A stretch of DNA of 64,000 nt, taken from IMG/VR virus record IMGVR_UViG_3300029554_000001; one strand, written 5' to 3'. Made by a program: the position numbers and the translations under genes. This stretch comes from a virus. This document shows, piece by piece, positions 1-64,000 of the stretch; positions within the stretch are counted from its first letter, which is position 1, and every line of letters starts with the position of its first letter. The notes below the pieces were generated by a model. The model saw only the letters and a program-made list of their open reading frames with translations. It had not been told where the DNA came from and did no database searches.

Positions 1-1350
1 AAAACAGAAGAAGAAATAGAATTAGAACTAAATAAAGATGAAAATAAATCAATTAAAAAGAATTTAAAATATTATAAGAATTTTGATGGATTTAAAATTG
101 GTTTAGGAAATGAAATTTATTTAGTAGATAGACCTATCGAAGATGAAAAAATTAGCAAGTTTTTTCACTTTATTTTAATTGCAAAAGATAAAAAGGGTTA
201 TGAACAAATAAAAAGAATTTCTTCTGATAGCGCTTGGAAAAATTGGTATCGTTCTGGAATAATGGAAAGAGTTCCGACTTATAAAGATGAACTTGAGTCT
301 ATTATTGGGGATGAAAAAGGTCATATTATAGCACAATCTGCGTGTTTAGGTTCAGAATTGGATAATTTAATTCTTGAATATTTAAATACGAACGATAAAA
401 GTATTAAACAAAAAATTGACGCTTTTATTAAATGGTGTATAAAAATATTCGGAAAAGAAAATTTTTATTTGGAAATTCAACCTTGTGTAATTAAACAAGA
501 CAAAGATGGAAACAATTTACCACATGAACAAGCAATGGTAAATCAATTTATGTTTGTTTTAAGTAAAGCTTATGGATTGAAAGTCATTTGTAGTACTGAT
601 AGCCATTATTTAACAAAAAATGATGCAAAAATTCATGAGGCATATTTAAAAGCAGATGACAATGAAAAATCTCGTAACAGAGAAGTGGCTAGTTTTTATG
701 AAACGACTTATATGTTTTCTATAAGTGAACTAGTAGAAACGCTGTCATATCATTTAACAATTGACCAAATTAAAGAAGCTTTAATAAATACTCAACGTAT
801 TTATGATAGTATTGAAGTCTTTGATTTATATCACTCCACTATTGTTCCTACTGATAAAAAGATTCCTCCATTTAAGGTAAAGCATATTTTTAAAGATTGG
901 TATGATAAATATGAATATTTAAAAAAGTATGCCGAATCTGAGGATAAACAAGACCAGTATTTGCTTTATTTGGTAGAACAAGGGTTTGAAAAGAAAAAAC
1001 AATGGGGAGATTCCTCTTATCATTTTGCCACTTATGATGAAAATGGTAAAATTATAGAAGAACATGATAAAATAGTAACTCAAGAAGAAAAAATTGCTCG
1101 TATTAATGAAGAGTTTAGTAGCTTTTGGCAAATTTCTGAGCGTTTAAATCAAAAATTATCTGCATATTATGTACTTGTTAGAGGATTGGTACATGAAGTT
1201 ATGTGGAAAGTTTCTTTTGTTGGTGTTGCGCGTGGTTCAGCAGGGGGTAGTTATATTTGCTATCTTTCTGAAATTACTCAAATTAATCCTCTAAAATATG
1301 ACTTGCCTTTCTGGAGACATAGTTCTCCTTTAAGACCAGAGTTGCCAGAT
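1..1350 (+). CDS. DNA polymerase III alpha-type (DnaE/PolC-like) replicase, exon 1; 5' end outside window
   Basis: Frame 1 is open from nt 1. HFILIAKDKKGYEQIKRISS and FWRHSSPLRPELPD match the DnaE PHP-to-palm region. The ORF is cut exactly at the PD|IDVD catalytic motif; the TAA at 1351 is intronic. Confidence 0.85.
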
Positions 1351-2053
1351 TAAATTATTCTAACATTTATTTAAATATTTTAATGAAAGGGGGAATTATG
1401 AGCGTAGAAATAATAAAAGAAAAAGGAAAATATATTTTTAATCAAGAAGCTATTGATTGTGTTGTTAAAAAGTATCAAGAACATAAAGGGTCTGTTACAA
1501 TATAGAAAGAATTAAAAACAGAGTATAATATAGATGTTAGTATTCATGGTATTTATTTAATTTTACATAATAGAGTAGAAATTAGAGATGACCGTGAATA
1601 GGCTTTAAAATATACTTGCGATGATAATTTCTTTAAAGAAATAGATACAGAAGAAAAAGCTTATTGGTTATAAATAGGTTTTAAGATTAGTAACTTTACT
1701 TTATAAAGACGCTACTATTTATTTGGATAGAAAATATGAAAAATATTTAAAAATGTTAGAAATTAGTCGAGAACAGCAGTAATGTTGTTTGTTAAGTCCT
1801 GTAAACCTAAATTGCAATAGGGTGTGCAGAAATGTGCTAACGGTGAAAGCCTACAGTTAAAATAACCATGGTAATACCGTGCCAAGCTTATATGTAAATA
1901 TATGAAGGTGTAACGACTAGCCCAAAGGGGCGTAGGGTGGAGAAGCTGCCACTCGAAAGACGGATACCCTAATAGTTCGGCTAAGGGTAAAAAGATAGTC
2001 TACTCCGACTCTGAATAGAGTGTTAAAGTATTAGGAAACTAACGGTAGTAAGG
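1351..2053 (+). mobile_element. Group I self-splicing intron (T4 td-like, IA2-type) interrupting the polymerase gene
   Basis: Exon 1 ends in U (..CCAGAU) and the intron ends in G (..GUAAGG). Exons rejoin in frame to give PD-IDVD. The 3' core UAACGACUAGCCCAAAGGGGCGUAGGGU...CUCGAAAGACGGAUA closely resembles my memory of the td intron P7-P9 region (UAACGACUAUCCCUUUGGGGAGUAGGGU...CUCGAAACGAUAGA). The GC-richer block 1790-2053 has no ORF. Confidence 0.75.
1398..1673 (+). pseudogene. Truncated LAGLIDADG-type homing endonuclease remnant inside the intron (2 in-frame TAG)
   Basis: RBS GAAAGGGGG precedes ATG 1398. The ORF ends at ..DTEEKAYWL-TAA, just where the LAGLIDADG helix (AYWLGf..DG) should begin. 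Out-of-frame fragments follow (IGFKISNFTL, KDATIYLDRKYEKYLKML). Confidence 0.5.
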
Positions 2054-4642
2054 ATTGATGTAGATAGTGAGGCTTTAAAACGACCACTTATTTTCCAAAA
2101 TATGCATGATTATTATGGAGATGAGAATGTTTTAAATACTCTTACTTTAAAAACAGAGGGAACAAAATCTACAATTTTAGTGTGTGCTAAAGGGTTTGGA
2201 ATAAATAATGATGATGCACAACATTTGGCAGATTTGGTTCCTTTTGAAAGAGGTTCAAACTGGTCATTAAAAGATTGTTTTTACGGGAATGAAGAAAATG
2301 GTAGAATGCCTGTAAAAGAATTTATTAATGAAGTAAATAAGTACGAAGGGTTGAAAGATACTCTTTTTAAGATTGAAGGACTTATTTGTGGTAGGTCTAT
2401 TCATGCTTCGGCATCTTATATTTTTGATGCTGGATATATTGTTCAAAATAGCAAAATGAGAGCGCCGAATGGTACAACTATCACTGCCTATAATATGGAA
2501 GATTCAGATTATATGGGTGGTTTGAAGATAGACACTTTGACTATTGAAATGCTAGATAAGTTACATACAGCAATAGATTTGCTAATTGAAGCAAAAATAA
2601 TTGAAGATAAAGGAAGTTATAAAGCTAATTATGATACTTATCTTCATCCTGATGTGCTTGATTATAATGATTATAAAATGTGGAATTTGTTAGACAAAAA
2701 CCAAATTTTAGATGCATTTCAATTTGATAGTGCAATGGGACAACAAGTTATTACAAAAACTCAACCTCGTTCTATGTTAGAACTTTCTACAGCTAATAGC
2801 TTAATGAGACTTATGGCGCAAGAAGGTGCAACAGAAGCCCCTATGGATACTTATCGTCGTTATAAAAATAATATTCAATTATGGTATAACGAAATGAAAG
2901 AAAATAAATTATCCAACCATGAGCAAGAAATTATGAAGAAACATTTAGGTAAACTTTATGGGGTTGCTGATACTCAGGAAAGTATTATGGAAATGAGTAT
3001 GGACCCTGAAATAAGCGGGTTTGATGTAGTTCTTGCGAATAAGCTTAGAAAATCGGTGGCCAAAAAAAAGAAAGATTTGATTGCTGCTGTTCATGAAAAA
3101 TTTTACAAAAAGGGCGCAGAATTAGGCACTTCAAAAGAACTGCTTAATTATGTTTGGGATGTACAAATTAAAAGACAGCTCGGATATTCTTTTTCAAAAA
3201 ACCATTGTATGCCCTATACAGCCATTTGTCTTCAGTGTATGAACATTGTACAAAAATATGGGGCGTTATATTGGAATTGCGCTTGTTTAATTGTTAATAG
3301 TGGAAGTACAGATGAAGAAAATGTTGATAACAATAGTGGCGTTAACTACGGTAGAATTGCTAAAGCTATGGGCAATATGATTAATGCTGGCATTAAAATT
3401 TCTTTACCTGATATTAATCGTGCTCGTTTTGGTTTTTACCCTGACAAAGACAGCAATGAAATTATTTATGGCTTAAGACCTATTCAGGGATTAGGAGGGA
3501 AAATAGCTAAAGCAATCGTAGATAACAGACCTTATGCCTCAGTTGAAGATTTTTATTCTAAAATGCAAGAATTTAAAGAGTCTGCAAAAGAGAATAAGTT
3601 TGGCGATACGGCTATGATTTCTCTTATCAAAGCGCGGTGTTTTGATAATCTTGAGAAAAAAGATAGAAGAGCAATTATGGAAGGCTTTATTAGGATTATT
3701 TCAAGTCCTGTTAAGTCTCTTAGTATGCCAAATATAGAAGATTTGGCAAATCTTGATTTATTAACTGAAAATCAAAAAAAGTTTGAATTAAGATTATATA
3801 GATTTAGAAACTATGTTTTCCAGAAAAAATTCTTTTATAAACAAATAGGTAAAAGTGCAAGTACAGCTTATTATATCCTTGAAAATAAATTTGCATGGCC
3901 ATTCTTTGAAAAATATTTCCTTAATGACATGATTGATAAAAAAGATTACGACTGGAGCGATGAGGGACAAAGAGTTGTTAAAAGAGGTAGTTTAGACCGA
4001 GTTTTTAATAAACTCATGGCAGATTTTAAAGATGATGTCTTAAGTGACCCTAAAATGCTTGCGGCTGTAAATGAAGCAAAATTTAAGATGGTATGGGATG
4101 AAAAAGCGACGGGGAATCTGTCTAAATGGGAAATGGATTCTATGTGTTATTATTATCATTCTCATGAGTTGTCAAAAGTAAATAAAGAAAAATATAATAT
4201 AATTAATTTTGAGGATTTGCCTCCTGATGGACCAGTTGTTCAAACTTACCTGTATAGAGGACAAGAAAAGAGTCGTTTTGCATTAAGTAGGATTTGTGGA
4301 ACTGTATTGGATAAAAATAAAAATAAGAATACTGTTGATTTATTAACTCCAACAGGGGTAGTAACTTTAAAATTTTATAAAGGTGCTTTTAATTTTTACG
4401 ATAGGCAATTGTCGAAAGATAATGAAGATGGAACAAAGACCGTAATTGAAAAGTCTTGGTTTTCCAGAGGTAATAAGTTATTGATTACTGGTTATAGACG
4501 TGATACACAATTTGTTCCTCGTAAATATTCTGACAGTTTATATAAACATTCTGTTCAATTAATTAAAAGTATTGATGATAATGGCGAGTTAGTTTTAACA
4601 TCGGATAGAGCGGATAAAGAAAGGGAGGAAAATGAGTTCTGA
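2054..4642 (+). CDS. DNA polymerase III alpha-type replicase, exon 2
   Basis: In frame with exon 1 after intron removal (IDVDSEALKRPLIFQNMHDYYG matches DnaE DxDF....YG). An 860-codon ORF ending in TGA. Confidence 0.85.
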   Translation: MDVDSEALKRPLIFQNMHDYYGDENVLNTLTLKTEGTKSTILVCAKGFGINNDDAQHLADLVPFERGSNWSLKDCFYGNEENGRMPVKEFINEVNKYEGLKDTLFKIEGLICGRSIHASASYIFDAGYIVQNSKMRAPNGTTITAYNMEDSDYMGGLKIDTLTIEMLDKLHTAIDLLIEAKIIEDKGSYKANYDTYLHPDVLDYNDYKMWNLLDKNQILDAFQFDSAMGQQVITKTQPRSMLELSTANSLMRLMAQEGATEAPMDTYRRYKNNIQLWYNEMKENKLSNHEQEIMKKHLGKLYGVADTQESIMEMSMDPEISGFDVVLANKLRKSVAKKKKDLIAAVHEKFYKKGAELGTSKELLNYVWDVQIKRQLGYSFSKNHCMPYTAICLQCMNIVQKYGALYWNCACLIVNSGSTDEENVDNNSGVNYGRIAKAMGNMINAGIKISLPDINRARFGFYPDKDSNEIIYGLRPIQGLGGKIAKAIVDNRPYASVEDFYSKMQEFKESAKENKFGDTAMISLIKARCFDNLEKKDRRAIMEGFIRIISSPVKSLSMPNIEDLANLDLLTENQKKFELRLYRFRNYVFQKKFFYKQIGKSASTAYYILENKFAWPFFEKYFLNDMIDKKDYDWSDEGQRVVKRGSLDRVFNKLMADFKDDVLSDPKMLAAVNEAKFKMVWDEKATGNLSKWEMDSMCYYYHSHELSKVNKEKYNIINFEDLPPDGPVVQTYLYRGQEKSRFALSRICGTVLDKNKNKNTVDLLTPTGVVTLKFYKGAFNFYDRQLSKDNEDGTKTVIEKSWFSRGNKLLITGYRRDTQFVPRKYSDSLYKHSVQLIKSIDDNGELVLTSDRADKEREENEF

Positions 4643-7097
4643 ATTCGTTGAAGAAAAATTCATAAAGATAAAAGCGTCTCATTCTAAGACCCTTTATCCG
4701 AGTGCTGGAATTGGGTCAGACGGTAAAAATTGGGGAATAGTTTCTTGGAATATTCTTGAGGTAGAACAAGGGACTCCTACCATGAGTGTTTATGGTGAAG
4801 TTACTTTTACGGGAGAATACACAGATGGAATTGACCCCAATTCTGCCTATGTGTTATTAGGCAAAGAGGTTGAGCATCCCAAATATGGTGTTCAATATCA
4901 ATTAATTTATTATAATAAAGATATTGATTTTTCTAACCAGAAGAATCAAAGAGCTTTTTTAAGAACTTTTTTATCAGAAGGTCAAATGGATGAGTTGTTT
5001 GCTGTATGCGATGACCCATTACAAGCTATTGCAGACCATGATATAGAAACTTTAAAGAAAGCTAAAGGTATTGGAGATTATATTTCTAATTGTATTATTG
5101 AGCGTTTCGAAGCCAGTAAAGATATGTCTACTGTATATTTAGAGCTTGATAAGGTTGGTTTTTCTCCAAACTTTATTTCTAAACTAATTGAAAAATATAA
5201 AGCTCCACAAAAGGTAATTGATATTGTAAAAAACAATCCTTATCAGTTAGTAAAAGATATTAAAGGAGTAGGATTTTTTACTGCGGATAAAGTGGCTTTA
5301 AGGTCAGGTTATAAAACTTATGACACAAAGAGAATTAAATCTTATATCTTATGGTATCTTGATGCCCAAGGAGAAGAAGGCCATTCTTGGGTGTCCGCTG
5401 GTGAATTAATGGGCTCGTTATATGAAGACCTTGGCGGAAAACAAAGTTTAATAGTAGAAGATGAAGATGGTAATCTTGTAAACAATGTTGGTAAAGCTAT
5501 TAAAGAACTTCAAGATGAGGAGTTAATTCGTGTTGAAGAGGGCGATACTAAATCAGGTCGAAGAGTTTATTTAATGAGCTTTTGGAATCTTGAAAAAGAT
5601 ATTGCTTATCATCTTAAAAGATTACTTCAAGGTAATAATTATTTTGTTGCTAATGATTTTGAAGAGAAAATAAAAAGAGCAGAAGAGAAACAAGGTTTTC
5701 AGTTTACTCAAGAGCAAATAGACGGAATTAAGCTGGGAATTGAAAAACAAGTTTGCGTAATTTCTGGTTTAGCTGGTTCTGGTAAAAGTTCGTTAGTTAC
5801 AGGTATTTTATCTGTACTTGATGAATATACTTTTGCTCAATGTGCTTTAAGTGGTAAAGCGGCGGCAAGATTACAAGAAGTTACTGGCAAAGAAGGTTTT
5901 ACTATTCACCGACTTCTTGGATATACTGGTGGTTGTGGTTTTTCTTATGGAGAAGATAATCCATTACCTTATGATATCATTATTTTAGATGAAGTTAGTA
6001 TGGTGGGTGGAGAAATTTTTCTCGATTTAATTAGAGCAATTCCCACAGGCAGTAAACTTTTAATGCTTGGTGATATGGGACAGCTTGAATCTATTGGTTC
6101 TCTTAATTTAGCTGCGGATATGATTAATAGCAAAGAAATTCCTACTGTTGAACTTAAAGAAGTACATAGACAAGCAAAGGCTTCTGGTATTTTAACTACC
6201 GCTTATAATGTAAGAAATGGTATTCAATTATATCAAGATACTGATTATGAAGGTGTTGAAATTCGCGGAGAACTGAAAGATATGGTACTTGATATTAGAA
6301 ATGAAAAAGATGATGATAGAAAAGATACCATTGCTTATTTTGAAAAATATTTTAATAGCCCTCTTGTAAATGGTGACATTGAAAAAATTCAAATTATTTC
6401 TCCTGTGAAAGAACGTGGAGATGCTTGTGTTCACAATTTAAATCTTGATATTCAAAAATTAATTAATCCTGTTGATTTGAATGAATCTCGTCCAAGAATT
6501 TACGTTCAAAAGATGAAAGATGCTTCTGGAAATGACAGGTCTTTTTGGATTCAAGAAGGTGATAAAGTAATGTGTATTAAAAACAATTATAAAGTTTTTG
6601 ATACAAGTGGAGCACAAACAGCTATGTATAATGGGTGGACTGGTGTAGTTACAAGTATTGATTATGAAAATGCCATCGTTGATTTCGATTTAGGAGATGC
6701 ACCTATTATTTTAAAACACAAAGAAGTTAAGGAACATTTAATTCTAGGATATGCTTGTACTACTCATAAATATCAAGGTTCTGGTTGCCCTGTAATTATT
6801 GGAATAATAGATTATAGTACTCCTCCAATGATGCTTTGTCAGCAACAGATTTACACTTTATTAACCAGAGCTAAGAAATTGTGTGTACTTGTAGCTCAAA
6901 CTAAAGCCTTACGACGTTCTATTGATACAAATTTTGTTTCAACAAAAAGAACATTCCTACCTGAATTTTTGAAGTAGGAATACAGATAGCTTAGAGAATA
7001 GTATAATGTGCTTCATAGAAAAGAAGATGAAGAGCGTAGAACTTTAATTAGGCAACTAAAAGATTGGAAAGAAAAAGATGAAGTACAAGAGGAATAA
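4632..7097 (+). CDS. RecD/RecD2-like SF1 DNA helicase
   Basis: Walker A GLAGSGKSS, Walker B IIILDEVSMV, GDMGQLESIG, and C-terminal YACTTHKYQGSG / LLTRAKK. The track stop at 6975 is TAG. Reading 3 TAGs (6975, 6987, 6999) as sense extends 40 codons to TAA 7095-7097, which lies inside a terminator hairpin. Confidence 0.85.
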
Positions 7098-7111
7098 TTT
7101 TTATTATCCTC
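7089..7111 (+). terminator. Intrinsic terminator-like hairpin abutting the next promoter
   Basis: GAGGAATAAT-TTTT-ATTATCCTC, immediately followed by TTGACA. Confidence 0.55.
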
Positions 7112-7140
7112 TTGACAACTTCATTTGATTATGTTATTAT
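7112..7140 (+). promoter_or_regulatory. sigma70-like promoter
   Basis: TTGACA (7112-7117), 17 nt spacer, TATTAT (7135-7140). Confidence 0.6.
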
Positions 7141-7163
7141 ATGAATGATTCAAAGGAGTAACT

Positions 7164-7610
7164 ATGAATCGAGAAGAACGTAGAGCGGTTGTAAAGAAGC
7201 TCACTAAAAAAGGTTTAACAAAAGAAAGCGCTATTACTTTTGTTAAAAGAATGGACAGTATTACCACCAATCCCATTACTGCATGGGAGGGTGAAAAAGT
7301 AACTTTAGATTATAATCGAATTATTACCTATCCAGATTGGAAACAAATGAGAGAAGATTATAGAAATTGGGTTACTGAACACAAAAATGATATTTTTACA
7401 GTTGAGTTTGACTCTTTGAAAAAAGAAAGACAAACTGCTGATTATAATAGCCTTGTTCAATTTGTAGAAGATGAAACTAAACCAAAATGGCTGTTTTGGG
7501 CAGGAGATTTAATTCCTGTTGAGGGACAAACAAGACCTGATACTGATAAAGAAAAGTTAGTAAAAGAATTCAACGAGAAGATTGATAGTATTCTATCTAA
7601 GATGGAATAA
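7164..7610 (+). CDS. Hypothetical protein
   Basis: 148-codon ORF with RBS AAAGGAG upstream. No family recognised. Confidence 0.7.
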   Translation: MNREERRAVVKKLTKKGLTKESAITFVKRMDSITTNPITAWEGEKVTLDYNRIITYPDWKQMREDYRNWVTEHKNDIFTVEFDSLKKERQTADYNSLVQFVEDETKPKWLFWAGDLIPVEGQTRPDTDKEKLVKEFNEKIDSILSKME

Positions 7611-7621
7611 GGAGGACAAAA

Positions 7622-8587
7622 ATGGAACATACGAATTTTATGATGATGATTGGAGTTGTTGCAAGTGGTAAATCCACTCTTGCTCAAAATCTCAAAAATA
7701 TGCTGACTAAAATGGGTCAGCCTACAATGATTGTTTCATCGGATGAAATTCGTGAAACTGTTTTTGGAGATGTAAACGACCAGACTCATAATGACGAGGT
7801 TTTTAAGGAAGTTCGTCGCCGTATTAACAATTGCATTGATAAAATGAATGTTATTGTTGATGCAACTAATATTAATGTTAAATCTCGTAAGAGCTTGTTG
7901 GATATTGTTCGCAATAAGGAGAATGTTACTAAAGTAGCTTATGTTATGACTACTCCCGTTGCTGTTTGTAAAAGACAGAATAAAGCGAGAACTCGTACAG
8001 TTCCCGAAGAAGTTATTGACAGACAGATTGGCAAGTTTGAAATTCCTTTTTATGAAGAAGGTTTTGATACAATTAATTTAATTGGTTGGAATTTTAATCA
8101 GTTTGAAGTAATTGTCCCTCAGTCTAATTGGACTACTGATGATGATTATATTATGAGTTTGATGAAGGGCTTTGACCAGAAAACTTGTCATCATAAGTAC
8201 ACTTTAGATGAACATTGTAGAATTTGTGCCGAAGAAGTTGCTAAAAGAACTGATGATAAGATTCTTTATAGAGCTGCACAAATTCATGACTTAGGCAAGT
8301 TAACTACTGGACAGCCCAAGGAAGATGGTTCTGGAGATTATAGATATTATAGTCATCATAATGTAGGAACGTATGACCTTTTAGCAAATCTTGATTGTAT
8401 TGGATTTACTAACATGGACGATATCTTAAAATGTCTGTTTTATGTTAATTTTCATATGCTTCCATTCTTTCTTGAAACTGAAAAGTCTAAATCTAAATGG
8501 GAAAAGATTATGGGAAAAGAAAACCTTGATAAGCTTTTTTTGTTTAACGAATGCGATAAAATTGCAAGTGGGACTTCTGAAAAATAA
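7622..8587 (+). CDS. Polynucleotide kinase-like P-loop domain fused to an HD phosphohydrolase (RNA end-healing enzyme candidate)
   Basis: N-terminal GVVASGKST P-loop, SSDEIRE and DATN (Pnk/AAA_33-like). C-terminal HHKYTLDEHC...QIHDLGK...YYSHHNVG (HD motif). Sits directly upstream of the RNA ligase. Confidence 0.75.
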   Translation: MEHTNFMMMIGVVASGKSTLAQNLKNMLTKMGQPTMIVSSDEIRETVFGDVNDQTHNDEVFKEVRRRINNCIDKMNVIVDATNINVKSRKSLLDIVRNKENVTKVAYVMTTPVAVCKRQNKARTRTVPEEVIDRQIGKFEIPFYEEGFDTINLIGWNFNQFEVIVPQSNWTTDDDYIMSLMKGFDQKTCHHKYTLDEHCRICAEEVAKRTDDKILYRAAQIHDLGKLTTGQPKEDGSGDYRYYSHHNVGTYDLLANLDCIGFTNMDDILKCLFYVNFHMLPFFLETEKSKSKWEKIMGKENLDKLFLFNECDKIASGTSEK

Positions 8588-8622
8588 TTCAGAAGATAAA
8601 AATTAGTAAAGGAGAGTTTAAG

Positions 8623-9981
8623 ATGAATTTTCATTTTAAGAAAGAGTTTCTTTGGCATCCTCTTTATGAATATGTTATGACTGTTAAAAGAAAGTATATT
8701 CAATCTTATACTCTCCTTAACAACGAACCTTGTCCTGAAAATTACAATTTTAATGATTGGCTCGACAGAATTTTTGAGGCGTGGGAGAATATTACTCCTA
8801 AACTTAATGAAAAGTTGAGTAAGATTTTTGACCCTCTTCAGATTACTTGTTATGACCATTATGTACTTTTTAAGTATAAAGGTTTTATTGAATTGTCTGA
8901 TGATTATGATTTAAATTCTTTTTTTGAATTATATGATGGTCTTTATAGGGAATGTCGTTCTTGTGTCTTTGATTTAAAGAATGACGAAATTGCTTTGGCT
9001 TCTTTGGCAAAGTTTAAGAATTATGGCGAGGATGATGGTGATTGGTCTCCTAAAAAAATTAGGTCTAAATATCATTTTGCTCATGCAGTTTTTATTACTA
9101 ATAAACTTGATGGTTCTTATCAGCAATATAGATATATTGCAGAGGAAGACAGAATTTTAGGTTCTGGTTCTCAGGCATTAGACCCTGTAGAATCTTGGAG
9201 ACTTGCGGCGGGTTATAAACTTTTATCTGAGGGACAAAAAGAATTAATTAGGGATTACCCTGATTACACTTTTATTTTTGAATATATTTCTCCAAAAAAT
9301 CCCATTGTTGTTAAGTATGATGAATCTCAAGAAGGATTGTATTTACTTGCGGCAAGGGATGTTAAGGATGGCAAGGAAGTTTCTTTTGATATTCTTAGTG
9401 ACATGGCTGAGGAATATGATTCTAAAATGACTCAATGGTATTATAATGCTACTTTGTTTAGTGTTTTAGCCGATACCGATAATTATCTTTCTTCTGAAAA
9501 AGAAGGTTGGGTAGTTGATATGGTTGATGGATATAAAAATCATTTTAGATGCAAAATTAAAACATCAGATTATGTCTTGATACATAAAGCATTATCTAAA
9601 AATATATCTCCTAACGCAGTTATTAATGCTATTCATGAAGATAGATTTGATGACTTTTTAGCAAAGTGTCCTGAAGCGTATAGAGAATTAATTATGCAGT
9701 ATTATAATACTGTTCATGAATATCTTAATCTTTATAAAGAGCTTATTGATAAAATTTTAATTAAAGGAAATGCAGAATGTGTAGATTTTTGGAATGATAA
9801 AAAAGAAGCAATGCTTTGGATGGATAAACTTCCCAAAGTGTTAAAGGGCAGAACAAAGACCAAATATCTTGGACAGGAAAATGATTTCTTGTTAAAGAGA
9901 CAGTTTTGCTATAAATATTCTGAAATTACAAAAGCCCTACACAATTTAAAGCGTTTTAAAAATTCTATGGTGGAAGGGTAA
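8623..9981 (+). CDS. RNA ligase, T4 Rnl1-like family
   Basis: Nucleotidyltransferase motifs: I NKLDGS, III FIFEYISPKNPIVVKY, IV EGWVVDM, V RCKIKTSDY. Confidence 0.8.
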   Translation: MNFHFKKEFLWHPLYEYVMTVKRKYIQSYTLLNNEPCPENYNFNDWLDRIFEAWENITPKLNEKLSKIFDPLQITCYDHYVLFKYKGFIELSDDYDLNSFFELYDGLYRECRSCVFDLKNDEIALASLAKFKNYGEDDGDWSPKKIRSKYHFAHAVFITNKLDGSYQQYRYIAEEDRILGSGSQALDPVESWRLAAGYKLLSEGQKELIRDYPDYTFIFEYISPKNPIVVKYDESQEGLYLLAARDVKDGKEVSFDILSDMAEEYDSKMTQWYYNATLFSVLADTDNYLSSEKEGWVVDMVDGYKNHFRCKIKTSDYVLIHKALSKNISPNAVINAIHEDRFDDFLAKCPEAYRELIMQYYNTVHEYLNLYKELIDKILIKGNAECVDFWNDKKEAMLWMDKLPKVLKGRTKTKYLGQENDFLLKRQFCYKYSEITKALHNLKRFKNSMVEG

Positions 9982-9997
9982 CTTTCCACCATTTTTA
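9969..9997 (+). terminator. Intrinsic terminator
   Basis: GGTGGAA-loop-TTCCACC followed by ATTTTTAT. Confidence 0.65.
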
Positions 9998-10054
9998 TAT
10001 ATTATACAATAAAACAGAAACAAATTAAAATTAAACAAAAAAGGATTGACAAAT

Positions 10055-10528
10055 ATGGATGTAAAGATTAAATTGCTGTCTAAGACAGCTAAAATGCCTA
10101 CTAAGGCGCACGAGACTGATGCTTGCTTCGACCTTTATGCTGATTGTCCTGATGATAGTTATTATAGTTGGGATGTTCAGAAAGATGTTGCAGGAATCAA
10201 GATTCGTCCTCACGAAACGGTAAAGGTAAAGACTGGTATTGCAACGGCAATTCCTGTTGGATATTGGGGTGCTGTCTTTGCTCGTAGTGGGTTGGCTACA
10301 AAGCAAAGTTTGCGTCCTGCAAATTGCGTTGGAGTAATTGATGCAGATTATCGTGGTGAATGGATTGTTGCTCTTCATAATGATAGTACTGAAACACAAA
10401 TTATTAGACACGGAGATAGGATTGCTCAAGCTATGATTCTTCCTGTGCTTCCCACTACTTTTGAACAAGTAGAAGAACTTCCCGATACTGAGCGCGGCGC
10501 TGGCGGATTTGGAAGTTCTGGTAATTAA
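10055..10528 (+). CDS. dut: dUTP diphosphatase
   Basis: ACFDLYA, ARSGLA, GVIDADYRGEW and C-terminal RGAGGFGSSG dUTPase motifs. ATG 10055 follows AAGGA. Confidence 0.9.
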   Translation: MDVKIKLLSKTAKMPTKAHETDACFDLYADCPDDSYYSWDVQKDVAGIKIRPHETVKVKTGIATAIPVGYWGAVFARSGLATKQSLRPANCVGVIDADYRGEWIVALHNDSTETQIIRHGDRIAQAMILPVLPTTFEQVEELPDTERGAGGFGSSGN

Positions 10529-10546
10529 AATTTAAAGGAGAAAGTT

Positions 10547-10990
10547 ATGTAGGATTTTTGGAAATTAGCCTTAGAAAATCTTTTGGCAGCTTTGGTGGGA
10601 TTTTCTATTTTTGGCATGGCATATCTTTCTAATGTTAGTTTCTCTTTGTATTATAATATTAAAATTGCAGGAGAGACTTTTGAAAAACAAAGATTAATAA
10701 ATAGCCTTTATAAAATTTTAGCTTTTGCGGGTGGTACAATGTTACTTGTACTTTCTACCTCTTTAATTATTCCTTGGGCAAACAAAAACAATCTTCCTAT
10801 TCCTGCTGAATATAGTACTGTTATTTCAACAGTGGCAACTTTAGGAGTATGTTTATCTGGTTCTTTGAAATATATTTTAGAAGCTTTTAATAAGATGAAG
10901 AAAATTCTGGCTATTAAAGATGAAAATAATACTATTGAAACAGCAAGAGCAAATGCTCTGAAATCTAATAAAGATGTAGAGGGAGAGTAA
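10547..10990 (+). CDS. Membrane protein (TAG as codon 2)
   Basis: RBS AAAGGAG then ATG 10547, with TAG at 10550 in frame with the track ORF at 10583. Multiple hydrophobic helices. Confidence 0.6.
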
Positions 10991-10992
10991 TT

Positions 10993-11535
10993 ATGGCTCT
11001 CCCTAATTATAATAAGCTCGTTATAGGAGATACTGAAACTACTGGATTTAAAGAAAATAGAATTGTTAGTATTGCAATTTTAGTGTATGAAAACGGCAAA
11101 AAAATTGCTGATAAATATATATTAGTAAATCCGTAGACCTAGATTGAAAGTGGAGCATCTAAAGTTAATGGTATCACTTATGATACTATTAAAAATTGCC
11201 CTACATTTGACGAAGTTTGGGAAGAAATAAAAGATTATATGACAGATAGTGTTTGGATTTTTCATAATGCTAAATATGATGCTAACAAAGTAATCTATCC
11301 AGAATTAAAAAGATATCACATTCCAATTCCAAATCATGCTGTTTGTTGTACCTTAGAAAATGCGAAACGTTTAATTCCAAAAGCAGAAGTAGCTAATTAT
11401 AAATTAGGGACTTTGCTTGAACATTTTGGCTATACTTTAGAAAATGCTCATAGCGCAGATGCAGATACTTGGGGTTGTATGAAATTATATAATTAGTTAG
11501 TTAAATTATCTGATGGTAATTTAGATGTTACATAA
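10993..11535 (+). CDS. DnaQ-like DEDDh 3'-5' exonuclease (3 in-frame TAG)
   Basis: Exo I VIGDTETTG, Exo II IFHNAKYDANK, Exo III HSADADTWG. TAGs at 11134, 11140 and 11494 join the fragments in one frame. True stop is TAA 11533. Confidence 0.8.
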
Positions 11536-11558
11536 AAGGACAAAAGGAGATTGATGTT

Positions 11559-11762
11559 ATGGTTGTTTTGTATACCACTAATTGCCCTCGTTGTATTGTT
11601 TTAGAAAAAAAACTTAAGCAAAAGGGAATTGAATTTGAAGCCAGAACTGATTTCGATATAAAGGAAATGATTAAAAAGGGTTTTGCTTCTGCTCCATTAC
11701 TTGAAGTTGATGGAGAAATTATGGCTTTTAATGAAGCAAATCAATGGATTAATAATAATTAA
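11559..11762 (+). CDS. Glutaredoxin/NrdH-like redoxin
   Basis: 67 aa with a CPRC motif at the start of a thioredoxin-fold-sized protein. Immediately upstream of nrdD. Confidence 0.65.
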   Translation: MVVLYTTNCPRCIVLEKKLKQKGIEFEARTDFDIKEMIKKGFASAPLLEVDGEIMAFNEANQWINNN

Positions 11763-11780
11763 AAAGGAGGAAAATTTTAT

Positions 11781-13709
11781 ATGGACATTTCACTTCGTTT
11801 AACAAAAGATTTTGAAAGATGCCTTGAAGATTTAAAAAAGAAATATGGTGAAGATTTCGAATATATTAATGGGGTTCATTCTAGTTAGTTAGATTTTTCA
11901 GAATTCTTAGATAAATTCGTAAATCAAAGCACAATGGCAGATGCTACTATCGACCCTAATGCAAATGCTAGCCATAGAGATATTCGTTCTTTTATGACTG
12001 AAAAGGGGAAGAGTGAAGATAAGCTTTTTGGTTTAAATAAAATTTTCCTTGAAATTAAGAAAAAATGGGGGCTGCGTACTGCTAAAGCTTGGTTAGAATA
12101 GGAATTTAGCAAGGGTTTTTATCTTAACGATTCTGCTACGGCAAGTTATTTTCCCTATTGCTGGGCAAACGATTTAACTCGTTTGGCAAGAGAGGGATTA
12201 TTTTTCCTTGGAGGATATAATAATCAGCCTCCTAAACATTTGGACACATATTTTGATGATGTTATTGAGTTTGTTTCGTTCCTCAGTAACCGTCAATCTC
12301 GGGCCGTTGGTCTCCCAAATGTAATTATTTGGGCTTATTATTTCTGGAAAATGGATATAAAGAATGGGCATTATTTTAAAGACCCAGATACTTATTTAAG
12401 ACAATATTTTCAGAAATTTGTTTACAGATTAAATCAGCCATTCCTTAGAATTGACTAGTGCGCTTTTACAAATGTAAGTATTTTTGACCGTCCTTATCTT
12501 GAATCTTTGTTTGGTGGTTTGGAATTCCCAGATGGGTCTTTCGCTATTGACCAAATTGAAGAAATTATGAAGTGCCAGCGTTTATTTATGGATGTAGTAA
12601 GTGATATTCGCAGTGAAAACATGTTTACTTTCCCTGTTTTAACTTATTCTTTACTTTATAAAGATGGCAAATTTGAAGATGAAGAAACTGCTCGATGGGC
12701 TTGTTATCATAACATTAAGTGGTCTGATTCTAATTTCTTTGTATCTGATAATGTTGGAGTACTTTCAAATTGTTGTCGTTTGCTTTCTGACACTCAAAAG
12801 CTTGATGCTTTTGTTAATTCTATTGGTGGTACAGCATTGTCTGTTGGGTCTTGTCGTGTGAGTACAATTAATCTTATGCGCATTGCATATGAGACTAAAT
12901 TTAATAAAAAGAAATATATTGAACTTCTTAAAGACCGTGTACTTTTGGATTGTAAGGCATTAACTAGTATGCGTCACATTTTAGAGCGCAATATAGAAAA
13001 AGGTTTACTTCCTAACTATCAAGAAGGAGCAGTCGAACTTGACAAGCAATATTGTACTATTGGTATTCTTGGAATGTATGAAGTTATTGATTCTTTTGGA
13101 TTAATTAATACTGACGAGTTTGGTAATAAATATTATACAGAAGAGGGATTGGAATTTGCTTGCCAGATTCTTGATACTATCAATGAAGTAAAAGATAATT
13201 TTGAATGTGATTTTTCTTTTAATGTTGAATCTATTCCTCGGGAAAATTGCGCTGGTGTAATTTGTACCGCAGATAATCTCTTGTTTGAGCAAGATAAATA
13301 TTTTATTTACTCAAATTAGTGGGTCTCATTAACCGAACAATGCACTATTAAAGAAAAGTGTCGTTTAGGAAGCGTACTTGATGAAAAATGTGGTGGCGGC
13401 TGCATTGCTCATATTGATATTGAAAATCGTTTTGCAACAAAAGAAAGTGCTTGGGATATGCTTAATTACATTGCTTCTAAAGGTGTAATTTATTTTGCGT
13501 TTACAACTAAAATTAATGTTTGTGAAGATAAACATTCTTTCATTGGAACTCAAACATGTCCTATTTGTGGAAAGCCTGTAGCAGACCAATATGCAAGAGT
13601 AGTAGGTTTTTATACTCCAGTAAGTAGTTATCAAAAGATTAGAAAAAAGGAATTTAATTTAAGACGTTGGTATAATGTTTTAGATGCAGATTCTATTATG
13701 AAAGGATAA
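11781..13709 (+). CDS. nrdD: Anaerobic (class III) ribonucleoside-triphosphate reductase (4 in-frame TAG)
   Basis: Four track ORFs (12183, 12507, 13458 plus the 5' part) share one frame with ATG 11781. They are joined by TAGs at 11886, 12099, 12456 and 13317. C-terminal Zn ribbon CPICG and glycyl-radical region RVVGFYTP. Confidence 0.85.
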
Positions 13710-13713
13710 ATTT

Positions 13714-14208
13714 ATGGAAGAGAAGATTCATCTTAAAGGTGTTGTCATGGAGGACTTTGTTAATTATGCGAAGCCCTCCCTCTTCCTTATCACTTGTAAA
13801 TGTGATTGGAAATGTTGTCATGAAGCTAATATTCCAATTACTGTATGTCAAAATGAACCTGTGGTAAGACAAGCTACTAAAGAATTTTTAATTTCTTCTA
13901 TTTATAAAGCTTATATAGATAATGAAATTACAAAGGCAGTCGTAATAGGAGGTTTAGAGCCTATGTTGCAATTTGAAGAAGTTTTGTCTTTGTTGGATTA
14001 TTTTAGAAAGCAAAATTGTAATGATGACTTTGTAATTTATACGGGATATTATAAAGAAGAAATAGGAAAAGAAATTGAGCAATTAAAAAAATATCCCAAT
14101 GTAGTTTTAAAATATGGTCGTTACAAACCAAATTCAATTTCACGTTATGATGATGTTTTACAAATTACATTAGTTTCTGATAACCAATATGCAGAGAGGA
14201 TATCTTAA
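13714..14208 (+). CDS. nrdG: NrdG-like anaerobic RNR activase (atypical Cys motif)
   Basis: Positioned after nrdD. GGLEPM and VIYTGYY match NrdG GGDP / TGY. The Cys cluster is CKCDWKCC rather than the canonical CX3CX2C. Confidence 0.55.
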   Translation: MEEKIHLKGVVMEDFVNYAKPSLFLITCKCDWKCCHEANIPITVCQNEPVVRQATKEFLISSIYKAYIDNEITKAVVIGGLEPMLQFEEVLSLLDYFRKQNCNDDFVIYTGYYKEEIGKEIEQLKKYPNVVLKYGRYKPNSISRYDDVLQITLVSDNQYAERIS

Positions 14209-14417
14209 TGTTAAAAATTGTATTGAATGATGACAAAGATTTAGTAGACGAAACAAATCGTCAGCTTGTAGAAATGAAAGAGAAATATGGAAAACAATAT
14301 TGTCCATGTGGTTTAACTCGAACTGATGATATGGTTTGTATTTGCAAAGCCTTTAGAGAACAAAATTATGCTGGTGAATGTAATTGCGGAAAATATAAAA
14401 AGATAGAAGTTGATTAA
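14208..14417 (+). CDS. Small Cys-rich protein (CPC..CIC..CNC)
   Basis: 69-aa ORF overlapping the upstream stop (TAATG). Seven Cys arranged in paired motifs. Confidence 0.6.
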   Translation: MLKIVLNDDKDLVDETNRQLVEMKEKYGKQYCPCGLTRTDDMVCICKAFREQNYAGECNCGKYKKIEVD

Positions 14418-14440
14418 GGGGTATTATACCCCTTTCAACT
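14416..14440 (+). terminator. Terminator-like hairpin
   Basis: AAGGGGTA-TTA-TACCCCTT followed by a T-rich tract. Confidence 0.5.
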
Positions 14441-14456
14441 TATTTCTTATAACTTC

Positions 14457-14485
14457 TTGACAAGACAAAATTTATTTGTTATAAT
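14457..14485 (+). promoter_or_regulatory. sigma70-like promoter
   Basis: TTGACA, 17 nt spacer, TATAAT. Confidence 0.65.
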
Positions 14486-14552
14486 GTCATTAAGTAAGAA
14501 TAGATAAATGTATTTATATATTGTTACTTATTTACATTAAGGAAGGTAAATT

Positions 14553-15368
14553 ATGAATTTAGAAAAAGTTAACAACAGAGTTCATTCAGATTATGAATTT
14601 TTGAATGAACTTGGATATAATGTAGTCGGCGTATTTGTTTATGGTAGTAATAATTACGGAATGGCTACGGAACATTCTGATGTTGACACAAAAGCAATTG
14701 TGCTTCCTCATTTTGATGATATTGTTGATTCTAAAGATTGGGTTAGTAAAGAATATCATCGAGATGAAGATGGAGGAAAGCTTGAAGTTAAAGACATTCG
14801 CTTAATGTTTAATAGTTATTTAAAACAAAACATTAATTTTACAGAAACTTTATTTACTAAATATTTTGAGCTTAATCCTGAATATGCTGGACTGTGGTTG
14901 GGGGCTGTTGTTAAAAATAGAGAAGCTATTGCGCATTATTGTCCTCACAAAGCTGTATTAACAATGTATGGTAACATGAAAACAAAATACAAACAAATGT
15001 TTCATAGAGCCCCTCACAATGAATTTGATATTGATAATTATGGATATGGGTTGAAGGATTTTCATCATATTGCAAGATTAGCAGATTTTATTAAAAGATA
15101 TATAGCAGATGAACCATATGAAAAAATTTTAATTCCTAAAAATCCAGAATTATTAATTAGTTATAAAACCACTCCTATTCCAGTTGAAGATGCTAAAAGA
15201 ATTGCAGAAAACTTAATTACCGAAGCAGAAGTTTTGGTAGATGAATATGTAATGGATAAGCATTTTGAGACTAACAAAGAAGTAGAAGATGTTTTAAGAA
15301 ATGTACAAAGGACAATGATAGCTAATTTTTTAAAGAAAGAGCTTTTAGAAAGTGAGACTAAATTATGA
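14553..15368 (+). CDS. Pol-beta superfamily nucleotidyltransferase (RlaP/PF10127-like)
   Basis: VYGSNNYGMATEHSDVDTKAIV matches the GS..YG....SD.D NTase signature. The roughly 270 aa size is typical of RNA-ligase-associated NTases. Confidence 0.55.
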   Translation: MNLEKVNNRVHSDYEFLNELGYNVVGVFVYGSNNYGMATEHSDVDTKAIVLPHFDDIVDSKDWVSKEYHRDEDGGKLEVKDIRLMFNSYLKQNINFTETLFTKYFELNPEYAGLWLGAVVKNREAIAHYCPHKAVLTMYGNMKTKYKQMFHRAPHNEFDIDNYGYGLKDFHHIARLADFIKRYIADEPYEKILIPKNPELLISYKTTPIPVEDAKRIAENLITEAEVLVDEYVMDKHFETNKEVEDVLRNVQRTMIANFLKKELLESETKL

Positions 15369-15442
15369 GTTATGCAGTAGTTGGTATTTTAGTTGTTTGG
15401 GTTGTTTTATCTTTTCTTATTATGAGCACAATTGACAAGTAA
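15365..15442 (+). CDS. Possible 25-aa hydrophobic peptide
   Basis: ATGA overlap with the upstream stop. Sequence MSYAVVGILVVWVVLSFLIMSTIDK. Confidence 0.3.
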   Translation: MSYAVVGILVVWVVLSFLIMSTIDK

Positions 15443-17430
15443 TGGAGATTAATATGAATAATTACGAAAATATTGCACGCATTAAGGAATTAACGAGTTT
15501 GTTAAATAAGTATCGAGATAAATATTATAATTATAGCGAATCTCTGGTTTCTGATGCAGAATATGATAAGCTGTTTGACGAATTGCGTGAATTAGAAACA
15601 GAAGAGAATTTTATTCTTTCAAATTCTCCCACTCAAACTGTTGGCTATGAAACTGTTGATTCGCTAAAAAAGGTTAAACATGACCATTTAATGCTTTCAC
15701 TTGATAAAACAAAAAGTTGTCAGGATTTGCTTAATTTTGCAGAAGATAGAGAAGTAGCTTTATCTATGAAGTTAGACGGTCTTACTATGTCTGTTAAATA
15801 TGAAAATGGCAAGCTTGTTTCTGCTGAAACTCGTGGCAATGGTGTTGAAGGCACTGATGTTCTTAATAATGCCAAAGTTATGAAGAATCTTCCTTTAACT
15901 ATTGATAGCGAAGAAACCCTTGTTATTGATGGTGAATGTATTATTCTTAGAGAAGATTTTGAACGAATTAACGCAGAACTTCCTGATGGAGAGCAATATG
16001 CTACTCAGCGCAACCTTGCAAGTGGTAGTCTTTCTCTTTTGGACAATAAAATTACGTCTCAGAGAGGTCTTCAATTTTGGGCTTGGAGTTTGATTGAGGG
16101 AACTACGGGTAGTTTTAGAAAAGATATGAATAAGCTTCAGTCTTTGGGATTTACTATTGTTCCCTGTATTTATTTCAATGGTGGTAATGTTGACCTTTAT
16201 GGAATTGAAGATTTAACTATTAAATTGAAACAGACTGCTGATAAGAAAGGCATTCCTGTTGATGGCTGTGTTATTACTTATGATGACATTGCTTATGGTT
16301 TAAGTCTTGGTAACACTGGTCATCATTTCCGTAAGAGTTTAGCTTTTAAGTATGAAGATGAAACTGCTGGAACTATTCTTAGAGACATTGAATGGGCAGT
16401 TGGTAAAACTGGCGTAATTACTCCTACTGCTGTGTTTGAGTCTGTTATTCTTGATAATACAGAAGTAAGTCGCGCATCTGTTCATAATATTAGTATTATC
16501 AAGTCTCTTGGTTTGAGAAAAAATTGTACTGTTAAAGTTGCAAAAATGAACATGATTATTCCCCAGATTGTTTTTTGTAACAAAGATGGTGATGCAGATT
16601 TTGAAATTCCAAAGACTTGCCCGTGCTGTGGTAAGCCTACTACAACTAAAATTTCTGAATCTGGTGCTGAGACTCTTTGGTGCGAAAATCCAGATTGCCC
16701 TGAAAAAAATTTAGCTAAGTTTGTTCAGTTTGTATCTAAGCCAGCAATGAATATTGATGGTTTAAGTGAAGCTACCCTTAAGAGATTTATTGATGCTGGG
16801 TATGTTAAGAAGTATGCAGACCTTTATCATCTTGATAAGTATAAAAACGAAATTATTGAGATGGATGGTTTTGGGGAAAAGTCTTATAGTAAGTTAATTG
16901 AATCTATTGAAAAGTCTCGCCATGTTAAACTTGAAAATCTTCTTGTCGCTTTAAGTATTCCCAATATTGGCAAGACAGCGGCAAAGGAAATCAGTAAACA
17001 TTTTAATGGAGATTGGGTGGCTTTTGAAGAAGCTCTTGATTTTAATAATTTTGATTTCTCTACTTTAGATGGCTTTGGTGAAACAATGTCTCAGGCTATG
17101 CATAACTGGTGGAATAGTGAAGATTTATTGTTTACAAATCTTATTTTTGAATTAAATTTAGTTTGGGATAAGCCAGTACAGATTGCAACGAATGAGTTTA
17201 TCAATGGTAAAACTTTCTGTGTTACAGGTGCTTTTAATACCATGAAACGTTCGGAAATCGAAAAGATTATTACTGATAATTGTGGTAAGTTAACTGGTTC
17301 TGTTTCTAAAAAAACTGATTATCTTTTAACGAACGAAGCTAATAGTGGTTCATCTAAAGCTAAGAAAGCCGCTGAATTAGGGACTTCTATTATGAACGAA
17401 GAAGAATTTTTGAAAAGGATTGGAAAATAA
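15442..17430 (+). CDS. ligA: NAD-dependent DNA ligase
   Basis: Adenylation motif SMKLDGLT, Zn finger CPCCG...C..PDC, HhH region, and a C-terminal BRCT-like FCVTGAF...KTDYLL. Confidence 0.9.
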   Translation: MEINMNNYENIARIKELTSLLNKYRDKYYNYSESLVSDAEYDKLFDELRELETEENFILSNSPTQTVGYETVDSLKKVKHDHLMLSLDKTKSCQDLLNFAEDREVALSMKLDGLTMSVKYENGKLVSAETRGNGVEGTDVLNNAKVMKNLPLTIDSEETLVIDGECIILREDFERINAELPDGEQYATQRNLASGSLSLLDNKITSQRGLQFWAWSLIEGTTGSFRKDMNKLQSLGFTIVPCIYFNGGNVDLYGIEDLTIKLKQTADKKGIPVDGCVITYDDIAYGLSLGNTGHHFRKSLAFKYEDETAGTILRDIEWAVGKTGVITPTAVFESVILDNTEVSRASVHNISIIKSLGLRKNCTVKVAKMNMIIPQIVFCNKDGDADFEIPKTCPCCGKPTTTKISESGAETLWCENPDCPEKNLAKFVQFVSKPAMNIDGLSEATLKRFIDAGYVKKYADLYHLDKYKNEIIEMDGFGEKSYSKLIESIEKSRHVKLENLLVALSIPNIGKTAAKEISKHFNGDWVAFEEALDFNNFDFSTLDGFGETMSQAMHNWWNSEDLLFTNLIFELNLVWDKPVQIATNEFINGKTFCVTGAFNTMKRSEIEKIITDNCGKLTGSVSKKTDYLLTNEANSGSSKAKKAAELGTSIMNEEEFLKRIGK

Positions 17431-17431
17431 T

Positions 17432-17866
17432 ATGGAAGCAATTAAAAATTTTTTTGATGCCTATGCTTTTCTCTCTAATTTTTATAATGCACCTGTAAGT
17501 TATAATGGCTTAACCTATCACAATTCAGAAGCAGCGTTTCAAGCACAAAAAGAAATTAGAGATGAAGACCGTAAAAAATATATTTTCATGAATCCAGCTC
17601 AAGCAAAACTTGCTGGTAGGAATTGTAAGTTGCGTAAAGATTGGGAAGATATTAAAGAGCAAACAATGTATGAAATTGTTAGTGCAAAATTTACTCAGAA
17701 CAAAAATCTCGCCAAACTTCTTCTTGATACTGGTGACGCTTATCTTGAAGAGGGAAATTGGTGGCATGATACTACATGGGGAGTTTGCAATGGTGTTGGA
17801 GAAAATAAGTTAGGAAAGATTCTTATGCGCGTAAGAGAAGAACTTGATGGAGGAATTTGGGAATGA
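17432..17866 (+). CDS. NADAR (YbiA/DUF1768) family protein
   Basis: FLSNFY...YHNSEAAFQAQK...WG signature of NADAR ADP-ribose-processing enzymes. Confidence 0.75.
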   Translation: MEAIKNFFDAYAFLSNFYNAPVSYNGLTYHNSEAAFQAQKEIRDEDRKKYIFMNPAQAKLAGRNCKLRKDWEDIKEQTMYEIVSAKFTQNKNLAKLLLDTGDAYLEEGNWWHDTTWGVCNGVGENKLGKILMRVREELDGGIWE

Positions 17867-18294
17867 ATAGTCAGATGGCTAATAAAGTAGACCATACTAT
17901 TGATGGTAAATGTTCTGGATGTGGAGCTTGTTGTTCTGCAATTCTTTGTGTAAGTGATGCAGAAGTAAAGAAGATTAAAAAGTATCTTGGTCAGCATCCA
18001 GAAGTAAAAATGATTAATCGTAATACTGCTTTAGATAAAGATTTTAAAGATATTTGTCCTTTTTTGAACAAGGAAAACAAGTGCCAAATTTATGAAGTAC
18101 GACCTGAGATTTGTTCTCGTTTTATTTGTTCTGCTTTTAAGGATACTTCTATTCCTCCTCTTAATCATAGAAATAAGAGAATCATTAATATGATTACTAC
18201 ATTTATGGGAGAAAAGACTTGTCCAAATGCTCCTGACCTCGTAGGGTTGAATAAGTTTTATGAAAGTAAAAAGAAAGAGGTTTATGGGAAATGA
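17857..18294 (+). CDS. YkgJ-family Zn/Fe-S cluster protein
   Basis: CSGCGACCS ... CPFL..ENKCQIYEVRPEICSRF (CxxCxxCC family pattern). Confidence 0.7.
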   Translation: MGMNSQMANKVDHTIDGKCSGCGACCSAILCVSDAEVKKIKKYLGQHPEVKMINRNTALDKDFKDICPFLNKENKCQIYEVRPEICSRFICSAFKDTSIPPLNHRNKRIINMITTFMGEKTCPNAPDLVGLNKFYESKKKEVYGK

Positions 18295-18560
18295 CAATTA
18301 AATATTGTTGTGAAAAGTGTGGAAAAGAGTTTTAGTCTTTAGGCGAATGTTATTTACATGAGAGAAAATGTATTGACGGGATAGATGGAAAGAAAGCCGT
18401 TTTAATGCTTGAAGAATTAAGTTATCCTTATGGGCAAGCTGTTTGTAAACATTGTGATAATCATTATATGGTTTATGGATGTGAGCTTTCTTGTAAGTAT
18501 GAAAGGTCTTGTAAAAAGAGAGATAATTATCCTTTCTGGAAAGAAGAGGAAAAGGAATGA
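18291..18560 (+). CDS. Small zinc-finger-like protein (1 in-frame TAG)
   Basis: ATGA overlap. CCEKCGKEF-TAG-SLGECYLHERKC, with TAG at 18333. Ends at TGA 18558. Confidence 0.55.
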
Positions 18561-18826
18561 ATTTTCCAAAAAAGCAGCCTTTAGAATCTACTAAATGGCT
18601 AAAATATAAATTTAATAGAAAAGAAGATAATATTGAAGATGCTCAGACAAATTTGTTAAACTGGACAATTCTTAGTTATAATCCTGTTCAAAAAGATTAT
18701 GTTTTAGCTGGTGTAATTACTAAAGTTACAGAAGATTATGTGGAATTTTTAGGAGACCCTTCTGTTGTTAATACCAGATGGTTTCAGGAATCGTCTGTAG
18801 GGCATAGTTTGGAGTGTTTAAGTTAA
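18557..18826 (+). CDS. Hypothetical protein
   Basis: 89-aa ORF translationally coupled to its neighbours. Confidence 0.6.
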   Translation: MNFPKKQPLESTKWLKYKFNRKEDNIEDAQTNLLNWTILSYNPVQKDYVLAGVITKVTEDYVEFLGDPSVVNTRWFQESSVGHSLECLS

Positions 18827-19437
18827 TGAATTATTATATTTCAGATTTGCACTTTGGGCATAAAAACATTATTAATTTTGACCATCGCCCATATGATACA
18901 ACAGAAGAAATGGAGCTTGGCTTAATTTCTCGTTGGAATAAACAAGTTTCAAATGCAGACCATGTATATGTACTTGGAGATTTTCTGTGGAAAGCAGGGT
19001 CAGATGAATGGATTCGTATTTTAAATAAGTTAAACGGTAATGTTCATTTAATTCAAGGCAATCATGACTGTAACCAATATTCTACAGGAGTTAGGAAAAA
19101 ATTAGCTGAAATTTGTCATTATAAAGAAGTAACTGAGACAGTTGATGGTAAACTTTATAGAGTAATTCTTTCTCATTTTGCAATTCTTTCATATTATGGG
19201 TCTTGTTATGATAATTGTTTCCATTTACATGGACATACTCATACAACCAAAGAACAAGACTTGGTAGAAGATTTTGCTAAAATGGCAAAAGAAAAATTAA
19301 AAAATTCCAATGGGAATGAATATTTAAATAGAGCACAGATGATTAATGTTGGATGTATGATGCCTTATATGAATTATACTCCACAAACTTTTGAATATCT
19401 TTTGATGAAATATAAGAAGGGAGAAATAAAGGCGTAA
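18826..19437 (+). CDS. Calcineurin-like metallophosphoesterase
   Basis: DLHFGH, GDF, GNHD and HGHTH motifs. Confidence 0.85.
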   Translation: MNYYISDLHFGHKNIINFDHRPYDTTEEMELGLISRWNKQVSNADHVYVLGDFLWKAGSDEWIRILNKLNGNVHLIQGNHDCNQYSTGVRKKLAEICHYKEVTETVDGKLYRVILSHFAILSYYGSCYDNCFHLHGHTHTTKEQDLVEDFAKMAKEKLKNSNGNEYLNRAQMINVGCMMPYMNYTPQTFEYLLMKYKKGEIKA

Positions 19438-20216
19438 TGAAAGTAACCCTTTTGAATCCTACTGTATTAGAGGATTTATATAAAAACCACGGTGAATTTG
19501 CTTGTGAATGTTATAATACAGATAAAAAATATGCTGAACGAGTGGGGAAGAAATGTGAAGATTCAGGTCACATGAGTGGTTCTCGTTGTGAATATATTAA
19601 ATTTGAAATTGAAGCAGATAGAGGCACTTTAGAACAGATGATGCGCTCTGAAATTGGAGTGCGTTATGATAATCAGGACAAGTATGCTTACATGGATTTG
19701 ATTGAAGCAATTCCCCGTGTAAGTCCTGATGAGATTGTTAAGAATCTGGCTTCATTTAGATATATTGACAAAAATAATTTTACTTATATTATACCAAGTA
19801 ATATTGAAAAAAATGAGAAAGCCAAGGCTTTGTATCAAAACCTTATGAGTAATATTGATACAACTCGTAGGCTTATTCGTGATATCCTTACTGAGAATGG
19901 TGTTAAGATTAATGCCGCAGTAGAAGATGCTAATTTTGTTTTGCCAAGAGCAACTAATACCACTTTAGCGATAGGTTTTACTCCTGAAGCTTTAATTACA
20001 TTTATGCATAAACGTTTATGTACCCGTGCTCAAGAACCTATTCGCAAAATTGCTGTTGAAATGAAAAGACAAATTGCAGGAATTAATCCAGTGTTTGCTA
20101 AAGAACTTGTTCCTCATTGTCAATATCTTCTTTGGTGTCCAGAGGGCGATAAGTGTTGTGGTAGATATCCTACTCGTGAAGAATTGAGGGATAAATTATG
20201 GAAGCAAGAATTGTAA
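19437..20216 (+). CDS. thyX: FAD-dependent thymidylate synthase-like (ThyX)
   Basis: Divergent, but HMSGSR..EY and FMHKRLCTRAQEPIRKIA resemble ThyX core segments. Nucleotide-metabolism context. Confidence 0.55.
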   Translation: MKVTLLNPTVLEDLYKNHGEFACECYNTDKKYAERVGKKCEDSGHMSGSRCEYIKFEIEADRGTLEQMMRSEIGVRYDNQDKYAYMDLIEAIPRVSPDEIVKNLASFRYIDKNNFTYIIPSNIEKNEKAKALYQNLMSNIDTTRRLIRDILTENGVKINAAVEDANFVLPRATNTTLAIGFTPEALITFMHKRLCTRAQEPIRKIAVEMKRQIAGINPVFAKELVPHCQYLLWCPEGDKCCGRYPTREELRDKLWKQEL

Positions 20217-20749
20217 TAATTAATGGCTCTGGAGGTAGTGGAAAATCTACTTTCGTAAGGTTGTGTAAAGAAATTTTAGAAAGTCAAACAAATTGGAATG
20301 TGCTGGAATTATCTACCGTAGATTGGGTAAAAGCAGTAGCTCAGTTCGCTGGATGGGATGGTAGCAAAGAAGAAAAAGATAGAAAATTTCTTCACGAATT
20401 AAAGATGGCGTTGGAAGAGTGGGATAATTCTCCCAATCAAAAAGTGTTTGACCAGATTAACACAGTGCTCAACAATGAAATGCTAAACAAAAGAAATTGG
20501 CTTTTCTTTGTTAATATTAGAGAACCTAAGTGTATTGGAGCTTTTATTAAACAAAATGAAACAGCAACAGGTTTATCTTGTAAAACTATGTTGGTTGAAA
20601 ATGCAAATGTAGCCCCTATTATTTCCAATCCTGCTGATGGAGAAGTTCATTATTATCATTATGACACAATAATTAGCAATAGCTCTGATTTAGAAAATCT
20701 TAAAAAATGGGCTCATGATTATTTAGAATACGTTCAAAAAATAATTTAA
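20198..20749 (+). CDS. P-loop NTPase (dNMP kinase-like)
   Basis: INGSGGSGKST Walker A at the N-terminus of a 183-aa protein. Confidence 0.5.
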   Translation: MEARIVIINGSGGSGKSTFVRLCKEILESQTNWNVLELSTVDWVKAVAQFAGWDGSKEEKDRKFLHELKMALEEWDNSPNQKVFDQINTVLNNEMLNKRNWLFFVNIREPKCIGAFIKQNETATGLSCKTMLVENANVAPIISNPADGEVHYYHYDTIISNSSDLENLKKWAHDYLEYVQKII

Positions 20750-20813
20750 AAAGTATTGACAATATGGTTCTACTTATGATATACTTACTCATAGGTAGAA
20801 TCATATTTTTAAT

Positions 20814-21086
20814 ATGGAGTATATTATGAAGAGAAAATTAAGTTTCATCGCTTTACAAAACATGGACGGTCATACAGTATGGGTTCATGATTTAGCAAAT
20901 GATTACTATGACCAAGAATGTATTGTAAAAGTTAATGTTGTTAGGACTATTAATCCTTTTAAGAATCAAAAAAAGAAAATTGTTGAATTTGTAGAATCTA
21001 TTGAATTAACTAATGAAGAGTTTAGATTCGTGTATGGATTAAACGGAAAATGTTTAGATGGAGAATTTGAGGTGTACGTAAAATGA
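20814..21086 (+). CDS. Hypothetical protein
   Basis: ORF downstream of TTGACA...TATACT. No family recognised. Confidence 0.6.
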   Translation: MEYIMKRKLSFIALQNMDGHTVWVHDLANDYYDQECIVKVNVVRTINPFKNQKKKIVEFVESIELTNEEFRFVYGLNGKCLDGEFEVYVK

Positions 21087-21346
21087 TTTGTCAAGTTAAT
21101 GCTTACCATTATGAAAAAGGTAATAAGGTTGTTGTTTCTCTTGGGCGTGTAGAAGAAAAGGGAACTGATATTATTCTTAACGCTCAATATCCAGAATGTT
21201 TTAAGCTTATTAAAAAATATATTGACAACAAAGGGTTTAAGAGTTATTATTATAATTGTTATGTTACTCCAGAAGGGGTTTATAATGTAGATTATGGTAG
21301 TTACTCGGATTTTTGTGAGTTTTATAAGGTGAATGATGATGAGTAA
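21083..21346 (+). CDS. Hypothetical protein
   Basis: ATGA-coupled ORF. Confidence 0.6.
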   Translation: MICQVNAYHYEKGNKVVVSLGRVEEKGTDIILNAQYPECFKLIKKYIDNKGFKSYYYNCYVTPEGVYNVDYGSYSDFCEFYKVNDDE

Positions 21347-21929
21347 AAAGAATTATAGCTGGCTTAATTTAAGCTATTTAAATAAATCTTATAAAGGATT
21401 ACCTTTTTTACATCCAAAAAATTTAAAAGACCTTTATCCTGTACACAAGCAGAGAAAAGATAGAGCTTTTAAGGGTTGGTGTAATAGGGACATTTGGAAT
21501 TTTGATGGTTGGTTTCAACAGGTAATCCCTGAAATGTTAGAAGAATTAGCTAAAACTCATGTTGGCTACCCAATGATTGATTTTGACAAAACTCGTCAAA
21601 CTGGCAAACGAGAATATCGTGGTTGGAATGAGCTTACAAGAGAAAAGTTCAATTCTGACGAAGAATACAAAACCGCAGAAGAAGCCCAGTGTAAGGCATG
21701 GGAAGATTACCTGAAAGAAATTGCAACTCATATTCGCAATTCTACTGAAGAGACTTGTCCTAAGAAAAACTCTGTTCTTGAAAAGTATGACGGATGGGCA
21801 AATAAAATTCCCGAAGAAGAACAAGAACAGTATTATCAAGAAAGCGCTGAAATTGATAAGTATATGCAAGCTGAAATTGAAAAAGCTTTAGATATGATTA
21901 AGCCTATCTTTTTTGATTTGTGGGATTAA
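21333..21929 (+). CDS. Hypothetical protein
   Basis: 198-aa ORF overlapping the upstream stop. Confidence 0.6.
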   Translation: MMMSKKNYSWLNLSYLNKSYKGLPFLHPKNLKDLYPVHKQRKDRAFKGWCNRDIWNFDGWFQQVIPEMLEELAKTHVGYPMIDFDKTRQTGKREYRGWNELTREKFNSDEEYKTAEEAQCKAWEDYLKEIATHIRNSTEETCPKKNSVLEKYDGWANKIPEEEQEQYYQESAEIDKYMQAEIEKALDMIKPIFFDLWD

Positions 21930-21933
21930 AAAA

Positions 21934-22113
21934 ATGAGTAAAAAAAGAGTAAAAATTTTAACCTATGATTCACTAATTTTTGAATCTCGTTTAAATATGT
22001 GGCTTAGTAGTTCTAAAAAGAATATTACAGATATTCAATTTACTACAAGATACGATGACGTGTTAGGCAGGGAAAGATATACTGCTTTTATTAAATATGA
22101 GGTAGATAAATGA
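21934..22113 (+). CDS. Hypothetical small protein
   Basis: ATG 21934 lies just after the upstream stop. Confidence 0.5.
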   Translation: MSKKRVKILTYDSLIFESRLNMWLSSSKKNITDIQFTTRYDDVLGRERYTAFIKYEVDK

Positions 22114-23228
22114 TTTATTTAGACCATGCGGCTACAACTTTTGTATCGTCTGAAATCATTGATATTATTAAAGATGATTTAGCTGAATATTGGGGTAATG
22201 CAAGCACGACCTATGGTTTAGGGCGTAAGAGTAAAAATTTAATTGAGGAAAGTCGTGCAAAAATTGCGCATGTTATGTGTGCTTTTCCAGAAGAAATTTA
22301 TTTTACTTCTGGTAGTAGCGAAGGTAATGCGTGGGCTTTAGCTCAAAAAAGCAAATGTTTATGTAGTCCTTATGAGCATCATAATATCACAGAAAATCCC
22401 AAGTCAATAATTATTGATAAGAATTATCTTATTGATGCTGTTAAAGTTACAGAGAAAAGTGAAGAGTTGGGTTTTCTGTGGGGAGATTATAGTGGATTTC
22501 TTTTGTCTTGGATGTATGTAAATAATGAGACAGGAGAAATTTTTAATCCTCGTGAACATATGGATTTAGCTCATAGACTTAATATGTATTATCATTGTGA
22601 TATGACACAGGCTTTAGGTAATGTTCCTATTGATATTAGACACATGGCTGACATTGCTACTTTTAGTGGACATAAGGTGCATTCTCCTAAAGGTGTTGGC
22701 TTTATTTATTTTTCAAAAGATACTTTTCCTGTTGAGAAGATTAAGCCTTTAATTTATGGTGGAGACCAAGAAAGTAATCGTAGAGCTGGTACTGAAAATA
22801 TTCCTTATATTCATGCTTTAGCTTTAACTGTTGATAAAGCTGTTGCCCATCAAAAAGAAAAAGATTTAGCTTGTAAGAAAATGAAGAGAGCTTTTCTTGA
22901 AGAACTTGGTAAATTATTTGAACCAAATGATTATATGATTGTTTCTCCTGCAAATAGTATTAATTCTACAGTGTGTGTTTGCTTTCACAATGTAGAGGGA
23001 GAAATTCTTCAATCTATGTTAGATGAAAAGGAAATTTATGTAGGGACAGGAAGTGCGTGTAATACAGGAGATATGAAAGCATCTGCTGTGTTAGAAGCTA
23101 TGAAGATTCCAGAAGATTATATTCGTGGAGAAATTAGAATTTCTATGAATGAAACTCAAAATACAGTTGAAGATGTAATTGAAACTGCAAGAGTATTACA
23201 TGAATGTTATAAAATGGTTAGGAGTTGA
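22110..23228 (+). CDS. Cysteine desulfurase (NifS/IscS-like class V aminotransferase)
   Basis: PLP-lysine motif FSGHKVHSPKGVGF, RRAGTENI, and a C-terminal GSACN active-site Cys loop. Confidence 0.85.
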   Translation: MIYLDHAATTFVSSEIIDIIKDDLAEYWGNASTTYGLGRKSKNLIEESRAKIAHVMCAFPEEIYFTSGSSEGNAWALAQKSKCLCSPYEHHNITENPKSIIIDKNYLIDAVKVTEKSEELGFLWGDYSGFLLSWMYVNNETGEIFNPREHMDLAHRLNMYYHCDMTQALGNVPIDIRHMADIATFSGHKVHSPKGVGFIYFSKDTFPVEKIKPLIYGGDQESNRRAGTENIPYIHALALTVDKAVAHQKEKDLACKKMKRAFLEELGKLFEPNDYMIVSPANSINSTVCVCFHNVEGEILQSMLDEKEIYVGTGSACNTGDMKASAVLEAMKIPEDYIRGEIRISMNETQNTVEDVIETARVLHECYKMVRS

Positions 23229-23233
23229 TTATA

Positions 23234-25012
23234 ATGAACTTTAAGCCAAGTACATATCAACAAGATATTTTAGATTTTTTTCTTAACAATCCTCAAAGTA
23301 ACATGCTTGTAAATGCTTTGGCTGGAAGTGGTAAGTCAACAACTGCTTGTATGCTTTCTGAACATTCAAAAACTTCTGATTTATATATTGCATTTAATGC
23401 AAGTGTAGTTGAGGAGTTTAAGAAAAAGATTAAGAATCCTAAGACTAAGGTTATGACGATGCATTCTTTAGCATATTCTATTATGCTTTATAATGTAGAA
23501 CAAGAATCTAAGGATTCAGGAGAAAAGCCAAAAGGTTTTGGTTCTCAGCGCTCTAAAAGAACTGTGAGTTTAGATAATTTTAAGCCACATAAAATTCTTG
23601 ATGAAGAAATCACAAAACGTTATGGTAGATATATTGAATTTGCCAAGCGAGTTTTCTTGAAAGATAATTATGTAAATCTTTATAATTTGTGCAGATTAAC
23701 TCTTACCGATATGTCTTCAAATAAAGATGTATCTCGTTTAATTGATGACCATGTATTATTTTTGTATTATGGTGACGAAGGTTATTCTGCGCCTGATATT
23801 AGTGAAATTACTTCTACATTGAAGATTCTTGATACTAAAAGTAGACAACAATTTGAAACTCAAGGTGTAATTGATTTTACTGATATGTTGTGGATTACTT
23901 TTAATAAACTGAAATATGATAATTGGGAAGTCCCTTATTGGGCTTTGTATACAAATATTTATTGTGATGAGGTTCAAGATTTTTCTAATATTCAATTAAA
24001 TTTTCTAAAGTTTATTAAAAGAACTAAGGGTAGATATGTTTTTATTGGAGATTTTCATCAGGCCATTTATAATTTTGCTGGTGCTAATGCTCAAGCTTTT
24101 AATCAAATTCCTAAGATGTTTGCTCCTGTAGAAACTTTTGATTTACCTATTTGTTATCGTTGTGCTAAGTCTCATCTTAGTAGAGTAAATAGAGAATATG
24201 GGATTCCTATTCTTCCTTGTGATGATGCTCCAATGGGGTTTGTTAAAACTATTGACAAAAACAAAATTTCAGAGTATGCTAAAGCAGGAGATATGGTAAT
24301 TTCCAGAAAAAACAAATGGATAGCTGAGGTAGTGCTTGATTTAGCTCGAAATGGAACACCTATTTTTATTGAGGATAAAGATATGGTAGCGGCAATTAAA
24401 AGACAGATTTTATCATCCAAATGCACCTCGGTTGGCACACTCGAAAAATTCCTTCAAAAAGTAATAAGTAATTATAATAAAAAACTCTTTGAAATCGTTT
24501 CAAAAAATGTCCGTGAGGGGGGACACGAGGAAGAGCGTTTGGAAGCCGTGGCGGAGACAAATTCTAAGATAGATAATACGAGCTTTTTGTTAGAGATTTT
24601 GGAAGGGTATCTTGAAAATCATGCCTCTTCTGATAGTATTTCTAAATTTTCTAATTTTATTGATAAACTATTAAATACTACACCTTCTCCTAATTGTGTT
24701 AGACTTTGTAGTATTCATAAAGCTAAAGGCCTTGAAGCTACGAATGTTTTTGTTTTGAATGAAGCTAAAATTAATTATGATTTTAGGAACAGTAAAGAAC
24801 AAAATATTCAGGAAAAGAATTTAAGTTATATTGCAACTACTCGTGCAAAAGAGGGTTTGTATCTTGTTAAAGAACCTTCTAAGACAATAACTACTAGAAA
24901 GACTGATTATCTTCTTTCAGATAACTATCTTCTTCCAGATAACGATGTTTTAAAGAAAAGGGAACAGGATTTTAAGAAAGCTATTGTACGAGAAATTATG
25001 AGTTGTTTTTAA
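23234..25012 (+). CDS. UvrD/PcrA-like SF1 helicase
   Basis: NALAGSGKST Walker A, YCDEVQDF (DExx), FIGDFHQAIYNFAGA, SIHKAKGLE, YIATTRAKE. Confidence 0.85.
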   Translation: MNFKPSTYQQDILDFFLNNPQSNMLVNALAGSGKSTTACMLSEHSKTSDLYIAFNASVVEEFKKKIKNPKTKVMTMHSLAYSIMLYNVEQESKDSGEKPKGFGSQRSKRTVSLDNFKPHKILDEEITKRYGRYIEFAKRVFLKDNYVNLYNLCRLTLTDMSSNKDVSRLIDDHVLFLYYGDEGYSAPDISEITSTLKILDTKSRQQFETQGVIDFTDMLWITFNKLKYDNWEVPYWALYTNIYCDEVQDFSNIQLNFLKFIKRTKGRYVFIGDFHQAIYNFAGANAQAFNQIPKMFAPVETFDLPICYRCAKSHLSRVNREYGIPILPCDDAPMGFVKTIDKNKISEYAKAGDMVISRKNKWIAEVVLDLARNGTPIFIEDKDMVAAIKRQILSSKCTSVGTLEKFLQKVISNYNKKLFEIVSKNVREGGHEEERLEAVAETNSKIDNTSFLLEILEGYLENHASSDSISKFSNFIDKLLNTTPSPNCVRLCSIHKAKGLEATNVFVLNEAKINYDFRNSKEQNIQEKNLSYIATTRAKEGLYLVKEPSKTITTRKTDYLLSDNYLLPDNDVLKKREQDFKKAIVREIMSCF

Positions 25013-25026
25013 GAAAGGATAATTTG

Positions 25027-25239
25027 ATGGCTAAGATTGAATGTAAAGGTTGTACTCCTAATTGTCCTTATTTTCCATATATGGATGGAACAGTTGATTG
25101 GGAATATAATGAGGAAGGATTGAAAGTCAGAAAGAAGAAAAAAATTTTTGTTTGTTCTTATGACGGTCATCAAATTACAAATTGGACTGATGCGTGTCCA
25201 AAAGAATTAGATAGAATACTTAGTGAAAAAATTAATTAA
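25027..25239 (+). CDS. Small Cys-rich protein
   Basis: RBS AAGGA upstream; CKGCTPNCP ... C..C. Confidence 0.55.
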   Translation: MAKIECKGCTPNCPYFPYMDGTVDWEYNEEGLKVRKKKKIFVCSYDGHQITNWTDACPKELDRILSEKIN

Positions 25240-25259
25240 TTATAAAAGGAGTATTTAAA

Positions 25260-25988
25260 ATGGCTAATATTTTTAGTCGCAATTACAAGTTCGATGAGCC
25301 AAAAGTAACTTCTACTCAGGACAAGGGTTATTTTACTACCGAAGTTGCTTCTACTGATGAAGATGGTAAGATTGTTTCTTCTTCTGGTTATGTTTCTGTT
25401 TGGAAGCCCAAGGTAATGCATTGTCCTGACTGTGGTTGTCCTCTTATCCTTAATAACGGTGAGCTTGAATTTGCCGATGAAGATGATGACCTCTATGACT
25501 CTGACGATGACCTCTATGAAACTTGTGTTGAGTATGAGGAAGTAAATAAAGATATGTTTGACCTTCCTCCTTATTACAACATTTGTTATGGCATTCCTGC
25601 GGACCTTTCTTTGGGTAGTGATACTGCTCGTAGACTTGATAATTATTATCATATTGTTGATAAGATTTCTGATAAGTTTGATGAGCGTTGTGCTGGTGAA
25701 ACTATTTGGCTTCGGAATTTGTTTTTGCTTATGATTGCTAACAAGAAGTATGAACCAATTACTATGACCAATCTTGAACATTGTATTGAAGACCTCGCTC
25801 AGTATTGCATTAATGAAGAGATTTCTTATCTTGCTATGCCTTTTATTGGGTGTGGTAAGGGGAAACTTGATTGGACGGATGTTCGTGCTATGATTATTAA
25901 AGTTTTTACTGAAGCTATCAACGAGGCTAAAAAGTTTGATTCTGAATATAATGGTTACAAGATTCATCTTACATTTTGCTACCAGTAA
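25260..25988 (+). CDS. Hypothetical protein (C-terminal half weakly macro-like)
   Basis: RBS AAAGGAG upstream. C-terminal YLAMPFIGCGKGKLDW resembles the macro-domain aFP.igtG..g segment. Weak call. Confidence 0.6.
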   Translation: MANIFSRNYKFDEPKVTSTQDKGYFTTEVASTDEDGKIVSSSGYVSVWKPKVMHCPDCGCPLILNNGELEFADEDDDLYDSDDDLYETCVEYEEVNKDMFDLPPYYNICYGIPADLSLGSDTARRLDNYYHIVDKISDKFDERCAGETIWLRNLFLLMIANKKYEPITMTNLEHCIEDLAQYCINEEISYLAMPFIGCGKGKLDWTDVRAMIIKVFTEAINEAKKFDSEYNGYKIHLTFCYQ

Positions 25989-26096
25989 ATTTGACCGATT
26001 GGATTAGTAAAAAATAACTGAATAAACCCTTGACAAATGTAAATCTCTATGGTAATCTAATCATAGAGATTTACTTATTAAGAAAGGAAGTGGAAA

Positions 26097-27023
26097 ATGC
26101 CCTATAAAAAAAGAAAAGATAATTTGTGGTGTGTTTATAAGCATACAAGCCCTTCTGATGGAGTATATATAGGAATAACAAGTGATTATCCTTTAGCAAG
26201 ATGGAGAAATGGTCGAGGATATGATTGTTGTGAAGTTATGAATAAAGCTATAAAAAAATATGGCTGGGAAAATTTTACTCATGAAATATTATTTGATAAT
26301 TTAACAAAAGAAGAAGCTTGTTAGAAAGAAATAGAATTAATAGCCTTTTACAAAAATTAGGGACATTGTTATAATTTAGCTGAGCGGGGAACTAATGGAT
26401 TAGCTTCAGAAGAAACTAAAAAGAAAATGTCTTCAAATAGACAGCGGAAAAACGCTCATGGTTGGCGGCATATTGTTTCTTCAGAAACTAAACAAACGGT
26501 AGCTAAAAAAATAAAAGGTATTAAAAGAAATTCAAAGACTAAAGAAAAATTAAGTAGCACGCATAGTAAAAAAGTTTATTAGTATAATTTAAACGGAGAA
26601 TTAATTCAGGAATGGGACAGTGTATATCAAGCATCTAATATATTAGGATTAGCTCGAAGCCCAATTACACGTTGTAGATTATATTAGCAAAAAATTTATT
26701 AGAACTGTTTATGGCTGCTTGATTATATTGATGCTATATTAATATAGAAATATTTAAACAATGAAATCATTATTCCTCCGATTAAAAATAAGTCTTTATT
26801 ACAAAAGAAAGTAAGTTGTTTTTAGGATGAGAAAAAAATTAAAACTTTTGATTCTATAAAAGAAGCTTCAAAATGGTCAAAAATTACTGAACAGCAAATT
26901 CGGTATGCTTGTAAAAACAATAAAATTGCAGGAGAATATTATTGGAAATATGAAGAAGATTATTTTGGTGACAATTATTTTCTTTATTGGGCCAATAATC
27001 AGGATAAAATAAAATAGGAGTAA
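26097..27023 (+). CDS. GIY-YIG homing endonuclease (8 in-frame TAG)
   Basis: VYKHTSPSDGVYIGIT...RW..G and YNLAERG (GIY-YIG core), plus basic NUMOD-like repeats. 308 codons with 8 TAG and no TAA or TGA until 27021. Confidence 0.8.
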
Positions 27024-27024
27024 T

Positions 27025-28284
27025 ATGGAATATTGTAAATATCTTATTTTAGTAGACCCTAATAATAATGGGGTTGATTCAAATAAATTCTACAAAATGG
27101 CTGGAAATGGTGATGATACGTTTACTGTAGAATTTGGTCGTGTTGGTGCCACTCCTCAGACTAAAACTTATCCTATGTCTAAATGGAATTCTACTCTTGC
27201 CTCTAAGTTGAAGAAGGGATATGTTGACCGTTCTGATTTGATGCAGGAAGTTATTGCTGATTCCAAAATTGAGGATAAGTCTAATGGAGTAGATGAATTT
27301 AGTTTGGTTCAAAACCTATCTGTCCGAGAGATTGTTAAACGTCTTTGGGATTATGCTAATAAGACTATTCAATCTGCTTATTCTGTTCGTGCTGAAGCTG
27401 TTACTCAGGCTATGATTGATGCTGCTCAGGAAAAGATTGACTATATTGCAGCGAATTACAAAAACTGGTCTGTTGAGGAATTTAACAAGAATTTAAATGA
27501 GTTGTTCATTATTGTCCCTCGTAAGATGAAGCGTGTTTCTGACTGTCTTGTTTCTGATTCTTCTGAATACGACAAAAAGCTTTCTGAGGAACAAAGCTTG
27601 CTTGATACTATGGCTGGTCAGGTTTATAAGCCAAAGGCGAGAATTGTTGATGCTGGTTCTGAAATTAAGGCTTCTGAAAGTATTTTACAGAAGATGGGTA
27701 TTACCATGGAAGAAGCTACTCAGGAAGATATTGCTAAAATTAAAAAGGCAATGGGGGATTCTGCTGGAAAGTTTTACAAGGCTTGGCGTGTTACTAATCT
27801 TGAGACTGAAGAAAGATATCAGAAATTTACTTCAGAAAATAATATTGGTAATGTAAAATTATTCTGCCATGGTAGCCGAAATCAGAATTGGTTTAACATT
27901 CTTAAGATGGGTTTAAAGATTCGCCCCGCAGGAGTTATTACAACAGGTTTGATGTTTGGAAAGGGCGCCTATTTCTCGAATAGTGAGAAGTATCATGGAG
28001 GGGTAGCCAAATCTATTGGTTATACTTCTTTAGGTGGATATTGGACTCGTGATTATCAGAATTGCGGCTTTATTGCTTTCTTTGATGTGGCTATTGGAGA
28101 TAGTGTTGATGCCTATTCTTTTGATTCTAAGTATTATTCTTATAATCTTGAGAGGCTAAAAAAGGACAATCCTAAAGCTTGGAGTTTGTGGGCTCATGGC
28201 AATACTTCTATGCTTCGCAACGATGAAATTATCGTTTACGATGATAGACAAATGACTATTCGATATTTAGTGGAGATTAGATAA
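27025..28284 (+). CDS. WGR domain + PARP catalytic domain protein
   Basis: N-terminal KFYKMAGNGDDTFTVEFGRVGA (WGR). C-terminal H-Y-E signature: LFCHGSRNQNW, GKGAYFS, NDEIIVYD. Confidence 0.8.
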   Translation: MEYCKYLILVDPNNNGVDSNKFYKMAGNGDDTFTVEFGRVGATPQTKTYPMSKWNSTLASKLKKGYVDRSDLMQEVIADSKIEDKSNGVDEFSLVQNLSVREIVKRLWDYANKTIQSAYSVRAEAVTQAMIDAAQEKIDYIAANYKNWSVEEFNKNLNELFIIVPRKMKRVSDCLVSDSSEYDKKLSEEQSLLDTMAGQVYKPKARIVDAGSEIKASESILQKMGITMEEATQEDIAKIKKAMGDSAGKFYKAWRVTNLETEERYQKFTSENNIGNVKLFCHGSRNQNWFNILKMGLKIRPAGVITTGLMFGKGAYFSNSEKYHGGVAKSIGYTSLGGYWTRDYQNCGFIAFFDVAIGDSVDAYSFDSKYYSYNLERLKKDNPKAWSLWAHGNTSMLRNDEIIVYDDRQMTIRYLVEIR

Positions 28285-29037
28285 ATGAAAGAGCCTGTAA
28301 AAATTGGAGACGTTTTCGGTCGTTTGAAGGTTTTGTACAAGTGTGATTACTAGTATCATGGACCTAATCGGAAACGAGCTAATTTGTGGCATGTGCAATG
28401 TTAGTGCGAAAATAAAACAGAATTTGATGTTTTAACAAATAGTTTGACTTCTGGTAACACAAGGTCTTGTGGTTGTTTACAAAAAGAGGCTACTATTGAG
28501 AGTGGAAAGAAAAGAAGAAAATTAAACAAATATGATTTAAGTGGAGAATATGGGATAGGATATACTTCTAAAAATGAACCTTTTTATTTTGATTTAGAAG
28601 ATTATGATAAAATAAAAGAATATGTTTGGGTATATAATAAAGAAAAATATCCTGTTACAACTGTTTATAAAAATAATCAGCCTCATTATTTACATTTAAA
28701 AAGATTTGTTTTAGATATTACTGACTCTAAAATAGATGTAGACCATAAAAACCATGTTCCTTATGATTGCAGAAAAGAAAACTTAAGACCTTTAGAACAT
28801 TATCAAAATATTGGTCATTGTAAAATTTATACTAATAATACTTCTGGTGTTAAAGGCGTAAGTTACGATAAAATGCGAAATAAATGGAAAGCTTCTTTAG
28901 TTGTAAATAAAGAAACTAAATTAAACAAACGTTTTGATACTTTTGAAGAAGCTGTAAAAGCACGTCAAGACGCAGAAGAAAAATATCAACAAGGATTTAG
29001 ATACAATTCTGATGAAGATTTGTATAATAGAGGATAA
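28285..29037 (+). CDS. HNH-type homing endonuclease with AP2 DNA-binding domain (2 in-frame TAG)
   Basis: GDVFGRLKV...SCGC N-terminus, VDHKNH...NLR (HNH), GVKGVSYDKMRNKWKASL...FDTFEEAVKAR (AP2). TAGs join ATG 28285 to the track ORF at 28444. Confidence 0.75.
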
Positions 29038-29042
29038 ATAAA

Positions 29043-29531
29043 ATGATTGGTGAAATGCAGACTGTTTCTAGCGTAACTTTTGGTATTCCTTCTGATTTTC
29101 CTTCTCTTGTAGACTCTGTTGTGGGTTCTCTTAAAAAGGGATATAGAGATTATTGTTTTACAAATAAGCAACTAAAAGAAATTATTGAAAAATGCCACGA
29201 GGCAAATGTAAGTTTTGCTTATCGTAAGCAGTTAGATGAAGATTACAAGATTGAATATATTGAACTTATTCCTTGTACTTTTTATTTCGCAGAAACAGTC
29301 GAGGAAAATAAAGTCGAAAACATTCAGGTAGCAATGGAAAATCTTCCTGTGGCATTAATTTTCTGTCCTAAAAATAATAAGACTGATATTACTATTGATG
29401 CTGATTATCAGGAAAAGAATGAAAAAAGGGCAAAGAGTTATAAGAAGCTTGCATATTTCGATGATGATGGTTGTCCAGTATATATTGAAGACCTTACGAG
29501 AATGAGAAAGGAAAAAGAAAATGGAGTATAA
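29043..29531 (+). CDS. Hypothetical protein
   Basis: 162-aa ORF; no family recognised. Confidence 0.6.
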   Translation: MIGEMQTVSSVTFGIPSDFPSLVDSVVGSLKKGYRDYCFTNKQLKEIIEKCHEANVSFAYRKQLDEDYKIEYIELIPCTFYFAETVEENKVENIQVAMENLPVALIFCPKNNKTDITIDADYQEKNEKRAKSYKKLAYFDDDGCPVYIEDLTRMRKEKENGV

Positions 29532-30354
29532 AACATTAGGCGATAGAATGAAAGGAGCTTACGAGAATAAATATCGCAATTATCTTCCTGAGAATCTTCC
29601 TGTTATTGTTAGGCTTGATGGGCAGCACTTTCATTCCTTCTGTCGTGGTATGAAGAAACCTTTTGACCCAATTTTTGTTAAAACTATGCAACAAACTATG
29701 CTTAAGCTCTGTGAAATTATTCCTAATGTTAAGTTTGGTTATGTTGAATCTGATGAAATTTCTCTTGTCATGATTCAAAGTGAAAGAAATTCTCAGCCTT
29801 GGTTTGATAATAATATTCAAAAGATTGTTAGTACATCTGCTGCGCTTTGCACTCTTTGGTTTAATAATTATTTTGCTGAGAATACTATTATTGATACAAC
29901 TTTGGATATCTTTAATATGGACCAAGATTCTTATGATTGGCGAATGGTTCGTAAGGGAAAAGAAATGCCTACTTTTGATAGTAGAGTATTTGTTGTCCCT
30001 GCCTTTGAAGTGCATAATTATTTTGTTTGGAGACAGCAGGATTGTACTCGAAATTCTATTCAGGCAGTTGCTCAATCTTTGTATCCTCAAAAAGAACTTC
30101 ATGGTATTAACACTACTAAATTGCAGGATAAGATGTTTACTGAAAAGGGTGTAAATTGGAACGATTATACGACAGTAGAGAAACGTGGTACTTGTGCTTA
30201 TCGTGTTCCTACTACTGTTATTGGCAAAGATGGTCAGGAGGCTATTCGTTATAAATGGGTTCTTGATTATGAAATGCCGATTTTAACAAGTGAAGAGGGT
30301 AAAAACTTTATTAGTCAAAAGGTATTTACCAATGAGTTTATTCAAAAATCCTGA
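29521..30354 (+). CDS. Thg1-like protein (tRNA-His guanylyltransferase family 3'-5' nucleotidyltransferase)
   Basis: IVRLDGQHFHSF, KPFD, GYVESDEISLV, FDSRVFVVP....YFVWRQQDCTRNS and EKRGT align with the Thg1/TLP signature blocks. Confidence 0.85.
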   Translation: MEYKTLGDRMKGAYENKYRNYLPENLPVIVRLDGQHFHSFCRGMKKPFDPIFVKTMQQTMLKLCEIIPNVKFGYVESDEISLVMIQSERNSQPWFDNNIQKIVSTSAALCTLWFNNYFAENTIIDTTLDIFNMDQDSYDWRMVRKGKEMPTFDSRVFVVPAFEVHNYFVWRQQDCTRNSIQAVAQSLYPQKELHGINTTKLQDKMFTEKGVNWNDYTTVEKRGTCAYRVPTTVIGKDGQEAIRYKWVLDYEMPILTSEEGKNFISQKVFTNEFIQKS

Positions 30355-30748
30355 ACGTGCTAAATAGCTTGTAGATTTTAGCGGACTAAATGTTGAGGGA
30401 ACTAGTATATATCCTTCTGATTTAGATTTTATCTTAGAACTTTGGGATGTCGGATATATGTTCGGAGAGTTTAAATATAAAGGAAAAGAAGTCGAAAGAG
30501 GGCAAGATTTATATTTAACTCGTATTGTAAGAGCTACAGAAAAAGCAGATAAATTTACTATTAGCTTTGTTGCAGACCATTATATATCTGACACTCACGA
30601 AATGATTCCTGCCGATAAATGTATTGTAAGAAAATATATGTTTACTGGTATATATACATGGCTGTATCCAAAAGAGAAAACTACAGTCAAAGAGTTGCAG
30701 GATTGGTTTGTCCAAAAATGTAGATTTAAAAAACAATATAAAAACTAA
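30332..30748 (+). CDS. Hypothetical protein (1 in-frame TAG)
   Basis: ATG 30332 is in frame with the track ORF at 30458 through TAG 30365. Confidence 0.55.
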
Positions 30749-30817
30749 TATTAATCTATTGACAAAAAATTAAAATTGTGCTATATTATTTTTATAAAAA
30801 GAAAGGAGATAAATCCA

Positions 30818-31345
30818 ATGCAGTTTCAAGTTATGAGTCGTAGAGATTGTGTTAAGTATAGTTATGGTTCTCATGAAGAATCTTCTATTGTAATTAGCAT
30901 TAACGATTCTGCCGATATTGGAGTGCGTCAACTTCCTAACAAGTTTAATAATATTAAAGCGCAATTATCTCTCTTTTTTGATGATATTCAGCCATATAGA
31001 GGTATGAAATACTGGAAGAAAGATGAAGGCGTAATTATAGAAAATTATACAAACGCAGATGGGTTTGTATATGAGTCTCGCATGTATCAGCTTATGACTG
31101 AAAAAGATGCTAAGAAAATTATTGGTTTTGTCAATAAATGGTATAATAAAGTAGATAAGATTATTGTTCATTGTAATGCTGGTATTAGTCGTTCTTCTGG
31201 AGTTTGTGCTGGTATTATGAAATGTTTTACTGGGGATGATAGCCAGATTTATGATAATCCGTATTATCATCCAAATACTTTGTGTTATAATCTTATTTTA
31301 AATGAATATTACAAGGAAGGAGGAAAAAGCAATGGAGAGGATTAA
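30818..31345 (+). CDS. Cys-based phosphatase (PTP/dual-specificity-like, HCX5R)
   Basis: IVHCNAGISRSSG active-site loop. RBS AAAGGAG before ATG 30818. Promoter TTGACA..TATATT upstream. Confidence 0.7.
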   Translation: MQFQVMSRRDCVKYSYGSHEESSIVISINDSADIGVRQLPNKFNNIKAQLSLFFDDIQPYRGMKYWKKDEGVIIENYTNADGFVYESRMYQLMTEKDAKKIIGFVNKWYNKVDKIIVHCNAGISRSSGVCAGIMKCFTGDDSQIYDNPYYHPNTLCYNLILNEYYKEGGKSNGED

Positions 31346-31655
31346 TGCAAAAGTGGGGACGCTTGATACGGGTCGAGGAGTATGCGGTATTTGTTCAGGA
31401 TGCGAAAACGAATTGATTTGCAAATACACAGACGATGTGTTCGAAGCAGAGAAGGCTTTTAATGAGCTCAAGAAAAGTATTAAAGATTATCCTGAGTGTC
31501 TTTCTGTAAAGCTTACTTGTAAATATAAGAAGTATGTTACTACCAAGGCTGACATGTGGGGGTCAGATTGGGCTGGTTCTACTTATACTCGTACAAGTGC
31601 GAATTCTAATTTAGATATTACTCCTACATTGAAAAAGTCAGAATTTTTTTATTAA
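31332..31655 (+). CDS. Hypothetical Cys-containing protein
   Basis: RBS GGAGGA before ATG 31332. Confidence 0.55.
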   Translation: MERINAKVGTLDTGRGVCGICSGCENELICKYTDDVFEAEKAFNELKKSIKDYPECLSVKLTCKYKKYVTTKADMWGSDWAGSTYTRTSANSNLDITPTLKKSEFFY

Positions 31656-31696
31656 ACCATTGACAAATTAATGTTTGTGTGGTAATATAAATATAC

Positions 31697-31900
31697 AGTT
31701 GGTTAATCGGCAGTTACGAGAAGACAAGATAACTCGTAAAGAAATGTGGTGCAACAGCTTTCTTGTCAAAGTGCCTAATATGTTGCCAAAAGACACCTTG
31801 CATCCAACTATAAAATCAAAAGGTAGCGAGTGTATCATTTTAACGGTTTTGGGTACACATCTAAATAAAACTTTGAGAAAAAATAAAAAGAAAGTTTTAT
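31697..31900 (+). ncRNA. Candidate ~200-nt structured RNA (promoter to terminator, no credible ORF)
   Basis: TTGACA..TAATAT promoter at 31661-31689. Helices TTACGAG/CTCGTAA, GCAACA/TGTTGC and AGTTGG/CCAACT. Terminal hairpin AAAACTTT...AAAGTTTT at 31867-31898. Confidence 0.4.
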
Positions 31901-31975
31901 TAAAGCCTTGACAATTTGATGATTGTATGTTATGATTATCATGTTGAAAGGGAAAAGACAAACAATAAAAAATAT

Positions 31976-32061
31976 GCGGGTATGGTGGAATTGGTAGACA
32001 CACTTGATTTAAGTTCAAATGTCTTGCAGACGTGAGGGTTCGAGTCCCTCTACCCGTACCA
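31976..32061 (+). tRNA. tRNA-Leu (anticodon TAA), class II
   Basis: Acceptor GCGGGTA/TACCCGT (G1.U72), loop TTTAAGT, long variable arm, T-arm GAGGG-TTCGAGT-CCCTC, encoded ACCA. Confidence 0.85.
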
Positions 32062-32151
32062 TTCGCTTTTGCGGAACAAACTTGAGGCGAGGGAAGTTAG
32101 AAAACAGTAGTACCTGTACTATGAATTGATTTATAACTCGCCCACATATTA

Positions 32152-32227
32152 CGGGGATTAGCGCAGTTGATAGCGCGCGTGGTTTGGGACCATGAGGCCG
32201 TGGGTTTGAGTCCCACATCTCCGACCA
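32152..32227 (+). tRNA. tRNA-Pro (anticodon TGG)
   Basis: CGGGGAT/ATCTCCG, D-arm GCGC..GCGC, loop TTTGGGA, T-arm GTGGG-TTTGAGT-CCCAC, ACCA. Confidence 0.85.
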
Positions 32228-32265
32228 TATTTTTTAAATTTGTTACAAAAAGTGAGGAATTAATT

Positions 32266-32577
32266 ATGCAGAAGAGTTGGAATAAGTTTGTTGCTGGTCT
32301 TCTTGTTGTTGTGATTTTTGTTGCAGTTTTGGCATTGTCTGGTTGTAACAATAGCAAGAATAGTATCGGGGCTGATGTAGATAGCGTTCCTGTTGGTTTT
32401 ACTGATACTGGTTATATGGTAAAGAATGAACAAAATCGTGTTTATCATATTGTTTCTGATATGAATGGCTGGCTTTATTATTGTTCTGATGTTGAAGGCA
32501 ATCTTACTCCTATTCTAAATGCCTTTGGTACTCCTACTAAGGATACTACTCCTTTTGAGGAAATTAATAATGGTTGA
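32266..32577 (+). CDS. Lipoprotein
   Basis: Signal peptide with lipobox: MQKSWNKFVAGLLVVVIFVAVLALSGC. Confidence 0.7.
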   Translation: MQKSWNKFVAGLLVVVIFVAVLALSGCNNSKNSIGADVDSVPVGFTDTGYMVKNEQNRVYHIVSDMNGWLYYCSDVEGNLTPILNAFGTPTKDTTPFEEINNG

Positions 32578-32932
32578 AAATTATTCTCCCGATGAAAAGT
32601 TCCTTACTCAAGAATTTACTCTAAAGAGAGATGAGTTGGGAAGCTGGCTTACAGATGCAATGTGGGAAGGTCTTAAAGATTGTTTTAGGACTCCCATTTG
32701 CGAAGAAATGACTTGTGAGAAAGATATTGGCTATGAAAGAGTCGTTGGGTTTGTAAGAACTCTTTATGTTGACCCTGAAAATAATTTTGTAACATTTGAG
32801 GGGCTTTTTTGGCCTACGTATTCTTCTAAAACTAAAGAAGAGTGGAATAATATTAATCTTTCTGGTGTTTCTTTTTATGTTGTAGGAGAAAAGAATCCTA
32901 CAAAGATTCCTGTGTCTTGTTTTACAGTGTGA
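32570..32932 (+). CDS. Hypothetical protein
   Basis: ATG overlaps the upstream stop. Confidence 0.6.
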   Translation: MVENYSPDEKFLTQEFTLKRDELGSWLTDAMWEGLKDCFRTPICEEMTCEKDIGYERVVGFVRTLYVDPENNFVTFEGLFWPTYSSKTKEEWNNINLSGVSFYVVGEKNPTKIPVSCFTV

Positions 32933-32940
32933 GGTAAATT

Positions 32941-33375
32941 ATGTCTAAGAAGAGTTTTAAATATCGTAATTAGGTTGTTTGTCCGAAATGTCATCAAAAG
33001 TATTCAGCTAATTCTAATTATGAATGTCCTTATTGTCATACAAAATTCTACGACTTGAGTTTTGTTGATACAAAAACAGAAAATGGTTCGCCTGTTTATG
33101 TAAGATATAAATGTAATGGGTATACTGGCTTTGCAGAAAATCCTAAAGAAGAGTATGATGTATTTATTACAGTAGCAACATTAGGGATTAATGTCGAAAA
33201 CAATTTTAGTCATAATTATGATTATGTTTATAATTTTCGAAATGAATTTTATGCAAGACATTTACAAACCTCTTCTTTTAATGTAAAGGCAGAAATGGAA
33301 GCATTAGCTACTTCAGGAGAAAACGGTGAGCCTATTCTCTTTGTAGTTGAAGCTGTCCCTAAGAAGAAAAAATAA
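32941..33375 (+). CDS. Hypothetical Zn-ribbon protein (1 in-frame TAG)
   Basis: MSKKSFKYRN-TAG-VVCPKCHQ...CPYCH. TAG 32971 joins to the track ORF at 33055. Confidence 0.6.
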
Positions 33376-33381
33376 GGTATG

Positions 33382-33456
33382 CGTCTATAGTCTAACTGGA
33401 TAAAACAAATCTCTCCTAAAGATTAGTTCTGAGTTCGAGTCTCGGTAGGCGTGCCA
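33382..33456 (+). tRNA. tRNA-Arg (anticodon CCT)
   Basis: GCGTCTA/TAGGCGT, loop CTCCTAA, T-arm CTGAG-TTCGAGT-CTCGG, GCCA. Confidence 0.85.
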
Positions 33457-33469
33457 GAAAGGAAAAGAT

Positions 33470-33709
33470 ATGCCCAAGTGGTTGATTATTGGAATTGTTT
33501 TAATTCTTAATCATATTCTGTGGATTTTCTTTGCTCATGTAATGAAGTGCATCGCAGAAAAAAATGAAAATTATTGGGATTTTAAGGCTGACCCATTTGA
33601 ATCTTTGGGCGCATTTTTCTTTCCCTTATTTGTATTTATTTTTTCTGCTGCTAAGTTTGTCAGTAGAAAAGCCATTTATTCTGGCAAATTTGATGATAAT
33701 GAAAAGTAA
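33470..33709 (+). CDS. Small membrane protein
   Basis: Two hydrophobic helices; RBS GAAAGGAAAAG upstream. Confidence 0.6.
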   Translation: MPKWLIIGIVLILNHILWIFFAHVMKCIAEKNENYWDFKADPFESLGAFFFPLFVFIFSAAKFVSRKAIYSGKFDDNEK

Positions 33710-33791
33710 AGGAAATAAAAAAATTCTTTTATTAAATACTTGACAGATTTAAATATCTGTGTTACCCTATAAGAGAAGTGAGGAACATAAG

Positions 33792-34079
33792 TTGGAACTT
33801 TCTAAGAATCCTTCAATTAGATTCCTAACAGTTGTAAATGGTAAGGCTTGGTGTGATAATGATTCCGAAACTAAAAAGTTTAAGTTGACTAATACACCTC
33901 CTGAGCCTTTAAGAAAAGCTGTAGATGTTATTGCAGAAGATTTGGGAATTGATTTTCCTATGAGTTCTGCTAATTATGTTGCTAAAGTATACAAAGATTT
34001 TCTTGTAAAACATTTTGATTCATACCATCAGTATTATAAAAAGTTACAGGAAAATTTGCAAGAAACAGATAAAGAATAA
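33792..34079 (+). CDS. Hypothetical protein (TTG start proposed)
   Basis: The track GTG start at 33759 lies inside the promoter. TTG 33792 follows GTGAGGAA. Confidence 0.5.
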   Translation: MELSKNPSIRFLTVVNGKAWCDNDSETKKFKLTNTPPEPLRKAVDVIAEDLGIDFPMSSANYVAKVYKDFLVKHFDSYHQYYKKLQENLQETDKE

Positions 34080-34090
34080 AGGAGAAGGTT

Positions 34091-34564
34091 ATGTCAGTGT
34101 CTATTATTCAGGGAGATGTCCTTAAGACTTCGGCAAAGTATATTTGTCATCAGGTTAATACCTTTGGTGTAATGGGCGCTGGTGTTGCTCTTCAAATTAA
34201 GAAGAATTATCCTCATGTTTATTTGGAGTATAATAAGTTTTGTAGTTATCATACTCCTGAAGAGCTCTATGGTAAAGTTCTTCGAATTGAGGAAAATAAA
34301 GATAGAGTTTTCTTGAACATGTTTTCTCAGATTGGTATTGGTGGACCAAATGTAAACACCAATTATGAATATTTTCATGAATGTCTTCTTAAGATTCGTG
34401 AAATGATTCCTATTGGAGAAGAGATTGCTATGCCTTATATGATTGGGTGTGGTCTTGCTGGTGGAGATTGGTCTATTATTAGCGCAGATATTTCTGATAC
34501 TTTAGGACTAAGCCATATTGTACGTTTGTATGATTTTAATGGCGTGACTTCTGTGAAAAAGTAA
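34091..34564 (+). CDS. Macro domain protein (ADP-ribose binding/hydrolase)
   Basis: ICHQVNTFGVMGAGVALQIKKNYP and MPYMIGCGLAGGDW match the macro-domain signature. Confidence 0.8.
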   Translation: MSVSIIQGDVLKTSAKYICHQVNTFGVMGAGVALQIKKNYPHVYLEYNKFCSYHTPEELYGKVLRIEENKDRVFLNMFSQIGIGGPNVNTNYEYFHECLLKIREMIPIGEEIAMPYMIGCGLAGGDWSIISADISDTLGLSHIVRLYDFNGVTSVKK

Positions 34565-34566
34565 TT

Positions 34567-35040
34567 ATGAAAGTTTGGCTTAAATATATAGATTATTGTT
34601 ATGAAGATTATTCTCTTGATGCTGTAATGACAGAAGAGGCTATGCTTAAAGATAAACAGAGTTATTATCTTGAAGCGACTGTTAAACTTTCTGAGGATAT
34701 TAAATATCTTACAGATAAAGTAGAAATTGCTAAAAAAGAAAGACAACCTTATATTGAACAGCATAAAGAATATTGTCAGAGAAAGAATGACTTAATTAAA
34801 TCTTTAGATTCATTAGCAACTCTTTCTGATGACCAACAAAAACGTATTTATATTTTACTTAAAGATGTAAAAGCAAAGTTGCGCAAATATACAAAAGAGA
34901 TTGAAAGAAAAAGTTTTTATATCAAAGATTTAGAACGAAAAATTGAAAGACTCAAAAACCAAACTGAGGAAGAAATTCTTGATTCTTATTTAAGAGAAAA
35001 TCGTATTGCTTATGAGAGTTGGGAAGTTCTTGAACATTAA
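34567..35040 (+). CDS. Coiled-coil protein
   Basis: 157-aa ORF rich in K, E and heptad-like repeats. Confidence 0.6.
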   Translation: MKVWLKYIDYCYEDYSLDAVMTEEAMLKDKQSYYLEATVKLSEDIKYLTDKVEIAKKERQPYIEQHKEYCQRKNDLIKSLDSLATLSDDQQKRIYILLKDVKAKLRKYTKEIERKSFYIKDLERKIERLKNQTEEEILDSYLRENRIAYESWEVLEH

Positions 35041-35197
35041 ATATTAATTAAGATAGATACTCCATTGGTTAAGTCTACGTTTGTCTGGTTAAGCTCATTA
35101 CTTTACTGGTATCTTAGTAGGAAACCTATCAGGCTAGCATGAGGTCTCTACGGAGCGTGGGGTTTGATACCATTCATGCGTGAGTGGTATCATATAT

Positions 35198-35273
35198 GCA
35201 GGATTAGTGTTAGCGGTTAGCACGACGGTCTTCCAAACCGTAAGGGCGAGTTCGAATCTCGTATCTTGCTCCA
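35198..35273 (+). tRNA. tRNA-Gly (anticodon TCC)
   Basis: GCAGGAT/ATCTTGC, ACGGT-CTTCCAA-ACCGT, GCGAG-TTCGAAT-CTCGT, TCCA. Confidence 0.9.
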
Positions 35274-35295
35274 TTAAATTTTATTTAATAAACAC

Positions 35296-35324
35296 TTGAC
35301 AAAGCGTTTGTTAGATGTTATAAT
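35296..35324 (+). promoter_or_regulatory. sigma70-like promoter
   Basis: TTGACA, 17 nt spacer, TATAAT. Confidence 0.65.
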
Positions 35325-35351
35325 TCAAAATGTAAAAAGGAAGTACGAAAA

Positions 35352-35798
35352 ATGACTGATATTACCCCTATCGTAGTTGCTGTAATTGGTTTGTGCTCTT
35401 TGATTTTTACAATCGTTCTTATTCCTTATCTTAAGAAGAAGGGTAAGTTGGACGATGTTAATCATGCTCTTACTCAAGCAGAACTTATTCATAAGTATGC
35501 TTTGATTGCAGTTAAGGCTGTTGAGCAGATGTTCCCTCGGGAAATTGAAAAGCGTTTACAGGAAGCAACAAAGTATTTTAATCGGCAGATGGAAGCTCTT
35601 GGTATTACTCTTGATGCAGATGAAGTTCGTAAGGCTATTGAAGCCGCTGTTTATGAGGTGAATCGTGAACTTCACGATGAAAAGTTGAAGGAGAGCCAGC
35701 TTCAAAATACCAATCCTGTTCCTTCGAATGACAAGATTGACAACACTGGTAATGTTATCCCTGATGAAGATACTGTAACTGAAGAAGCAGTAGGCTAA
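35352..35798 (+). CDS. N-terminally anchored membrane protein (LL-H holin-like)
   Basis: A single N-terminal TM (ITPIVVAVIGLCSLIFTIVLIPYL) followed by a charged helical tail. Functional call is weak. Confidence 0.6.
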   Translation: MTDITPIVVAVIGLCSLIFTIVLIPYLKKKGKLDDVNHALTQAELIHKYALIAVKAVEQMFPREIEKRLQEATKYFNRQMEALGITLDADEVRKAIEAAVYEVNRELHDEKLKESQLQNTNPVPSNDKIDNTGNVIPDEDTVTEEAVG

Positions 35799-35953
35799 GA
35801 TAATTTTCCTTTCTTATCTTAATAAATGTGTTGTTGAGACGCAATTACTCAGCGTCTATAAATAAGTTAAGTAACGTGAGGTTTGTTGGTAAAATACGTA
35901 AGTCCTTTCAGGAATGAAAAAAACCAATATTATTAAAATATAAGGAGGCTCTT

Positions 35954-36691
35954 ATGAAACATACTGTTATGGATTAGATTACAGATAAAGAATTTGAACA
36001 AATAGTTAAAAATTCTTATTCTTATCGAGAAGTAGCTGAAAAATGTGGGTATTGTTGTATAAGTGGAGCTTCTTCTAATATTGTGAAAAAGAGAATTTAG
36101 AAATTAAATTTAGATGTTTTTCATTTTAAAAAATCGCTTCATGTTTATCGACCAGATGATGAAATTTTTGTTGAGGATTCAAAAGTAGGGCAGACAGTTT
36201 TAAGAAAACGTTTTTTAGCCTTGAATGTAGTTGAATATAAATGTTCAATATGTGGATAGGAACCATTTTGGAATGGAAAGCCTTTATCGTTAACATTAGA
36301 CCATATAAATGGTAAAAACCATGATAACAGGTTTGACAATTTAAGGTGGGTTTGTCCTAATTGTGATAGATAGCTTCCCACTTTTGGACGGCGTAATGCT
36401 ATTCACGAAGCAAAATATAATTATTGTGTTGATTGTGGAATTGTTATTACTTTTAATGCAACAAGATGTAAAAAATGTGCAGATAAAGTTAAAGCAGAAA
36501 AACAAAAAAATATCAACAAACCAAACAGAGAAGAATTGAAAAAATTAATTAGAGAAAAGAATTTTTTAACTTTAGGAAAAGAGTTTAATGTCTCTGATAA
36601 TACTATTAGAAATTGGTGCGAAAGTTATAATCTTCCAAAAAAAACAAGAGAAATAAGATTAATAAAAGACCAAGATTGGGAATTTTTGTAA
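35954..36691 (+). CDS. HNH homing endonuclease (4 in-frame TAG)
   Basis: LDHINGKNHDNRFDNLRWVCPNCD (HNH), Zn ribbons, and a C-terminal HTH-like NTIRNWC. TAGs at 35975, 36098, 36257 and 36371; codon-by-codon check runs to TAA 36689. Confidence 0.8.
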
Positions 36692-36697
36692 TTAGAT

Positions 36698-36775
36698 GAG
36701 AGTATAGTTCAACTGGTTAGAATGCCGTCTTTACACGTCGGAGGCTTACAGGTTCGAGTCCTGTTACTCTCACCA
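36698..36775 (+). tRNA. tRNA-Val (anticodon TAC)
   Basis: GAGAGTA/TACTCTC, loop TTTACAC, ACAGG-TTCGAGT-CCTGT, ACCA. Confidence 0.85.
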
Positions 36776-36797
36776 TCAGACTTAAATTTAAACAAAA

Positions 36798-36921
36798 GTT
36801 GACACTCACAGCAAATTTATTTTATGTTTTTGGAATAACGTCGTGTAAGGTTCGACTCCTTATTAACAAATCCCTTGAGCAAGGAATAGTTAACCGTGGA
36901 TGGCTAGAAAAAAGTGTCAAG
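36798..36921 (+). ncRNA. ACAGCAA-stem module A (T-arm plus capped-hairpin payload)
   Basis: 5' G-TTGACACT-C-ACAGCAA ... AGTGTCAA-G 3' (8 bp, compensated variant of TAGAC/GTCTA). Payload is the T-arm TAAGG-TTCGACT-CCTTA (36846-36862) then the capped helix TTAAC...GTTAA. Confidence 0.7.
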
Positions 36922-36934
36922 ATTGCTCACTTAT

Positions 36935-37025
36935 GGAGTAGTAAGCCTAATTGGTAAGGCACCAGTTTGCTAAATTGGTAGTAGCTTGAAAGAGCGTACT
37001 GGTTCGAGTCCAGTCTACTTCGCCA
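36935..37025 (+). tRNA. tRNA-Ser (anticodon GCT), class II
   Basis: GGAGTAG/CTACTTC, CCAGT-TTGCTAA-ATTGG, long variable arm, ACTGG-TTCGAGT-CCAGT, GCCA. Confidence 0.85.
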
Positions 37026-37146
37026 CAGAATTTATTATAGCTGCTCGTAGTAAATTCGTAGTATTAGAAGCAGTAAAGGTACGAGTATGGTATCCGGCAC
37101 AGGAGTGGTCGTTAAGGGCGAGATAAAGCTGAACTCCTTTTTATAT

Positions 37147-37265
37147 CCCCATTAGTGTAATGGAGCATTCTCGTTAACTGACGTTGAGTAAACACTAAGG
37201 TAGCTCCTTAGTGATAACAGACACATCGGGAGAGGAAGTTGGTTCGAATCCAATTATGGGGTCCA
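37147..37265 (+). tRNA. tRNA-like gene with a 53-nt insertion in the anticodon loop (anticodon unresolved)
   Basis: Acceptor CCCCATT/TATGGGG (one mismatch), anticodon stem TCTCG (37169-73)/CGGGA (37227-31), T-arm GTTGG-TTCGAAT-CCAAT, TCCA. The insert contains an 8-bp hairpin CACTAAGG/CCTTAGTG. Confidence 0.55.
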
Positions 37266-37400
37266 GTAACCACGATACCGCCTTGAAAAAGGTCGTGGAG
37301 GTTCGCCTAACAGATGGAGTATCGCTTAATGTTAGGATGTGTATATGGCGCACCTAAGTTCAGACCGTTCAGAACCTACAACCATATTAGCGGTGACAGC

Positions 37401-37501
37401 TTGGAGAGACAGCAAATATGCGGCAACTGGTGTAATAATAAAAGTAGCCATGGACAATACTTTTATTATGTTTGGAGTTCGATTCTTCGATGCCGCTCCA
37501 A
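37401..37501 (+). ncRNA. ACAGCAA-led atypical tRNA-like RNA (module variant B)
   Basis: TTGGAG-AG-ACAGCAA-ATAT, then acceptor GCGGCAA/ATGCCGC, a 12-bp hairpin ATAATAAAAGTA/TACTTTTATTAT (loop GCCATGGACAA), T-arm TGGAG-TTCGATT-CTTCG, and T-CCA. The leader TTGGAG pairs with CTCCAA, overlapping the CCA. Confidence 0.5.
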
Positions 37502-37860
37502 AAGACAGAATGGTTAGATATTTCTTGATGTCTTCAAAAAACAAGAAATCCGTAAGGTCTGTACGAAACATTCCTTGGAATACAGTTTAGCTGGTTACAA
37601 TGTATTCGACACTGAACCGCCCTCCAAGTCTGATGGACTGGTAACAATAGAAAGACCGTTGCTTTGCTTAACTGGGTACGTTAAACCCTTATGCAATGAG
37701 CAAAACTGATAATGAAAATGACCAAGATAGTTGAGTGTAAGCCCCTTATAAGGAATAGCCTCTCCTCAGCCAAACCGAGGACAGATAAGTGAAAAGCTGG
37801 TCTGTCAGTAGTTATCAGTTTTTGTTCCTTATATATTTAATAAAATAAAAGGGTGTTTTT
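37502..37860 (+). ncRNA. ORF-free structured region (unknown RNA)
   Basis: GC-richer than the coding DNA. Long-range pairing AACTGATAA (about 37697)/TTATCAGTT (about 37812) and several local hairpins. Track ORFs here lack RBSs. Confidence 0.3.
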
Positions 37861-38181
37861 ATGGATTACATTGATAAGCAGTTTGCTAAACGTGGATATA
37901 AATTAGTACGTCAAAATGAATATGGCGCTTATTATGAAAGAAAAGATAATAAGTTTAATTATACAAGTGAGCTTGATATTATAGCCAAAGCAAATGGTAA
38001 GCATCTTGTTCAGTGTTATGATGCCCAAGTAGTTTATGGTCATCCTGAAAAGGATTCTAACAACTATCGTGTTATGAATGAAGTTGATGGAATTGATGCT
38101 TCTCTTTCTTTTTGGATTTGGTTAAAGTTTCATCAGCTTAAAAGAAAGTATAAATGGGATAAGGTGAAGAAACATGATTGA
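37861..38181 (+). CDS. Hypothetical protein
   Basis: 106-aa ORF after AAAAGGGTG. Confidence 0.6.
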   Translation: MDYIDKQFAKRGYKLVRQNEYGAYYERKDNKFNYTSELDIIAKANGKHLVQCYDAQVVYGHPEKDSNNYRVMNEVDGIDASLSFWIWLKFHQLKRKYKWDKVKKHD

Positions 38182-38446
38182 GACATATATTAAGAAGCCT
38201 GTTGCTGTTCAAGCAATTATTTGGACCGGCGATAATGAGGATGAAATTACAAGCTTTGTTGGTGCTCATTGTTGTGTTACGACAGAGCATACTATGAATG
38301 GCGTTAAGAAGAATCTTATTATGTATACTCTCGAAGGTTATCACTGTGCCTCTGTTGGCGATTATATTGTCAAAGGTATTAAGGGAGAATTTTATCCTGT
38401 TAAGCCTGATATTATGGAATTAACTTATGTTAAGGTGACTGAGTAA
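38174..38446 (+). CDS. Hypothetical protein
   Basis: Overlaps the upstream stop. Confidence 0.6.
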   Translation: MIETYIKKPVAVQAIIWTGDNEDEITSFVGAHCCVTTEHTMNGVKKNLIMYTLEGYHCASVGDYIVKGIKGEFYPVKPDIMELTYVKVTE

Positions 38447-38826
38447 TGGATACTTCTTTGTTTGAAATTGTTGGTCATTATTCTATTTGGACTGGTGAAA
38501 TTACTAAATTCCGAGTTGATGATATTCTAAGAGATAAAGAATTTAATTATTGGTATAAGATAGATTCTGAAACTATTGAATATCCTTGGGAAGTTCGTAT
38601 TTTAGATGCTACTCAAGTTTGGACTAATGCTGACTGTTATCAAGATAGTACATCAGGTAAATGGATTTATAGATGCATTCCTTATGACGGTTTAATCTTT
38701 ACCCTTGAAGCTAATTCTATGACAGAATTGGTAGACCTTATTAGAGATTTTGTTACTCCTCCTGAAGACATGGAAACTAAACTTGTTGCAAGTTCTAATT
38801 ATGATTGTTTTACTCAAAAGTTCTAA
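38446..38826 (+). CDS. Hypothetical protein
   Basis: TAATG coupling. Confidence 0.6.
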   Translation: MDTSLFEIVGHYSIWTGEITKFRVDDILRDKEFNYWYKIDSETIEYPWEVRILDATQVWTNADCYQDSTSGKWIYRCIPYDGLIFTLEANSMTELVDLIRDFVTPPEDMETKLVASSNYDCFTQKF

Positions 38827-38931
38827 TAAAGACTTGACAAAGATTTAAAAGTGTGGTAAGATAAATACATCTTAAGAGAAGAGAAAAACAAAAAACTTCT
38901 CAAAAAGACAAAAATAAATTTTAATAAGTGG

Positions 38932-38960
38932 TTGACATCTTAAAGATGATATGCTATAAT
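38932..38960 (+). promoter_or_regulatory. sigma70-like promoter (extended -10) driving an RNA cluster
   Basis: TTGACA, 17 nt spacer, TGcTATAAT. Confidence 0.65.
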
Positions 38961-38992
38961 AAGTGCATAAATAAAACCTCCTGAATAATAAA

Positions 38993-39109
38993 GTAGACTC
39001 TTACAGCAAATTTTCTAAAGGATAACACAATTGTCTTGAAAACAATCATTAGCGAGTTCGATTCTCGTCAGAGGGCGCTCTGTGGTGAATAATACGCAAA
39101 AGAGTCTAG
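38993..39109 (+). ncRNA. ACAGCAA-stem module 1 (anticodon-arm mimic, T-arm and capped helix)
   Basis: G-TAGACTCT-T-ACAGCAA ... AGAGTCTA-G. Payload is ATTGT-CTTGAAA-ACAAT (39030-39046; same loop as tRNA-Ser-TGA), T-arm GCGAG-TTCGATT-CTCGT, and the capped helix CAGAG-GGCG-CTCTG. Confidence 0.7.
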
Positions 39110-39121
39110 GTTAATTAATTT

Positions 39122-39197
39122 GGTCGGTTAGTCAAGTGGGCTAAGACACTGGCCTTTCACGTCAGTAGCACGGGTTCGAACCCCGTACCGACTACCA
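39122..39197 (+). tRNA. tRNA-Glu (anticodon TTC)
   Basis: GGTCGGT/ACCGACT, CTGGC-CTTTCAC-GTCAG, ACGGG-TTCGAAC-CCCGT, ACCA. Confidence 0.85.
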
Positions 39198-39370
39198 TTA
39201 TTCAAATCAGAAATCCGTTCTTATGATAGTGTGAGTAAGTTTTATCGGAATTAAATGAGGGGAACTTAAATCTATCGAAGGGTTAAGAAATAATTGTTTG
39301 ACGAAAAGTTGTTTCTCCTTTCTCTCTATCTGAGATGAATAATTTCCTTTCTGTAAGATGATATTGTAAA

Positions 39371-39504
39371 GTAGAGACTAACAGCAATTTTAAAATTATG
39401 TTAAAAAACCAAGCTCCCATTCTTCGGTTCGAATCCGAACGTCTTCAGTTGAAGTATGTAGCCAAGTGGTTTAAGGCAGGAGCCCATAATAACAATGTCT
39501 CTAG
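39371..39504 (+). ncRNA. ACAGCAA-stem module 2 carrying a circularly permuted tRNA-Gln-like body
   Basis: G-TAGAGAC-TA-ACAGCAA ... GTCTCTA-G. Internal order: GCTCC, var CATTC, T-arm TTCGG-TTCGAAT-CCGAA, acceptor 3' CGTCTTC, cap AGTTG, acceptor 5' AAGTATG, TA, D-arm GCC-AAGTGGTTTAA-GGC, A, GGAGC. Confidence 0.7.
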
Positions 39505-39511
39505 TATTTAT

Positions 39512-39588
39512 GCCCGTGTAGCTCAGTTGGTAGAAGCATTTGCCTTTTAAGCAAAGGGTCGAGAGTTCGAGTCTCTCCACGAGCACCA
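39512..39588 (+). tRNA. tRNA-Lys (anticodon TTT)
   Basis: GCCCGTG/CACGAGC (C3.A70 mismatch), TTTGC-CTTTTAA-GCAAA, GAGAG-TTCGAGT-CTCTC, ACCA. Confidence 0.85.
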
Positions 39589-39604
39589 AAAGCATTAGTA
39601 CATT

Positions 39605-39669
39605 GTAGACGCTTACAGCAATTTTAATTGTACTTATCTGTTAAATAAGAATACACAAAAAGCGTCTAG
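39605..39669 (+). ncRNA. ACAGCAA-stem module 3 (65 nt; bare anticodon-stem-loop mimic, GUU loop)
   Basis: G-TAGACGCT-T-ACAGCAA ... AGCGTCTA-G. The apical hairpin CTTAT-CTGTTAA-ATAAG (39633-39649) has the same 7-nt loop as tRNA-Asn at 40971. Confidence 0.7.
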
Positions 39670-39696
39670 CCCCTTTCTAAAGGAGAACAATTAAAT

Positions 39697-39781
39697 GGGT
39701 GAGTAGTGAATCGGCAAACACGCTTGACTGTAAATCAAGTTCCTGACGGAGTAGAAGGGTCGGCACCTTCCTCACCCACCA
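39697..39781 (+). tRNA. tRNA-Tyr (anticodon GTA), class II, unusual T-loop
   Basis: GGGTGAG/CTCACCC, CTTGA-CTGTAAA-TCAAG, long variable arm, T-arm GAAGG-GTCGGCA-CCTTC (G replaces T54), ACCA. Confidence 0.8.
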
Positions 39782-39807
39782 ATTTAAAATTTAAAGGAGA
39801 AAATATT

Positions 39808-39978
39808 ATGGGTTTTATGGGAGAAATTTCAGAAAATATTGGTTGGAATGATTGTATTAATTATCTTCTAAAAAATGTTGATAAATTTCAATCAACTTTA
39901 GAAGGTGGAGCTTATGATTATTTTCCAAATGATGAAATTAAAGAAATTTTAAAGAATTTAATTAGACCGGAAATCTAA
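39808..39978 (+). CDS. Hypothetical small protein
   Basis: RBS AAAGGAG before ATG 39808. The upstream part of the track ORF overlaps tRNA-Tyr. Confidence 0.55.
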   Translation: MGFMGEISENIGWNDCINYLLKNVDKFQSTLEGGAYDYFPNDEIKEILKNLIRPEI

Positions 39979-40000
39979 TAAAATTTTTGTTTTAAAACTC

Positions 40001-40029
40001 TTGACAAAATGAAAATTTTATGCTATAGT
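40001..40029 (+). promoter_or_regulatory. sigma70-like promoter (extended -10)
   Basis: TTGACA, 17 nt spacer, TGcTATAGT. Confidence 0.65.
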
Positions 40030-40106
40030 AAAAATATGATAAAGATACAAATTTATTTGTAAGCTAATTGTTCATTTTTTATTGTTCATAAAAGCATTCC
40101 TTTCAA

Positions 40107-40237
40107 GTAGACTCTAACAGCAACTTTACAATCACAAATGCTAAGGACCTGTTTGTTGGAGGTTCGAATCCTTCACTCCCGACCATCGGGAGTTAGCTCA
40201 ACGGATAGAGCAACAGATTTTGTAAAAATGAGTCTAG
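40107..40237 (+). ncRNA. ACAGCAA-stem module 4 carrying a circularly permuted tRNA with encoded ACCA
   Basis: G-TAGACTC-TA-ACAGCAA ... GAGTCTA-G with a second helix TTTACAA/TTGTAAA. Internal order: CCTGT, TTGTT, T-arm GGAGG-TTCGAAT-CCTTC, acceptor 3' ACTCCCG, A-CCA-T, acceptor 5' CGGGAGT (perfect 7 bp), TA, D-arm GCTC-AACGGATA-GAGC, A, ACAGA. Confidence 0.75.
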
Positions 40238-40292
40238 TTAATAAATTGACGCTCCTATTTTCTTCAAATAGGCAAATATAAATTCCTTTCAA

Positions 40293-40410
40293 GTAGACAC
40301 GTACAGCAAAATTACTTGATGCTTTAATGTGGAAAATTAACGATAAGGTTCGACTCCTTAATCTTCTTTAGAAGATGCGTGGTTGCTGGAAATCAAAAAA
40401 ACGTGTCTAG
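40293..40410 (+). ncRNA. ACAGCAA-stem module 5 (anticodon-arm mimic GGA, T-arm and capped helix)
   Basis: G-TAGACACG-T-ACAGCAA ... CGTGTCTA-G. Payload is TTAAT-GTGGAAA-ATTAA (40324-40340), T-arm TAAGG-TTCGACT-CCTTA (identical to module A), and ATCTTCT-TT-AGAAGAT. Confidence 0.7.
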
Positions 40411-40419
40411 GTTAAATAT

Positions 40420-40504
40420 GGCTGAGTGGCGAAATTGGCATACGCAGTTGCTTCAAGTACAACCCTCGAAAGAGATGTGGGTTCAAGTCCCACCTCAGCT
40501 ACCA
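40420..40504 (+). tRNA. tRNA-Leu (anticodon CAA), class II
   Basis: GGCTGAG/CTCAGCT, loop TTCAAGT, long variable arm, GTGGG-TTCAAGT-CCCAC, ACCA. Confidence 0.8.
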
Positions 40505-40970
40505 TAATTGCATCTCAATTGGCAGATAGCGAATGCAATTTATATTAAACTGCCCGATTCAGCAAGGATGGCTAAAGCCTTGTCGGTGCTCCATATATTT
40601 GAACTCATTTTTAGTCCGTTAAGCTAAAACCCTCTCTCCCGACCGAAGAAGGTGTAGAATACAAGTTAATGGTATTCGAATGGGAAGAACACCAACTATA
40701 AGATAAGGCAACTTACCAAGGTGCAAATATGGCAAGAAAACCTTTTGGACGAAATTGGTGCCGTGCTTACGGGGATAGATAGTTGCGCATCTATCTAAAC
40801 AAAAACTCTGATTACTGCAACTAAATCGGGGTAGGTATTGAGGTTATGGGTCATGTAACCTTAAAACACAATAAGCCGAGCATACTGCTTATTGCTCCTA
40901 ACAGGTGGTGCTGAGGATGAACAACAAAAGCCAAGTTATAGAGTTCTTGTAAAAAACTCTATTGTTATTT
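40505..40970 (+). ncRNA. ORF-free ~465-nt structured region (unknown RNA)
   Basis: No ORF in any frame in the track. GC-richer than flanks. Local helices include ATTGCAT/ATGCAAT and GATAGAT/ATCTATC. Confidence 0.3.
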
Positions 40971-41047
40971 GGAAGTATAGCTCAGTTGGCTAGAGCGCTT
41001 GGCTGTTAACCAAGATGTCACAAGTTCAAGTCTTGTTATTTCCGCCA
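40971..41047 (+). tRNA. tRNA-Asn (anticodon GTT)
   Basis: GGAAGTA/TATTTCC, CTTGG-CTGTTAA-CCAAG, ACAAG-TTCAAGT-CTTGT, GCCA. Confidence 0.9.
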
Positions 41048-41048
41048 A

Positions 41049-41125
41049 AAGTGGAGGGTGTAGGTTCGAGTCCTGCCCTGCTCGTGGGAAACCCTTGCAG
41101 GAAGCTGCTAGGTACAGCGCCACTT
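41049..41125 (+). ncRNA. Circularly permuted tRNA-like domain (no ACAGCAA stem)
   Basis: Closing stem AAGTGG/CCACTT. Order: var AGGGT, T-arm GTAGG-TTCGAGT-CCTGC, capped helix CCTGC...GCAGG, AA, D-arm-like GCTG-CTAGGTA-CAGC, G. Starts 1 nt after the CCA of tRNA-Asn. Confidence 0.5.
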
Positions 41126-41181
41126 AGAATTTCTTTCACCTTATTACGCGAAATATGGGATTGAGATGTTGCTTTAGTCGG

Positions 41182-41207
41182 GTTCTTTTACAGCAGAAAA
41201 TAAGAAC
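41182..41207 (+). ncRNA. Minimal hairpin bearing a TTACAGCAG loop (possible degenerate module)
   Basis: GTTCTT-TTACAGCAGAAAAT-AAGAAC. Confidence 0.3.
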
Positions 41208-41399
41208 GCACCTGTTTAATTGGGTTTTTTAGTTCAGTAAAAACAAGAAAAACCTCGGTTGTTTAGAAATTTTCTTCTGATATTGAATGAAAACATTTAG
41301 AGAATTCTCTCATTGCAATGCCGAAAGGTAGCAAGATATGAAAACAGCTAATTGGTGAACATATTTGCTACCGAGTAGGGATAAGAGAGAATTAAATAT

Positions 41400-41475
41400 G
41401 CTTTGGTAGCTCAATTGGTAGAGCAGTGGACTGAAAATCCACGTGTAGCCAGTTCGATTCTGGCCTAAAGCACCA
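41400..41475 (+). tRNA. tRNA-Phe (anticodon GAA)
   Basis: GCTTTGG/CTAAAGC, GTGGA-CTGAAAA-TCCAC, GCCAG-TTCGATT-CTGGC, ACCA. Confidence 0.9.
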
Positions 41476-41476
41476 T

Positions 41477-41560
41477 TGCTGGCGAGTGAAACGGATATAT
41501 AAATCACGCTTGGCTCATACCCAAGTAATAGTGGGTTCGACTCCCATGCTTCAGCAACCA
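41477..41560 (+). tRNA. tRNA with CAT anticodon (Met or Ile2), irregular acceptor/T junction and oversized D-loop
   Basis: CTTGG-CTCATAC-CCAAG is a perfect anticodon arm. T-arm GTGGG-TTCGACT-CCCAT. Acceptor TGCTGGC/TTCAGCA has 2 extra nt (GC) after the T-stem. ACCA. Confidence 0.55.
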
Positions 41561-41584
41561 AAAAATAAAAGGAAGTAAATTCTA

Positions 41585-41893
41585 ATGACTATTAATTTTA
41601 AGATTTACATTTATTAGACAGCAAATAATAAAAAGTTTGTTTATAGATGTCCTCATTGTAATAAAGGGATAATGCAAGTAGCAGAAACTAAAACTGCTAA
41701 AGATGAAACTAATTTTTTATCTTGGAATTATACTTGCCCAGTTTGTAAGAAGCAGATTGTCTCTATTGAAAAAGACGGTTGTTCTTCTTTTAAAAGTGTG
41801 TTCCCTCCAATGACTCAAATTAGTGATAAAGAATTTACTGATATTAAAAAGGATGTAGGAGAGAAGGGTATTTATCTATTCTCTGAAACATAA
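41585..41893 (+). CDS. Zn-ribbon protein (1 in-frame TAG)
   Basis: ATG 41585 and TAG 41615 are in frame with the track ORF at 41672. CPHC...CPVC. Confidence 0.55.
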
Positions 41894-41896
41894 AAT

Positions 41897-41992
41897 GCTA
41901 GCGTACAGAAATTGGTTATAACTGCCTAGACTTGAAATCTTGTGTGTTGACGTTGAATCAGCCTGTGGGTTCGAATCCTACCGCTAGCGCCA
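41897..41992 (+). tRNA. tRNA-Ser (anticodon TGA), class II
   Basis: GCTAGCG/CGCTAGC, CTAGA-CTTGAAA-TCTTG, long variable arm, GTGGG-TTCGAAT-CCTAC, GCCA. Confidence 0.8.
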
Positions 41993-42010
41993 TTAAACGG
42001 AGTCTTTAAT

Positions 42011-42217
42011 ATGAAAATTTGGAATGGAAATGATTTTGAATATCTTGGTTATTTTGTAAAAAATAATAAGAAAGCCAAATATTTTGAGGTTTTTGATAAG
42101 AATGGCAATCTTCTTTTCAAACAAACTAATTGGGGTCATGCTTGTGTGACTTCAGTTAAACATAAGATTGAAGACTTTCATAAAAAATATGGACAGGAGA
42201 TTAAAAATGAACAATAA
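42011..42217 (+). CDS. Hypothetical small protein
   Basis: 68-aa ORF. Confidence 0.55.
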   Translation: MKIWNGNDFEYLGYFVKNNKKAKYFEVFDKNGNLLFKQTNWGHACVTSVKHKIEDFHKKYGQEIKNEQ

Positions 42218-42722
42218 TAATTCAATCGAAATCGAACGTAAGTTTTTAATCTCTGGTTTTCCTAAAGTCGATTTTGATGAAGTCGGAATTGTTAAAACTA
42301 TCTATATTAATATCAAATATAATTCTGATGGAAAAATTTTACAGGAAATTCGTATAAGACGTTGGTTTGAAAGTGGCAAAGGTTATCGTCCAGATGCTCT
42401 TACTTTTAAATCTGGTGGTACTTTAACTCGTACTGAAATTGAAACAAATCTTACAGATAATTCTTTGTTTGACTGTTTTAATGAACTTGGTTATAATCCT
42501 ATTGTAAAAGATTATAGAGGTCTTTACAATAATGGCTATTTAATTGAATTCAATCTTGTAGATGGCGGTACTGATACTGCTTTCTATTATGCCGAAGTTG
42601 AATTTGATTCTGAGGAAGAAGCTAACAGTTATGTTTGGCCTTTTCCTGAAGTATTTATTGAGGAAGTTACTAATAAGCCTGAATATAAGATGGCAAATTA
42701 TTGGAAACGTACTCGTGGATAA
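42207..42722 (+). CDS. CYTH-domain (triphosphate tunnel metalloenzyme) protein
   Basis: N-terminal IEIERKFLI (ExExK signature). RBS GGACAGGAG before ATG 42207. Confidence 0.7.
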   Translation: MNNNNSIEIERKFLISGFPKVDFDEVGIVKTIYINIKYNSDGKILQEIRIRRWFESGKGYRPDALTFKSGGTLTRTEIETNLTDNSLFDCFNELGYNPIVKDYRGLYNNGYLIEFNLVDGGTDTAFYYAEVEFDSEEEANSYVWPFPEVFIEEVTNKPEYKMANYWKRTRG

Positions 42723-42746
42723 GGACTATTGTTTAGTCCTTTATTT

Positions 42747-42822
42747 GCTGGATTAGCTCAGTTGGTAGAGCGATTGATTTGTAATCAATAGGTCGGGGGT
42801 TCGAATCCGTCATCCAGCTCCA
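42747..42822 (+). tRNA. tRNA-Thr (anticodon TGT)
   Basis: GCTGGAT/ATCCAGC, ATTGA-TTTGTAA-TCAAT, T-loop TTCGAAT, TCCA. Confidence 0.85.
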
Positions 42823-42857
42823 CAAATTTTCTTGTCAAATAAAAGAGGATTTTTATT

Positions 42858-43031
42858 ATGGATGAATTTTTAATCTCAGAAGAGAATATGAAAATCTTTG
42901 AGCAGATTAAAGCTTTAAAGAAAGATAAATATACCATGAAAGATGTTAATACCATTTGCGAATTGCTTGGGGTTAAATTGTTTTGGTATCAAAAGTTTGT
43001 TCTTCTTCATCTTCTTAATGATAAAAATTAA
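42858..43031 (+). CDS. Possible 57-aa protein
   Basis: RBS AAAAGAGGA before ATG 42858. Below the track length cutoff. Confidence 0.4.
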   Translation: MDEFLISEENMKIFEQIKALKKDKYTMKDVNTICELLGVKLFWYQKFVLLHLLNDKN

Positions 43032-43042
43032 ATGAGGTACAT

Positions 43043-43324
43043 ATGCCGATAAGAAACGGAAACAATGATATTTATAGTGACATTTTCTTCCAATATTTGA
43101 ATGAGAATGAAGAGAAGATGATTGATGAAGTGGCTTCTAAGCTTGAAAAACACAATCCAGTTCTTTATCCTAAAGATGTTTCAGTAGCAATTTCGAAATC
43201 CATTTATAGTGATTATAAGAAATATCTTTATGAACATGGATATACTTTTAAGAAAGAATACTTAGAAGAATACTTAGAAGAATACTTTAAAAATTTAACA
43301 GAAGAAATTCTTAAAAACTCTTGA
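43043..43324 (+). CDS. Hypothetical protein
   Basis: 93-aa ORF containing the internal repeat EEYLEEYLEEY. Confidence 0.55.
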   Translation: MPIRNGNNDIYSDIFFQYLNENEEKMIDEVASKLEKHNPVLYPKDVSVAISKSIYSDYKKYLYEHGYTFKKEYLEEYLEEYFKNLTEEILKNS

Positions 43325-43404
43325 CAAAAGAAATTGAATGTGATATACTAAATTATAGTTTCAAATCTATTATCCAGTTTTATTAAATTTTAAGTGTGAT
43401 TAAA

Positions 43405-43638
43405 ATGAGTAAACAGATTAAATTGACTCCTTTACAAAAATTAGAGTTTATCAAAATGTGGTTGGGAAAGGATTTCTTTTTTCCTAAGCAACGTGAAGAA
43501 AAACTTTTAGATTTGTTAAAGGATGAAAAAGAAATCAAATGCTCAAAAGACTATAATTCTTACTTAGCTACTTTAAAATTTCTTGAACAAGTTCTTACAG
43601 ATGCTCAAACATGGGATGAATTTGTTGAGGATGAATAA
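43405..43638 (+). CDS. Hypothetical protein
   Basis: ATG 43405 lies downstream of TTGACA..TATACT. Confidence 0.55.
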   Translation: MSKQIKLTPLQKLEFIKMWLGKDFFFPKQREEKLLDLLKDEKEIKCSKDYNSYLATLKFLEQVLTDAQTWDEFVEDE

Positions 43639-43658
43639 AAAGAAATTTTAAAAAGTAC

Positions 43659-43687
43659 TTGACAAGATGAAGAGTATATGTTATACT
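43659..43687 (+). promoter_or_regulatory. sigma70-like promoter driving the distal RNA cluster
   Basis: TTGACA, 17 nt spacer, TATACT. Confidence 0.65.
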
Positions 43688-43719
43688 TAAGATGTGGTTG
43701 AGAGATACAACCTAAAAAT

Positions 43720-43815
43720 GCGGGAGTTAAGGAGAGGCCACCTTACCACATTCCGAGTGTGGGTTAAATCCGTCAAGAACGGTGCTCGCGGGTTCGAATC
43801 CCGTCTCCCGCTCCA
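43720..43815 (+). tRNA. Class II (long variable arm) tRNA with apparent CCG anticodon
   Basis: GCGGGAG/CTCCCGC, D-arm AAGG..CCTT, CCACA-TTCCGAG-TGTGG, about 25-nt variable arm with CCGT/ACGG stem, GCGGG-TTCGAAT-CCCGT, TCCA. Confidence 0.6.
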
Positions 43816-43942
43816 TTCCTTAGTAGTTTAAAAGACGATAAACAAATTAAAATACCCTTCAGTCGGAAAGCCTCTAATGAGTATAGAATGGCACTCAAGT
43901 AGGGAGTTCTGGATGGGCGAATCGGAACCACCAGCTAAGGAA
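43816..43942 (+). ncRNA. Cloverleaf-like element closed by an 8-bp stem
   Basis: TTCCTTAG/CTAAGGAA closing stem, then TA and D-arm-like GTTT..AAAC. Shares the 13-mer AGTAGTTTAAAAG (43822-43834) with the insert of tRNA-Ile (44638-44650). Confidence 0.35.
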
Positions 43943-43950
43943 AAATATAT

Positions 43951-44110
43951 AGGGGTGTAGCCAAGCGGTAAGGCAAGGGACTTTCAAGAATTAATTCAAG
44001 TAGAATCCAGTGGATTAGTTTAAAGACTGTTTCGACGGTATATTGGTTCAAGTCCAATATTCTTGACCAGACTCCCTGACTCGAAGGTTCAAATCCTTCC
44101 ATCCCTGCCA
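43951..44110 (+). tRNA. tRNA-Gln (anticodon TTG) interrupted by a 85-nt tRNA-like insert
   Basis: AGGGGTG/CATCCCT, Gln-type D-arm GCC-AAGCGGTAA-GGC, anticodon stem AGGGA (43976-80)/TCCCT (44073-77), GAAGG-TTCAAAT-CCTTC, G73, CCA. Loop halves CTTT (43981-84) and GAC (44070-72) sum to CTTTGAC. Confidence 0.75.
43985..44069 (+). tRNA. Nested tRNA-like gene inside the tRNA-Gln anticodon loop
   Basis: Perfect acceptor CAAGAAT/ATTCTTG, TA, D-arm ATTC-AAGTA-GAAT, stem CAGT/ACTG with a 14-nt loop, T-arm ATTGG-TTCAAGT-CCAAT, then A-CCA. Confidence 0.6.
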
Positions 44111-44139
44111 TAAGTAACAATTCAAATTATCGTTTACGT

Positions 44140-44284
44140 GTAGACGCTTACAGCAAACAATAATAAAATCAAATTCTAGTAAAAAAGATATAAATTAATA
44201 TTTAAAAAAGATTTTGGGTATTGTTCCTTGCTAATTAGTTTATGATGCTTTCATGATTCTCCTTTGTTAGTATTATGCGTCTAG
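44140..44284 (+). ncRNA. ACAGCAA-stem module 6 (AT-rich ~120-nt payload)
   Basis: G-TAGACGC-TT-ACAGCAA ... GCGTCTA-G. Confidence 0.6.
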
Positions 44285-44291
44285 TTTATAA

Positions 44292-44358
44292 GTGCCGTAC
44301 CAAGGTTGGGGTCGCTCGACGGAGGGCTTAAGAAGGGGTTCGAATCCCCCACGGTGCA
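44292..44358 (+). ncRNA. 67-nt tRNA-like element (acceptor and T-arm only)
   Basis: GTGCCGT/ACGGTGC (2 G.U pairs), T-arm (A)GGGG-TTCGAAT-CCCC(C). No convincing anticodon arm. Confidence 0.35.
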
Positions 44359-44414
44359 AGATTGAATTGTTTGGAGTACTACAAACAAGATGGTAAGTTA
44401 TTGATGATTTAAAA

Positions 44415-44479
44415 GTAAACCCTTACAGCAATTTAACTACTTAATTTTTGCTTGAAAAAAGATTATGGATAGGGTTTAG
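44415..44479 (+). ncRNA. ACAGCAA-stem module 7 (65 nt)
   Basis: G-TAAACCCT-T-ACAGCAA ... AGGGTTTA-G (G>A in the 5' strand compensated by C>T in the 3' strand). U/A-stem hairpin containing the CTTGAAA string (44451-57). Confidence 0.65.
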
Positions 44480-44495
44480 ATTTGTAATGTTAAAA

Positions 44496-44585
44496 GTAGA
44501 CACTAACAGCAATTTTAAAAAGTATTCTATATATATATTAAAATGCCAAAATTTAATTGTACATATTAACTTTTAAAGTGTCTAG
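44496..44585 (+). ncRNA. ACAGCAA-stem module 8 (AT-rich payload)
   Basis: G-TAGACACT-A-ACAGCAA ... AGTGTCTA-G. Confidence 0.6.
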
Positions 44586-44595
44586 GATTTTATAT

Positions 44596-44731
44596 AGGAC
44601 GGTAGCTTAATCGGTTTAAGCCTCCGACTTATCTGAGAGTAGTTTAAAAGTAAAACTGTTAATGTAAGTGCAAGACTTGCCTTTCAGACCAAATCGGAAG
44701 ATTGTGAGTTCGAGTCTCACCCGTCCCACCA
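44596..44731 (+). tRNA. tRNA-Ile (anticodon TAT) interrupted by a 59-nt minihelix insert
   Basis: AGGACGG/CCGTCCC (A1.C72 mismatch), D-arm GCTT..AAGC, anticodon stem TCCGA (44623-27)/TCGGA (44694-98), GTGAG-TTCGAGT-CTCAC, ACCA. Loop halves CTTAT (44628-32) and AA (44692-93) sum to CTTATAA. Confidence 0.75.
44633..44691 (+). ncRNA. Nested acceptor-stem/D-arm minihelix ending in ACCA
   Basis: CTGAGAG/CTTTCAG (7 bp, one G.U), TA, GTTT-AAAAGTA-AAAC, short hairpin, then A-CCA. Confidence 0.55.
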
Positions 44732-44749
44732 TTTATAATTAAAAATAAA

Positions 44750-44819
44750 GTAGACTCTTACAGCGATTACTTAGAGACTTGTGATGTGGGATTACATATG
44801 TTTTGAAAAATGAGTCTAG
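44750..44819 (+). ncRNA. ACAGCAA-stem module 9 (loop variant ACAGCGA)
   Basis: G-TAGACTC-TT-ACAGCGA ... GAGTCTA-G with internal hairpin TGTGAT-GTGGG-ATTACA. Confidence 0.6.
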
Positions 44820-44828
44820 CTTTATTAA

Positions 44829-44905
44829 GCGCCTGTAGTCTAATTGGATAAAACCGCACTCTTCTAAAGTGTATCTTATGAGTTCGAATCTCGTCAGGCG
44901 TGCCA
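44829..44905 (+). tRNA. tRNA-Arg (anticodon TCT)
   Basis: GCGCCTG/CAGGCGT, GCACT-CTTCTAA-AGTGT, ATGAG-TTCGAAT-CTCGT, GCCA. Confidence 0.85.
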
Positions 44906-44934
44906 CTTAAGGTCATTTGACTTTATTTAACATT

Positions 44935-45005
44935 GCGGCGTAGTATAATGGTCAATGCGCACGGCTCTAACCCGTGAAATGCTCGTTCGATTCGAAGTCG
45001 CCGCT
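44935..45005 (+). tRNA. Candidate amber-suppressor tRNA (anticodon CTA)
   Basis: Perfect anticodon arm CACGG-CTCTAAC-CCGTG (44960-44976). Acceptor GCGGCG/CGCCGC, TA, D-arm GTA-TAATGGTCAA-TGC. T-loop TTCGATT with an imperfect stem GCTCG/CGAAG. No encoded CCA. Confidence 0.6.
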
Positions 45006-45112
45006 GAAATATCTAAGGAAAAGTATTTTTCCTTTTGACATATAAGCAGAATAAACAAAAAATTAAAATAAAAACTAAAGTAAAACAAAGAAATTAAAGG
45101 AGACAAAAAATT

Positions 45113-45568
45113 ATGTGTGACAACTGCAAGAACGACATTTCCCGACCGTCTAATTCTTCTATTGCTTATGGTGTTTATGAGAGTGGTGGCGTAGTCAAGG
45201 CTGAGGTAACTGATACTGCATTTGATGCAATGCATGTTATTACTCGTCTTTGTGAAAAGGCTGATATGAAGACTATTTCTCTCGAAGGTATTTGGGAGAA
45301 CACTCTTCTTGAAAACAGCTATCGTGGTAAGGCTAAGGTAAACCATGCTGATGGTGACAAGTTCGTTGAAGATATTGGTAAGGAATTTGCTCGTGGCAAG
45401 GCTCTTGAAAAGTATCATCGAGCATTTGACCGTAAGATTCTTGCAATGCTTCTTGATGCACGAGTTCTGGTTGCAACCATTGAACATTATTGTGCTAAGA
45501 AGAGCATCAACACTGAAAAGATTCCTTCGATTGAAGCGATTTCTAAGAAGCGCTTTGGTTGTAAGTAA
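45113..45568 (+). CDS. Hypothetical protein
   Basis: RBS AAAGGAG upstream; 151 aa. Confidence 0.65.
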   Translation: MCDNCKNDISRPSNSSIAYGVYESGGVVKAEVTDTAFDAMHVITRLCEKADMKTISLEGIWENTLLENSYRGKAKVNHADGDKFVEDIGKEFARGKALEKYHRAFDRKILAMLLDARVLVATIEHYCAKKSINTEKIPSIEAISKKRFGCK

Positions 45569-45739
45569 TTAAAAATAAAAAGTAGTCCGTTTAAAATTTT
45601 CATAAATTCACTCCAAAAAGAGGAAGAGGTCGAATGGCTTCTTCCTTTTTTTACACATTTTTTATAGAATTTTTTAATAAATGCTTGACAAGAAAAGATA
45701 TATATGGTAATATTTAGACAAATAGAAAGGAGAGTTGAT

Positions 45740-46159
45740 ATGGCAATTAATAACATTACATACGGAGAGGTTGAGGAATTTTTCTCGGAGCTTATTTCTC
45801 CCACAACTCCTAAAGCTCGTAAGTATTATGTTTATGGTACTTATCAAAGAGCTATTGAGGACGCAAAGGTTGAGAAGGAATTTGAAGATGTTTTCAAGAG
45901 TTCTGGTGGATATCAGTGGAGTTACAGTGCCACCATGATTGGTGAAGACATGTGCGTTATTACTTGGTATGACAAGGGAGAGGTAAAGGGCTATATTCCT
46001 TGTTATAAGGATAAAGAAGGACACATTCACGATTCTTCGGCTGCTTTTCTTGATTTTGATGAGGCAGTACTTGGGTGTGTAGCTTTTAAGAAAACCAATG
46101 AAGTAAATGCTGTTGAATGGATGTGCAAGCTTATTGCAAACAATGATTCAAAGCATTAA
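45740..46159 (+). CDS. Hypothetical protein
   Basis: Promoter TTGACA..TAATAT and RBS GAAAGGAG before ATG 45740. Confidence 0.65.
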   Translation: MAINNITYGEVEEFFSELISPTTPKARKYYVYGTYQRAIEDAKVEKEFEDVFKSSGGYQWSYSATMIGEDMCVITWYDKGEVKGYIPCYKDKEGHIHDSSAAFLDFDEAVLGCVAFKKTNEVNAVEWMCKLIANNDSKH

Positions 46160-46210
46160 AATTAAATTAAAGCAATAAAAATTTAAAACAATAAAAAGAG
46201 GTAAAATAAA

Positions 46211-46576
46211 ATGCGTAAGCTTAATACGATTCAGAAGAGAAACAACCTTAATACTGTGTACGCAGTGGATGAAAAGGGTGTTGGAAATGCCAATCATGTT
46301 TACAATGTTGTTGTAACTGATGGTCAGGGTAATGAGACTCCCTATTCTATTGCTTTCCAGAATGGTCCTCGTAAGGAAATGGATTCAATTCATGGACTTC
46401 TTGATACAGACCTTCTTGAGATTGTTCGTGACCGTCTTCAGGGATTTCAGTCTGGCGAGTTTGCTTGTCGTGAAAATGCGATTGCACTTACTCATCTCGA
46501 AGAGTGTTTGCTCTGGATGAATCTTCGTGTTGAAAATCGTGCAGAACGTGGAGTGCTTGGCACTAATAATAAGTAA
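46211..46576 (+). CDS. Conserved phage protein of unknown function
   Basis: 121 aa with IAFQNGPRKE...LLEIVRDRLQGFQSG.F.CRENA...LEE.L.W...R...R..RGV.GT, a pattern I recall from other phage hypotheticals. Confidence 0.65.
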   Translation: MRKLNTIQKRNNLNTVYAVDEKGVGNANHVYNVVVTDGQGNETPYSIAFQNGPRKEMDSIHGLLDTDLLEIVRDRLQGFQSGEFACRENAIALTHLEECLLWMNLRVENRAERGVLGTNNK

Positions 46577-47019
46577 TGATGGATGGAAAGAATCTTACTG
46601 TAATTAAAGGGGGGAAGGATGAAAATTCTTCTCCTTCTTTAGAAAATAGACCAATTCCAAAGTGCAAATTCTGTTCTCAGCCAATGATTGCTGGAGAGAA
46701 AGATACCTATTATTGCACTTGTAAGAATTATTTATCTTATTTGCGTTTATTAGAACAAATGCAAAAGTTAGAAGAAACTTATAAAACCAATATGGCTACT
46801 TATCAATCTATTGCTCAAAAGCTTTTGCAGGATTCTGATTACTATAAAAAGGTAATTGCTCTTACAAGAAAGAGACAGGAAGAAGAAAAAGAAGAAAAAA
46901 ATAATCCTAAGAAGCCAGTAAAGATAATTGACTTTACAGAAATAAACAATAATAAAAATAAGACAAAAGCTGAAGACGATGATATTTTAGGATATTATTG
47001 GTTTCCTCCAATTAACTAA
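46576..47019 (+). CDS. Hypothetical protein (Zn-ribbon plus K/E-rich tail)
   Basis: TAATG coupling; CKFC...CTC. Confidence 0.6.
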   Translation: MMDGKNLTVIKGGKDENSSPSLENRPIPKCKFCSQPMIAGEKDTYYCTCKNYLSYLRLLEQMQKLEETYKTNMATYQSIAQKLLQDSDYYKKVIALTRKRQEEEKEEKNNPKKPVKIIDFTEINNNKNKTKAEDDDILGYYWFPPIN

Positions 47020-47062
47020 ATTATTAATAAAACAAAGTAAAAAGAAAGGAGACAAAAAAAAT

Positions 47063-47344
47063 ATGCCACAGTGGGAAAGATGGCAAGGAGAATTACTTCA
47101 CAGTCTCCAAGATATTATAACATATAGTCATTTAGGACTTGTATTTACTTTAATTCCAAACGAAGAAATTTCTATAGACCAAGAAGAAAAAGATTTGCAT
47201 TTATCAATTAAAGCAATGGTTTATAAGAAATATTATAATTCTATTTCGCCCCCAAGATGGACTTGGAATGATTCTTTAGCATCCGCAAAAAATAATTTAA
47301 TGGTATTTATCAATGAATGGTTAAAGAGAAGGGGGCTGATGTAA
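47063..47344 (+). CDS. Hypothetical protein
   Basis: RBS AAAGGAG upstream. Confidence 0.6.
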   Translation: MPQWERWQGELLHSLQDIITYSHLGLVFTLIPNEEISIDQEEKDLHLSIKAMVYKKYYNSISPPRWTWNDSLASAKNNLMVFINEWLKRRGLM

Positions 47345-47352
47345 TACAGACG

Positions 47353-47715
47353 ATGGAAAATAATAATAAAAAATTGCATGGTATTTTAGGATTAATTCTT
47401 AATGCTTTTTACTTTTTTATTGGAGCTTATTATTTAACTACTTGTCATACGACAAGTATATTGTCATATATTGTTTTAGTAATAGCCTTCTCTGTTTATG
47501 TTGGGTATTGTTATACTTTTGGTGTTAAATGGGAGATTAAGCGTATTCAATCTAACGAAGAGAAAATTGAAAACATAGAAAAGAAAATCGAAACAATGGA
47601 GAAGAGTATCAATTATCTTATGGAACACTCTCCTTTAGATGAAGAAAAATATAATAGATATTTAGATATTTCTGAACAAGAGGGGTTTGACCCAATTACA
47701 CATCAGCGACTTTAA
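47353..47715 (+). CDS. Membrane protein
   Basis: Two TM helices followed by a coiled-coil segment. Confidence 0.55.
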   Translation: MENNNKKLHGILGLILNAFYFFIGAYYLTTCHTTSILSYIVLVIAFSVYVGYCYTFGVKWEIKRIQSNEEKIENIEKKIETMEKSINYLMEHSPLDEEKYNRYLDISEQEGFDPITHQRL

Positions 47716-47774
47716 AAAAATTTTTGAAAAGTATGTAATAAGCACTTGACAAAATAAAAGTTAAGTGCTATTAT

Positions 47775-48040
47775 ATAACCAAGCTAAAGGTAACACTTTA
47801 GCGAACAAGGAAAGGCTTAAGACAAGATGTAGCAAGCATTATTTAATTGATTTGGTTGTAAAGCGTTTCACCAACGCAGATTGCTACGACGAACTAAACT
47901 TGCTTAAAGGTAGCGGGAGCAATCCTCTAAAAGATTTCCGATGGTGGTTTGGAACTTCTCTATTTGGTGTAAGAAGGTAAATGGATAAGGCAACATTCGT
48001 GTTAGCGTTTATCGTGTAGGAAATTTTAGAGTAGATAAAA
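47775..48040 (+). ncRNA. Candidate ~260-nt structured leader or RNA
   Basis: Promoter TTGACA..TATTAT at 47746-47774. Helices GCTAAAG/CTTTAGC and GTAGCAA/TTGCTAC. The track ORF 47765-47980 starts inside the promoter and lacks an RBS. Confidence 0.35.
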
Positions 48041-48055
48041 AGAAAGGGAAATATA

Positions 48056-48418
48056 ATGTCTACTAAAATTTACGAAATTATTCCTTATGAAGTAGAAACT
48101 TTGAAGTGGGAAAAAGACAATTGGGAAGAAGTTGTAGAGTTTTTTAAAGCTCATAATGTTGAAATTAAGAATATTGTTAAATATTCTGAAAAGGCGCTTG
48201 AAAGTTTTAAAAAGCTTAATAAGACTTGGTTTGAAAAAAATATTGATAATGAAGGTAGACATGCTTTTGTTGCTTATAGACCGGAAGATGATTCTCATGA
48301 TGAATATGAAGAATTTGTTGAACTTGGGGATTATTTTGTAATTGGAAAAGATGGCTTAGTTTATGTAAAACATGGATTTAATTTTGAGAATATGTTTAGG
48401 GAGAAAGAAAATGTTTGA
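48056..48418 (+). CDS. Hypothetical protein
   Basis: RBS AAAGGGAAA upstream; 120 aa. Confidence 0.6.
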   Translation: MSTKIYEIIPYEVETLKWEKDNWEEVVEFFKAHNVEIKNIVKYSEKALESFKKLNKTWFEKNIDNEGRHAFVAYRPEDDSHDEYEEFVELGDYFVIGKDGLVYVKHGFNFENMFREKENV

Positions 48419-48788
48419 AGTTAAGTTTCTTCGTCATAACAAAGAAAAATACAGAAGCAATGTTTCTCAAGAGTATTCTTTCAAGAAAACTTTTAATACT
48501 GTAACAGAATTTATGCAGTATTTGGATAAAGCTCCTCGACTTTCTGTTTCAGTAGTTAATTATAGTGGTCTTAGTCATTCTGAATGGTATGCTTTTTGTC
48601 AAAAAAGGCATCAGAAACTTTGGAATGATAGACTTAAATATAAAAAAGAACATCCTGAAATTTCTTGGATTGACCAGTATCTTACGCCTGAGCACAAAAA
48701 AAGAGAATTCCTTAATTTGTTAAAAGGTGGAAAGTTTGAGCCTGCTCATAATCTTCCCAAAAATTATTATAAGAAGCATGATTTGTAA
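48411..48788 (+). CDS. Hypothetical protein
   Basis: ATG 48411 follows GGGAGAAAG and overlaps the upstream stop. Confidence 0.6.
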   Translation: MFEVKFLRHNKEKYRSNVSQEYSFKKTFNTVTEFMQYLDKAPRLSVSVVNYSGLSHSEWYAFCQKRHQKLWNDRLKYKKEHPEISWIDQYLTPEHKKREFLNLLKGGKFEPAHNLPKNYYKKHDL

Positions 48789-48806
48789 CTTAAATTGATT
48801 TAATAT

Positions 48807-48856
48807 AAAGTTGTCAAGAAAAAGTTTTTAGAACTTCTTGACAACTTTATTTTTTT
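48807..48856 (+). terminator. 14-bp perfect hairpin terminator whose 3' arm carries the next -35
   Basis: AAAGTTGTCAAGAA / TTCTTGACAACTTT followed by ATTTTTTT. Confidence 0.7.
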
Positions 48857-48866
48857 GTGGTATACT
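48838..48866 (+). promoter_or_regulatory. sigma70-like promoter embedded in the terminator arm
   Basis: TTGACA (48838-43), 17 nt spacer, TATACT (48861-66). Confidence 0.6.
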
Positions 48867-48898
48867 TTATTTACAAAAATATTCAAGGAGTTTTTGAA

Positions 48899-49144
48899 AT
48901 GGAAAAAACTTTTAATATCAAGTGTACGATGGAAGAAAGATGGATTGATTCTTTTCTTTCTATGTTACGTTATATGGAAGCCTGTGGAAAAATTGGACAT
49001 TCTACTTTAATTGGTTTCTATAGTGATGGTGATGGAGATTTCCGACCTCTGTTTGAACCTGATGTACAATTTAATAGAGATGATGGCTATGTTCCTGAAA
49101 AGGATAGTGGCAAAATCCCTTCGAGGATTTATGATGCTGGCTAA
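48899..49144 (+). CDS. Hypothetical protein
   Basis: RBS AAGGAG before ATG 48899. Confidence 0.6.
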   Translation: MEKTFNIKCTMEERWIDSFLSMLRYMEACGKIGHSTLIGFYSDGDGDFRPLFEPDVQFNRDDGYVPEKDSGKIPSRIYDAG

Positions 49145-49173
49145 AAGTTAGCCAAGATTGGAGACTTTAATGA

Positions 49174-49389
49174 TTGGAAGTATTGGAAAGTAAAACAGTT
49201 GTTCCTTTTACGCCAGAAGAATTTGCCGAAAGAGCGCAAGAGATTGTAGATTTATGTCAAGGTGATGCAACTCTTTTAAATGGTTGGGGACATAGAGCAA
49301 TGGATAGTTTAATGGAAGATGTGTTATGGTCTTTAGGTTTTGATAAACGGATTGAAATTTTTGACCAGCTACGTCGGGTGAGGTATTGA
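49174..49389 (+). CDS. Hypothetical protein (TTG start)
   Basis: 71-codon ORF; GGAGA upstream. Confidence 0.45.
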   Translation: MEVLESKTVVPFTPEEFAERAQEIVDLCQGDATLLNGWGHRAMDSLMEDVLWSLGFDKRIEIFDQLRRVRY

Positions 49390-49399
49390 AAGGCATAAT

Positions 49400-49948
49400 A
49401 TGAAACAAATTAGGAAAAATGTTTTTGAGACTAATTCTTCAAGTGTTCATTCATTGAGTATTAGTGGTAAAGATAATTATGATTATACTCAACTTAATGA
49501 TTATATTGAAGAAGATTATGGTCACAATGGTTACGGCAAGTATCTAAAATTAAATTTTGAATCTTTTGGATGGGGTTGGGACTCTGATTTAGATGAAAAT
49601 AGCGCAATAGCTAAACTTGAATATATCTTAACTGCGATAACTTGTTTCCAAGGTTATAATATTAATTGGAGCAGTAGAGAAGATAAAGAAGAAGCTATTA
49701 AAGAAGTTATGGAATCTGATGATTTCCAAAAGTTTGAAGATGATGTAAAGTATGCTCTTTCTAAACATGATATTCACATTATAGGAATTAAAATTAGTCC
49801 TGATGAAGATGGTTATGTAGACCATCAAAGTCTTGATTATTATGTTTCTGATGGGATGTATTATATTTTTGCAAGAGATGGAATTACATTAGAAGATTAT
49901 ATTTTTAATAAATGTTATAGTTTGATTATCGACAATGACAATCACTAA
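49400..49948 (+). CDS. FETNSSSxH-family protein, paralogue 1
   Basis: N-terminus MKQIRKNVFETNSSSVHSLSI, later DGYVDHQS. One of four paralogues. Confidence 0.7.
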   Translation: MKQIRKNVFETNSSSVHSLSISGKDNYDYTQLNDYIEEDYGHNGYGKYLKLNFESFGWGWDSDLDENSAIAKLEYILTAITCFQGYNINWSSREDKEEAIKEVMESDDFQKFEDDVKYALSKHDIHIIGIKISPDEDGYVDHQSLDYYVSDGMYYIFARDGITLEDYIFNKCYSLIIDNDNH

Positions 49949-49989
49949 CACAAAATAAAATAAAAGTGAAAATTTAAGGAGTATTATAA

Positions 49990-50196
49990 ATGTCTAATAA
50001 CAATAGTTGTATGTTTAAGTGCAAGAAGAAGAACTCAATTGATGGAAAGATTTATCGTGTATATCAGATTTTACCACTCCCTAGTCAGCTTGGTACTCTT
50101 GGTCTGATAGGCATTATGTATTGTGAACAGGACAAGAAGTTTGACGCTAATGATTTAAGCCAGTTTGAAATTATTGAAGAGATTTCCCTTCAGTAA
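49990..50196 (+). CDS. Hypothetical small protein
   Basis: RBS AAGGAG upstream. Confidence 0.55.
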   Translation: MSNNNSCMFKCKKKNSIDGKIYRVYQILPLPSQLGTLGLIGIMYCEQDKKFDANDLSQFEIIEEISLQ

Positions 50197-50295
50197 TTAA
50201 ATCAAAAAACTAACAAAACAATTTAATAAATACTTGACATTTACCTCTCCTTATGATATTCTCTTAATAGAAAAAAATAAGGAGAGTTGTTTTTT

Positions 50296-51090
50296 ATGAA
50301 CATTTATAATCAGTATAATCGCTTTGTTCATTTTGTCGGTGATATTCTTATTACTGACCCTTGTTATATTATCCGCGAAGACGGTAAGATGAATTACAAG
50401 ACTTATCCTAATATGGAAGATTATTATTCTAAATACAAGATTATTGGGAATGGGCATAAGGGTTATCCTACTCCTGATATGTATGAAGATGTTACTTGGG
50501 TTGACATGAAGAACCCCTGTATTTCTGCCACCGCTTCTAAAAGCGCTCTTTCTCCCGAGGAGGAACATGCTATTGCTGTAGCTTATCGTGATTGGCAGAA
50601 TGGAGAGCATACTAGTGACCCTAACATCCATAGGGTTTCTTTTTCTCCCACTTACGAAGCTGAAAACAAAGCTTACAACGAAGCTGTAACAAAGTGGGAA
50701 AAAGAACAGGAAGATGACTGGGGAAAGTGTTGCTGTGGAGGAGCCATGATGGAACTTGGTATTAAAACCTCTATTGTTTGCGACACTATTTATGGTGATT
50801 GGTCTTGCACTACTTATAATAGTTTAACTAAGAAAAAACTTGGAGAGTTCTGTGCTGATTCTGGTCAGGTTGGTATTTTCCTTATGAGCGAAGTTCTTGA
50901 ATACAACCCCAATCTTGACCTTCCCAAGCACTGTGCTACTATTATTAAAAACTTTGACGGACATATTCGTGTCAACAAGAAGAATAATGGCAAGTACACT
51001 TATGATGGCGAAGAATATGATGATATTGTTGCAGAGGTTGAAGGTGTCAGCAATACCTTGAATTTCAAAAGTGTTCAGACTGGATTTTAA
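50296..51090 (+). CDS. Hypothetical protein
   Basis: Promoter TTGACA upstream and RBS AAGGAGAG before ATG 50296. Confidence 0.65.
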   Translation: MNIYNQYNRFVHFVGDILITDPCYIIREDGKMNYKTYPNMEDYYSKYKIIGNGHKGYPTPDMYEDVTWVDMKNPCISATASKSALSPEEEHAIAVAYRDWQNGEHTSDPNIHRVSFSPTYEAENKAYNEAVTKWEKEQEDDWGKCCCGGAMMELGIKTSIVCDTIYGDWSCTTYNSLTKKKLGEFCADSGQVGIFLMSEVLEYNPNLDLPKHCATIIKNFDGHIRVNKKNNGKYTYDGEEYDDIVAEVEGVSNTLNFKSVQTGF

Positions 51091-51099
51091 GGAGATAAT

Positions 51100-51732
51100 A
51101 TGAAACAGATTAGACGTAATGTTTTTGAAACTAACAGTAGCTCAAGTCATTCTCTTGTAATTACGACTGACAATGAGCACTATACCAGAGAAGAAATTAA
51201 TAAAAATTTTTATATGACTGATGGTATCGTAAGATTGTGGGAGTCTTCTCTTGAATTTTATCGCTCTCCTTTTGACATGCTTGTGACTTTTAAGGATAAG
51301 CTGAGATATGCTATTGCATCTTCTAATGGCAATCTTGTAGACCAGTGTAGAGAACTTTGTTATAAGTATGTGGATGGATTTGTAGACTTTGAATTTGACA
51401 CCAAAGATTATGTTTGGGATTCAGAAGTTAAAGATTATGTAGAAACAGATGACCCCATTCCTAACTATGGTGGTACTGATGACTATCAAATTGAGGGATG
51501 GCTTAAGTATTATAATGTATCTCTTGAGGAATTTTTAACTAATAAGAAATATATTGTAGTTGTGGATGGAGACGAGTATTGCGTATGGTCTAATATTAAA
51601 GATTCTGGTTTGGTTGATGTAAAAAAAATTATTCACGATAGCTATGAAGAATCCGAAGCAGAATGGCGTGAGCAATATTTAGCTCGACTGGAAAAGGAGA
51701 AAAAAGATGCAGACTCCAAACATGAGGACTAA
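51100..51732 (+). CDS. FETNSSSxH-family protein, paralogue 2
   Basis: N-terminus MKQIRRNVFETNSSSSHSLVI. Confidence 0.7.
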   Translation: MKQIRRNVFETNSSSSHSLVITTDNEHYTREEINKNFYMTDGIVRLWESSLEFYRSPFDMLVTFKDKLRYAIASSNGNLVDQCRELCYKYVDGFVDFEFDTKDYVWDSEVKDYVETDDPIPNYGGTDDYQIEGWLKYYNVSLEEFLTNKKYIVVVDGDEYCVWSNIKDSGLVDVKKIIHDSYEESEAEWREQYLARLEKEKKDADSKHED

Positions 51733-52138
51733 GCACAAAATGAAGCGCTATGAATTATCTGATTATTTTCTTTCTTTGACTACAGGGGAACAAATTAGTC
51801 TCCTTACTAATACAGGGTTTAAAAAGGGGTTTTGGAGAGAACCTGAAAAGTTGAGTCATTATTGGATGACTTATCATTTTTGTCTTTTTAACTCCGAAAA
51901 AGAAAGAATTTCGTATGAATTTAGTTTTGATGTAGCGATTGACATTTATGACCTTAAATCTTGGAATGATTTTGATAATCTTGAAGTTATTGATGATGAT
52001 TTTGGTCAACCGTACTATGCTTTTTTTAGAGCTCAAGATAGCGGACATAGTTTTCCTTTTCTTGATATGATTATTAAGAAATATGAAAATCAAATGAGTA
52101 AATTGGTAGAAGCTAAAATTTTAAAAGAGGTAAATTAA
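51707..52138 (+). CDS. Hypothetical protein
   Basis: RBS AAGGAG 7 nt before ATG 51707. Confidence 0.6.
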   Translation: MQTPNMRTKHKMKRYELSDYFLSLTTGEQISLLTNTGFKKGFWREPEKLSHYWMTYHFCLFNSEKERISYEFSFDVAIDIYDLKSWNDFDNLEVIDDDFGQPYYAFFRAQDSGHSFPFLDMIIKKYENQMSKLVEAKILKEVN

Positions 52139-52576
52139 ATGAAGCAAATTCGTAAGAATGTATTTGAAACGAATTCTTCTTCTACTCATACCCTTGCCAT
52201 TTGTACCGAGGATGAGTATAAAAAATGGCAAGAAGGTAAAATGCTTTTTAACAAATGGAATGAAACTTTTATTAAAAACTCCATTAATATTACTAAGCAA
52301 GATAAAGTAGAAGCCGAAGAAAGATATAACACATATAAAGGGAAATATTATAAAGACTGGTCTGAACTTACAGAAGCAGAAAGAGACGAGTATACTTATA
52401 ATTATATTGCCCAGCAACGCAGACAGGAAAAGAGCTTTTCTTTTGAAGAGGATGGTTTGACCTATCAAGAATTTATGCAAGATTGTAGTAATGGGGGACT
52501 TGAAACCGAAACTTCTCGCTATATTTCCCCGAGTGGAGACAAGCTTGTTATTACTTGTGCTTATGGTTATAACTAA
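52139..52576 (+). CDS. FETNSSSxH-family protein, paralogue 3
   Basis: N-terminus MKQIRKNVFETNSSSTHTLAI. Confidence 0.7.
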   Translation: MKQIRKNVFETNSSSTHTLAICTEDEYKKWQEGKMLFNKWNETFIKNSINITKQDKVEAEERYNTYKGKYYKDWSELTEAERDEYTYNYIAQQRRQEKSFSFEEDGLTYQEFMQDCSNGGLETETSRYISPSGDKLVITCAYGYN

Positions 52577-52592
52577 TAGTTAAAAATATTTT

Positions 52593-52642
52593 AATAAGTC
52601 AAGGAGAATATTTTTTATTAACTCCTTGACTTATTTGTTTTT
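52593..52642 (+). terminator. 14-bp perfect hairpin terminator whose 3' arm carries the next -35
   Basis: AATAAGTCAAGGAG / CTCCTTGACTTATT followed by TGTTTTTG. Confidence 0.7.
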
Positions 52643-52654
52643 GTGCGGTATAAT
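52626..52654 (+). promoter_or_regulatory. sigma70-like promoter embedded in the terminator arm
   Basis: TTGACT, 17 nt spacer, TATAAT. Confidence 0.6.
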
Positions 52655-52680
52655 TTAATTACTCGAAAGGAGATGTAATT

Positions 52681-53079
52681 ATGCTCGAAGGAATTAATAT
52701 TATTAGTACAGAAGTAACTAAAGATGTAGACGTTTCTCTTTTTATTTTTATTTGTGGAATTGCTTGCGTTTTGATGTTTTGTTCAATCCAACTTCTAAAA
52801 GCTGGTTTTGGAATTACAAAATCTACTTCGCACAAACTCTTTAAAATTGTTTTTAACAGTTTAAATATTGTTATTTTAGGAATTTGCTTATTCTTTTCTT
52901 CTGTTATTGTAAGCAAAGCTCTTAATGATTGTTTTTTCAATCCAGTTTATACCACAAAATATACTGTAACAATTTCCGATGAAGTTAGCTACAATGAATT
53001 TACTAAAAAATATAAAGTTCTTGAATACAATGAAAAAGATAACACTTATGTAATTAGGGAGAAAGAAAATGTCAATTGA
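52681..53079 (+). CDS. Two-TM membrane protein, tandem paralogue 1
   Basis: MLEGINIISTE.., two TM helices, and C-terminal FNPVY..KY.V...D..S..F..KY......DN.Y.I.E. Confidence 0.65.
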   Translation: MLEGINIISTEVTKDVDVSLFIFICGIACVLMFCSIQLLKAGFGITKSTSHKLFKIVFNSLNIVILGICLFFSSVIVSKALNDCFFNPVYTTKYTVTISDEVSYNEFTKKYKVLEYNEKDNTYVIREKENVN

Positions 53080-53455
53080 AAATAATCCAGCAATTGAAGT
53101 ACTTAATACAGTTACAACTACAAGTAACGGAAACATGTTTATTCTTATTATGTCTGTTGTTATTGTTGTTATTGGAATTGCTGGTATATGCGTATTTATT
53201 GTAGATTGGGTTAAAAGAAGAGGGTCAATGGATGGATTTTGTGCTATTATTGTCGCAACAATTATTTTCTGCGTAATTGCAGGATTCAATGTTTATGCAA
53301 TGAAGCATCCAGTTGAAACTATTTCTTATGAAGTTAGATTTACTGACCCTGACCATTTTTCTTTAACTGATTATGAAAAACTTGAAGAAGACTATATTGT
53401 TTCCAGAAAAGGGAAAATTTACACATTAAAAGAAAGGGTTGACAAAGATGATTGA
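53069..53455 (+). CDS. Two-TM membrane protein, tandem paralogue 2
   Basis: Overlaps its neighbours; same TM and C-terminal layout. Confidence 0.65.
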   Translation: MSIENNPAIEVLNTVTTTSNGNMFILIMSVVIVVIGIAGICVFIVDWVKRRGSMDGFCAIIVATIIFCVIAGFNVYAMKHPVETISYEVRFTDPDHFSLTDYEKLEEDYIVSRKGKIYTLKERVDKDD

Positions 53456-53807
53456 TGGTGTTAATCTAATTACTACTGAAACTATTTGTATTTCTGGTGG
53501 TTTTTTAAGTAATTTAATTCCTGCTATTATTGCAGCACTAGGTTGTATTGTTGCAATTATTGTATCAATTTCTTGGGTTAAGAAAGAAGAAGCATGGGTC
53601 GCATTTTTCTTTTGTTTATCTATGGGTCTTTGTTTAGGTATTGTTTCTTTTATTTGTTTCAATGATGCCTTTAATCCAAGATATGAAGAGCGATATCTTG
53701 TTCAGTTAGACGATAAAATTTCTTCTGAGTTTATTGACAAATATGATATTGTAGAACGAAAAGATAATAATGTCTATATAATTAAAGAGAGGAATACAGA
53801 TGATTGA
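53448..53807 (+). CDS. Two-TM membrane protein, tandem paralogue 3
   Basis: MIDGVNLITTE.., ...FNPRYEERYLVQLDD....F..KY......NNVYIIKER. Confidence 0.65.
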   Translation: MIDGVNLITTETICISGGFLSNLIPAIIAALGCIVAIIVSISWVKKEEAWVAFFFCLSMGLCLGIVSFICFNDAFNPRYEERYLVQLDDKISSEFIDKYDIVERKDNNVYIIKERNTDD

Positions 53808-54153
53808 TGGTGTTGAAGTTTTAACTTCCGAAATGGTCAGAACATCTCCTGAATTTGATGAGCTAATTTTTGTTGGGATTCTTTTTATAGGTTTCGCCTT
53901 AGTTATATTTTATTGCTTTGGCTACTGTGTTAAAAACAAATTTGGTTGGTTAGCTCTTGTTAGTGCTATAGGTGTTATTTTACTTAGTTTGGTTGCTGGT
54001 AAGATGTTTAAAGATGCTTTCTTTCCAATCTATGAAGAAAGATATATGGTACAATTAAAAGAAGAAGTTTCTTTAGATTTTATAAAGAATTATGAGATTC
54101 TTGAAGATAAAGGAAATGATATCTATATTGTTCGAGAGAAAGGAAACGAATAA
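53800..54153 (+). CDS. Two-TM membrane protein, tandem paralogue 4
   Basis: MIDGVEVLTSE.., ...FFPIYEERYMVQLKE....F..NY......NDIYIVREK. Confidence 0.65.
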   Translation: MIDGVEVLTSEMVRTSPEFDELIFVGILFIGFALVIFYCFGYCVKNKFGWLALVSAIGVILLSLVAGKMFKDAFFPIYEERYMVQLKEEVSLDFIKNYEILEDKGNDIYIVREKGNE

Positions 54154-54252
54154 AAATGAAGTTTTATTGGGTTAATTTTACCTGAAAATATCTTTTTTTA
54201 GACTTGTTTTTATTTGAAAAGTTGCAAAAATAATATAAAATAGGAGAAAGTA

Positions 54253-54423
54253 ATGAAGATTTATTGTGCATATGACCACCTGAATTGTGAGTCTGCTCCA
54301 AAGTCTCAGGAAGAGATTCATGCTTGTGAATATTATGGTTCTTACCTATGTAATGCTTGCCCCTCTCGTTATGATGGTGACAAGGTAAAGAAATATATGG
54401 AGGATAATCCTCGTGAACACTAA
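54253..54423 (+). CDS. Possible 56-aa Cys-rich protein
   Basis: RBS AGGAGAAAG before ATG 54253. Codon check runs to TAA 54421. Confidence 0.45.
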   Translation: MKIYCAYDHLNCESAPKSQEEIHACEYYGSYLCNACPSRYDGDKVKKYMEDNPREH

Positions 54424-54679
54424 TGGAGTTAAACTGTATAATGAACGTGTAACGAAAGAATTCCTTAAGTATCGTAAGGTTCGTCGTATTTATTGCAGTG
54501 ATTGTGATGTTGAAATGAAGCTGGGTGAAATGAATTATACTACTTATGCTACTTATCCGCCCATTTATGAGTTTGTATGTCCCAAGTGTAATCACAAAAT
54601 GACTTCTTCTGTTATGTATCCTGTAATTGAAGAAGTTTGGGAAAATGAAGATGATATGAAAAGAGAGGTAATGGACTAA
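54413..54679 (+). CDS. Zn-ribbon protein (GTG start)
   Basis: GGAGGA lies 8 nt before GTG 54413. CSDC...CPKC. Confidence 0.55.
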   Translation: MNTNGVKLYNERVTKEFLKYRKVRRIYCSDCDVEMKLGEMNYTTYATYPPIYEFVCPKCNHKMTSSVMYPVIEEVWENEDDMKREVMD

Positions 54680-55635
54680 TGAGCAATATTAAGACTTACC
54701 AGAATGGCAACTATGTCGTGACCATCGACTTGGATAGCGGAACCAAGACTCGTGAAAATGATTTGAGCTTTTTCAAGGCTGATTTTCCAGAGTGCTGTGA
54801 TTATAAAATTACTAATAATTGCGCACAGGGTTGTAGTTTTTGCCATGAGAACAGCACTCCTAATGGTAAGCATGGCGATATTCTCGGTGAACAGGGTATC
54901 AAGGTTCTTGAAAGTTTCCATGAATACACCGAGCTTGCAATCGGAGGTGGAGACCCCCTTTCTCACCCTGATTTGATTCCGTTCCTTCGCAAGTGCAAAG
55001 AGTTGAATCTTATTCCCAATATTACGGTTCATCAGTTTGAATTTATGAAGAATCAGGAACTCATTGAACAGCTTGTTAATGAAAAGCTCATCTATGGTAT
55101 TGGTGTCTCTCTTGTTGACCCTCTTCAGCCGCAGTTTCTCAAAACTATTTCTAAGTATCCCAATCTTGTTCTCCATGTCATTAATGGTATTGTGACGATG
55201 GATACTCTTCGTACTCTTAAGAATCGTGGGCTTAAGATTCTTATTCTTGGCTACAAGACAGTTCGTCGTGGTGAAGAGTATGTTAAGGAAGATTGGGCTA
55301 AGGAACTTGTAGCAAATAAGCAGAAGGCAATCTATGACAATCTTGGTCGCATGATTGATGAAAAGTGGTTCTCTGTTATTAGTTTTGACAATCTTGCTAT
55401 TAAACAGCTTGAGCCTAAGCGTCTTATGTCTGAGGAAGATTGGAATACTATGTATATGGGTGAAGACTATGATAATATGTCTAGTGCTTCTATGTACATT
55501 GATGCAGTAGAAATGCAATTTGCTTGTAACTCTTGTGATGTAAATCATCGTTATGATGTTGGCAATAAGACTGTTACTGAAATGTATCAGTTCTTGAGGG
55601 ATTTAAAGGAGAATAGCAATGAAACAGATTCGTAA
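54679..55635 (+). CDS. Radical SAM enzyme
   Basis: CAQGCSFC (CX3CX2C) near the N-terminus, plus GGGDPL. Confidence 0.75.
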   Translation: MSNIKTYQNGNYVVTIDLDSGTKTRENDLSFFKADFPECCDYKITNNCAQGCSFCHENSTPNGKHGDILGEQGIKVLESFHEYTELAIGGGDPLSHPDLIPFLRKCKELNLIPNITVHQFEFMKNQELIEQLVNEKLIYGIGVSLVDPLQPQFLKTISKYPNLVLHVINGIVTMDTLRTLKNRGLKILILGYKTVRRGEEYVKEDWAKELVANKQKAIYDNLGRMIDEKWFSVISFDNLAIKQLEPKRLMSEEDWNTMYMGEDYDNMSSASMYIDAVEMQFACNSCDVNHRYDVGNKTVTEMYQFLRDLKENSNETDS

Positions 55636-56203
55636 GAATGTATTCGAAACTAATTCTAGCTCTTGTCATTCACTTGTTATTTCAAAAGATAATTATGGTC
55701 CAGAACATATTCCAGCTTATTTAAATTTTAATGCGGATGAAGATTATGGTTGGGACAGATGTTGTTACTCTTCCACAGAAGATAAAGCTTCTTATCTTTA
55801 CACTGCTATGCTTAATTGTGATATGTTTGCTCAAGCAAAAGATTTTAAGCGTAAACTTGAAGAAGATTTTAAGATTAAAATTTTCGTCCCCACCTATAAA
55901 AGAGAGACAAGTAAATATGGTGGTTGGGAATTTTGGGATTGTAGCGGTTCTGTAGACCATGCAGGAGAACTTGTTCCCTTTATTAATGAAATTCTTGAAG
56001 ACGATGATAAATTGAAGCGTTTCCTTTTCGACCCAAAAAGTTGTATTTATACTGGCAATGATAATGGTTGCAACCCTGATGACAATTGTTATGTTGCTGA
56101 TGTAGATGAAAATGGTGAACATTACGATTGGGACATTGAAAAAAATGTTAAACATCCTCTTTGGGATGGAGAACATTATGAATATTACTTTAAGGGGAAT
56201 TAA
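55619..56203 (+). CDS. FETNSSSxH-family protein, paralogue 4
   Basis: N-terminus MKQIRKNVFETNSSSCHSLVI, later GSVDHAGE. Overlaps the 3' end of the radical SAM gene. Confidence 0.7.
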   Translation: MKQIRKNVFETNSSSCHSLVISKDNYGPEHIPAYLNFNADEDYGWDRCCYSSTEDKASYLYTAMLNCDMFAQAKDFKRKLEEDFKIKIFVPTYKRETSKYGGWEFWDCSGSVDHAGELVPFINEILEDDDKLKRFLFDPKSCIYTGNDNGCNPDDNCYVADVDENGEHYDWDIEKNVKHPLWDGEHYEYYFKGN

Positions 56204-56205
56204 TA

Positions 56206-56580
56206 ATGAATAACACAGGAGATTATTATCCCGTTAAAGGATATTGTAATGAAAAAGGCATTTCTTGTGAATATGCTAATATTAGAGGATATTGTGGTTT
56301 AACTGCGTGCTTGAAGCATAATTCTGTTCAGTTGAATAATACATCTGATTTTAGTTTAAATTTTTCTCGCTCTGAAAAATCTAAGATGTTTATTAAACTT
56401 GAGCCAAAAGAATTTAACATGCAGAAAAATTTTGATGATACAGTTAATTTAAATTTTACTCTGCCTATTATAAATCAGGATTCTAATGAAGAAACTGGTA
56501 CTTTAAAAGTAAAAATTCCTCGTGCTAAATATGAATTCGAAAAAGGTGGAATTAAAATTTTTCTCTTAAAATCTGAGTAA
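56206..56580 (+). CDS. Hypothetical protein
   Basis: 124-aa ORF directly after paralogue 4. Confidence 0.6.
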   Translation: MNNTGDYYPVKGYCNEKGISCEYANIRGYCGLTACLKHNSVQLNNTSDFSLNFSRSEKSKMFIKLEPKEFNMQKNFDDTVNLNFTLPIINQDSNEETGTLKVKIPRAKYEFEKGGIKIFLLKSE

Positions 56581-56609
56581 GGGTATAATTGGGTATAAGA
56601 GGGTATAAT

Positions 56610-57080
56610 ATGGTTGATATTAAATGGCTTTAGACTCAAGAAGGATAGAAAGCTTATTAGACTTGGATAAGGAAATTAGCAAACCGAGCAGAAGATAGGA
56701 CAGATATTCCAATTTTAGTAGATACCAACGGAGAAATTTAGGTTTGGGTAACAATAAATAAAAAATATCTATCTAAAGAGCAATTTGAAAAACTTGCTGA
56801 TAAATCTGATGGTGAAATTACTACAAAATTAGAATTTAAAACAAAAGATATTATTATAAGAGAGCTTACTTCTATCGCAAAGAGCAGAGAGGCTTTAGCA
56901 GATAATGAAGATGAAAGAGAACTTTTATGTCCCCTTGTTTCATTGTTTCAAGGAATAGAAGATGCTATTACTAATGATATTTGCTATAAAGCTCAAAATG
57001 CTAAACAGCTTTTTATAAACAATTTCGAAAAAAATTTAGGAAAAAACGAAAATAATTCTAATAACCTCTTGACAAACTAA
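56610..57080 (+). CDS. Hypothetical protein (4 in-frame TAG)
   Basis: 156 codons from ATG 56610 to TAA 57078, with TAGs at 56631, 56646, 56658 and one further downstream. No other stop in frame. Confidence 0.55.
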
Positions 57081-57097
57081 GATACATCTGTTATAGT
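57069..57097 (+). promoter_or_regulatory. sigma70-like promoter for the module-10/Ro-like transcript
   Basis: TTGACA (57069-74), 17 nt spacer, TATAGT (57092-97). Confidence 0.65.
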
Positions 57098-57114
57098 ATC
57101 TATTGTCATAAGTA

Positions 57115-57177
57115 GTTAGACTCTCACAGCAAACTACAAAAAACTTTTATTTTGGAAAAAGGACAAAAAGAGTCTAG
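57115..57177 (+). ncRNA. ACAGCAA-stem module 10, in the 5' leader of the Ro60-like gene
   Basis: GT-TAGACTCT-C-ACAGCAA (57117-57132) ... AGAGTCTA-G (57169-57177). Followed by the hairpin TCCTTT-AGA-AAAGGA (57178-57192), which includes the AAGGAG RBS. Confidence 0.65.
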
Positions 57178-57199
57178 TCCTTTAGAAAAGGAGAAAATT

Positions 57200-58930
57200 A
57201 TGTATAACTACAACAATCCTAACAAGAAGAATAACACTAAGGCTTGGGCTCCTAAGCCTGAAAAGCCTGTTACTAAGTCCAACCGAGTTAGCCGTAAGGC
57301 TTCTTTCATGGACAAGGTTGAGAATACTGCCAAGGGCTACTACACTCAGGTTGCAATTCCTTCTCTTCCTGCTGATAAGCAGTACACTTCTAATGGTGCT
57401 ATTGCCTACAAGTCCTCTGGTTCTGCTCTTCTTGATATCAATACTTCCATTACCGCTCTTCGTAGTCTTCCTGATGGTAATATTGTGAAGAAGTTCCGTG
57501 CAGCTTATTCTGAGAATCCTCGTCTCGCTATTCGTTGGCTGTTCTATGCTGGCGATATCCGTGAGGGTCAGGGTGAGCGCCGTCTCTTCCAGATTTGCCT
57601 TAAGGATATGATGAACAATGGTGGTGCTCAGATTGTGGCGAACCTGATTCCTATGATTCCTGAGTATTCTCGTTGGGATTATATCTATGTTGTCATGGAT
57701 AATCCTACTACTAAGCCTGTTGTTCGTGAACTGATTCGTAAGCAGTGGAAGGAAGATATGGCTAATATGAAGAAGGGCAAGTCCATTAGCCTTATGGCGA
57801 AGTGGCTTGATAGTGCTTCTTCTCACAGCCATGATACTCGTAAGCGTGGTCTTAAGACTATGGATATGCTCGGTCTGACTGAACGTGAGTATCGTAAGGG
57901 GCTGTCTGCTCTCCGTAAGCACCTTGATGTTGTTGAGCGTAAGATGTCTTCTCAGAATTGGCAGAGCATTAATTACGAGACTGTTCCTTCTAAGGCAAAC
58001 CTTAATTACAACAAGGCTTTCCTTCGTAATGATGAGGAGCGCCGTCGTGCCTATTTGAACGCTCTTACTAAGGGCGAGGCAAAGATTAATTCTTCCGTAT
58101 CTAATCCTTGTGACATTGTTCACAAGTATTGCGAGAATGATTGGGGTACTTCTCCTCATTCTTATGATGCCGCCCTTGAAGGCATGTGGAAGGCTCTTCC
58201 CAATCTTGTAACCGATGATAGTTCCACTATTGTTGTTGCCGATGGTTCTGGTTCTATGTGTGCTACCGTGGGTCGTACTCGTATGACTGCTCTTGAGGTT
58301 GCTAACTCTCTTGCAATTTACTTTGCAGAGCGTGCTAAGGGTGCATACAAGGGTCGTTACATTACTTTCTCTGCACGTCCTCAGATGGTTAATGTTAATC
58401 ATGACTCTTTGCGTGCAAATCTTAGAGAAGCTGCTCGTCATAGTGAGGTTGCTAATACCAACCTTGAAGCAGTATTTGACCTGATTCTTGATACTGCAAT
58501 TAAGAATCATTCTCCTCAGAGTGATTTGCCTAAGAATATTCTGATTATCAGTGATGGTGGTTGGGATTCTATGGTAAATATCCGTAATGTTAGCACTGGC
58601 AGTAATGGTTACGGTGGTTATGGTTATTGGGGTTATAACAGCACTCGTGCTACTGCTAAGGAAGCTCCTGCTTTCCTTAAGTCCATTGAGCAGAAGTACA
58701 AGAACGCTTCCTATGAGTGTCCAAAAATTTGTTTTTGGAATGTGTGCGGAAATGGTAACACTAATAATGGTCTTCCTATGACCAAGAATGACTATGGTAT
58801 CATGGTCAGCGGGTTTAGTGTTCAAACTTTGAAAATGATTCTCAGTGGCAAGACTAATCCTTGGGATGCACTTATGGAAGTGGTCTTGGATAAGCGTTAT
58901 GACAAGATTGAGGAGCTTGCTTTTAAGTAA
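57200..58930 (+). CDS. Ro60-like protein: helical N-domain (DUF2828/TROVE-like) plus vWA domain with MIDAS
   Basis: GAIAYKSSGSALLD, ENPRLAIRWLFYAGDIREGQGERRLF, MIDAS VVADGSGSM. C-terminal ICFWNV...NNGLP...YGIMVSGFSVQTLKMI parallels Ro60 LIVCGM..NGF.IADP.DRGMLDMCGFDTGALDVI. Confidence 0.65.
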   Translation: MYNYNNPNKKNNTKAWAPKPEKPVTKSNRVSRKASFMDKVENTAKGYYTQVAIPSLPADKQYTSNGAIAYKSSGSALLDINTSITALRSLPDGNIVKKFRAAYSENPRLAIRWLFYAGDIREGQGERRLFQICLKDMMNNGGAQIVANLIPMIPEYSRWDYIYVVMDNPTTKPVVRELIRKQWKEDMANMKKGKSISLMAKWLDSASSHSHDTRKRGLKTMDMLGLTEREYRKGLSALRKHLDVVERKMSSQNWQSINYETVPSKANLNYNKAFLRNDEERRRAYLNALTKGEAKINSSVSNPCDIVHKYCENDWGTSPHSYDAALEGMWKALPNLVTDDSSTIVVADGSGSMCATVGRTRMTALEVANSLAIYFAERAKGAYKGRYITFSARPQMVNVNHDSLRANLREAARHSEVANTNLEAVFDLILDTAIKNHSPQSDLPKNILIISDGGWDSMVNIRNVSTGSNGYGGYGYWGYNSTRATAKEAPAFLKSIEQKYKNASYECPKICFWNVCGNGNTNNGLPMTKNDYGIMVSGFSVQTLKMILSGKTNPWDALMEVVLDKRYDKIEELAFK

Positions 58931-58995
58931 GTTTTAAATATAAAAGGGGGAAGGGAATTATTCTCTTCTCCTTTTTTGCCTATAAAGGAGTGAAA

Positions 58996-60312
58996 ATGGA
59001 AACTGTAAAGCAAAATAAACAATTAATGGAAATTTGGGATACAGAAGAAAATAAAAAACAAAATATTTTCCCCGAAAATATTTCTTTGGGAAGTTCTAAA
59101 ATAAAAATAAACTGGAAAGATAAATATGGTCATAAATGGCAAAGAGCTGTTTCTGTATAGTTAAGAGCAAAAAATATATGCCCCATTTGTGCTAATAAAA
59201 AAATAATAAGAGAAAATAGCTTTGCTACTCTTTATCCAGAGATTTTAAAAGACTGGGATTATGATAAAAATACAATATCGCCATTTAATATTTCTCCAAA
59301 ATCAGGTCGAAAAGTTTGGTGGAAGTGTTTTATTTGTGGATTTAATTGGTAGACCAGAGTAAGCCATAGAACACAAAATGGAACTGGTTGTCCTGAATGC
59401 TCTAAAAGCATAATTTCACAGAAAAAATAGGCAACTGATTATTAGCATAGTTTGGCTAATCTTTATCCTTAGTTATTATCAGAGTGGGATTATAATAAAA
59501 ATGATAAAAAACCATCAGAAATTTATGCCCATTCTTCTTATAACGCATGGTGGAAATGCGAATTTGGGCATTCTTGGTAGGCGAAAGTACATTCTCGAAC
59601 AAGAGAAAAACCTGCTGGATGTCCAATTTGTCTAAAAAGATATTGTAGCAGTTTTCCAGAGTAGGCTATTTATTATTACTTTTAGTAGGTAACTAAAACT
59701 ATTAATAGAGATTAGAGCTTTGGAAGAGAAAAAGAAATAGATATTTATTGCCCAAAATTAAAAATTGGAATAGAATATAATCGGTCATTTTTCCATCAAA
59801 ATGAAAAAACAGAAGATAAAATTAAGTTCTTTAAAGAAAAAGGCATTAGACTAATTGTTGTTACAGATGCAAAAGAGAACAAAGTAGATAATGATTGTAT
59901 TTATCATAAAGAGACAGATGAGGATTTATCTTGGGCTATTAAAGAAATTTTTAAAATAATTCAAATAGAACCTCCATTAATTGATATTGGCAAAGACAGA
60001 AATTCTATTTTGGATAACTATATGTTTTCCATGAAAGAAAAAAGTTTATTAGCTAAAGTACCTGATGTTATATATCAATGGGATTATGAAAAAAATTACC
60101 CTTTAAAACCAGAATAGTTTTTACCACAGAGTCGTTTTGAAGCTAATTGGAAATGCTCAAATCGGCATTTATGGAAGCAAAGAATTTGTAATAAAGTAAC
60201 TCATCAAAATGGAAAATATCATATCTCTCAATGTAGCATCTGTAAACCAATTAAAGGTGGATTTAAATTGTCCCCGTTTGCCACTGAACTAACTTATGAA
60301 AGAGAGGGGTAA
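58996..60312 (+). CDS. Homing-endonuclease-like protein: repeated treble-clef Zn ribbons plus Vsr/PD-(D/E)xK-like core (11 in-frame TAG)
   Basis: Repeats WxCxxGHxW..(x)..R....GCPxC. FPEQAIYYYF and EIDIYCPKLKIGIEYN..FFH. 438 codons checked one by one: 11 TAG, no TAA or TGA before 60310. Confidence 0.75.
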
Positions 60313-60330
60313 TTCCCTCTCTTTTTTTTA
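60301..60330 (+). terminator. Intrinsic terminator
   Basis: AGAGAGGG-loop-CCCTCTCT followed by T8. Confidence 0.7.
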
Positions 60331-60411
60331 TTGTTTTCTATTGACAAACAAGGAAAATTGTGTTATTCTTCATATACAATCACAATTATATTAAGTGAAA
60401 GGTGTATTATT

Positions 60412-60654
60412 ATGGGCTATTTTCGTAATTTAACTAATGCGGAACTTTGGTCGGCTTGTTCAGAGCTTAAAGAAATTGAAAAAAAGAATCCTCCAAAAAA
60501 CAAAGAGAATTGGCCTATTAAGTACGGAAGCTATTTTTCTAAGGCAGTAGATTATTATGACCATTTCGTATCTATGCCAGTTACAGTAGCGGTAAGCGAA
60601 CTTAAATTTGAGGTAGAAAGACGAGGTATTATTAATGACTGTAAAAGAGTATAA
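60412..60654 (+). CDS. Hypothetical protein
   Basis: ATG 60412 after GAAAGGTG. The upstream part of the track ORF overlaps the promoter. Confidence 0.55.
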   Translation: MGYFRNLTNAELWSACSELKEIEKKNPPKNKENWPIKYGSYFSKAVDYYDHFVSMPVTVAVSELKFEVERRGIINDCKRV

Positions 60655-61063
60655 TGAATGGCGTAAAGAATTTGGTCGTGTTCAAGTTTTACTTTATGCT
60701 TTTCCAAATGTTTTAAAGAAAATTGGCAATGAAGATTTAATCAAAGAGCTTAAGATTTTAGGTTATGATGAGCATACTCTTGACTTTCTTAATTCAGCCA
60801 TGGATGCTTTTGAGAAAGCTGAAAAGGAAGAACTTATGAAAGATATGAATGTTCAACCTGACCCAAATACTACTACTCCTAAAAAAGCACCTGTTATACC
60901 AGAAGAGCCTAAAAATCCTTCTATTTCTAATTATCATCTTCAACCTGCTTGGTGTAGTAATTGTATTCATAGTTGGGGAGTAGACTGTTTTAGAGACCCT
61001 CTAAATGATATACCTTGTCCTAATTATAGAAGAGACCCGCCCGATGGAGGCTTTTACGGATAA
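60635..61063 (+). CDS. Hypothetical protein
   Basis: 142-aa ORF with a Cys-rich C-terminus. Confidence 0.6.
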   Translation: MTVKEYNEWRKEFGRVQVLLYAFPNVLKKIGNEDLIKELKILGYDEHTLDFLNSAMDAFEKAEKEELMKDMNVQPDPNTTTPKKAPVIPEEPKNPSISNYHLQPAWCSNCIHSWGVDCFRDPLNDIPCPNYRRDPPDGGFYG

Positions 61064-62013
61064 TGAGAGTTTTATCTTTGTTTGATGGTATTTGTTGCGG
61101 TCATCTGGCACTTGAGAGAGCTAGAATTAAGATTGATTCTTATGATGCTTATGAAATTGAAAAGAACGCAATTAAAGCCACAGAAACAAATTTCCCTGAT
61201 GTAGTTCAGCATGGAGATGTAACTATAGAAGATTTTACCAAATACAAAGGTAAAATTGAGTTACTTATTGGGGGTTCTCCTTGTACAAATTTGAGCATGG
61301 CTGGTAATGGTCAAGGATTAAAAGGTTCTCAAAGTAAATTGTTTTATGAATATGCTCGTGCAATAAAAGAAGCCCATCCAAAATATTTTTTACTTGAAAA
61401 TGTAATTATGAAAAAAGAATGGGAAGATATTATTACAAATATTCTTGGAGTAGAACCCATTGAAATTAATTCTTCTCTTGTTTCAGCACAGAACAGACGT
61501 AGACTTTATTGGACTAATATCCCTAATGTAACACTTCCCGAAGATAAAAACATTACTCTGGAAGATATTCTTGAAGATATTGAATTTCCTAATCCTGCGG
61601 CAATTAGAGGGCGCAGATTAAACAAAGCCACTATTGTTGGTCGCAGATTAGATAAAAATGGTCATAGAAAAGATACTGATAAAACAATTCCTATTACTCA
61701 GTGTCTTGAAGTCCGCGCTACAAATACAGACAAATCAAATTGTCTCACTACTGTAGACAAGGATAATGTTCTTACACCACTTTCTATTGGTAGACATCCA
61801 GATGCTTTTAAAAATAATTTGCCTTTTAGATATTATACTACTAAAGAAATGTGTCGTTTACAGACTGTTCCTGATGATTTTCTTAATATGATTCCAGATA
61901 GTGCAGCAAGAAAAGCGTTAGGAAACGGATGGACAGTAGATGTAATTGCCCATATTCTCAGTTTTCTTCCAGATGAATATAAAGAGGATAAAACAAATGA
62001 AAACGATGATTAA
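61063..62013 (+). CDS. DNA (cytosine-5)-methyltransferase
   Basis: Motif I LFDGICCG, IV GGSPCTNLS, VI LLENV, VIII QNRRRLYW, X GNGWTV. Confidence 0.9.
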   Translation: MRVLSLFDGICCGHLALERARIKIDSYDAYEIEKNAIKATETNFPDVVQHGDVTIEDFTKYKGKIELLIGGSPCTNLSMAGNGQGLKGSQSKLFYEYARAIKEAHPKYFLLENVIMKKEWEDIITNILGVEPIEINSSLVSAQNRRRLYWTNIPNVTLPEDKNITLEDILEDIEFPNPAAIRGRRLNKATIVGRRLDKNGHRKDTDKTIPITQCLEVRATNTDKSNCLTTVDKDNVLTPLSIGRHPDAFKNNLPFRYYTTKEMCRLQTVPDDFLNMIPDSAARKALGNGWTVDVIAHILSFLPDEYKEDKTNENDD

Positions 62014-62200
62014 GATTGGTGAAAAAGAATTTGTTAATGGCGATATCTATTACAATCCTTTTTTCGGTGATTTATGGATAATTCAAAACGATACAAAAAT
62101 TAAGAAAATTAATGATAGTTATATTACTGATATTGATGATGTTGCTGAATTTGTATATGTTGGTCATATAGATTTAGAATAGCAAGGAGTGATAAAATGA
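61997..62200 (+). CDS. Hypothetical small protein (1 in-frame TAG)
   Basis: ATG 61997 after AGAGGA. TAG 62180 read through to TGA 62198. Confidence 0.5.
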
Positions 62201-62562
62201 GCTACGATATTAGTTACAGAGTCCAATGTAAGGATAATCCTAAACTTTGGGCTGATGTTGGAAACTGTGAAGCAAATATTACTTACAATTTGCGTGAAAT
62301 GATTTAGAAATCTACAAGCTTGGAGTGGAAAAATGAAGAAGATAATGGTCTTGTAAAAGATGTTATTCCTTTTATTATTCACGGTTTAGAAGAGCTTGAA
62401 AGATTCCCAAATAAATATAAACAGTATGAATCTCCTAATGGATGGGGAACAATTAATGGATGCAAGAGTTTCTTTACCCGATGTATTTTAGATTGGACTA
62501 ATTTTACAAAAGATAGTTGGACCTCTCCATATAAAGATATTGTACATTTCTGGATTGTTTAA
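62197..62562 (+). CDS. Hypothetical protein (1 in-frame TAG)
   Basis: ATGA coupling. TAG 62305 joins to the track ORF at 62320. Confidence 0.55.
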
Positions 62563-62753
62563 TGGATTTGTTTAATATTAATTTAGTTTACGGCCTATTT
62601 TGTTTTTATTTTAGCACTATAATAGGAATTGCAGGGTTAGACCATTCTACTGGAACAATTCTAACCCCTTTCTGTTTATTTATTAGTGGCTGTTTGTTTA
62701 TGATTGGAATACATTTTTTAAAACTATATCCAAAAGATAAAAAAGGAGATTAA
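62562..62753 (+). CDS. Small membrane protein
   Basis: Two hydrophobic helices. Confidence 0.55.
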   Translation: MDLFNINLVYGLFCFYFSTIIGIAGLDHSTGTILTPFCLFISGCLFMIGIHFLKLYPKDKKGD

Positions 62754-62754
62754 A

Positions 62755-62982
62755 ATGACAATTGAACGACTTAGAGATATTCTCAATGATGTAGCAAACG
62801 GTGCGAATTGGGAACTGTATAAAAACTCATTAGTAGTAATTAGTGTAGAAGATTCCAGAAACACCGTGGGAAGTAGGCCTTATACAAAAGTTCGCTCAGT
62901 AGGCATGGGCTTTGATTGGGAAGCGGGTCAATTTAGAATTGAACCTGAAAATAAATTAATGGAGGTTAGTAAAAGAAAATGA
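62755..62982 (+). CDS. Hypothetical protein
   Basis: 75-aa ORF after GGAGA. Confidence 0.55.
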   Translation: MTIERLRDILNDVANGANWELYKNSLVVISVEDSRNTVGSRPYTKVRSVGMGFDWEAGQFRIEPENKLMEVSKRK

Positions 62983-63251
62983 ACACTACTCAAGTTGCTT
63001 TGTGCATCATTCTTGCTATCGGAGTTTTAACAATTTTCTTTTTAGCAGGAACTATTATTGGTGGTATCCATGCTTATTCAAAGGCTTTTACAGAAGCCGA
63101 AGAAACTCATAAAAATTTAGATGAGGCTAAAGAAGGTCTTATTAAATCTTTAGAGGAAAAAGCAGAAGCACAAAAAGAACTTATTGAATCCTATGAAGAG
63201 TTGGTAAAAACTCTTCAAGAAAAAAATAATAAACCCTTGACAGAGAACTAA
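62979..63251 (+). CDS. N-terminally anchored coiled-coil protein
   Basis: TM helix followed by a K/E-rich helix. Confidence 0.55.
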   Translation: MNTTQVALCIILAIGVLTIFFLAGTIIGGIHAYSKAFTEAEETHKNLDEAKEGLIKSLEEKAEAQKELIESYEELVKTLQEKNNKPLTEN

Positions 63252-63265
63252 TCTTATGGTATATT
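63237..63265 (+). promoter_or_regulatory. sigma70-like promoter for a long noncoding transcript
   Basis: TTGACA, 17 nt spacer, TATATT. Confidence 0.6.
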
Positions 63266-63271
63266 AAGATT

Positions 63272-63925
63272 GTCCCAAGGGAAAGGATGAAAAAAGTGCG
63301 GAAGAGATTCCCACTGATTTGCACTACACAGGCCTGATAGACAAATCACGTTCTTGACTGTAAGATGCACAATTGAATATTCAATAATAGCTGAGATGCA
63401 ATGACTTCTTAGATATGTATAAGACGATTTATACTGTCGGAAGCATCCTTCGTAGGAATAGGAACTATGAAGATACTAAGAGCGGCAAGCTCTCCACCTG
63501 AAAGTTAATGGTGGAAATTCTTGCAAGAATCACGAAATCCTACCTTCCGAATTCTTGCTCGGTAGTGTAGGTTGATTGCCAACTAAAGATGTTGGACAAA
63601 GAGCGCGACTTCATTTAGAGGTCAGGACCAGAGGCTCATAGTGAGGTGAACGTTGTCTATTCCTCACCTTTAATAAGAATCCGATGGGGGTCGGAGCGCT
63701 TATTATCGTATTTGAATAACCTACGGGTAGGTTGTTCGCAGTTTTACAGAAGACTTATAAACACTTGTCCGTCGAAATGGGTAGCCGCAAACGGGAAAGT
63801 TTCAATGAGTGCAGGAAGTAATGTAACGGGGAATAACTTCTAAGTCTTCGCAATTTATTGGATTAGCTAATTTAATAAAAGGTCTCATAATTAATTTAAT
63901 ATTGATTATGAGACTATTATTTTTA
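63272..63925 (+). ncRNA. ~650-nt promoter-to-terminator noncoding RNA (unknown class; large ornate RNA candidate)
   Basis: No credible ORF; the only track ORF (63646-63843) lacks an RBS. GC-richer than flanks. Ends in a 10-bp terminator GTCTCATAAT/ATTATGAGAC plus a T-run (63882-63925). Confidence 0.5.
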
Positions 63926-63940
63926 TAATAGAGGTGTAAC

Positions 63941-64000
63941 ATGGACAATTTCTGGAAGACATCACTGGAAAATAAGAAGAAAGAATGGAAGACGGTTCTC
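63941..64000 (+). CDS. Hypothetical protein, 5' fragment (continues beyond window)
   Basis: RBS GAGGTG before ATG 63941. MDNFWKTSLEN resembles the N-terminus MQDFWKLALEN of the 10547 protein. Confidence 0.45.
   Translation, partial: MDNFWKTSLENKKKEWKTVL

Follow-up and report, generated by a model that had tools for sequence, protein, structure and literature searches.

A tRNA-like intron in the anticodon loop of a phage tRNA-Gln gene and its possible excision by tRNA-processing enzymes

Introduction

To our knowledge, all tRNA introns established in bacteria and their viruses are self-splicing ribozymes, and tRNA splicing that depends on proteins is considered a feature of archaea and eukaryotes. 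The closest described elements are the "enigmatic" tRNA introns of the Lak megaphages, which "may encode a tRNA" (Devoto et al. 2019, PMC6784885). A 2026 paper (PMC13037316) repeats the observation. In the accessible portions of PMC6784885 and PMC13037316, we found neither a mechanism for the Lak introns nor a boundary rule or covariation analysis of them, and a full-text literature search found no paper proposing a mechanism for such introns.

Here we analyze a 64,000-nucleotide stretch (the window) of a ~215-kb phage genome (IMG/VR record IMGVR_UViG_3300029554_000001), in which a tRNA-Gln(UUG) gene is interrupted by a tRNA-like insert. The original prediction for this locus held that nothing similar had been described, which the Lak report contradicts (Devoto et al. 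2019, PMC6784885). As parsed here from Table S6 of PMC6784885, the Lak introns have a ~30-nt hairpin leader before the tRNA-like part and stop with the discriminator, the CCA being absent, whereas the introns analyzed here start at +1 and end at position 76, including the CCA. The two sets share a non-group-I, Rfam-unclassified intron in the anticodon loop of a tRNA gene of a large phage, a tRNA-like module, and intron-plus and intron-minus alleles among close relatives.

Other known systems share single aspects with this locus. It resembles the T4 Pnkp/Rnl1 repair system in that an Rnl1-family ligase adjoins a polynucleotide kinase and that the ligase is predicted to act on a tRNA with a nick in the anticodon loop. 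The nick in T4, however, is damage inflicted by a host anticodon nuclease, whereas the nick proposed here would be a programmed step of biogenesis that occurs at several loop positions. The T4 Pnkp and Rnl1 can reportedly substitute for the yeast tRNA ligase in tRNA splicing. In archaeal and eukaryal tRNA splicing, too, proteins remove a short intron from the anticodon loop and the exons are ligated, as proposed here, but the present introns have no bulge-helix-bulge (BHB) motif, their sites would be set by the tRNA-like fold of the intron rather than by the mature domain, and cleavage is predicted to leave 3'-OH and 5'-phosphate ends. In the plant mitochondrial t-elements, the MALAT1 mascRNA and mitochondrial tRNA punctuation, a tRNA-like structure recruits RNase P and a 3' tRNase, as may happen here, and the acceptor and T-arm are kept with the anticodon arm being dispensable. 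These elements only define transcript ends, whereas in the present case the flanks would be joined again to give a functional tRNA. Group I tRNA introns have the anticodon-loop location and the mobility in common with the present introns, which differ in their length (50-123 nt), their tRNA-like architecture and the lack of a catalytic core and of a terminal G.

Results

The interrupted tRNA-Gln(UUG) gene and its intron-less alleles

The segment 43951-44110 is a tRNA-Gln(UUG) gene with an 85-nt insert (43985-44069) between positions 35 and 36 of the anticodon loop (Table 1). The acceptor stem of the outer gene pairs AGGGGTG (43951-57) with CATCCCT (44100-06), including A1-U72 and one G-U pair, and is followed by G73 (44107) and CCA (44108-10). 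The D-arm has the form GCC-AAGCGGTAA-GGC, and the anticodon-stem strands AGGGA (43976-80) and TCCCT (44073-77) have 92 nt between them. The Rfam tRNA model aligns to 43951-44107 with 49 bits (gathering 29) and an anticodon-loop insertion of 87 nt. ARAGORN makes no call for 43951-44110 by default; with introns allowed, it reports an 85-nt intron at the Gln locus, placed 1 nt off. An ARAGORN assignment of 43951-44110 to Glu-UUC was ruled out by the intron-less Gln allele, which reads CTTTGAC.

The Gln gene occurs without the insert in the sister contigs L002/L025, L006/L033 and L011/L030, and in the sister-contig alignment the query positions 1-85 run straight into 171-261. The predicted spliced product of 75 nt, with the loop CUUUGAC and the junction GGGACUUUGACUCCC, is identical in 75/75 positions to the tRNA-Gln(UUG) gene at L002:11688. 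The original prediction had named the outer gene as tRNA-Gln(UUG) with CUUUGAC as the loop left after removal, which this allele bears out, and all its coordinates for the outer gene and the insert agree with the sequence. The indel bounds 43985-44069 are unambiguous because the flanking bases differ (T before C at the 5' boundary, A before G at the 3' boundary). Since the intron-less allele fixes both ends, the insert spans exactly the acceptor to the CCA, as had been predicted. Intron-less Thr and Gly alleles are also identical to the predicted spliced products, in 74/74 and 76/76 positions, respectively, the Gly comparison holding for two different introns. The interrupted exons show no decay and are 100% identical to the intact alleles.

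Table 1. Features of the interrupted tRNA genes and of the RNA ligase and kinase genes in the window.
Feature	Position	Strand	Description
Polynucleotide-kinase-like P-loop protein (Pnkp-like)	7622..8587	+	Pfam AAA_33, E = 6e-21; adjoins ligase
Rnl1-type ATP-dependent RNA ligase	8623..9981	+	Pfam RNA_lig_T4_1 (PF09511), 48.5 bits, cut-off 28.3
5' exon of tRNA-Gln(UUG)	43951..43984	+	acceptor 5' strand, D-arm, anticodon-stem 5' strand, loop C32 U33 U34 U35
tRNA-like intron in tRNA-Gln	43985..44069	+	85 nt; bounds from intron-less alleles
Gln intron acceptor	43985-91 with 44059-65	+	CAAGAAT with ATTCTTG, 7 bp
Gln intron U8 A9	43992-93	+	
Gln intron D-like arm	43994-44006	+	
Gln intron central region	44007-41	+	holds the shared motif TAGTTTAAAGACTGTT
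Gln intron T-arm	44042-58	+	ATTGG-TTCAAGT-CCAAT
Gln intron A73	44066	+	
Gln intron CCA	44067-69	+	
3' exon of tRNA-Gln(UUG)	44070..44110	+	G36 A37 C38, anticodon-stem 3' strand, variable loop, T-arm, acceptor 3' strand, G73, CCA
5' exon of tRNA-Ile(UAU)	44596..44632	+	ends in loop bases CUUAU; offset analysis
tRNA-like intron in tRNA-Ile(UAU)	44633..44691	+	59 nt
3' exon of tRNA-Ile(UAU)	44692..44731	+	A37 A38 to CCA

Structure of the insert

The group I model RF00028 has no match at E <= 10, either in 43600-44400 or in the insert alone, and searches of the Gln locus and the insert alone for any Rfam ribozyme or intron family at E <= 10 returned only tRNA matches. As a positive control, RF00028 detects a true group I intron at 1771-2023 of the same window, in the PolIII-alpha gene, with 46.8 bits. 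A group I intron, which the original prediction had already discounted, is ruled out by the absence of a core, by the length of 85 nt (group I introns have ~200 nt or more) and by the lack of a terminal G. A BHB consists of two 3-nt bulges around a 4-bp helix. This motif is absent here, the 5' site abutting a 7-bp helix and the 3' site lying 4 nt past the helix. A Pfam scan of ~40 window ORFs (64 kb of the ~215-kb genome) returned no EndA/Sen splicing-endonuclease domain.

On its own, the Gln insert scores 32.7 bits with the Rfam tRNA model, above the gathering threshold of 29. The acceptor, D and T arms align, and the anticodon-arm region is skipped. The insert has the 7-bp acceptor, discriminator and CCA of a tRNA and a T-arm with G53-C61, U54, C56 and A58. 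An anticodon arm of a 5-bp stem and a 7-nt loop is absent from the inner element according to both the Rfam alignment and the comparison of the family described below, and ARAGORN makes no call for it by default or with introns allowed. The original prediction had described a complete tRNA-like gene containing a stem with a 14-nt loop. It went too far in this respect: the anticodon arm is missing here and in most family members, and the stem with the 14-nt loop is not a family feature. The insert is a tRNA-like module, neither a complete tRNA nor a decoder.

A second interrupted gene, tRNA-Ile(UAU)

A tRNA-Ile(UAU) gene of the window is interrupted in a similar manner (Table 1). The Rfam tRNA model aligns to it with 49 bits and a 62-nt insertion. 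The Ile intron has the acceptor CTGAGAG paired with CTTTCAG, the D-like hairpin TAGTTTAAAAGTAAAAC and the T-arm GTAAG-TGCAAGA-CTTGC, which is followed by A-CCA. One of the eight offsets gives 7/7 pairs with a 4-nt ACCA tail, and the predicted spliced junction is CCGACUUAUAAUCGG. In the tRNA-Ile orthologues of L001 and L003, UUAUAA is unbroken in the 3' exon; the contiguous TTATAA rules out the "SeC"-UCA that ARAGORN, which misses this gene too by default, assigns to 44596-44731 with introns allowed. Among orthologues of tRNA-Ile, the introns differ, some being located at 32/33 and others at 36/37.

The tRNA-Ile(UAU) gene is interrupted in every relative, and all eight distinct alleles are interrupted. 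The outer cloverleaf of these alleles is 99.4% paired, with compensatory changes in 14/21 pairs and in all four arms. Because the always-interrupted tRNA-Ile keeps compensatory changes in all four arms, the outer tRNAs appear to be functional and hence must be spliced. The codon usage of the window ORFs gives no clear support for a demand for the interrupted tRNAs; ATA accounts for 65 of the 760 Ile codons.

A family of introns in related phages

The search of related genomes for the same nesting, which the original prediction had suggested, revealed about 36 distinct introns of 50-123 nt in related phage contigs of 85-233 kb. A search that started from structure and then applied in-silico splicing and ARAGORN yielded 94 instances of 34 distinct introns, with matches also in other large phage contigs (L070, L082, L164 and L180). 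A first broad pattern scan of viral contigs had returned mostly ordinary tRNAs with a GUUU/AAAC D-stem, and the pattern was then tightened. A scan of a genome collection gave no rule-conforming introns, only free-standing mini-tRNA-like elements. With blastn, the two interrupted genes hit nothing in the GenBank phage collection beyond exon or T-arm stretches of ordinary tRNAs, and no cultured phage carrying such introns was found there.

The host tRNAs of the family are Gln, Ile, Gly, Glu, Lys, Thr and Leu, and the insertion sites in the anticodon loop range from 32/33 to 36/37. Each intron begins precisely where a covarying 7-bp stem begins and ends with N-C-C-N. The tail was left unconstrained, and positions 74-75 are CC in 34/36 distinct introns, with CA and UC as the two exceptions. 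In all correctly registered interrupted tRNAs, a few of which were re-registered, partly by hand parsing, before fitting the rule, one of the eight offsets gives 7/7 pairs with a 4-nt tail. This single valid offset restores a canonical 7-nt loop with an anticodon that fits the tRNA body (e.g. Gly UCC with U73). The 3' end of the intron was judged by the offset analysis and a dinucleotide test; a test of artificially altered tail lengths was uninformative, since ARAGORN accepted most of them. No target-site duplications were found in the family intron sequences.

In an alignment of 22 sequences, the acceptor and the T-arm are 100% paired over 264 cells, with compensatory changes in 11/12 pairs, which none of 500 shuffles equaled. 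The T-arm was not selected for pairing because it was extracted by fixed coordinates. G53-C61, U54, C56, A58, C74 and C75 are invariant in this alignment. All introns have G-C or C-G as the 1-72 pair and a U or a C at -1, and the last intron base, A in most members, is G or U in several. Introns in different tRNAs have a conserved D-like hairpin sequence, UAGUUUAA..AAAAC, whereas their acceptor stems diverge. Most members have only a short linker between this hairpin and the T-arm, and the smallest intron (50 nt) has no D-like hairpin. In its predicted fold, the family intron is a mimic of the top half of a tRNA, with the acceptor on the T-arm, usually a D-like hairpin, and N73-C74-C75-N76 at the end.

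RNA ligase and kinase genes

The Rnl1-type ligase named in the original prediction is confirmed by its Pfam match and lies next to the Pnkp-like gene; the Pfam matches leave the C-terminal halves of the kinase and the ligase uncovered. Both genes are kept in all close relatives, with the Rnl1 at 93-100% identity, and in L164 the Pnkp-like gene is 3.5 kb from an intron-bearing tRNA. Every member of the close clade has both the ligase and introns, and the co-occurrence is therefore not discriminating. No RNase P-like or RNase Z-like genes were found among the ~40 window ORFs scanned (64 kb of the ~215-kb genome).

Discussion

With moderate confidence, we take the locus to be a functional tRNA-Gln(UUG) gene with a small mobile tRNA-shaped intron that would be spliced by RNase P, a 3' endonuclease and Rnl1. 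As the insert spans exactly the tRNA-like 5' end to the CCA, it could probably be excised by ordinary tRNA-trimming enzymes. The pre-tRNA is predicted to fold into two nested tRNA-like domains. Host RNase P would cleave at intron +1 to leave a 3'-OH on the 5' exon. A tRNA 3'-end endonuclease, either of the RNase Z/BN type or possibly phage-encoded, would cleave just past position 76 to leave a 5'-phosphate on the 3' exon, which is the weakest step. The exon halves would stay base-paired as a tRNA nicked in the anticodon loop. T4-type Rnl1 naturally acts on such a tRNA, which makes the phage ligase a candidate enzyme for sealing the nick. Since the cut sites would be defined by the intron rather than by the exons, the intron could sit anywhere in the anticodon loop.

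The introns have a 12-bp acceptor/T stack, a T-loop, a 3' N-C-C, G/C at +1 and a pyrimidine at -1, and such features are determinants of bacterial RNase P substrates. The model of RNase P, 3' endonuclease and ligase is made more plausible by the N-C-C-N rule over ~36 introns, the varied loop positions, the conserved C74-C75, the G-C or C-G 1-72 pair and the pyrimidine at -1. RNase Z/BN-type enzymes of some bacteria cleave CCA-bearing precursors after position 76. In Bacillus-type hosts, CCA inhibits RNase Z and exonucleases trim CCA-bearing precursors; this 3' processing counts against the model because neither route gives a precise 3' exon. Further points against it are the CA and UC at positions 74-75 of two family members, the final G or U of several introns, and the lack of RNase P-like and RNase Z-like genes among the ~40 window ORFs scanned. 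Only tentatively do we extend the model to a third kind of tRNA splicing in bacteria and phages, in which RNase P and a CCA-end endonuclease would excise mobile tRNA-mimic introns and a phage Rnl1 would join the exons, the introns possibly spreading from one anticodon loop to another by ligase-mediated reverse insertion into cleaved tRNAs.

The adjoining kinase and ligase genes also suit another, unlikely route, in which a dedicated endonuclease of the phage or the host would recognise the tRNA-shaped intron and cut both junctions to 2',3'-cyclic phosphate and 5'-OH ends, which the Pnkp-like protein would heal and Rnl1 seal, without RNase P and in the manner of yeast and plant tRNA splicing. 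A large RNA-repair set, including a Thg1-like protein, a nucleotidyltransferase and a metallophosphoesterase, points in the same direction, as does a cut after position 76 that has no known enzyme. Moreover, the 5' hairpin leader of the Lak introns is not removable by RNase P alone, so a different, dedicated machinery may exist. However, no candidate endonuclease is found in the window (~40 ORFs scanned), the conserved intron features match an RNase P substrate exactly, and the essential RNase P is expected to cut such a structure anyway. The ribozyme nature of all established tRNA introns of bacteria and phages (group I) would favor a new class of self-splicing or self-cleaving RNA, which is very improbable here: Rfam gives no ribozyme or intron match at E <= 10, the smallest member has 50 nt, the sole invariant bases are those of the T-arm and the CC, a terminal G is lacking, and the real group I intron of the same genome is readily detected.

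A released inner RNA with a function of its own, for example as a decoy for host tRNA-targeting defences or tRNA-binding enzymes, is improbable although compatible with splicing; the anticodon loop would then merely be a convenient site of expression and processing. The conservation of the D-like hairpin beside diverging acceptor stems is consistent with such a function, and similar free-standing elements without an anticodon arm occur elsewhere. But the introns are dispensable, as close relatives have intron-less alleles, their length and central parts vary widely, and the smallest one lacks the hairpin. An unspliced selfish insertion, with the tRNA genes now being pseudogenes or sources of tRNA halves, would explain the presence/absence polymorphism, which is typical of mobile DNA, and, with ATA codons not abundant in the window ORFs, there is no evident demand for tRNA-Ile(UAU). 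This explanation is quite improbable in view of the undecayed exons, the maintained cloverleaf of the always-interrupted tRNA-Ile, the perfect 7-nt loop that removal always restores and the absence of target-site duplications.

If the RNase P, 3' endonuclease and ligase model is true, it represents a form of splicing that bacteria have so far not been shown to use, and RNA-repair ligases would have a constitutive part in the making of tRNAs. The "enigmatic" introns of huge phages would then be accounted for, as would the retention of Rnl1 and Pnkp by many large phages even without attack by host nucleases. The misses and misassignments of tRNA-finding programs, such as the Glu and SeC given by ARAGORN instead of Gln and Ile, would also be explained, and a compact programmable excision module of 50-60 nt would be available for RNA engineering. 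The hypothesis is simple, sequence-defined and directly testable, the intron being the tRNA-like positions +1 to 76.

Inserts of ~200-220 nt, which match no Rfam class in the case of L004, occur in other tRNAs of the same phage group.

Borders of the intron in tRNA-Gln(UUG)

Examination of the gene at 43951-44110 showed all the features of the original prediction, a tRNA-Gln(UUG) interrupted in its anticodon loop by a tRNA-like insert. The Rfam tRNA model aligns to 43951-44107 (49 bits), leaving 87 nt of the anticodon loop as an insertion. ARAGORN does not call the gene at default settings; once introns are permitted, it finds one of 85 nt, placed 1 base off, and labels the gene Glu(UUC). For comparison, two flanking ORFs were used to retrieve 36 loci, which belong to 22 related phage contigs of IMG/VR (~105-220 kb). 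The gene is intact in contigs L002/L025, L006/L033 and L011/L030, where query positions 1-85 are joined straight to 171-261, and the segment missing from these alleles is exactly 43985-44069. Since T and C meet at the left border and A and G at the right, the position of the indel cannot shift. The intron-less alleles thus fix the insert as exactly the predicted acceptor-to-CCA unit, from the first base of the 7-bp stem to A-CCA. The predicted spliced product is identical (75/75) to the intron-less tRNA-Gln(UUG) gene L002:11688, which, together with the intron-less alleles, establishes the outer gene as Gln and rules out Glu(UUC).

A family of introns in related phages

A search of related genomes for the same nesting found interrupted Gln, Ile, Gly, Glu, Lys, Thr and Leu tRNAs (table). 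The Gln and Ile inserts of the window share the motif TAGTTTAAA(N)ACTGTT (2 matches vs. 0 expected). In each correctly registered gene, just a single one of the eight possible offsets gives a 7/7-bp terminal stem with a 4-nt tail, and this offset also restores the canonical 7-nt anticodon loop; a few genes mis-registered by the stem finder were recovered by a second analysis and by hand parsing. The spliced products are identical to intron-less alleles for Thr (74/74) and Gly (76/76, with two different introns). A structure-first search for a 7-bp stem, a 5-bp/7-nt hairpin and a tail, accepted when in silico excision left an ARAGORN tRNA with the junction inside the anticodon loop, yielded 94 instances of 34 distinct introns, also in other large phage contigs (L070, L082 with three, L164 and L180). 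No conforming intron turned up in a bacterial genome collection with a single genome for each species.

Coordinates and properties of the features
Feature	Position	Remarks
tRNA array	31976-45005	ARAGORN, default settings
Interrupted tRNA-Ile(UAU)	44596-44731	500 nt downstream of the Gln gene; Rfam 49 bits
Ile intron	44633-44691	59 nt, CTGAGAG...CTTTCAG-A-CCA; removal leaves CUUAU+AA = tRNA-Ile(UAU)
Gln, relatives	loop 35/36	introns 63, 85, 120, 121 nt
Ile-UAU, relatives	loop 32/33 or 36/37	introns 57-59, 91 nt
Gly-UCC, relatives	loop 36/37	introns 58, 69 nt
Glu-UUC, relatives	loop 36/37	intron 66 nt
Lys-UUU, relatives	loop 34/35 or 35/36	introns 50, 67, 123 nt
Thr-UGU, relatives	loop 34/35	introns 59, 87, 88 nt
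Leu-UAA, relatives	loop 34/35	introns 67, 68 nt
PolIII-alpha ORFs	262-1353, 2102-4642	
Group I intron between these ORFs	1771-2023	RF00028, 46.8 bits, E = 1e-10, gathering score 50
RNA-repair and NAD/ADP-ribose gene set	14553-15368, 17420-17866, 25260-25988, 27025-28284, 29521-30354, 57152-58930	nucleotidyltransferase, NADAR, Macro-like, PARP with WGR, Thg1-like 3'-5' polymerase, DUF2828/vWA (Ro/TROVE-like)
CCG-anticodon tRNA	43720-43815	23-nt variable arm (type II shape), U73; odd for an arginine tRNA
Amber-suppressor-type tRNA	44935-45005	anticodon CUA; ARAGORN label Pyl
Conserved tRNA-like RNA	37147-37265	119 nt, ending UCCA; in all relatives; Rfam tRNA only 21 bits
198-219-nt anticodon-loop inserts in other tRNAs	L002 12564-12857, L004 11967-12271, L036 8586-8878	Azoarcus-like group I core motifs, by eye
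Mini-tRNA-like elements, Mycoplasmataceae MAGs	L186 720-760, L193 2568-2604, L195 589-627	
Mini-tRNA-like elements, Clostridium MAGs and viral contigs		MAGs L190, L194; viral contigs L101, L147, L181

tRNA-Ile(UAU) is interrupted in all relatives, and no intact copy was found among the fetched loci. The interrupted genes might be read as pseudogenes. However, the Ile exons (8 distinct sets) have 99.4% of their cloverleaf cells paired, with compensatory changes in 14 of 21 pairs across all four helices, and the Gln, Gly and Thr exons around the introns are identical to those of intact alleles, which makes this reading unlikely. Judged from the sequences, removal of the introns has to take place in the RNA, and splicing by some route is very probable. 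The insert is not a group I intron, as predicted: Rfam gave no match on the Gln locus or on the insert alone, while the true group I intron in the split DNA polymerase III alpha (PolIII-alpha) gene of the window was detected. A BHB intron is ruled out by the splice-site geometry.

The flanks of intron-plus and intron-minus alleles are 97-100% identical. Among orthologous tRNA-Ile genes, both the intron and its position differ, and one D-like hairpin is shared by introns that lie in different tRNAs. Neither target-site duplications at the introns nor an intron ORF was found. Movement by recombination between co-infecting phages, or by ligase-mediated reverse insertion, is speculation.

Anatomy of the introns

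The first 9 and last 30 nt of each intron were aligned by fixed coordinates, so that the T-arm was not selected for pairing. Pairing is complete in the acceptor stem and T-arm (264/264 cells), with compensatory changes at 11 of 12 pairs, equalled by none of 500 shuffles. G53-C61, U54, C56, A58, C74 and C75 are invariant among the 22 aligned sequences and U8 is nearly so; pair 1-72 is G-C or C-G without exception. Of 36 distinct introns, 34 had CC at positions 74-75 when the tail was left free. The two exceptions (L014 6556-6622 and L003 2424-2492, with tails ACAA and TTCA) are single-base variants that could provide a natural test of the need for C74-C75. Position 76 is mostly A and at times G or U, and the preceding base of the exon is U or C in every member.

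A typical member opens with an acceptor strand and U8-R9, followed by a D-like hairpin of 4 bp (in many cases UAGUUUAA..AAAAC), a short linker, the T-arm, the second acceptor strand and NCCA. Most members have no anticodon arm, longer ones have additional hairpins, and the predicted inner stem, with its loop of 14 nt, does not characterize the family. Alignment of the Gln insert alone to the Rfam tRNA model (32.7 bits) covers the acceptor, D and T arms and skips the anticodon arm; the inner element is therefore a tRNA mimic rather than the complete tRNA originally proposed.

Proposed splicing route

The junction within the anticodon loop varies from 32/33 to 36/37; the intron limits are set by the intron's own tRNA-like fold and not by the interrupted tRNA. 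The conserved intron features are those known to mark the substrates of bacterial RNase P: acceptor and T stem stacked over 12 bp, the T-loop, a strong pair 1-72, a pyrimidine at -1, and C74-C75, which in such substrates pairs with the P15 loop of the enzyme's RNA. RNase P would cleave at intron +1 and an endonuclease after position 76; the paired exon halves would form a tRNA nicked in the anticodon loop, to be sealed by Rnl1. The predicted 3'-OH and 5'-phosphate ends would require no healing. The predicted Rnl1-family ligase is present, its gene adjoining that of a polynucleotide-kinase-like protein, and the phage has further RNA-repair genes (Thg1-like protein, nucleotidyltransferase and metallophosphoesterase).

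The 3' cut is the weak step: RNase Z/BN of some bacteria cleaves after an encoded CCA, but CCA inhibits the RNase Z of Bacillus. The 64-kb window showed no candidate for such a nuclease. A dedicated endonuclease acting instead of RNase P is a serious rival, favoured by the 5' hairpin leader of the Lak megaphage introns (our parse of Table S6 of PMC6784885), which is beyond RNase P alone to remove. The full pathway of RNase P, 3' nuclease and Rnl1 is tentative, nearly as likely to hold as to fail. The original observation is borne out and extended. Its reasoning on the intron borders and the connection to the ligase are strengthened, and the original interpretation as a whole is partly supported.

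Comparison with known systems

A cut directly after the discriminator is the classical RNase Z site. The nesting was originally thought to be undescribed. However, tRNA introns of Lak megaphages, the closest precedent, have already been reported; that paper calls them "enigmatic", notes that one "may itself encode a tRNA", and describes intron-plus and intron-minus alleles (PMC6784885). A 2026 survey (PMC13037316) repeats the point: introns of this kind "could encode another tRNA". In our parse of Table S6 (PMC6784885), the tRNA-like part of the Lak introns (Prevotella hosts) stops right after the discriminator, without CCA; this 3' end at the RNase Z site is a suggestive parallel to the proposed route. 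A full-text literature search of incomplete coverage found no proposed mechanism for such introns. Beyond what has been noted of the Lak introns, the present family offers an exact rule for its borders and a mechanism that can be tested. Functional analogues are plant mitochondrial t-elements and mascRNA, in which a tRNA-like structure signals cutting, and the Pnkp/Rnl1 repair of T4.

Other elements of the phage and its relatives

The window derives from a large, AT-rich phage (GC ~32%) in which almost every gene lies on the + strand. In PolIII-alpha, the phage shares 44% identity with SPbeta-like Bacillus phages. None of 37 ORFs counted in the window has an in-frame TAG, so any recoding would be in genes outside those 37. 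The motif GTAGACNNNWACAGC occurs nine times (0.17 expected) at 38993-40307 and 44140-44764, always on the + strand and solely in the gaps that separate tRNA genes. Its role could be that of a promoter of the phage or of a signal for RNA processing.

The conserved 119-nt RNA has a ~45-57-nt non-tRNA-like insertion in place of the anticodon arm, with a hairpin CACTAAGG-TAGC-CCTTAGTG. It does not obey the acceptor-to-NCCA rule, and may represent a different intron class or a non-decoding RNA. Rfam gave no match at E <= 0.01 on the 198-219-nt inserts of L004. The free-standing mini-tRNA-like elements comprise a 7-bp stem and the hairpin UAGUUUAA..AAAAC, which a short linker joins to a T-arm; they have neither anticodon arm nor CCA. 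Those of Mycoplasmataceae begin 2 nt past a 3' end ...GGGTTCGACTCCCGTCATCTCCACCA resembling that of a tmRNA or tRNA, and these elements may be RNase P processing signals.

Follow-up and report, generated by a model that had tools for sequence, protein, structure and literature searches.

The window analysed here, a 64,000-nucleotide stretch of viral DNA, is an AT-rich (33% GC), phage-like tract in which nearly all genes lie on the plus strand and a tRNA cluster occupies approximately 31.9–45.0 kb. CCA is encoded in 18 of the 19 tRNA genes of this phage. Judged by a RecD-like helicase, the nearest cultured relatives are phages of Firmicutes, at no more than 36% identity, and the host is probably a Firmicute. 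Fourteen close relatives of 108–221 kb were identified in IMG/VR, and the window is ~96% identical to the compared locus of one relative, the IMG/VR contig L015; human-gut assemblies are the source of many of the related contigs, and blastn of positions 43600–45100 against GenBank phages yielded no match. A CUA suppressor tRNA interrupted by an Azoarcus-like group I intron was also observed in relatives of the window.

Within the tRNA cluster, an interrupted tRNA-Ile(UAU) gene was delineated as follows:

44596..44731, plus strand: interrupted tRNA-Ile(UAU) gene; precursor of 136 nt, predicted spliced form of 77 nt including the encoded CCA
44596..44632, plus strand: 5′ exon; acceptor 5′ strand, D-arm, anticodon stem 5′ strand and loop nucleotides 32–36 (CUUAU)
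44633..44691, plus strand: tRNA-like intron of 59 nt between U36 and A37; built as a tRNA without the anticodon arm, from +1 to CCA76
44633..44639, plus strand: inner acceptor 5′ strand CTGAGAG; pairs with 44681–44687 over 7 bp, one of which is G.U
44642..44656, plus strand: inner D-arm GTTT AAAAGTA AAAC, preceded by U8-A9 at 44640–44641
44664..44680, plus strand: inner T-arm GTAAG TGCAAGA CTTGC, stacked directly on the acceptor 3′ strand (Rfam model alignment and covariation)
44681..44691, plus strand: inner acceptor 3′ strand CTTTCAG, discriminator A and CCA; proposed 3′ cleavage after A44691
44692..44731, plus strand: 3′ exon; loop A37 A38, anticodon stem 3′ strand, variable loop, T-arm, acceptor 3′ strand and ACCA

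The 5′ exon reads AGGACGG TA GCTT AATCGGTTT AAGC C TCCGA CTTAT and ends in U directly 5′ of the RNase P site proposed below, the insert reads CTGAGAG TA GTTT AAAAGTA AAAC TGTTAAT GTAAG TGCAAGA CTTGC CTTTCAG A CCA, and the 3′ exon reads AA TCGGA AGATT GTGAG TTCGAGT CTCAC CCGTCCC ACCA, the unspliced junctions (here and below marked by a slash) being ...CTTAT/CTGAGAG... and ...GACCA/AATCGG.... Removal of the insert leaves a loop of 7 nt, CUUAUAA, with U33, the anticodon UAU and the purine A37, and the joined sequence is recognised by ARAGORN as a tRNA; the predicted joined junction is GCCTCCGACTTAT/AATCGGAAGATTG (in RNA form, ...CCGACUUAU/AAUCGGA...). The identification of the gene as an interrupted tRNA-Ile(UAU), made in an earlier sequence-only reading of this DNA, was confirmed by a match of 49 bits between positions 44596–44728 and the Rfam tRNA model (RF00005; gathering score 29), as well as by the compensatory changes described below, through which the outer cloverleaf is kept. 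ARAGORN misses the gene under default settings and, when run with -i, finds it mislabelled as tRNA-SeC(tca) i(36,59). The minimum free energy of the 136-nt precursor is −41.2 kcal/mol (z = −4.1, a value as good being reached by none of 200 shuffles), and in the corresponding fold the outer cloverleaf is formed and the inner element adopts a three-way structure of its own.

Taken alone, the 59-nt insert folds at −13.1 kcal/mol and scores 30.6 bits against the Rfam tRNA model, i.e. above the gathering score of 29, over model positions 1–71. Eighteen anticodon-arm positions of the model are replaced by 3 nt, and this is the only arm that is missing. Since the anticodon arm is absent, the insert is tRNA-like and devoid of decoding ability, and is not a tRNA. 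The description of the insert given in the sequence-only reading (7-bp stem, U8-A9, 4-bp D-arm, terminal ACCA and CUUAUAA upon excision) agrees with the sequence; its further statement that a short hairpin substitutes for the anticodon and T arms is correct as regards the hairpin but not as regards the T-arm, since that hairpin is a true T-arm with a 5-bp stem and the 7-nt loop TGCAAGA. The insert thereby presents the predicted determinants of RNase P and RNase Z recognition, namely a stack of 7 + 5 bp, the T-loop UGCAAGA and ACCA.

A second interrupted gene lies upstream of the first:

43951..44110, plus strand: interrupted tRNA-Gln(UUG) gene; Rfam 49 bits
43985..44069, plus strand: tRNA-like intron of 85 nt in this gene, between positions 35 and 36

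Its predicted joined junction is GGGACTTT/GACTCCCT. The Gln exons of the window are 100% identical to an uninterrupted Gln gene at L016:11688, which makes the boundaries unambiguous and bears out the earlier view that both loci follow the same logic; likewise, the uninterrupted Gly gene of the window is 100% identical to the exons of interrupted Gly genes in L017 and L022. In these Gln and Gly allele comparisons the terminal bases of the insert differ from the flanking bases, so that the insert boundaries cannot slide. At the level of sequence, the Gln and Gly boundaries are thus exact, set as they are by intron-free alleles with identical exons. Target-site duplication is absent, and the inserted unit is a mature-tRNA-sized piece extending from +1 to CCA. 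Only 1.2e-4 of shuffled loops yield a 7-bp stem and CCA in the register that leaves 7 nt, and the Gln locus passes the same shuffled-loop test; together with the covariation among 19 inserts presented below, this upholds the argument of the sequence-only reading that the arrangement at two loci is not due to chance. The residue of 7 nt in itself follows from any clean insertion of an exact unit, and alone shows arrival of the insert rather than its removal. We are close to certain that the Ile insert is a real, conserved and mobile tRNA-like element.

The insert family and its mobility

Relatives of the window were screened using aragorn -i followed by a blind register test, in which the eight registers that leave a 7-nt loop were compared for the one yielding a 7-bp terminal stem; this test cleanly parted true inserts from false aragorn -i calls. 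Further clades were obtained from pattern scans of IMG/VR, GTDB genomes and metagenomes. Where these patterns were loose, most matches represented chance or ordinary tRNA-Leu(UAA), and they were filtered by structure. Over all DNA examined, the census comprises 55 distinct interrupted tRNA genes with 49 distinct inserts of 49–123 nt, located on gut phage contigs. The hosts are tRNAs with eight anticodons (UAU, UUG, UUU, UUC, UCC, UAA, UGG and GUU), and the loop positions used are 32/33, 34/35, 35/36 and 36/37, distributed as follows:

Ile-UAU: insert at 36/37 or 32/33
Gln-UUG: insert at 35/36
Lys-UUU: insert at 35/36 or 34/35
Glu-UUC: insert at 36/37
Gly-UCC: insert at 36/37
Leu-UAA: insert at 34/35
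Pro-UGG: insert at 34/35
Asn-GUU: insert at 36/37

An interrupted Thr-UGU gene (insert at 34/35), which falls outside the census filter, was parsed by hand.

The exact excisable unit that had been proposed for the Ile locus is found throughout the census, as removal of inner positions +1 through 76 restores a 7-nt loop and a tRNA recognised by ARAGORN in all 55 genes. The 3′ end of this unit is CCA in 48 of the 55, the remaining seven ending in CCT, CAA, CCG or TCA, and the exon position immediately preceding the insert (−1) is occupied by a pyrimidine, U or C, in every case (55/55). Family representatives possess a 7-bp acceptor stem, usually UA at positions 8–9, a 5-bp T-stem closed by a loop matching U(U/G)C(A/G)A(A/G)(A/U), and several related inserts score 35–43 bits as tRNA in Rfam. 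The smallest inserts, of 49–50 nt, are acceptor/T-arm minihelices without a D-arm, while in L260 and L349 an Ile(UAU) gene holds a full-size inner tRNA of 75 nt, called by ARAGORN as tRNA-Lys(UUU). The junctions between insert and exons form an internal loop of k x (11-k) nucleotides, ranging in the family from 1 x 10 to 5 x 6. No free-standing short units of this architecture were recovered in an unbiased scan, all being nested in anticodon loops. The 59-nt insert is best regarded as a tRNA-shaped intron belonging to a mobile family confined to the anticodon loops of phage tRNA genes.

Insert presence varies among genomes that are 95–100% identical in neighbouring genes, and the Ile alleles of the window and of its 96% identical relative L015 are not the same, their introns lying at distinct positions. 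The core of the window's intron also occurs in tRNA-Gly(UCC) of other gut contigs, with two differences in 41 nt; the inner D-arm (44642–44656) is invariant across these Ile and Gly copies, and five of the seven acceptor pairs differ despite the near-identical core. The acceptor stem of this intron has thus changed far faster than its core, an observation for which we have no explanation. A search of IMG/VR for the exact Ile intron core returned it in the same clade only. Deletion variants also exist, as exemplified by Gln introns of 85 nt and 64 nt. In all 15 near-clade genomes the Ile(UAU) gene is present solely in interrupted form with no intact copy, and in full-length loci the interrupted gene is the sole detected copy of its anticodon.

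Introns of a comparable nature have been noted in Lak megaphages, whose tRNAs were reported to contain ‘enigmatic introns’, one of which ‘may encode a tRNA’, with no mechanism given (Devoto 2019, PMC6784885). Their presence varies between related genomes and their sequences are highly conserved (PMC6784885); a methods note on these introns is contained in PMC8346664, and a later Lak paper only notes their existence. We parsed four distinct intron-containing tRNA genes from Devoto Table S6 (Thr, Phe, Tyr and Gly), and in all four the intron holds a tRNA-like unit in which a 7-bp acceptor stem and a T-arm are present. These introns measure 79–141 nt and are all located at 36/37; they lack CCA, ending at the discriminator or one nucleotide after it, and their tRNA-like unit is preceded by an extra 5′ hairpin and AAATTAAA linker of 27–31 nt, a 5′ module that RNase P alone cannot remove. 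The Lak introns thus resemble the present inserts in being anticodon-loop insertions of phage tRNAs with a tRNA-like unit and a variable presence among related genomes. They differ in that the window's intron extends from inner +1 to a terminal ACCA, with no 5′ hairpin/AAATTAAA leader, and in that the window's family uses four loop positions and eight anticodons (in addition to the hand-parsed Thr-UGU), usually with the anticodon arm deleted.

Selection on the outer and inner helices

Eight Ile(UAU) genes sharing the 36/37 intron were aligned, representing 296 pairing cells, 99.7% of which are paired. The lone unpaired cell is the A1.C72 mismatch of the window, which is real, as the sequence-only reading had noted, and unique to the window among the eight sequences. 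Twelve pairs exhibit compensatory double changes, eight in the outer tRNA and four among the seven of the inner acceptor stem, a level of covariation reached by none of 500 shuffles. In a second alignment, of 19 representative inserts from which the variable middle had been cut out, the 12-bp acceptor/T stack is 99.6% paired with compensatory changes in 11 of the 12 pairs and frequent G.U, noting that acceptor pairing formed part of the selection filter while T-stem pairing, for most inserts, did not. The frequency of G.U pairs in the insert stems is an argument that selection acts on RNA and not on inverted repeats in DNA. Taken together, the two alignments show that the inner and the outer helices are both under selection. 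Tertiary covariation between the D-loop and T-loop (G55 versus ‘GU’ in the D-loop) gave no clear signal, and comparison by eye of inner acceptor sequences with those of their host tRNAs revealed inconsistent short matches only.

Candidate enzymes, splicing route and alternative explanations

Two genes of the window encode candidate enzymes for the processing of RNA ends:

7622..8587, plus strand: polynucleotide kinase + HD phosphoesterase, candidate end healer; Pfam AAA_33, weak HD match
8623..9981, plus strand: Rnl1-family RNA ligase, candidate exon sealer; Pfam RNA_lig_T4_1 (PF09511), E = 1.3e-12

The kinase-HD gene is positioned directly upstream of the ligase gene, and the best PDB match of its product is the kinase domain of Clostridium thermocellum Pnkp (E = 2.7e-12); the ligase gave no sequence match to solved structures. 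Homologues of the ligase with 93–100% identity are present on 13 close-relative contigs, co-occurrence having been checked in the near clade. The window is therefore predicted to encode a T4-type heal-and-seal pair composed of an Rnl1-family ligase and a kinase/phosphoesterase, of which the latter is needed only if cleavage leaves 5′-OH and cyclic-phosphate ends. In a Pfam scan of 30 window ORFs, nothing resembling RNase P, RNase Z or a splicing endonuclease emerged, nor was a reverse transcriptase found.

RNase P and RNase Z require of their substrates an acceptor/T-arm stack, a T-loop and NCCA/3′-RCCA, and bacterial RNase P exhibits a preference at −1 that fits U or C. Both enzymes leave 3′-OH and 5′-phosphate ends, which suit an ATP-dependent Rnl1-type ligase. 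Considering these properties, we propose that the intron folds on its own as a mini-tRNA, with a 12-bp acceptor/T-arm stack, a D-arm and a 3′-ACCA; that RNase P of the host would cut between U44632 and C44633, generating a 3′-OH on the 5′ exon; that an endonuclease of the RNase Z/BN type, cutting directly after encoded CCA, would cut past A44691 and leave a 5′-phosphate on the 3′ exon; and that the exon halves would remain paired as a nicked tRNA, to be sealed by the phage Rnl1-family ligase (8623–9981) into the loop CUUAUAA. It is very probable that the Ile gene is spliced to a working tRNA, whose use we infer. That this occurs through RNase P, a post-CCA endonuclease and Rnl1 is a narrower claim, in which both the nucleases and the ligation are deduced from substrate features and gene content, and for which we express moderate confidence.

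Several features of the family are in keeping with this route. The recognition signal would be the intron's own fold, since the boundaries track its tRNA-like ends at whichever loop position it occupies. The parts that are retained fit the requirements of RNase P and RNase Z, and it is the dispensable anticodon arm that has been lost, along with the D-arm in the 49–50-nt forms, which supports this scheme; the invariable U or C at −1 fits the RNase P preference. The 3′ boundary follows the tRNA style of the phage, in that the introns end in CCA here, where tRNA genes encode CCA, and lack it in Lak phages, whose tRNA genes do not encode CCA; this we count in favour of the route, as we do the confinement of the units to anticodon loops. 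Cleavage by RNase Z just after an encoded CCA, with a requirement for a matured 5′ end and acceptance of arm-less tRNAs, is documented (PMC7479834). RNase Z of B. subtilis is, however, strongly inhibited by CCA (PMC7479834) and, the host probably being a Firmicute, the 3′ cut may need another enzyme. The seven non-CCA ends would signify either that CCA is not strictly required or that these copies are decaying, and in the 32/33 inserts, where a single single-stranded nucleotide precedes the inner stem, access for RNase P may be tight.

One alternative retains the same kind of intron but assigns its removal to a dedicated phage or host nuclease, which would read the tRNA-like fold and leave 2′,3′-cyclic phosphate and 5′-OH ends to be healed by the kinase-HD protein and sealed by Rnl1, as in T4 tRNA repair. 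The position of the kinase-HD gene immediately upstream of the ligase, the CCA inhibition of Firmicute RNase Z (PMC7479834), the seven non-CCA ends of the 55, which suggest a ruler rather than reading of CCA, and the need of Lak introns for a 5′ cut beyond that of RNase P all speak for such a nuclease. Nevertheless, heal-and-seal genes are common in phages, where they counter anticodon nucleases (PMC7824862). No nuclease candidate emerged among the 30 window ORFs scanned, and the retained parts of the insert match what RNase P needs of a substrate, for which reasons we deem a dedicated nuclease unlikely. A further proposal is that no splicing takes place and that the tRNA gene has been killed, being either a recent pseudogene or the source of a mini-tRNA whose release provides the sole functional product, such as a decoy against toxins that target tRNAs. 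Were this so, the outer Ile exons would not be expected to retain every helix through compensatory changes in spite of wide divergence, with A1.C72 as the one unpaired cell of 296, nor would the interrupted Ile(UAU) be the only one in all 15 near-clade genomes, the interrupted gene be the only detected copy of its anticodon in full-length loci, and all 55 joined sequences be intact tRNAs. Phage tRNAs are admittedly accessory genes, exon identity with intron-free alleles could reflect recent insertion, CCA has been lost in some copies, and selection on the inner structure would be expected of a mini-tRNA product; even so, an absence of splicing appears decidedly unlikely.

Much less probable again is a two-in-one arrangement of nested functional tRNA genes in which the inner RNA is itself a working tRNA. 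It draws on the full-size, 75-nt inner tRNA of the Ile-UAU genes in L260/L349, called as tRNA-Lys(UUU), and on the Lak intron that ‘may encode a tRNA’ (PMC6784885), but the window's insert and most others are without an anticodon arm and cannot decode; this reading may describe the origin of the family rather than the present role of the window's element. The least credible explanation, to which we attach hardly any weight, is that of a known intron class (group I or bulge-helix-bulge) or of a chance or assembly artefact. Azoarcus-like group I introns are indeed found in a suppressor tRNA of relatives, yet 59 nt is too short for a group I core, the insert positions vary and none is 37/38, the element recurs with sequence variation in dozens of independent assemblies, and the probability of chance is ~1e-4 per locus. 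Sensitive Rfam scans of the tRNA cluster and the insert, with E up to 10, returned no match to Intron_gpI or another ribozyme family, and a group I intron was rejected given the length of 59 nt, the absence of a P3-P8 core (~200 nt or more) and the lack of such a match. A bulge-helix-bulge intron was rejected because both junctions fall in one internal loop (5 x 6 nt), which separates the anticodon stem of the outer tRNA from the acceptor stem of the insert, instead of in two 3-nt bulges flanking a 4-bp helix. A DNA transposon with inverted repeats was likewise rejected, as G.U pairs occur in the stems and target-site duplication is lacking.

Returning to the route by RNase P, a post-CCA endonuclease and Rnl1, we propose that the inserts constitute a distinct class of intron, i.e. 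mini-tRNA introns spliced by tRNA end-trimming enzymes and a phage Rnl1 ligase, possibly with spread at the RNA level, a composite proposition on which our judgement is evenly balanced. RNA-level spread is conceivable because the inserted unit is exactly the size of a mature tRNA, from +1 to CCA: an excised or free tRNA could be ligated into a nuclease-cut anticodon loop, with subsequent copying of the product into DNA. The family may have begun from a full tRNA, as seen in the Ile(UAU) gene with a tRNA-Lys-like insert in L260.

Related systems and biological implications

The use of a tRNA fold as a processing signal has parallels in mitochondrial tRNA punctuation, the t-elements of plant mitochondria and the mascRNA of MALAT1, in which an internal tRNA-shaped fold is cut by RNase P on the 5′ side and RNase Z on the 3′ side, the CCA of mascRNA being added post-transcriptionally. 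To our knowledge, the flanks are never re-ligated in these systems, which are not introns and interrupt no tRNA, whereas the exons in the window are proposed to be re-joined. Archaeal and eukaryal bulge-helix-bulge introns are recognised through a motif composed of exon and intron and cut by EndA/Sen to yield cyclic phosphate and 5′-OH, and archaeal tRNA introns occupy several positions and bear signs of spread between tRNAs (Thermoproteales transposition); endonuclease action followed by ligation, as proposed here, is common to both, but no such motif is present at the window's junctions. Group I introns of tRNAs (Azoarcus tRNA-Ile, cyanobacterial tRNA-Leu) share the anticodon-loop niche and a sporadic distribution, and differ in being self-splicing ribozymes of ~200 nt or more, while the 59-nt insert has no core. 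The closest parallel for the enzymes is T4 Pnkp + Rnl1, where a ligase is likewise encoded beside a kinase-phosphoesterase and the sealing of anticodon-loop nicks is natural for the Rnl1 family; the break in T4 is damage inflicted by a host anticodon nuclease, whereas here it would be a programmed step of maturation. In full-text literature searches neither a mechanism nor the minimal form ending in CCA was found described, the subject being mentioned only in Devoto 2019 and in the note of PMC8346664. The window's element represents, in minimal and exact ‘+1 to CCA’ form, a kind of intron previously seen and left unexplained, here in another phage group and at several loop positions.

Since standard annotation misses or mislabels the interrupted genes, the tRNA repertoires of gut jumbo phages, and the codon-usage inferences drawn from them, are incomplete. 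Established routes of intron removal include self-splicing, the spliceosome and the bulge-helix-bulge endonuclease, and if the mechanism proposed here is true, RNase P, RNase Z and an RNA ligase would together represent an added route of intron removal. The RNA ligases that are common in large phages would then gain a role beyond damage repair, and the ‘enigmatic’ tRNA introns described in Lak megaphages in 2019 would be explained, with the minimal 59-nt form rendering the mechanism legible and directly testable.

Suppressor and arginine tRNA genes

Suppressor-type tRNA(CUA) genes with inserts in the anticodon loop were found in four loci fetched from related phage contigs (L handles, with positions counted within each locus):

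L016:12564-12857, interrupted tRNA(CUA)
L027:13212-13504, interrupted tRNA(CUA)
L018:11967-12271, interrupted tRNA(CUA)
L028:13303-13607, interrupted tRNA(CUA)

The inserts measure approximately 200-220 nt and, when inspected by eye, their sequence suggests a group I core like that of Azoarcus (GAGCCAAGC…GAAGGTGTAGAGAGTAGACGGC…GGCTATGGTGACATAG); none was reported by Rfam at the gathering threshold. The window's own tRNA(CUA) (44935-45005) carries no interruption. In three other loci (L019:13266-13417, L020:11754-11905 and L022:12450-12601), tRNA-Arg(UCU) and the CUA suppressor tRNA are adjacent with a spacer of zero, the CCA of the first gene directly joining the +1 of the next, and a single RNase P cut at this junction would be enough for both ends.

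The window itself encodes an arginine tRNA with a different anticodon:

43720-43815, tRNA-Arg(CCG), 96 nt

Its variable region appears, on a by-eye parse, to include an extra arm of approximately 20 nt. This tRNA is 74-76 nt long in most relatives, the 96-nt length being found also in L015 and L027. A 7-bp stem (TCCTTAG/CTAAGGA) could close the 135 nt lying 3' of it (43816-43950), which start with a D-arm-like TAGTTTAAAAG; this region is without CCA, and an Rfam search of it gave no match.

Other structured RNAs and a repeated motif

One further RNA, sub-threshold matches to another RNA family and an ORF were identified in the window:

37147-37265, conserved tRNA-like RNA, 119 nt
40131-40229 and 41052-41122, sub-threshold YrlA (Y RNA-like family) matches
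57152-58930, DUF2828/DUF7788/vWA protein ORF

The 119-nt RNA, which was also found in the close relatives examined, combines an acceptor stem of 6 bp, a canonical T-arm and a 3' TCCA with a long central arm bearing an 8-bp hairpin, and ARAGORN made inconsistent anticodon calls for it. It does not belong to the family of CCA-ended introns formed by the tRNA-like inserts of phage tRNA anticodon loops. The YrlA matches scored 42 bits (E = 1e-6; gathering score 69), and the DUF2828/DUF7788/vWA protein might act as a Ro60-like partner.

The motif GTAGAC.C..ACAGC(AA) occurs in 11 copies, all on the + strand, versus 0.05 expected:

36798, 38993, 39371, 39605, 40107, 40293, 44140, 44415, 44496, 44750 and 57116 (+), motif copies

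All but one of these (10/11) are intergenic within the tRNA cluster, often 17-30 nt from the preceding tRNA. The motif, which is similar to the box CCUUACAGCAA found in class I RNAs of Dictyostelium, could represent a promoter of the phage or a signal for RNA processing.

Protein-coding genes of the window

42168-42722, conserved 184-aa protein within the tRNA cluster
49400-49948, 51100-51732, 52139-52576 and 55619-56203, four paralogous ORFs
17420-17866, 25260-25988, 27025-28284, 34091-34564 and 46211-46576, possible ADP-ribose and anti-defence gene set

The 184-aa protein has an EXEXK-like start (IEIERKFL) and, as a guess, would be CYTH-like; a Pfam search gave no match. Its homologues lie inside the tRNA clusters of several phage clades (L029-L036, L084, L356 and others). 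The four paralogues share the start MKQIR(K/R)NVFETNSSS, are interleaved with small membrane-like paralogues (52681-54153), and neither of the two scanned (49400-49948 and 51100-51732) matched Pfam. The possible ADP-ribose and anti-defence set includes NADAR (Pfam, above cut-off), a sub-threshold Acb2/Tad1-like hairpin domain, macro-like ORFs at 25260-25988 (weak Pfam match) and 34091-34564 (by eye), and an ORF resembling WGR+PARP by eye (27025-28284).

Mismatches at 1:72 and a Thg1-like gene

29521-30354, Thg1-like 3'-5' nucleotidyl transferase gene

An A1.C72 mismatch is present in the window's tRNA-Ile(UAU), in tRNA-Tyr of L024 and in tRNA-Phe of L034 and L035, and the CUA suppressor tRNAs exhibit U1.U72. 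Taken together with the Thg1-like gene, these mismatches could point to repair or editing of tRNA 5' ends.

Follow-up and report, generated by a model that had tools for sequence, protein, structure and literature searches.

Phage-encoded suppressor tRNAs with the anticodon CUA that recode TAG to glutamine are well known from crAss-like, Lak, 'gemstone' and jumbo phages (bioRxiv 10.1101/2021.08.26.457843; PMC9523058; PMC13037316). The tRNA(CUA) described here, which is encoded in a window of 64 kb (the whole stretch of DNA that was analysed, out of a phage genome of ~215 kb), belongs to this already known class of phage TAG-to-Gln suppressors. Like the other members of the class, it is encoded by a low-GC gut phage, it carries the anticodon CUA and it occurs together with in-frame TAGs that stand for Gln, while TAG serves rarely or not at all as a stop codon and the glutaminyl-tRNA synthetase (GlnRS) of the host is presumed to be the charging enzyme. 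The tRNA of the window possesses a bulged T-stem and a U1.U72 mismatch and lacks an encoded CCA, features on which the literature, as far as it was consulted, is silent.

There are also similarities to the E. coli amber suppressor supE (glnV), which arose by point mutation from a cellular tRNA-Gln and has a normal T-stem as well as U1-A72, G2-C71 and G3-C70. Both tRNAs have CUA, G73, a weak first acceptor pair and G10 in common, and Gln is the amino acid assigned to UAG in both cases. However, the tRNA of the window differs from supE by C3-G70, by the bulged T-stem and by U1.U72. An origin from the phage's own tRNA-Gln was considered and rejected, since the identity to this tRNA (64%) does not exceed the background of 57-69% to other tRNAs.

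With the E. coli su+7 tRNA-Trp(CUA), which is charged with glutamine by GlnRS (PMC2965240), the phage tRNA appears to share the combination of a CUA anticodon with a body that is not of the Gln type; glutaminylation of such a tRNA is likewise mentioned in PMC9976931 (ref. 81). Whereas su+7 was obtained in the laboratory as a mutant of dual identity, the phage tRNAs form a natural and conserved lineage with a scaffold of its own, which by analogy appears to exploit the same principle.

Finally, tRNAPyl (pylT) is a natural CUA tRNA that reads UAG as sense, too. Its anticodon stem has 6 bp and its variable loop 3 nt, the D-loop is tiny and devoid of G18G19, T54-Psi55-C56 is lacking, and a single base separates the acceptor and D stems. 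In contrast, the tRNA of the window has a 5-bp anticodon stem and a 4-nt variable loop, its D-loop of 8 nt contains GG, and its acceptor and D stems are separated by U8-A9. An identity as tRNAPyl was rejected, since the hallmarks are absent and TAG stands for Gln in this phage.

Register and fold of the tRNA(CUA) gene

ARAGORN called a tRNA of 71 nt with the anticodon CUA at positions 44935-45005, and the Rfam model RF00005 matched it with 36.8 bits (E=4e-4 over the whole window), which exceeds the gathering score of 29. The label 'tRNA-Pyl(cta)' that is given by ARAGORN is simply the program's name for the anticodon CUA. A preliminary description of the sequence had proposed a CUA tRNA at exactly these positions and had named covariance-model scoring as a check; the two programs confirm the gene, but its true span is 44934-45006 (Table 1), and the fold of ARAGORN as well as that of the preliminary description are one base out of register. 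Position 1 is T44934, the Rfam alignment places GCGGCG at positions 2-7, and the 3' acceptor strand CGCCGC is followed by U72 and G73. This corrected register is supported by the Rfam alignment, by the placement of G73-CCA in relatives, by pair counts and by RNAalifold. As read from the sequence in the Rfam register, the conserved tRNA core is intact (U8, A14, A15/U48, G18G19, U33 and a purine at position 37), and so is the core of the T-loop (U54 U55 C56, A58 and G53-C61). The segment is therefore a bona fide tRNA gene with the anticodon CUA.

Table 1 Features of the window discussed in the text
Feature	Position	Strand	Basis or remark
tRNA(CUA), position 1 to discriminator G73, 73 nt	44934-45006	+	ARAGORN; Rfam RF00005 register 2-69; family covariation
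tRNA(CUA) acceptor strands	44934-44940 / 44999-45005	+	
tRNA(CUA) D arm	44943-44958	+	
tRNA(CUA) anticodon arm	44960-44976	+	
Anticodon CUA (C34 U35 A36) in loop CUCUAAC (44965-44971)	44967-44969	+	Sequence; ARAGORN anticodon position
tRNA(CUA) variable loop	44977-44980	+	
tRNA(CUA) T arm	44981-44998	+	
Bulged A of the T-stem (3' strand, 62/63); position kept across the family	44995	+	Rfam alignment insert; pairing counts; RNAalifold
U72 (mismatch to U1, 44934) and G73, followed by AAA in place of the CCA of relatives	45005-45009	+	
Nearest copy of the repeated motif AGTAGACNCTTACAGCAA	44749-44766	+	
tRNA-Arg(UCU)	44829-44905	+	Suppressor begins 29 nt past its encoded CCA; same order in siblings
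AT-rich hairpin AAGGAAAA / TTTTCCTT directly 3' of tRNA(CUA)	45015-45034	+	Sequence
Sigma-70-like promoter match TTGACA-17-AAAAAT, 5' of gene 45113-45568	45035-45063	+	10/12 consensus positions; consensus match only
RecD2-like helicase; TAG 6975-6977, then 40-codon tail (2 more TAGs) ending in TAA	4632-7097	+	
RNase T/DnaQ-type exonuclease, 3 in-frame TAGs	10993-11535	+	
NrdD (anaerobic ribonucleotide reductase), sense TAGs 11886-11888, 12099-12101, 12456-12458, 13317-13319	11781-13709	+	Client of the suppressor
Nucleotidyltransferase, 271 aa	14553-15368	+	PHROG 388, E=3e-12; weak NTP_transf_2 match
GIY-YIG-like / NUMOD1 homing-endonuclease-like gene, 8 in-frame TAGs	26097-27023	+	NUMOD1 from Pfam; GIY-YIG from N-terminal motif only
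Thg1-like 3'-5' polymerase	29521-30354	+	Pfam E=3e-28; PHROG E=5e-77
HNH-type endonuclease-like gene, 4 in-frame TAGs	35954-36691	+	Weak Pfam match
DUF4379 treble-clef zinc-finger protein, 11 in-frame TAGs	58996-60312	+	

The shift by one base changes the picture of the molecule considerably. The anticodon arm had been described correctly, with a stem of five pairs (CACGG/CCGUG) and a 7-nt loop containing U33, CUA and A37, and the same holds true for the T-loop UUCGAUU and for U8-A9. The D-loop contains the GG that had been noted, but the D-stem consists of four pairs (G10-C25, U11.G24, A12-U23 and U13-A22) and not of three. The T-stem, to which only three Watson-Crick pairs had been attributed, comprises five pairs (G49.U65, C50-G64, U51-A63, C52-G62 and G53-C61) between GCUCG and CG(A)AGU plus one bulged A, and position 7-66, supposed to be U.U, is a G-C pair, the U.U being located at 1-72. 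Both apparent defects were thus a consequence of the mis-registered fold. The canonical features that are absent from the tRNA(CUA) are an uninterrupted 5-bp T-stem and a paired 1-72. Standard tRNA finders can misplace such suppressors by one base, and because of this register error the tRNAs look defective. Folding of the single sequence resulted in a minimum free energy structure of -21.2 kcal/mol that is not a cloverleaf, the cloverleaf lying 1.9 kcal/mol above it at -19.3 kcal/mol (z=-0.6); single-sequence folding is unreliable here, as the Arg-CCU and Lys tRNAs of the same array also give arm-less folds of minimum free energy.

Further support for the corrected structure comes from other phages. 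Twelve distinct phage tRNA(CUA) sequences have the bulged T-stem, the weak or unpaired 1-72 and G73 in common, and over these twelve members the corrected structure is 96% paired. The T helix including the bulge is 100% paired with both-sided changes at four of its five pairs; this figure is partly circular, because three of the members were recruited by a regular expression requiring T-stem pairing, the other nine being ARAGORN's own calls of 70-71 nt. In the ungapped fold of the ARAGORN type, by comparison, the T helix is 72% paired and the pair 48-64 never forms. RNAalifold, to which no structure was supplied, returned a cloverleaf with bulged T-stem and open 1-72 for the twelve sequences, with compensatory changes in 16 of 20 pairs. 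Moreover, relatives of the same architecture encode N72-G73-C-C-A exactly in the corrected register. G73 is invariant, while 1-72 is unpaired in nine members, U-A in two and G.U in one (the combinations found are U.U, A.C, C.U, G.A, U-A and G.U). The pairs 2-71 and 3-70 vary as well; the copy of the window has G2-C71, half of the family C-G. Since the family has conserved both the bulge of the T-stem and the open 1-72, these traits represent a variant architecture and not damage.

An exact search of IMG/VR with the 17-mer of the anticodon arm revealed two true relatives; three further matches (L003-L005) were rejected as chance matches in coding sequence. The 18-mer of the bulged T-arm had 12 exact matches in one genome each of 185,579 bacterial and archaeal species and none of them lies in a tRNA, although an exact search of this kind would miss diverged versions of the T-arm. 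A near-identity search of GenBank phages yielded an 80-bp tRNA-Thr match only. Judging from these searches, the bulged-T-stem scaffold may be restricted to phages and, within the limits of a short literature search, may be new. The region of the T-stem around the bulge is part of the element that tunes the affinity of a tRNA for EF-Tu. As a more remote possibility, the scaffold might be tuned for EF-Tu binding, or else for escape from host defences that target tRNAs. Synthetic biology could make use of it as a natural chassis for amber suppressors.

TAG as a glutamine codon

All genes of the window are located on the + strand, and the gaps left between the standard-code ORFs are taken up by frames that are interrupted by TAG only. 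The frame of NrdD matches the Thermotoga NrdD with E=6.5e-152, and three of its four TAGs align to Gln. In a comparison with closer homologs (84-99% identity), all four positions are occupied by Gln in every one of 86-119 sequences. This is not an artefact of gene calling with code 15, because the DNA of the relatives itself reads CAG or CAA: the four sites are TAG/CAG/CAA/CAA in a relative with 94% identical protein and CAG/CAG/CAG/CAA in one with 84% identity. In the 69 genes of at least 100 aa, 53 in-frame TAGs stand next to 433 CAA and CAG codons; these genes end with TAA (54) or TGA (15) and none needs TAG as a stop. The sole candidate for a TAG stop is the end of the RecD2-like gene, but the tail that follows is kept in all siblings and is closed by TAA. 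We conclude that real genes of the window use TAG as a sense codon, which matches CAG or CAA in relatives. Hence the view of the preliminary description that the tRNA(CUA) is the decoder required by a TAG-sense reading is well supported, and the annotation of this gut phage of ~215 kb requires code 15 (TAG = Gln).

The TAGs occur in genes of DNA metabolism and are dense in the homing-endonuclease-like genes; structural and lysis genes lie outside the window.

A suppressor that inserts another amino acid than Gln, namely pyrrolysine, Lys, Tyr, Trp, Ser or Leu, is extremely improbable in view of these data. The ARAGORN label could be quoted in favor of pyrrolysine, and LysRS is able to mischarge amber suppressors in E. 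coli (PMC1483225; PMC2965240). However, the NrdD sites are Gln in the homologs and CAG or CAA in the relatives, the tRNAPyl hallmarks are missing, and pylS and pylBCD are absent among the annotated ORFs of the window, in which each ORF of at least 300 aa is otherwise assigned.

It has been proposed for crAss-like phages with suppressors but without recoding that the suppressor acts on the host (PMC12386605). A main role of the tRNA(CUA) in perturbing host translation, by read-through of host TAGs or as an anti-defence measure, seems highly improbable here, since the phage's own conserved genes contain sense TAGs and the decoding of these genes is therefore required. The host may nonetheless be affected as a side effect.

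Probable function of this copy and turnover of its slot

The tRNA(CUA) is the last of ~20 tRNA genes, all on the + strand, that extend from 31.9 to 45.0 kb. All tRNA genes seen in the window form this one array, and it contains one CUA tRNA; a second CUA anticodon stem-loop in a tRNA context was not found within the 64-kb window, even by an intron-tolerant search. As had been noted before, the gene has no encoded CCA; AAA comes after G73. CCA is encoded by each of the 18 other tRNAs of the array, which leaves the tRNA(CUA) as the only one of 19 without it. As the fold is shared with the family, the missing CCA is the only lineage-specific oddity of this tRNA.

Three lines of evidence bear on the question whether such a copy still functions. 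First, two further IMG/VR contigs of 123 and 214 kb carry the tRNA unchanged or with one base of the D-loop altered. Second, an ortholog (L109) is present in the same slot of a phage contig of 212 kb. It is ~89% identical, although the neighbouring downstream protein has diverged to 57% identity; its changes in the acceptor and the anticodon stem are compensated, and it encodes U72-G73-CCA. Third, the TAGs in NrdD differ among strains. All close siblings have one to four of them each, with positions 36 and 107 shared and positions 172, 211, 226, 462 and 513 specific to strains, while relatives at 85% identity or less have none. Private TAGs are found in the very strains that carry the CCA-less tRNA(CUA), at position 172 in contig 162176 and at positions 226 and 513 in the window, and thus new TAGs have kept arising in the essential NrdD under this resident suppressor. 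Because of these private TAGs and of the retention in L109 through compensated stem changes, the tRNA(CUA) is very probably functional. Taken as a whole, the sequence evidence makes it likely that the last gene of the array is a functional phage-encoded amber suppressor that reads UAG as Gln (code 15).

The slot between tRNA-Arg(UCU) and the gene at 45113-45568 is variable, even among genomes with a 99-100% identical downstream protein. In three genomes it contains an A-type tRNA(CUA) as in the window, in eight genomes unrelated CUA tRNAs beginning with TGAGGAA and having at least five different bodies, and in four genomes CUA tRNAs with an insert of 219 nt in the anticodon loop. The pattern TGAGGA...TCCTCTGCCA, used as a query for a second suppressor across the same genomes, was too permissive to discriminate. 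The insert matches a group I intron model end to end with 34.9 bits (E=1.7e-7), which is below the gathering score. The comparison of these sequences suggests that the turnover of the suppressor slot is fast and includes replacement by unrelated CUA tRNAs, the entry of an apparent group I intron and the loss of CCA. This rapid turnover may be new as well, as far as a limited literature search can tell. Together with the interchange of TAG and CAR codons in NrdD, it provides a fine-grained view of an ongoing code change.

This instability, and the fact that the tRNA(CUA) alone in its array lacks CCA, which could mean reduced or lost function, might be taken as signs of a decaying or inactive copy, crippled by the loss of CCA in addition to the unpaired 1-72. 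TAG would then be read by a suppressor encoded beyond the window, by that of a co-infecting phage or by the host. The genome continues for about 150 kb outside the window, some siblings have unrelated or intron-interrupted CUA tRNAs in the slot, and phages with suppressors that appear unused have been reported (PMC12386605). We nevertheless regard decay as unlikely. The body of the tRNA is intact and nearly invariant in three strains, it has been kept via compensated changes in the distant ortholog, private TAGs occur in the NrdD of exactly these strains, and the tRNA genes seen form one array with a single CUA tRNA. In addition, CUA tRNAs without CCA are found elsewhere in phages (10 of 46, with a heuristic register), and bacteria generally possess a CCA-adding enzyme.

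The assignment of the genome to a phage is based on near-identical IMG/VR viral contigs of 123-221 kb and on a phage-type gene content. The phage was sampled from the gut, and a weak hint to the host is given by one copy of the phage that was binned in the human-gut MAG 'uncultured Clostridium sp. UMGS1616'.

Charging, maturation and the RNA-repair genes

If the tRNA(CUA) is a functional suppressor, its pathway could be as follows. It would be co-transcribed with tRNA-Arg(UCU), RNase P would cleave 5' of U1, and an RNase Z-type cut or exonucleases would take off the 3' trailer. A CCA-adding enzyme would then have to supply the CCA, because this lineage has AAA in its place. After charging with Gln by the host GlnRS, EF-Tu would bring the tRNA to UAG codons, for which RF1 competes.

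That the host GlnRS charges the TAG suppressors of phages has been proposed previously (bioRxiv 10.1101/2021.08.26.457843). The Gln identity set of E. coli consists of U35, G36, 1-72, 2-71, 3-70, G73 and 10-25 (PMC9976931). The tRNA(CUA) has the GlnRS-type elements C34-U35, G73, an unpaired 1-72 and G10-C25, while G36 and G3-C70 are absent; A36 is dictated by the anticodon CUA, and the pair 3-70 is C-G. A preference of GlnRS for C31-G39 (PMC1483225) is not applicable, as the family has G31-C39. The alternative route via GluRS and GatCAB prefers U34 and U1-A72 (PMC9976931), and charging would need this route in a host without GlnRS.

The acceptor end deserves special attention. In the E. coli complex, GlnRS opens the pair 1-72. 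Among 46 distinct phage CUA tRNAs, 1-72 is mismatched in 20, compared to 9 of 223 other phage tRNAs (odds ratio 18, p=3e-11), and the combination of G73 with a 1-72 other than G-C is found in 23 of the 46 versus 22 of the 223; the loci of this census were fetched before any acceptor-biased search, and the register assignment was heuristic. Sibling suppressors of an unrelated 'type B' also have U1.U72 together with G73. Taken together, the unpaired 1-72, G73, U35 and G10-C25 fit charging of the tRNA(CUA) by GlnRS, and the apparent defect of the acceptor end looks like an identity feature that has been selected. The enrichment of 1-72 mismatches in phage amber suppressors may be new, with the reservation that the literature search was limited. 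The bulged scaffold and the enrichment of the 1-72/G73 combination suggest how phages hijack the GlnRS of their host.

The window also encodes a set of RNA-repair proteins, namely a Pnkp-like kinase, an Rnl1-like ligase, a Thg1-like enzyme and a small nucleotidyltransferase. The preliminary description had found the defects of the tRNA noteworthy in view of these enzymes. The data do not support this connection, as the fold had been mis-registered, the traits are conserved in the family and no link to the repair genes was found. Enzymes of the Pnkp and Rnl1 type mend breaks in the anticodon loop, as in T4, and not a bulged T-stem or an unpaired 1-72, and Thg1-like enzymes act on 5'-truncated tRNAs. 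A tblastn search with the RNA-repair proteins of the window against the fetched suppressor loci, which are short, gave nothing relevant. The nucleotidyltransferase was considered as a CCA-adding enzyme and rejected; it has no detectable similarity to such enzymes and no relative in the PDB.

One could still imagine that the tRNA(CUA) is inactive as transcribed, a 'pro-suppressor' whose position 1 opposite U72 is rewritten by the Thg1-like enzyme and whose CCA is built by the nucleotidyltransferase. The switch to code 15 would then be timed by the maturation of the tRNA and not by its transcription, and TAG would be decoded only once the two enzymes have been synthesized. Both proteins are indeed encoded in the window with significant profile matches (Table 1), an A1 written opposite U72 would parallel the 5' editing of mitochondrial tRNAs and would match the end (A1-U72, G73) of the tRNA-Gln(UUG) that the phage itself encodes, and the L109 genome contains a Thg1-like gene, too. 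However, a profile-based locus search detected Thg1-like genes in at least 574 large phage contigs, among them relatives whose NrdD contains no TAG, and the best 80 of these contigs overlap with the suppressor contigs only at L109. Because Thg1-like genes are so widespread, and occur also without TAG in NrdD, a specific association with the suppressor is not apparent. Furthermore, the diverse 1-72 combinations of the family suit a pair that must be weak better than one that must be rewritten, the nucleotidyltransferase shows no detectable resemblance to CCA-adding enzymes, and U1 would have to be removed beforehand, since the substrates of Thg1-like enzymes are 5'-truncated. An end-rebuilding mechanism is thus very unlikely, and a suppressor that is recognized by GlnRS with its weak 1-72 remains our preferred reading.

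Concerning the expression of the suppressor, tRNA-Arg(UCU) and tRNA(CUA) are probably co-transcribed. The AT-rich hairpin directly 3' of the tRNA(CUA) is possibly the terminator of the tRNA array; a terminator scan did not flag it, and in L109 a stronger hairpin with a T-run is present at the equivalent place. The next gene downstream has a sigma-70-like promoter match of its own (Table 1). On the upstream side, the motif AGTAGACNCTTACAGCAA is present in 11 copies, on the + strand only, while 0.22 are expected by chance, and its copy in front of tRNA-Arg(UCU) may act on the pair Arg(UCU)-Sup(CUA) as a phage promoter or as a signal for processing.

Interrupted and unusual tRNA genes

In the siblings, i.e. 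the close relatives of this phage, the slot of the suppressor tRNA(CUA) is marked by homologs of the gene at 45113-45568, which follows the suppressor in the window. In the sibling loci L006, L008, L018 and L019, the anticodon loop of the suppressor tRNA(CUA) is split by a 219-nt insert, and the insert of L008 aligns with positions 1-253 of the Rfam group I intron model RF00028, at a value below the gathering score (34.9 bits, E=1.7e-7). In the same slot, further siblings possess unrelated CUA tRNAs without an intron.

Within the window itself, the anticodon loop of tRNA-Gln(UUG) is broken after CUUU by an insert of ~85 nt that is absent from the siblings L008, L011, L012 and L016. The ends of this insert are inverted repeats (AAGAAT/ATTCTT) and its interior contains a T-arm-like hairpin, AATATTGG-TTCAAGT-CCAATATT. 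For a group I intron, ~85 nt are much too short. Another tRNA, of 133 nt, carries an insert of 59-62 nt in its anticodon loop, which is kept in siblings while the exons diverge, and the closing stem of this insert exhibits covariation (TCTGAGAG/CTTTCAGA versus TGTTTTAG/CTAAAACA). The anticodon of this tRNA is ambiguous and reads CCA, UCA, UAA or UAU, depending on the choice of the insert boundaries. Since genes for Pnkp-like and Rnl1-like enzymes are present in the genome as well, it is conceivable that this insert would be removed by protein-dependent splicing. The presence of 'intronic sequences' in tRNAs of jumbo phages has been mentioned (PMC13037316). The interrupted Val-AAC candidate was not reported by Rfam at the gathering threshold.

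Two further elements are of unusual shape. The tRNA-like element combines a 7-bp acceptor-like stem (GTGCCGT/ACGGTGC) with a perfect T-arm (GGGGG-TTCGAAT-CCCCC), and D and anticodon arms are not recognisable in it. It is called neither by ARAGORN nor by the Rfam tRNA model, its sole match being a 12-bit tmRNA T-arm. An extra arm of ~23 nt within the variable region, an uncommon trait in tRNA-Arg, accounts for the size of tRNA-Arg(CCG). This size differs among the siblings, with 75 nt for instance in L012 versus 96 nt in L011.

The motif AGTAGACNCTTACAGCAA occurs in 11 copies, compared to 0.22 expected by chance, and most of these copies precede a tRNA gene by 60-130 nt. The motif was also found in L109, a distant relative with an orthologous suppressor. 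It is possible that the motif serves as a phage-specific promoter or as a processing signal. A match to Dictyostelium class I RNA was weak and spurious, as it was caused by this motif.

Positions of the discussed features (window coordinates unless a locus is named)
Feature	Position	Remarks
tRNA-Arg(CCG)	43720-43815	96 nt
tRNA-Gln(UUG), interrupted	43951-44107	A1-U72, G73, CCA encoded
tRNA-like element	44293-44360	acceptor-like stem and T-arm
133-nt tRNA with anticodon-loop insert	44596-44728; L006 8237-8369; L008 9268-9400; L019 8275-8407	
tRNA Val-AAC, interrupted	37147-37265	46-nt insert; ARAGORN intron mode
Split suppressor tRNA(CUA) of L006, L008, L018, L019	about 0.4-1.5 kb upstream of homolog of gene 45113-45568	
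Motif AGTAGACNCTTACAGCAA	36797-44766, plus 57115	+ strand only
GIY-YIG-like/NUMOD1 gene	26097-27023	8 in-frame TAGs
HNH/AP2 gene	28285-29037	2 in-frame TAGs
HNH gene	35954-36691	4 in-frame TAGs
DUF4379 treble-clef protein gene	58996-60312	11 in-frame TAGs
NrdD gene	11781-13709	compared with loci L265-L344
DNA polymerase III alpha, two ORFs	262-1353 and 2102-4642 (region 262-4642)	small ORFs between them at 1383-1782
RNA-repair/RNA-handling gene set	7622-9981, 25260-28284, 29521-30354, 57200-58930	Thg1-like enzyme at 29521-30354

Distribution and turnover of in-frame TAGs

In-frame TAGs cluster in homing-endonuclease-like genes, namely the GIY-YIG-like/NUMOD1, HNH/AP2, HNH and DUF4379 genes, and most genes of the window contain none. 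Dependence on the suppressor might be greatest for the mobile genes; alternatively, these might be derived from more heavily recoded genomes. In the anaerobic ribonucleotide reductase gene NrdD, polymorphism of the TAG sites was observed between strains that share at least 95% NrdD identity: positions 36 and 107 are common to the strains, and 172, 211, 226, 462 and 513 are strain-specific. No NrdD TAGs were found in those relatives among the compared loci that share at most 85% identity. The polymorphism reflects a turnover between TAG and CAA/CAG (CAR) codons that is still under way.

Split DNA polymerase, RNA-handling genes and a binned phage contig

The two ORFs of DNA polymerase III alpha are separated by ~750 bp, within which small TAG-containing ORFs are located; an intron, an intein or the insertion of a mobile element might explain this interruption. 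Among the RNA-handling genes, the one for a Pnkp-like kinase adjoins that for a T4 Rnl1-like ligase, and the Thg1-like enzyme likewise belongs to the set, as does a vWA protein (DUF2828/DUF7788) that PHROGs labels as 'RNA-binding protein'. The gene for a macro-domain protein adjoins that for a PARP+WGR protein.

The contig USDL01000001.1 (locus L521; 123,382 bp) belongs to a 'bacterial' assembly that serves as a species representative, 'uncultured Clostridium sp. UMGS1616'. This contig equals the IMG/VR viral contig 3300045988_166421 in size to the base and carries an identical suppressor. It is a phage contig that was binned into a MAG.
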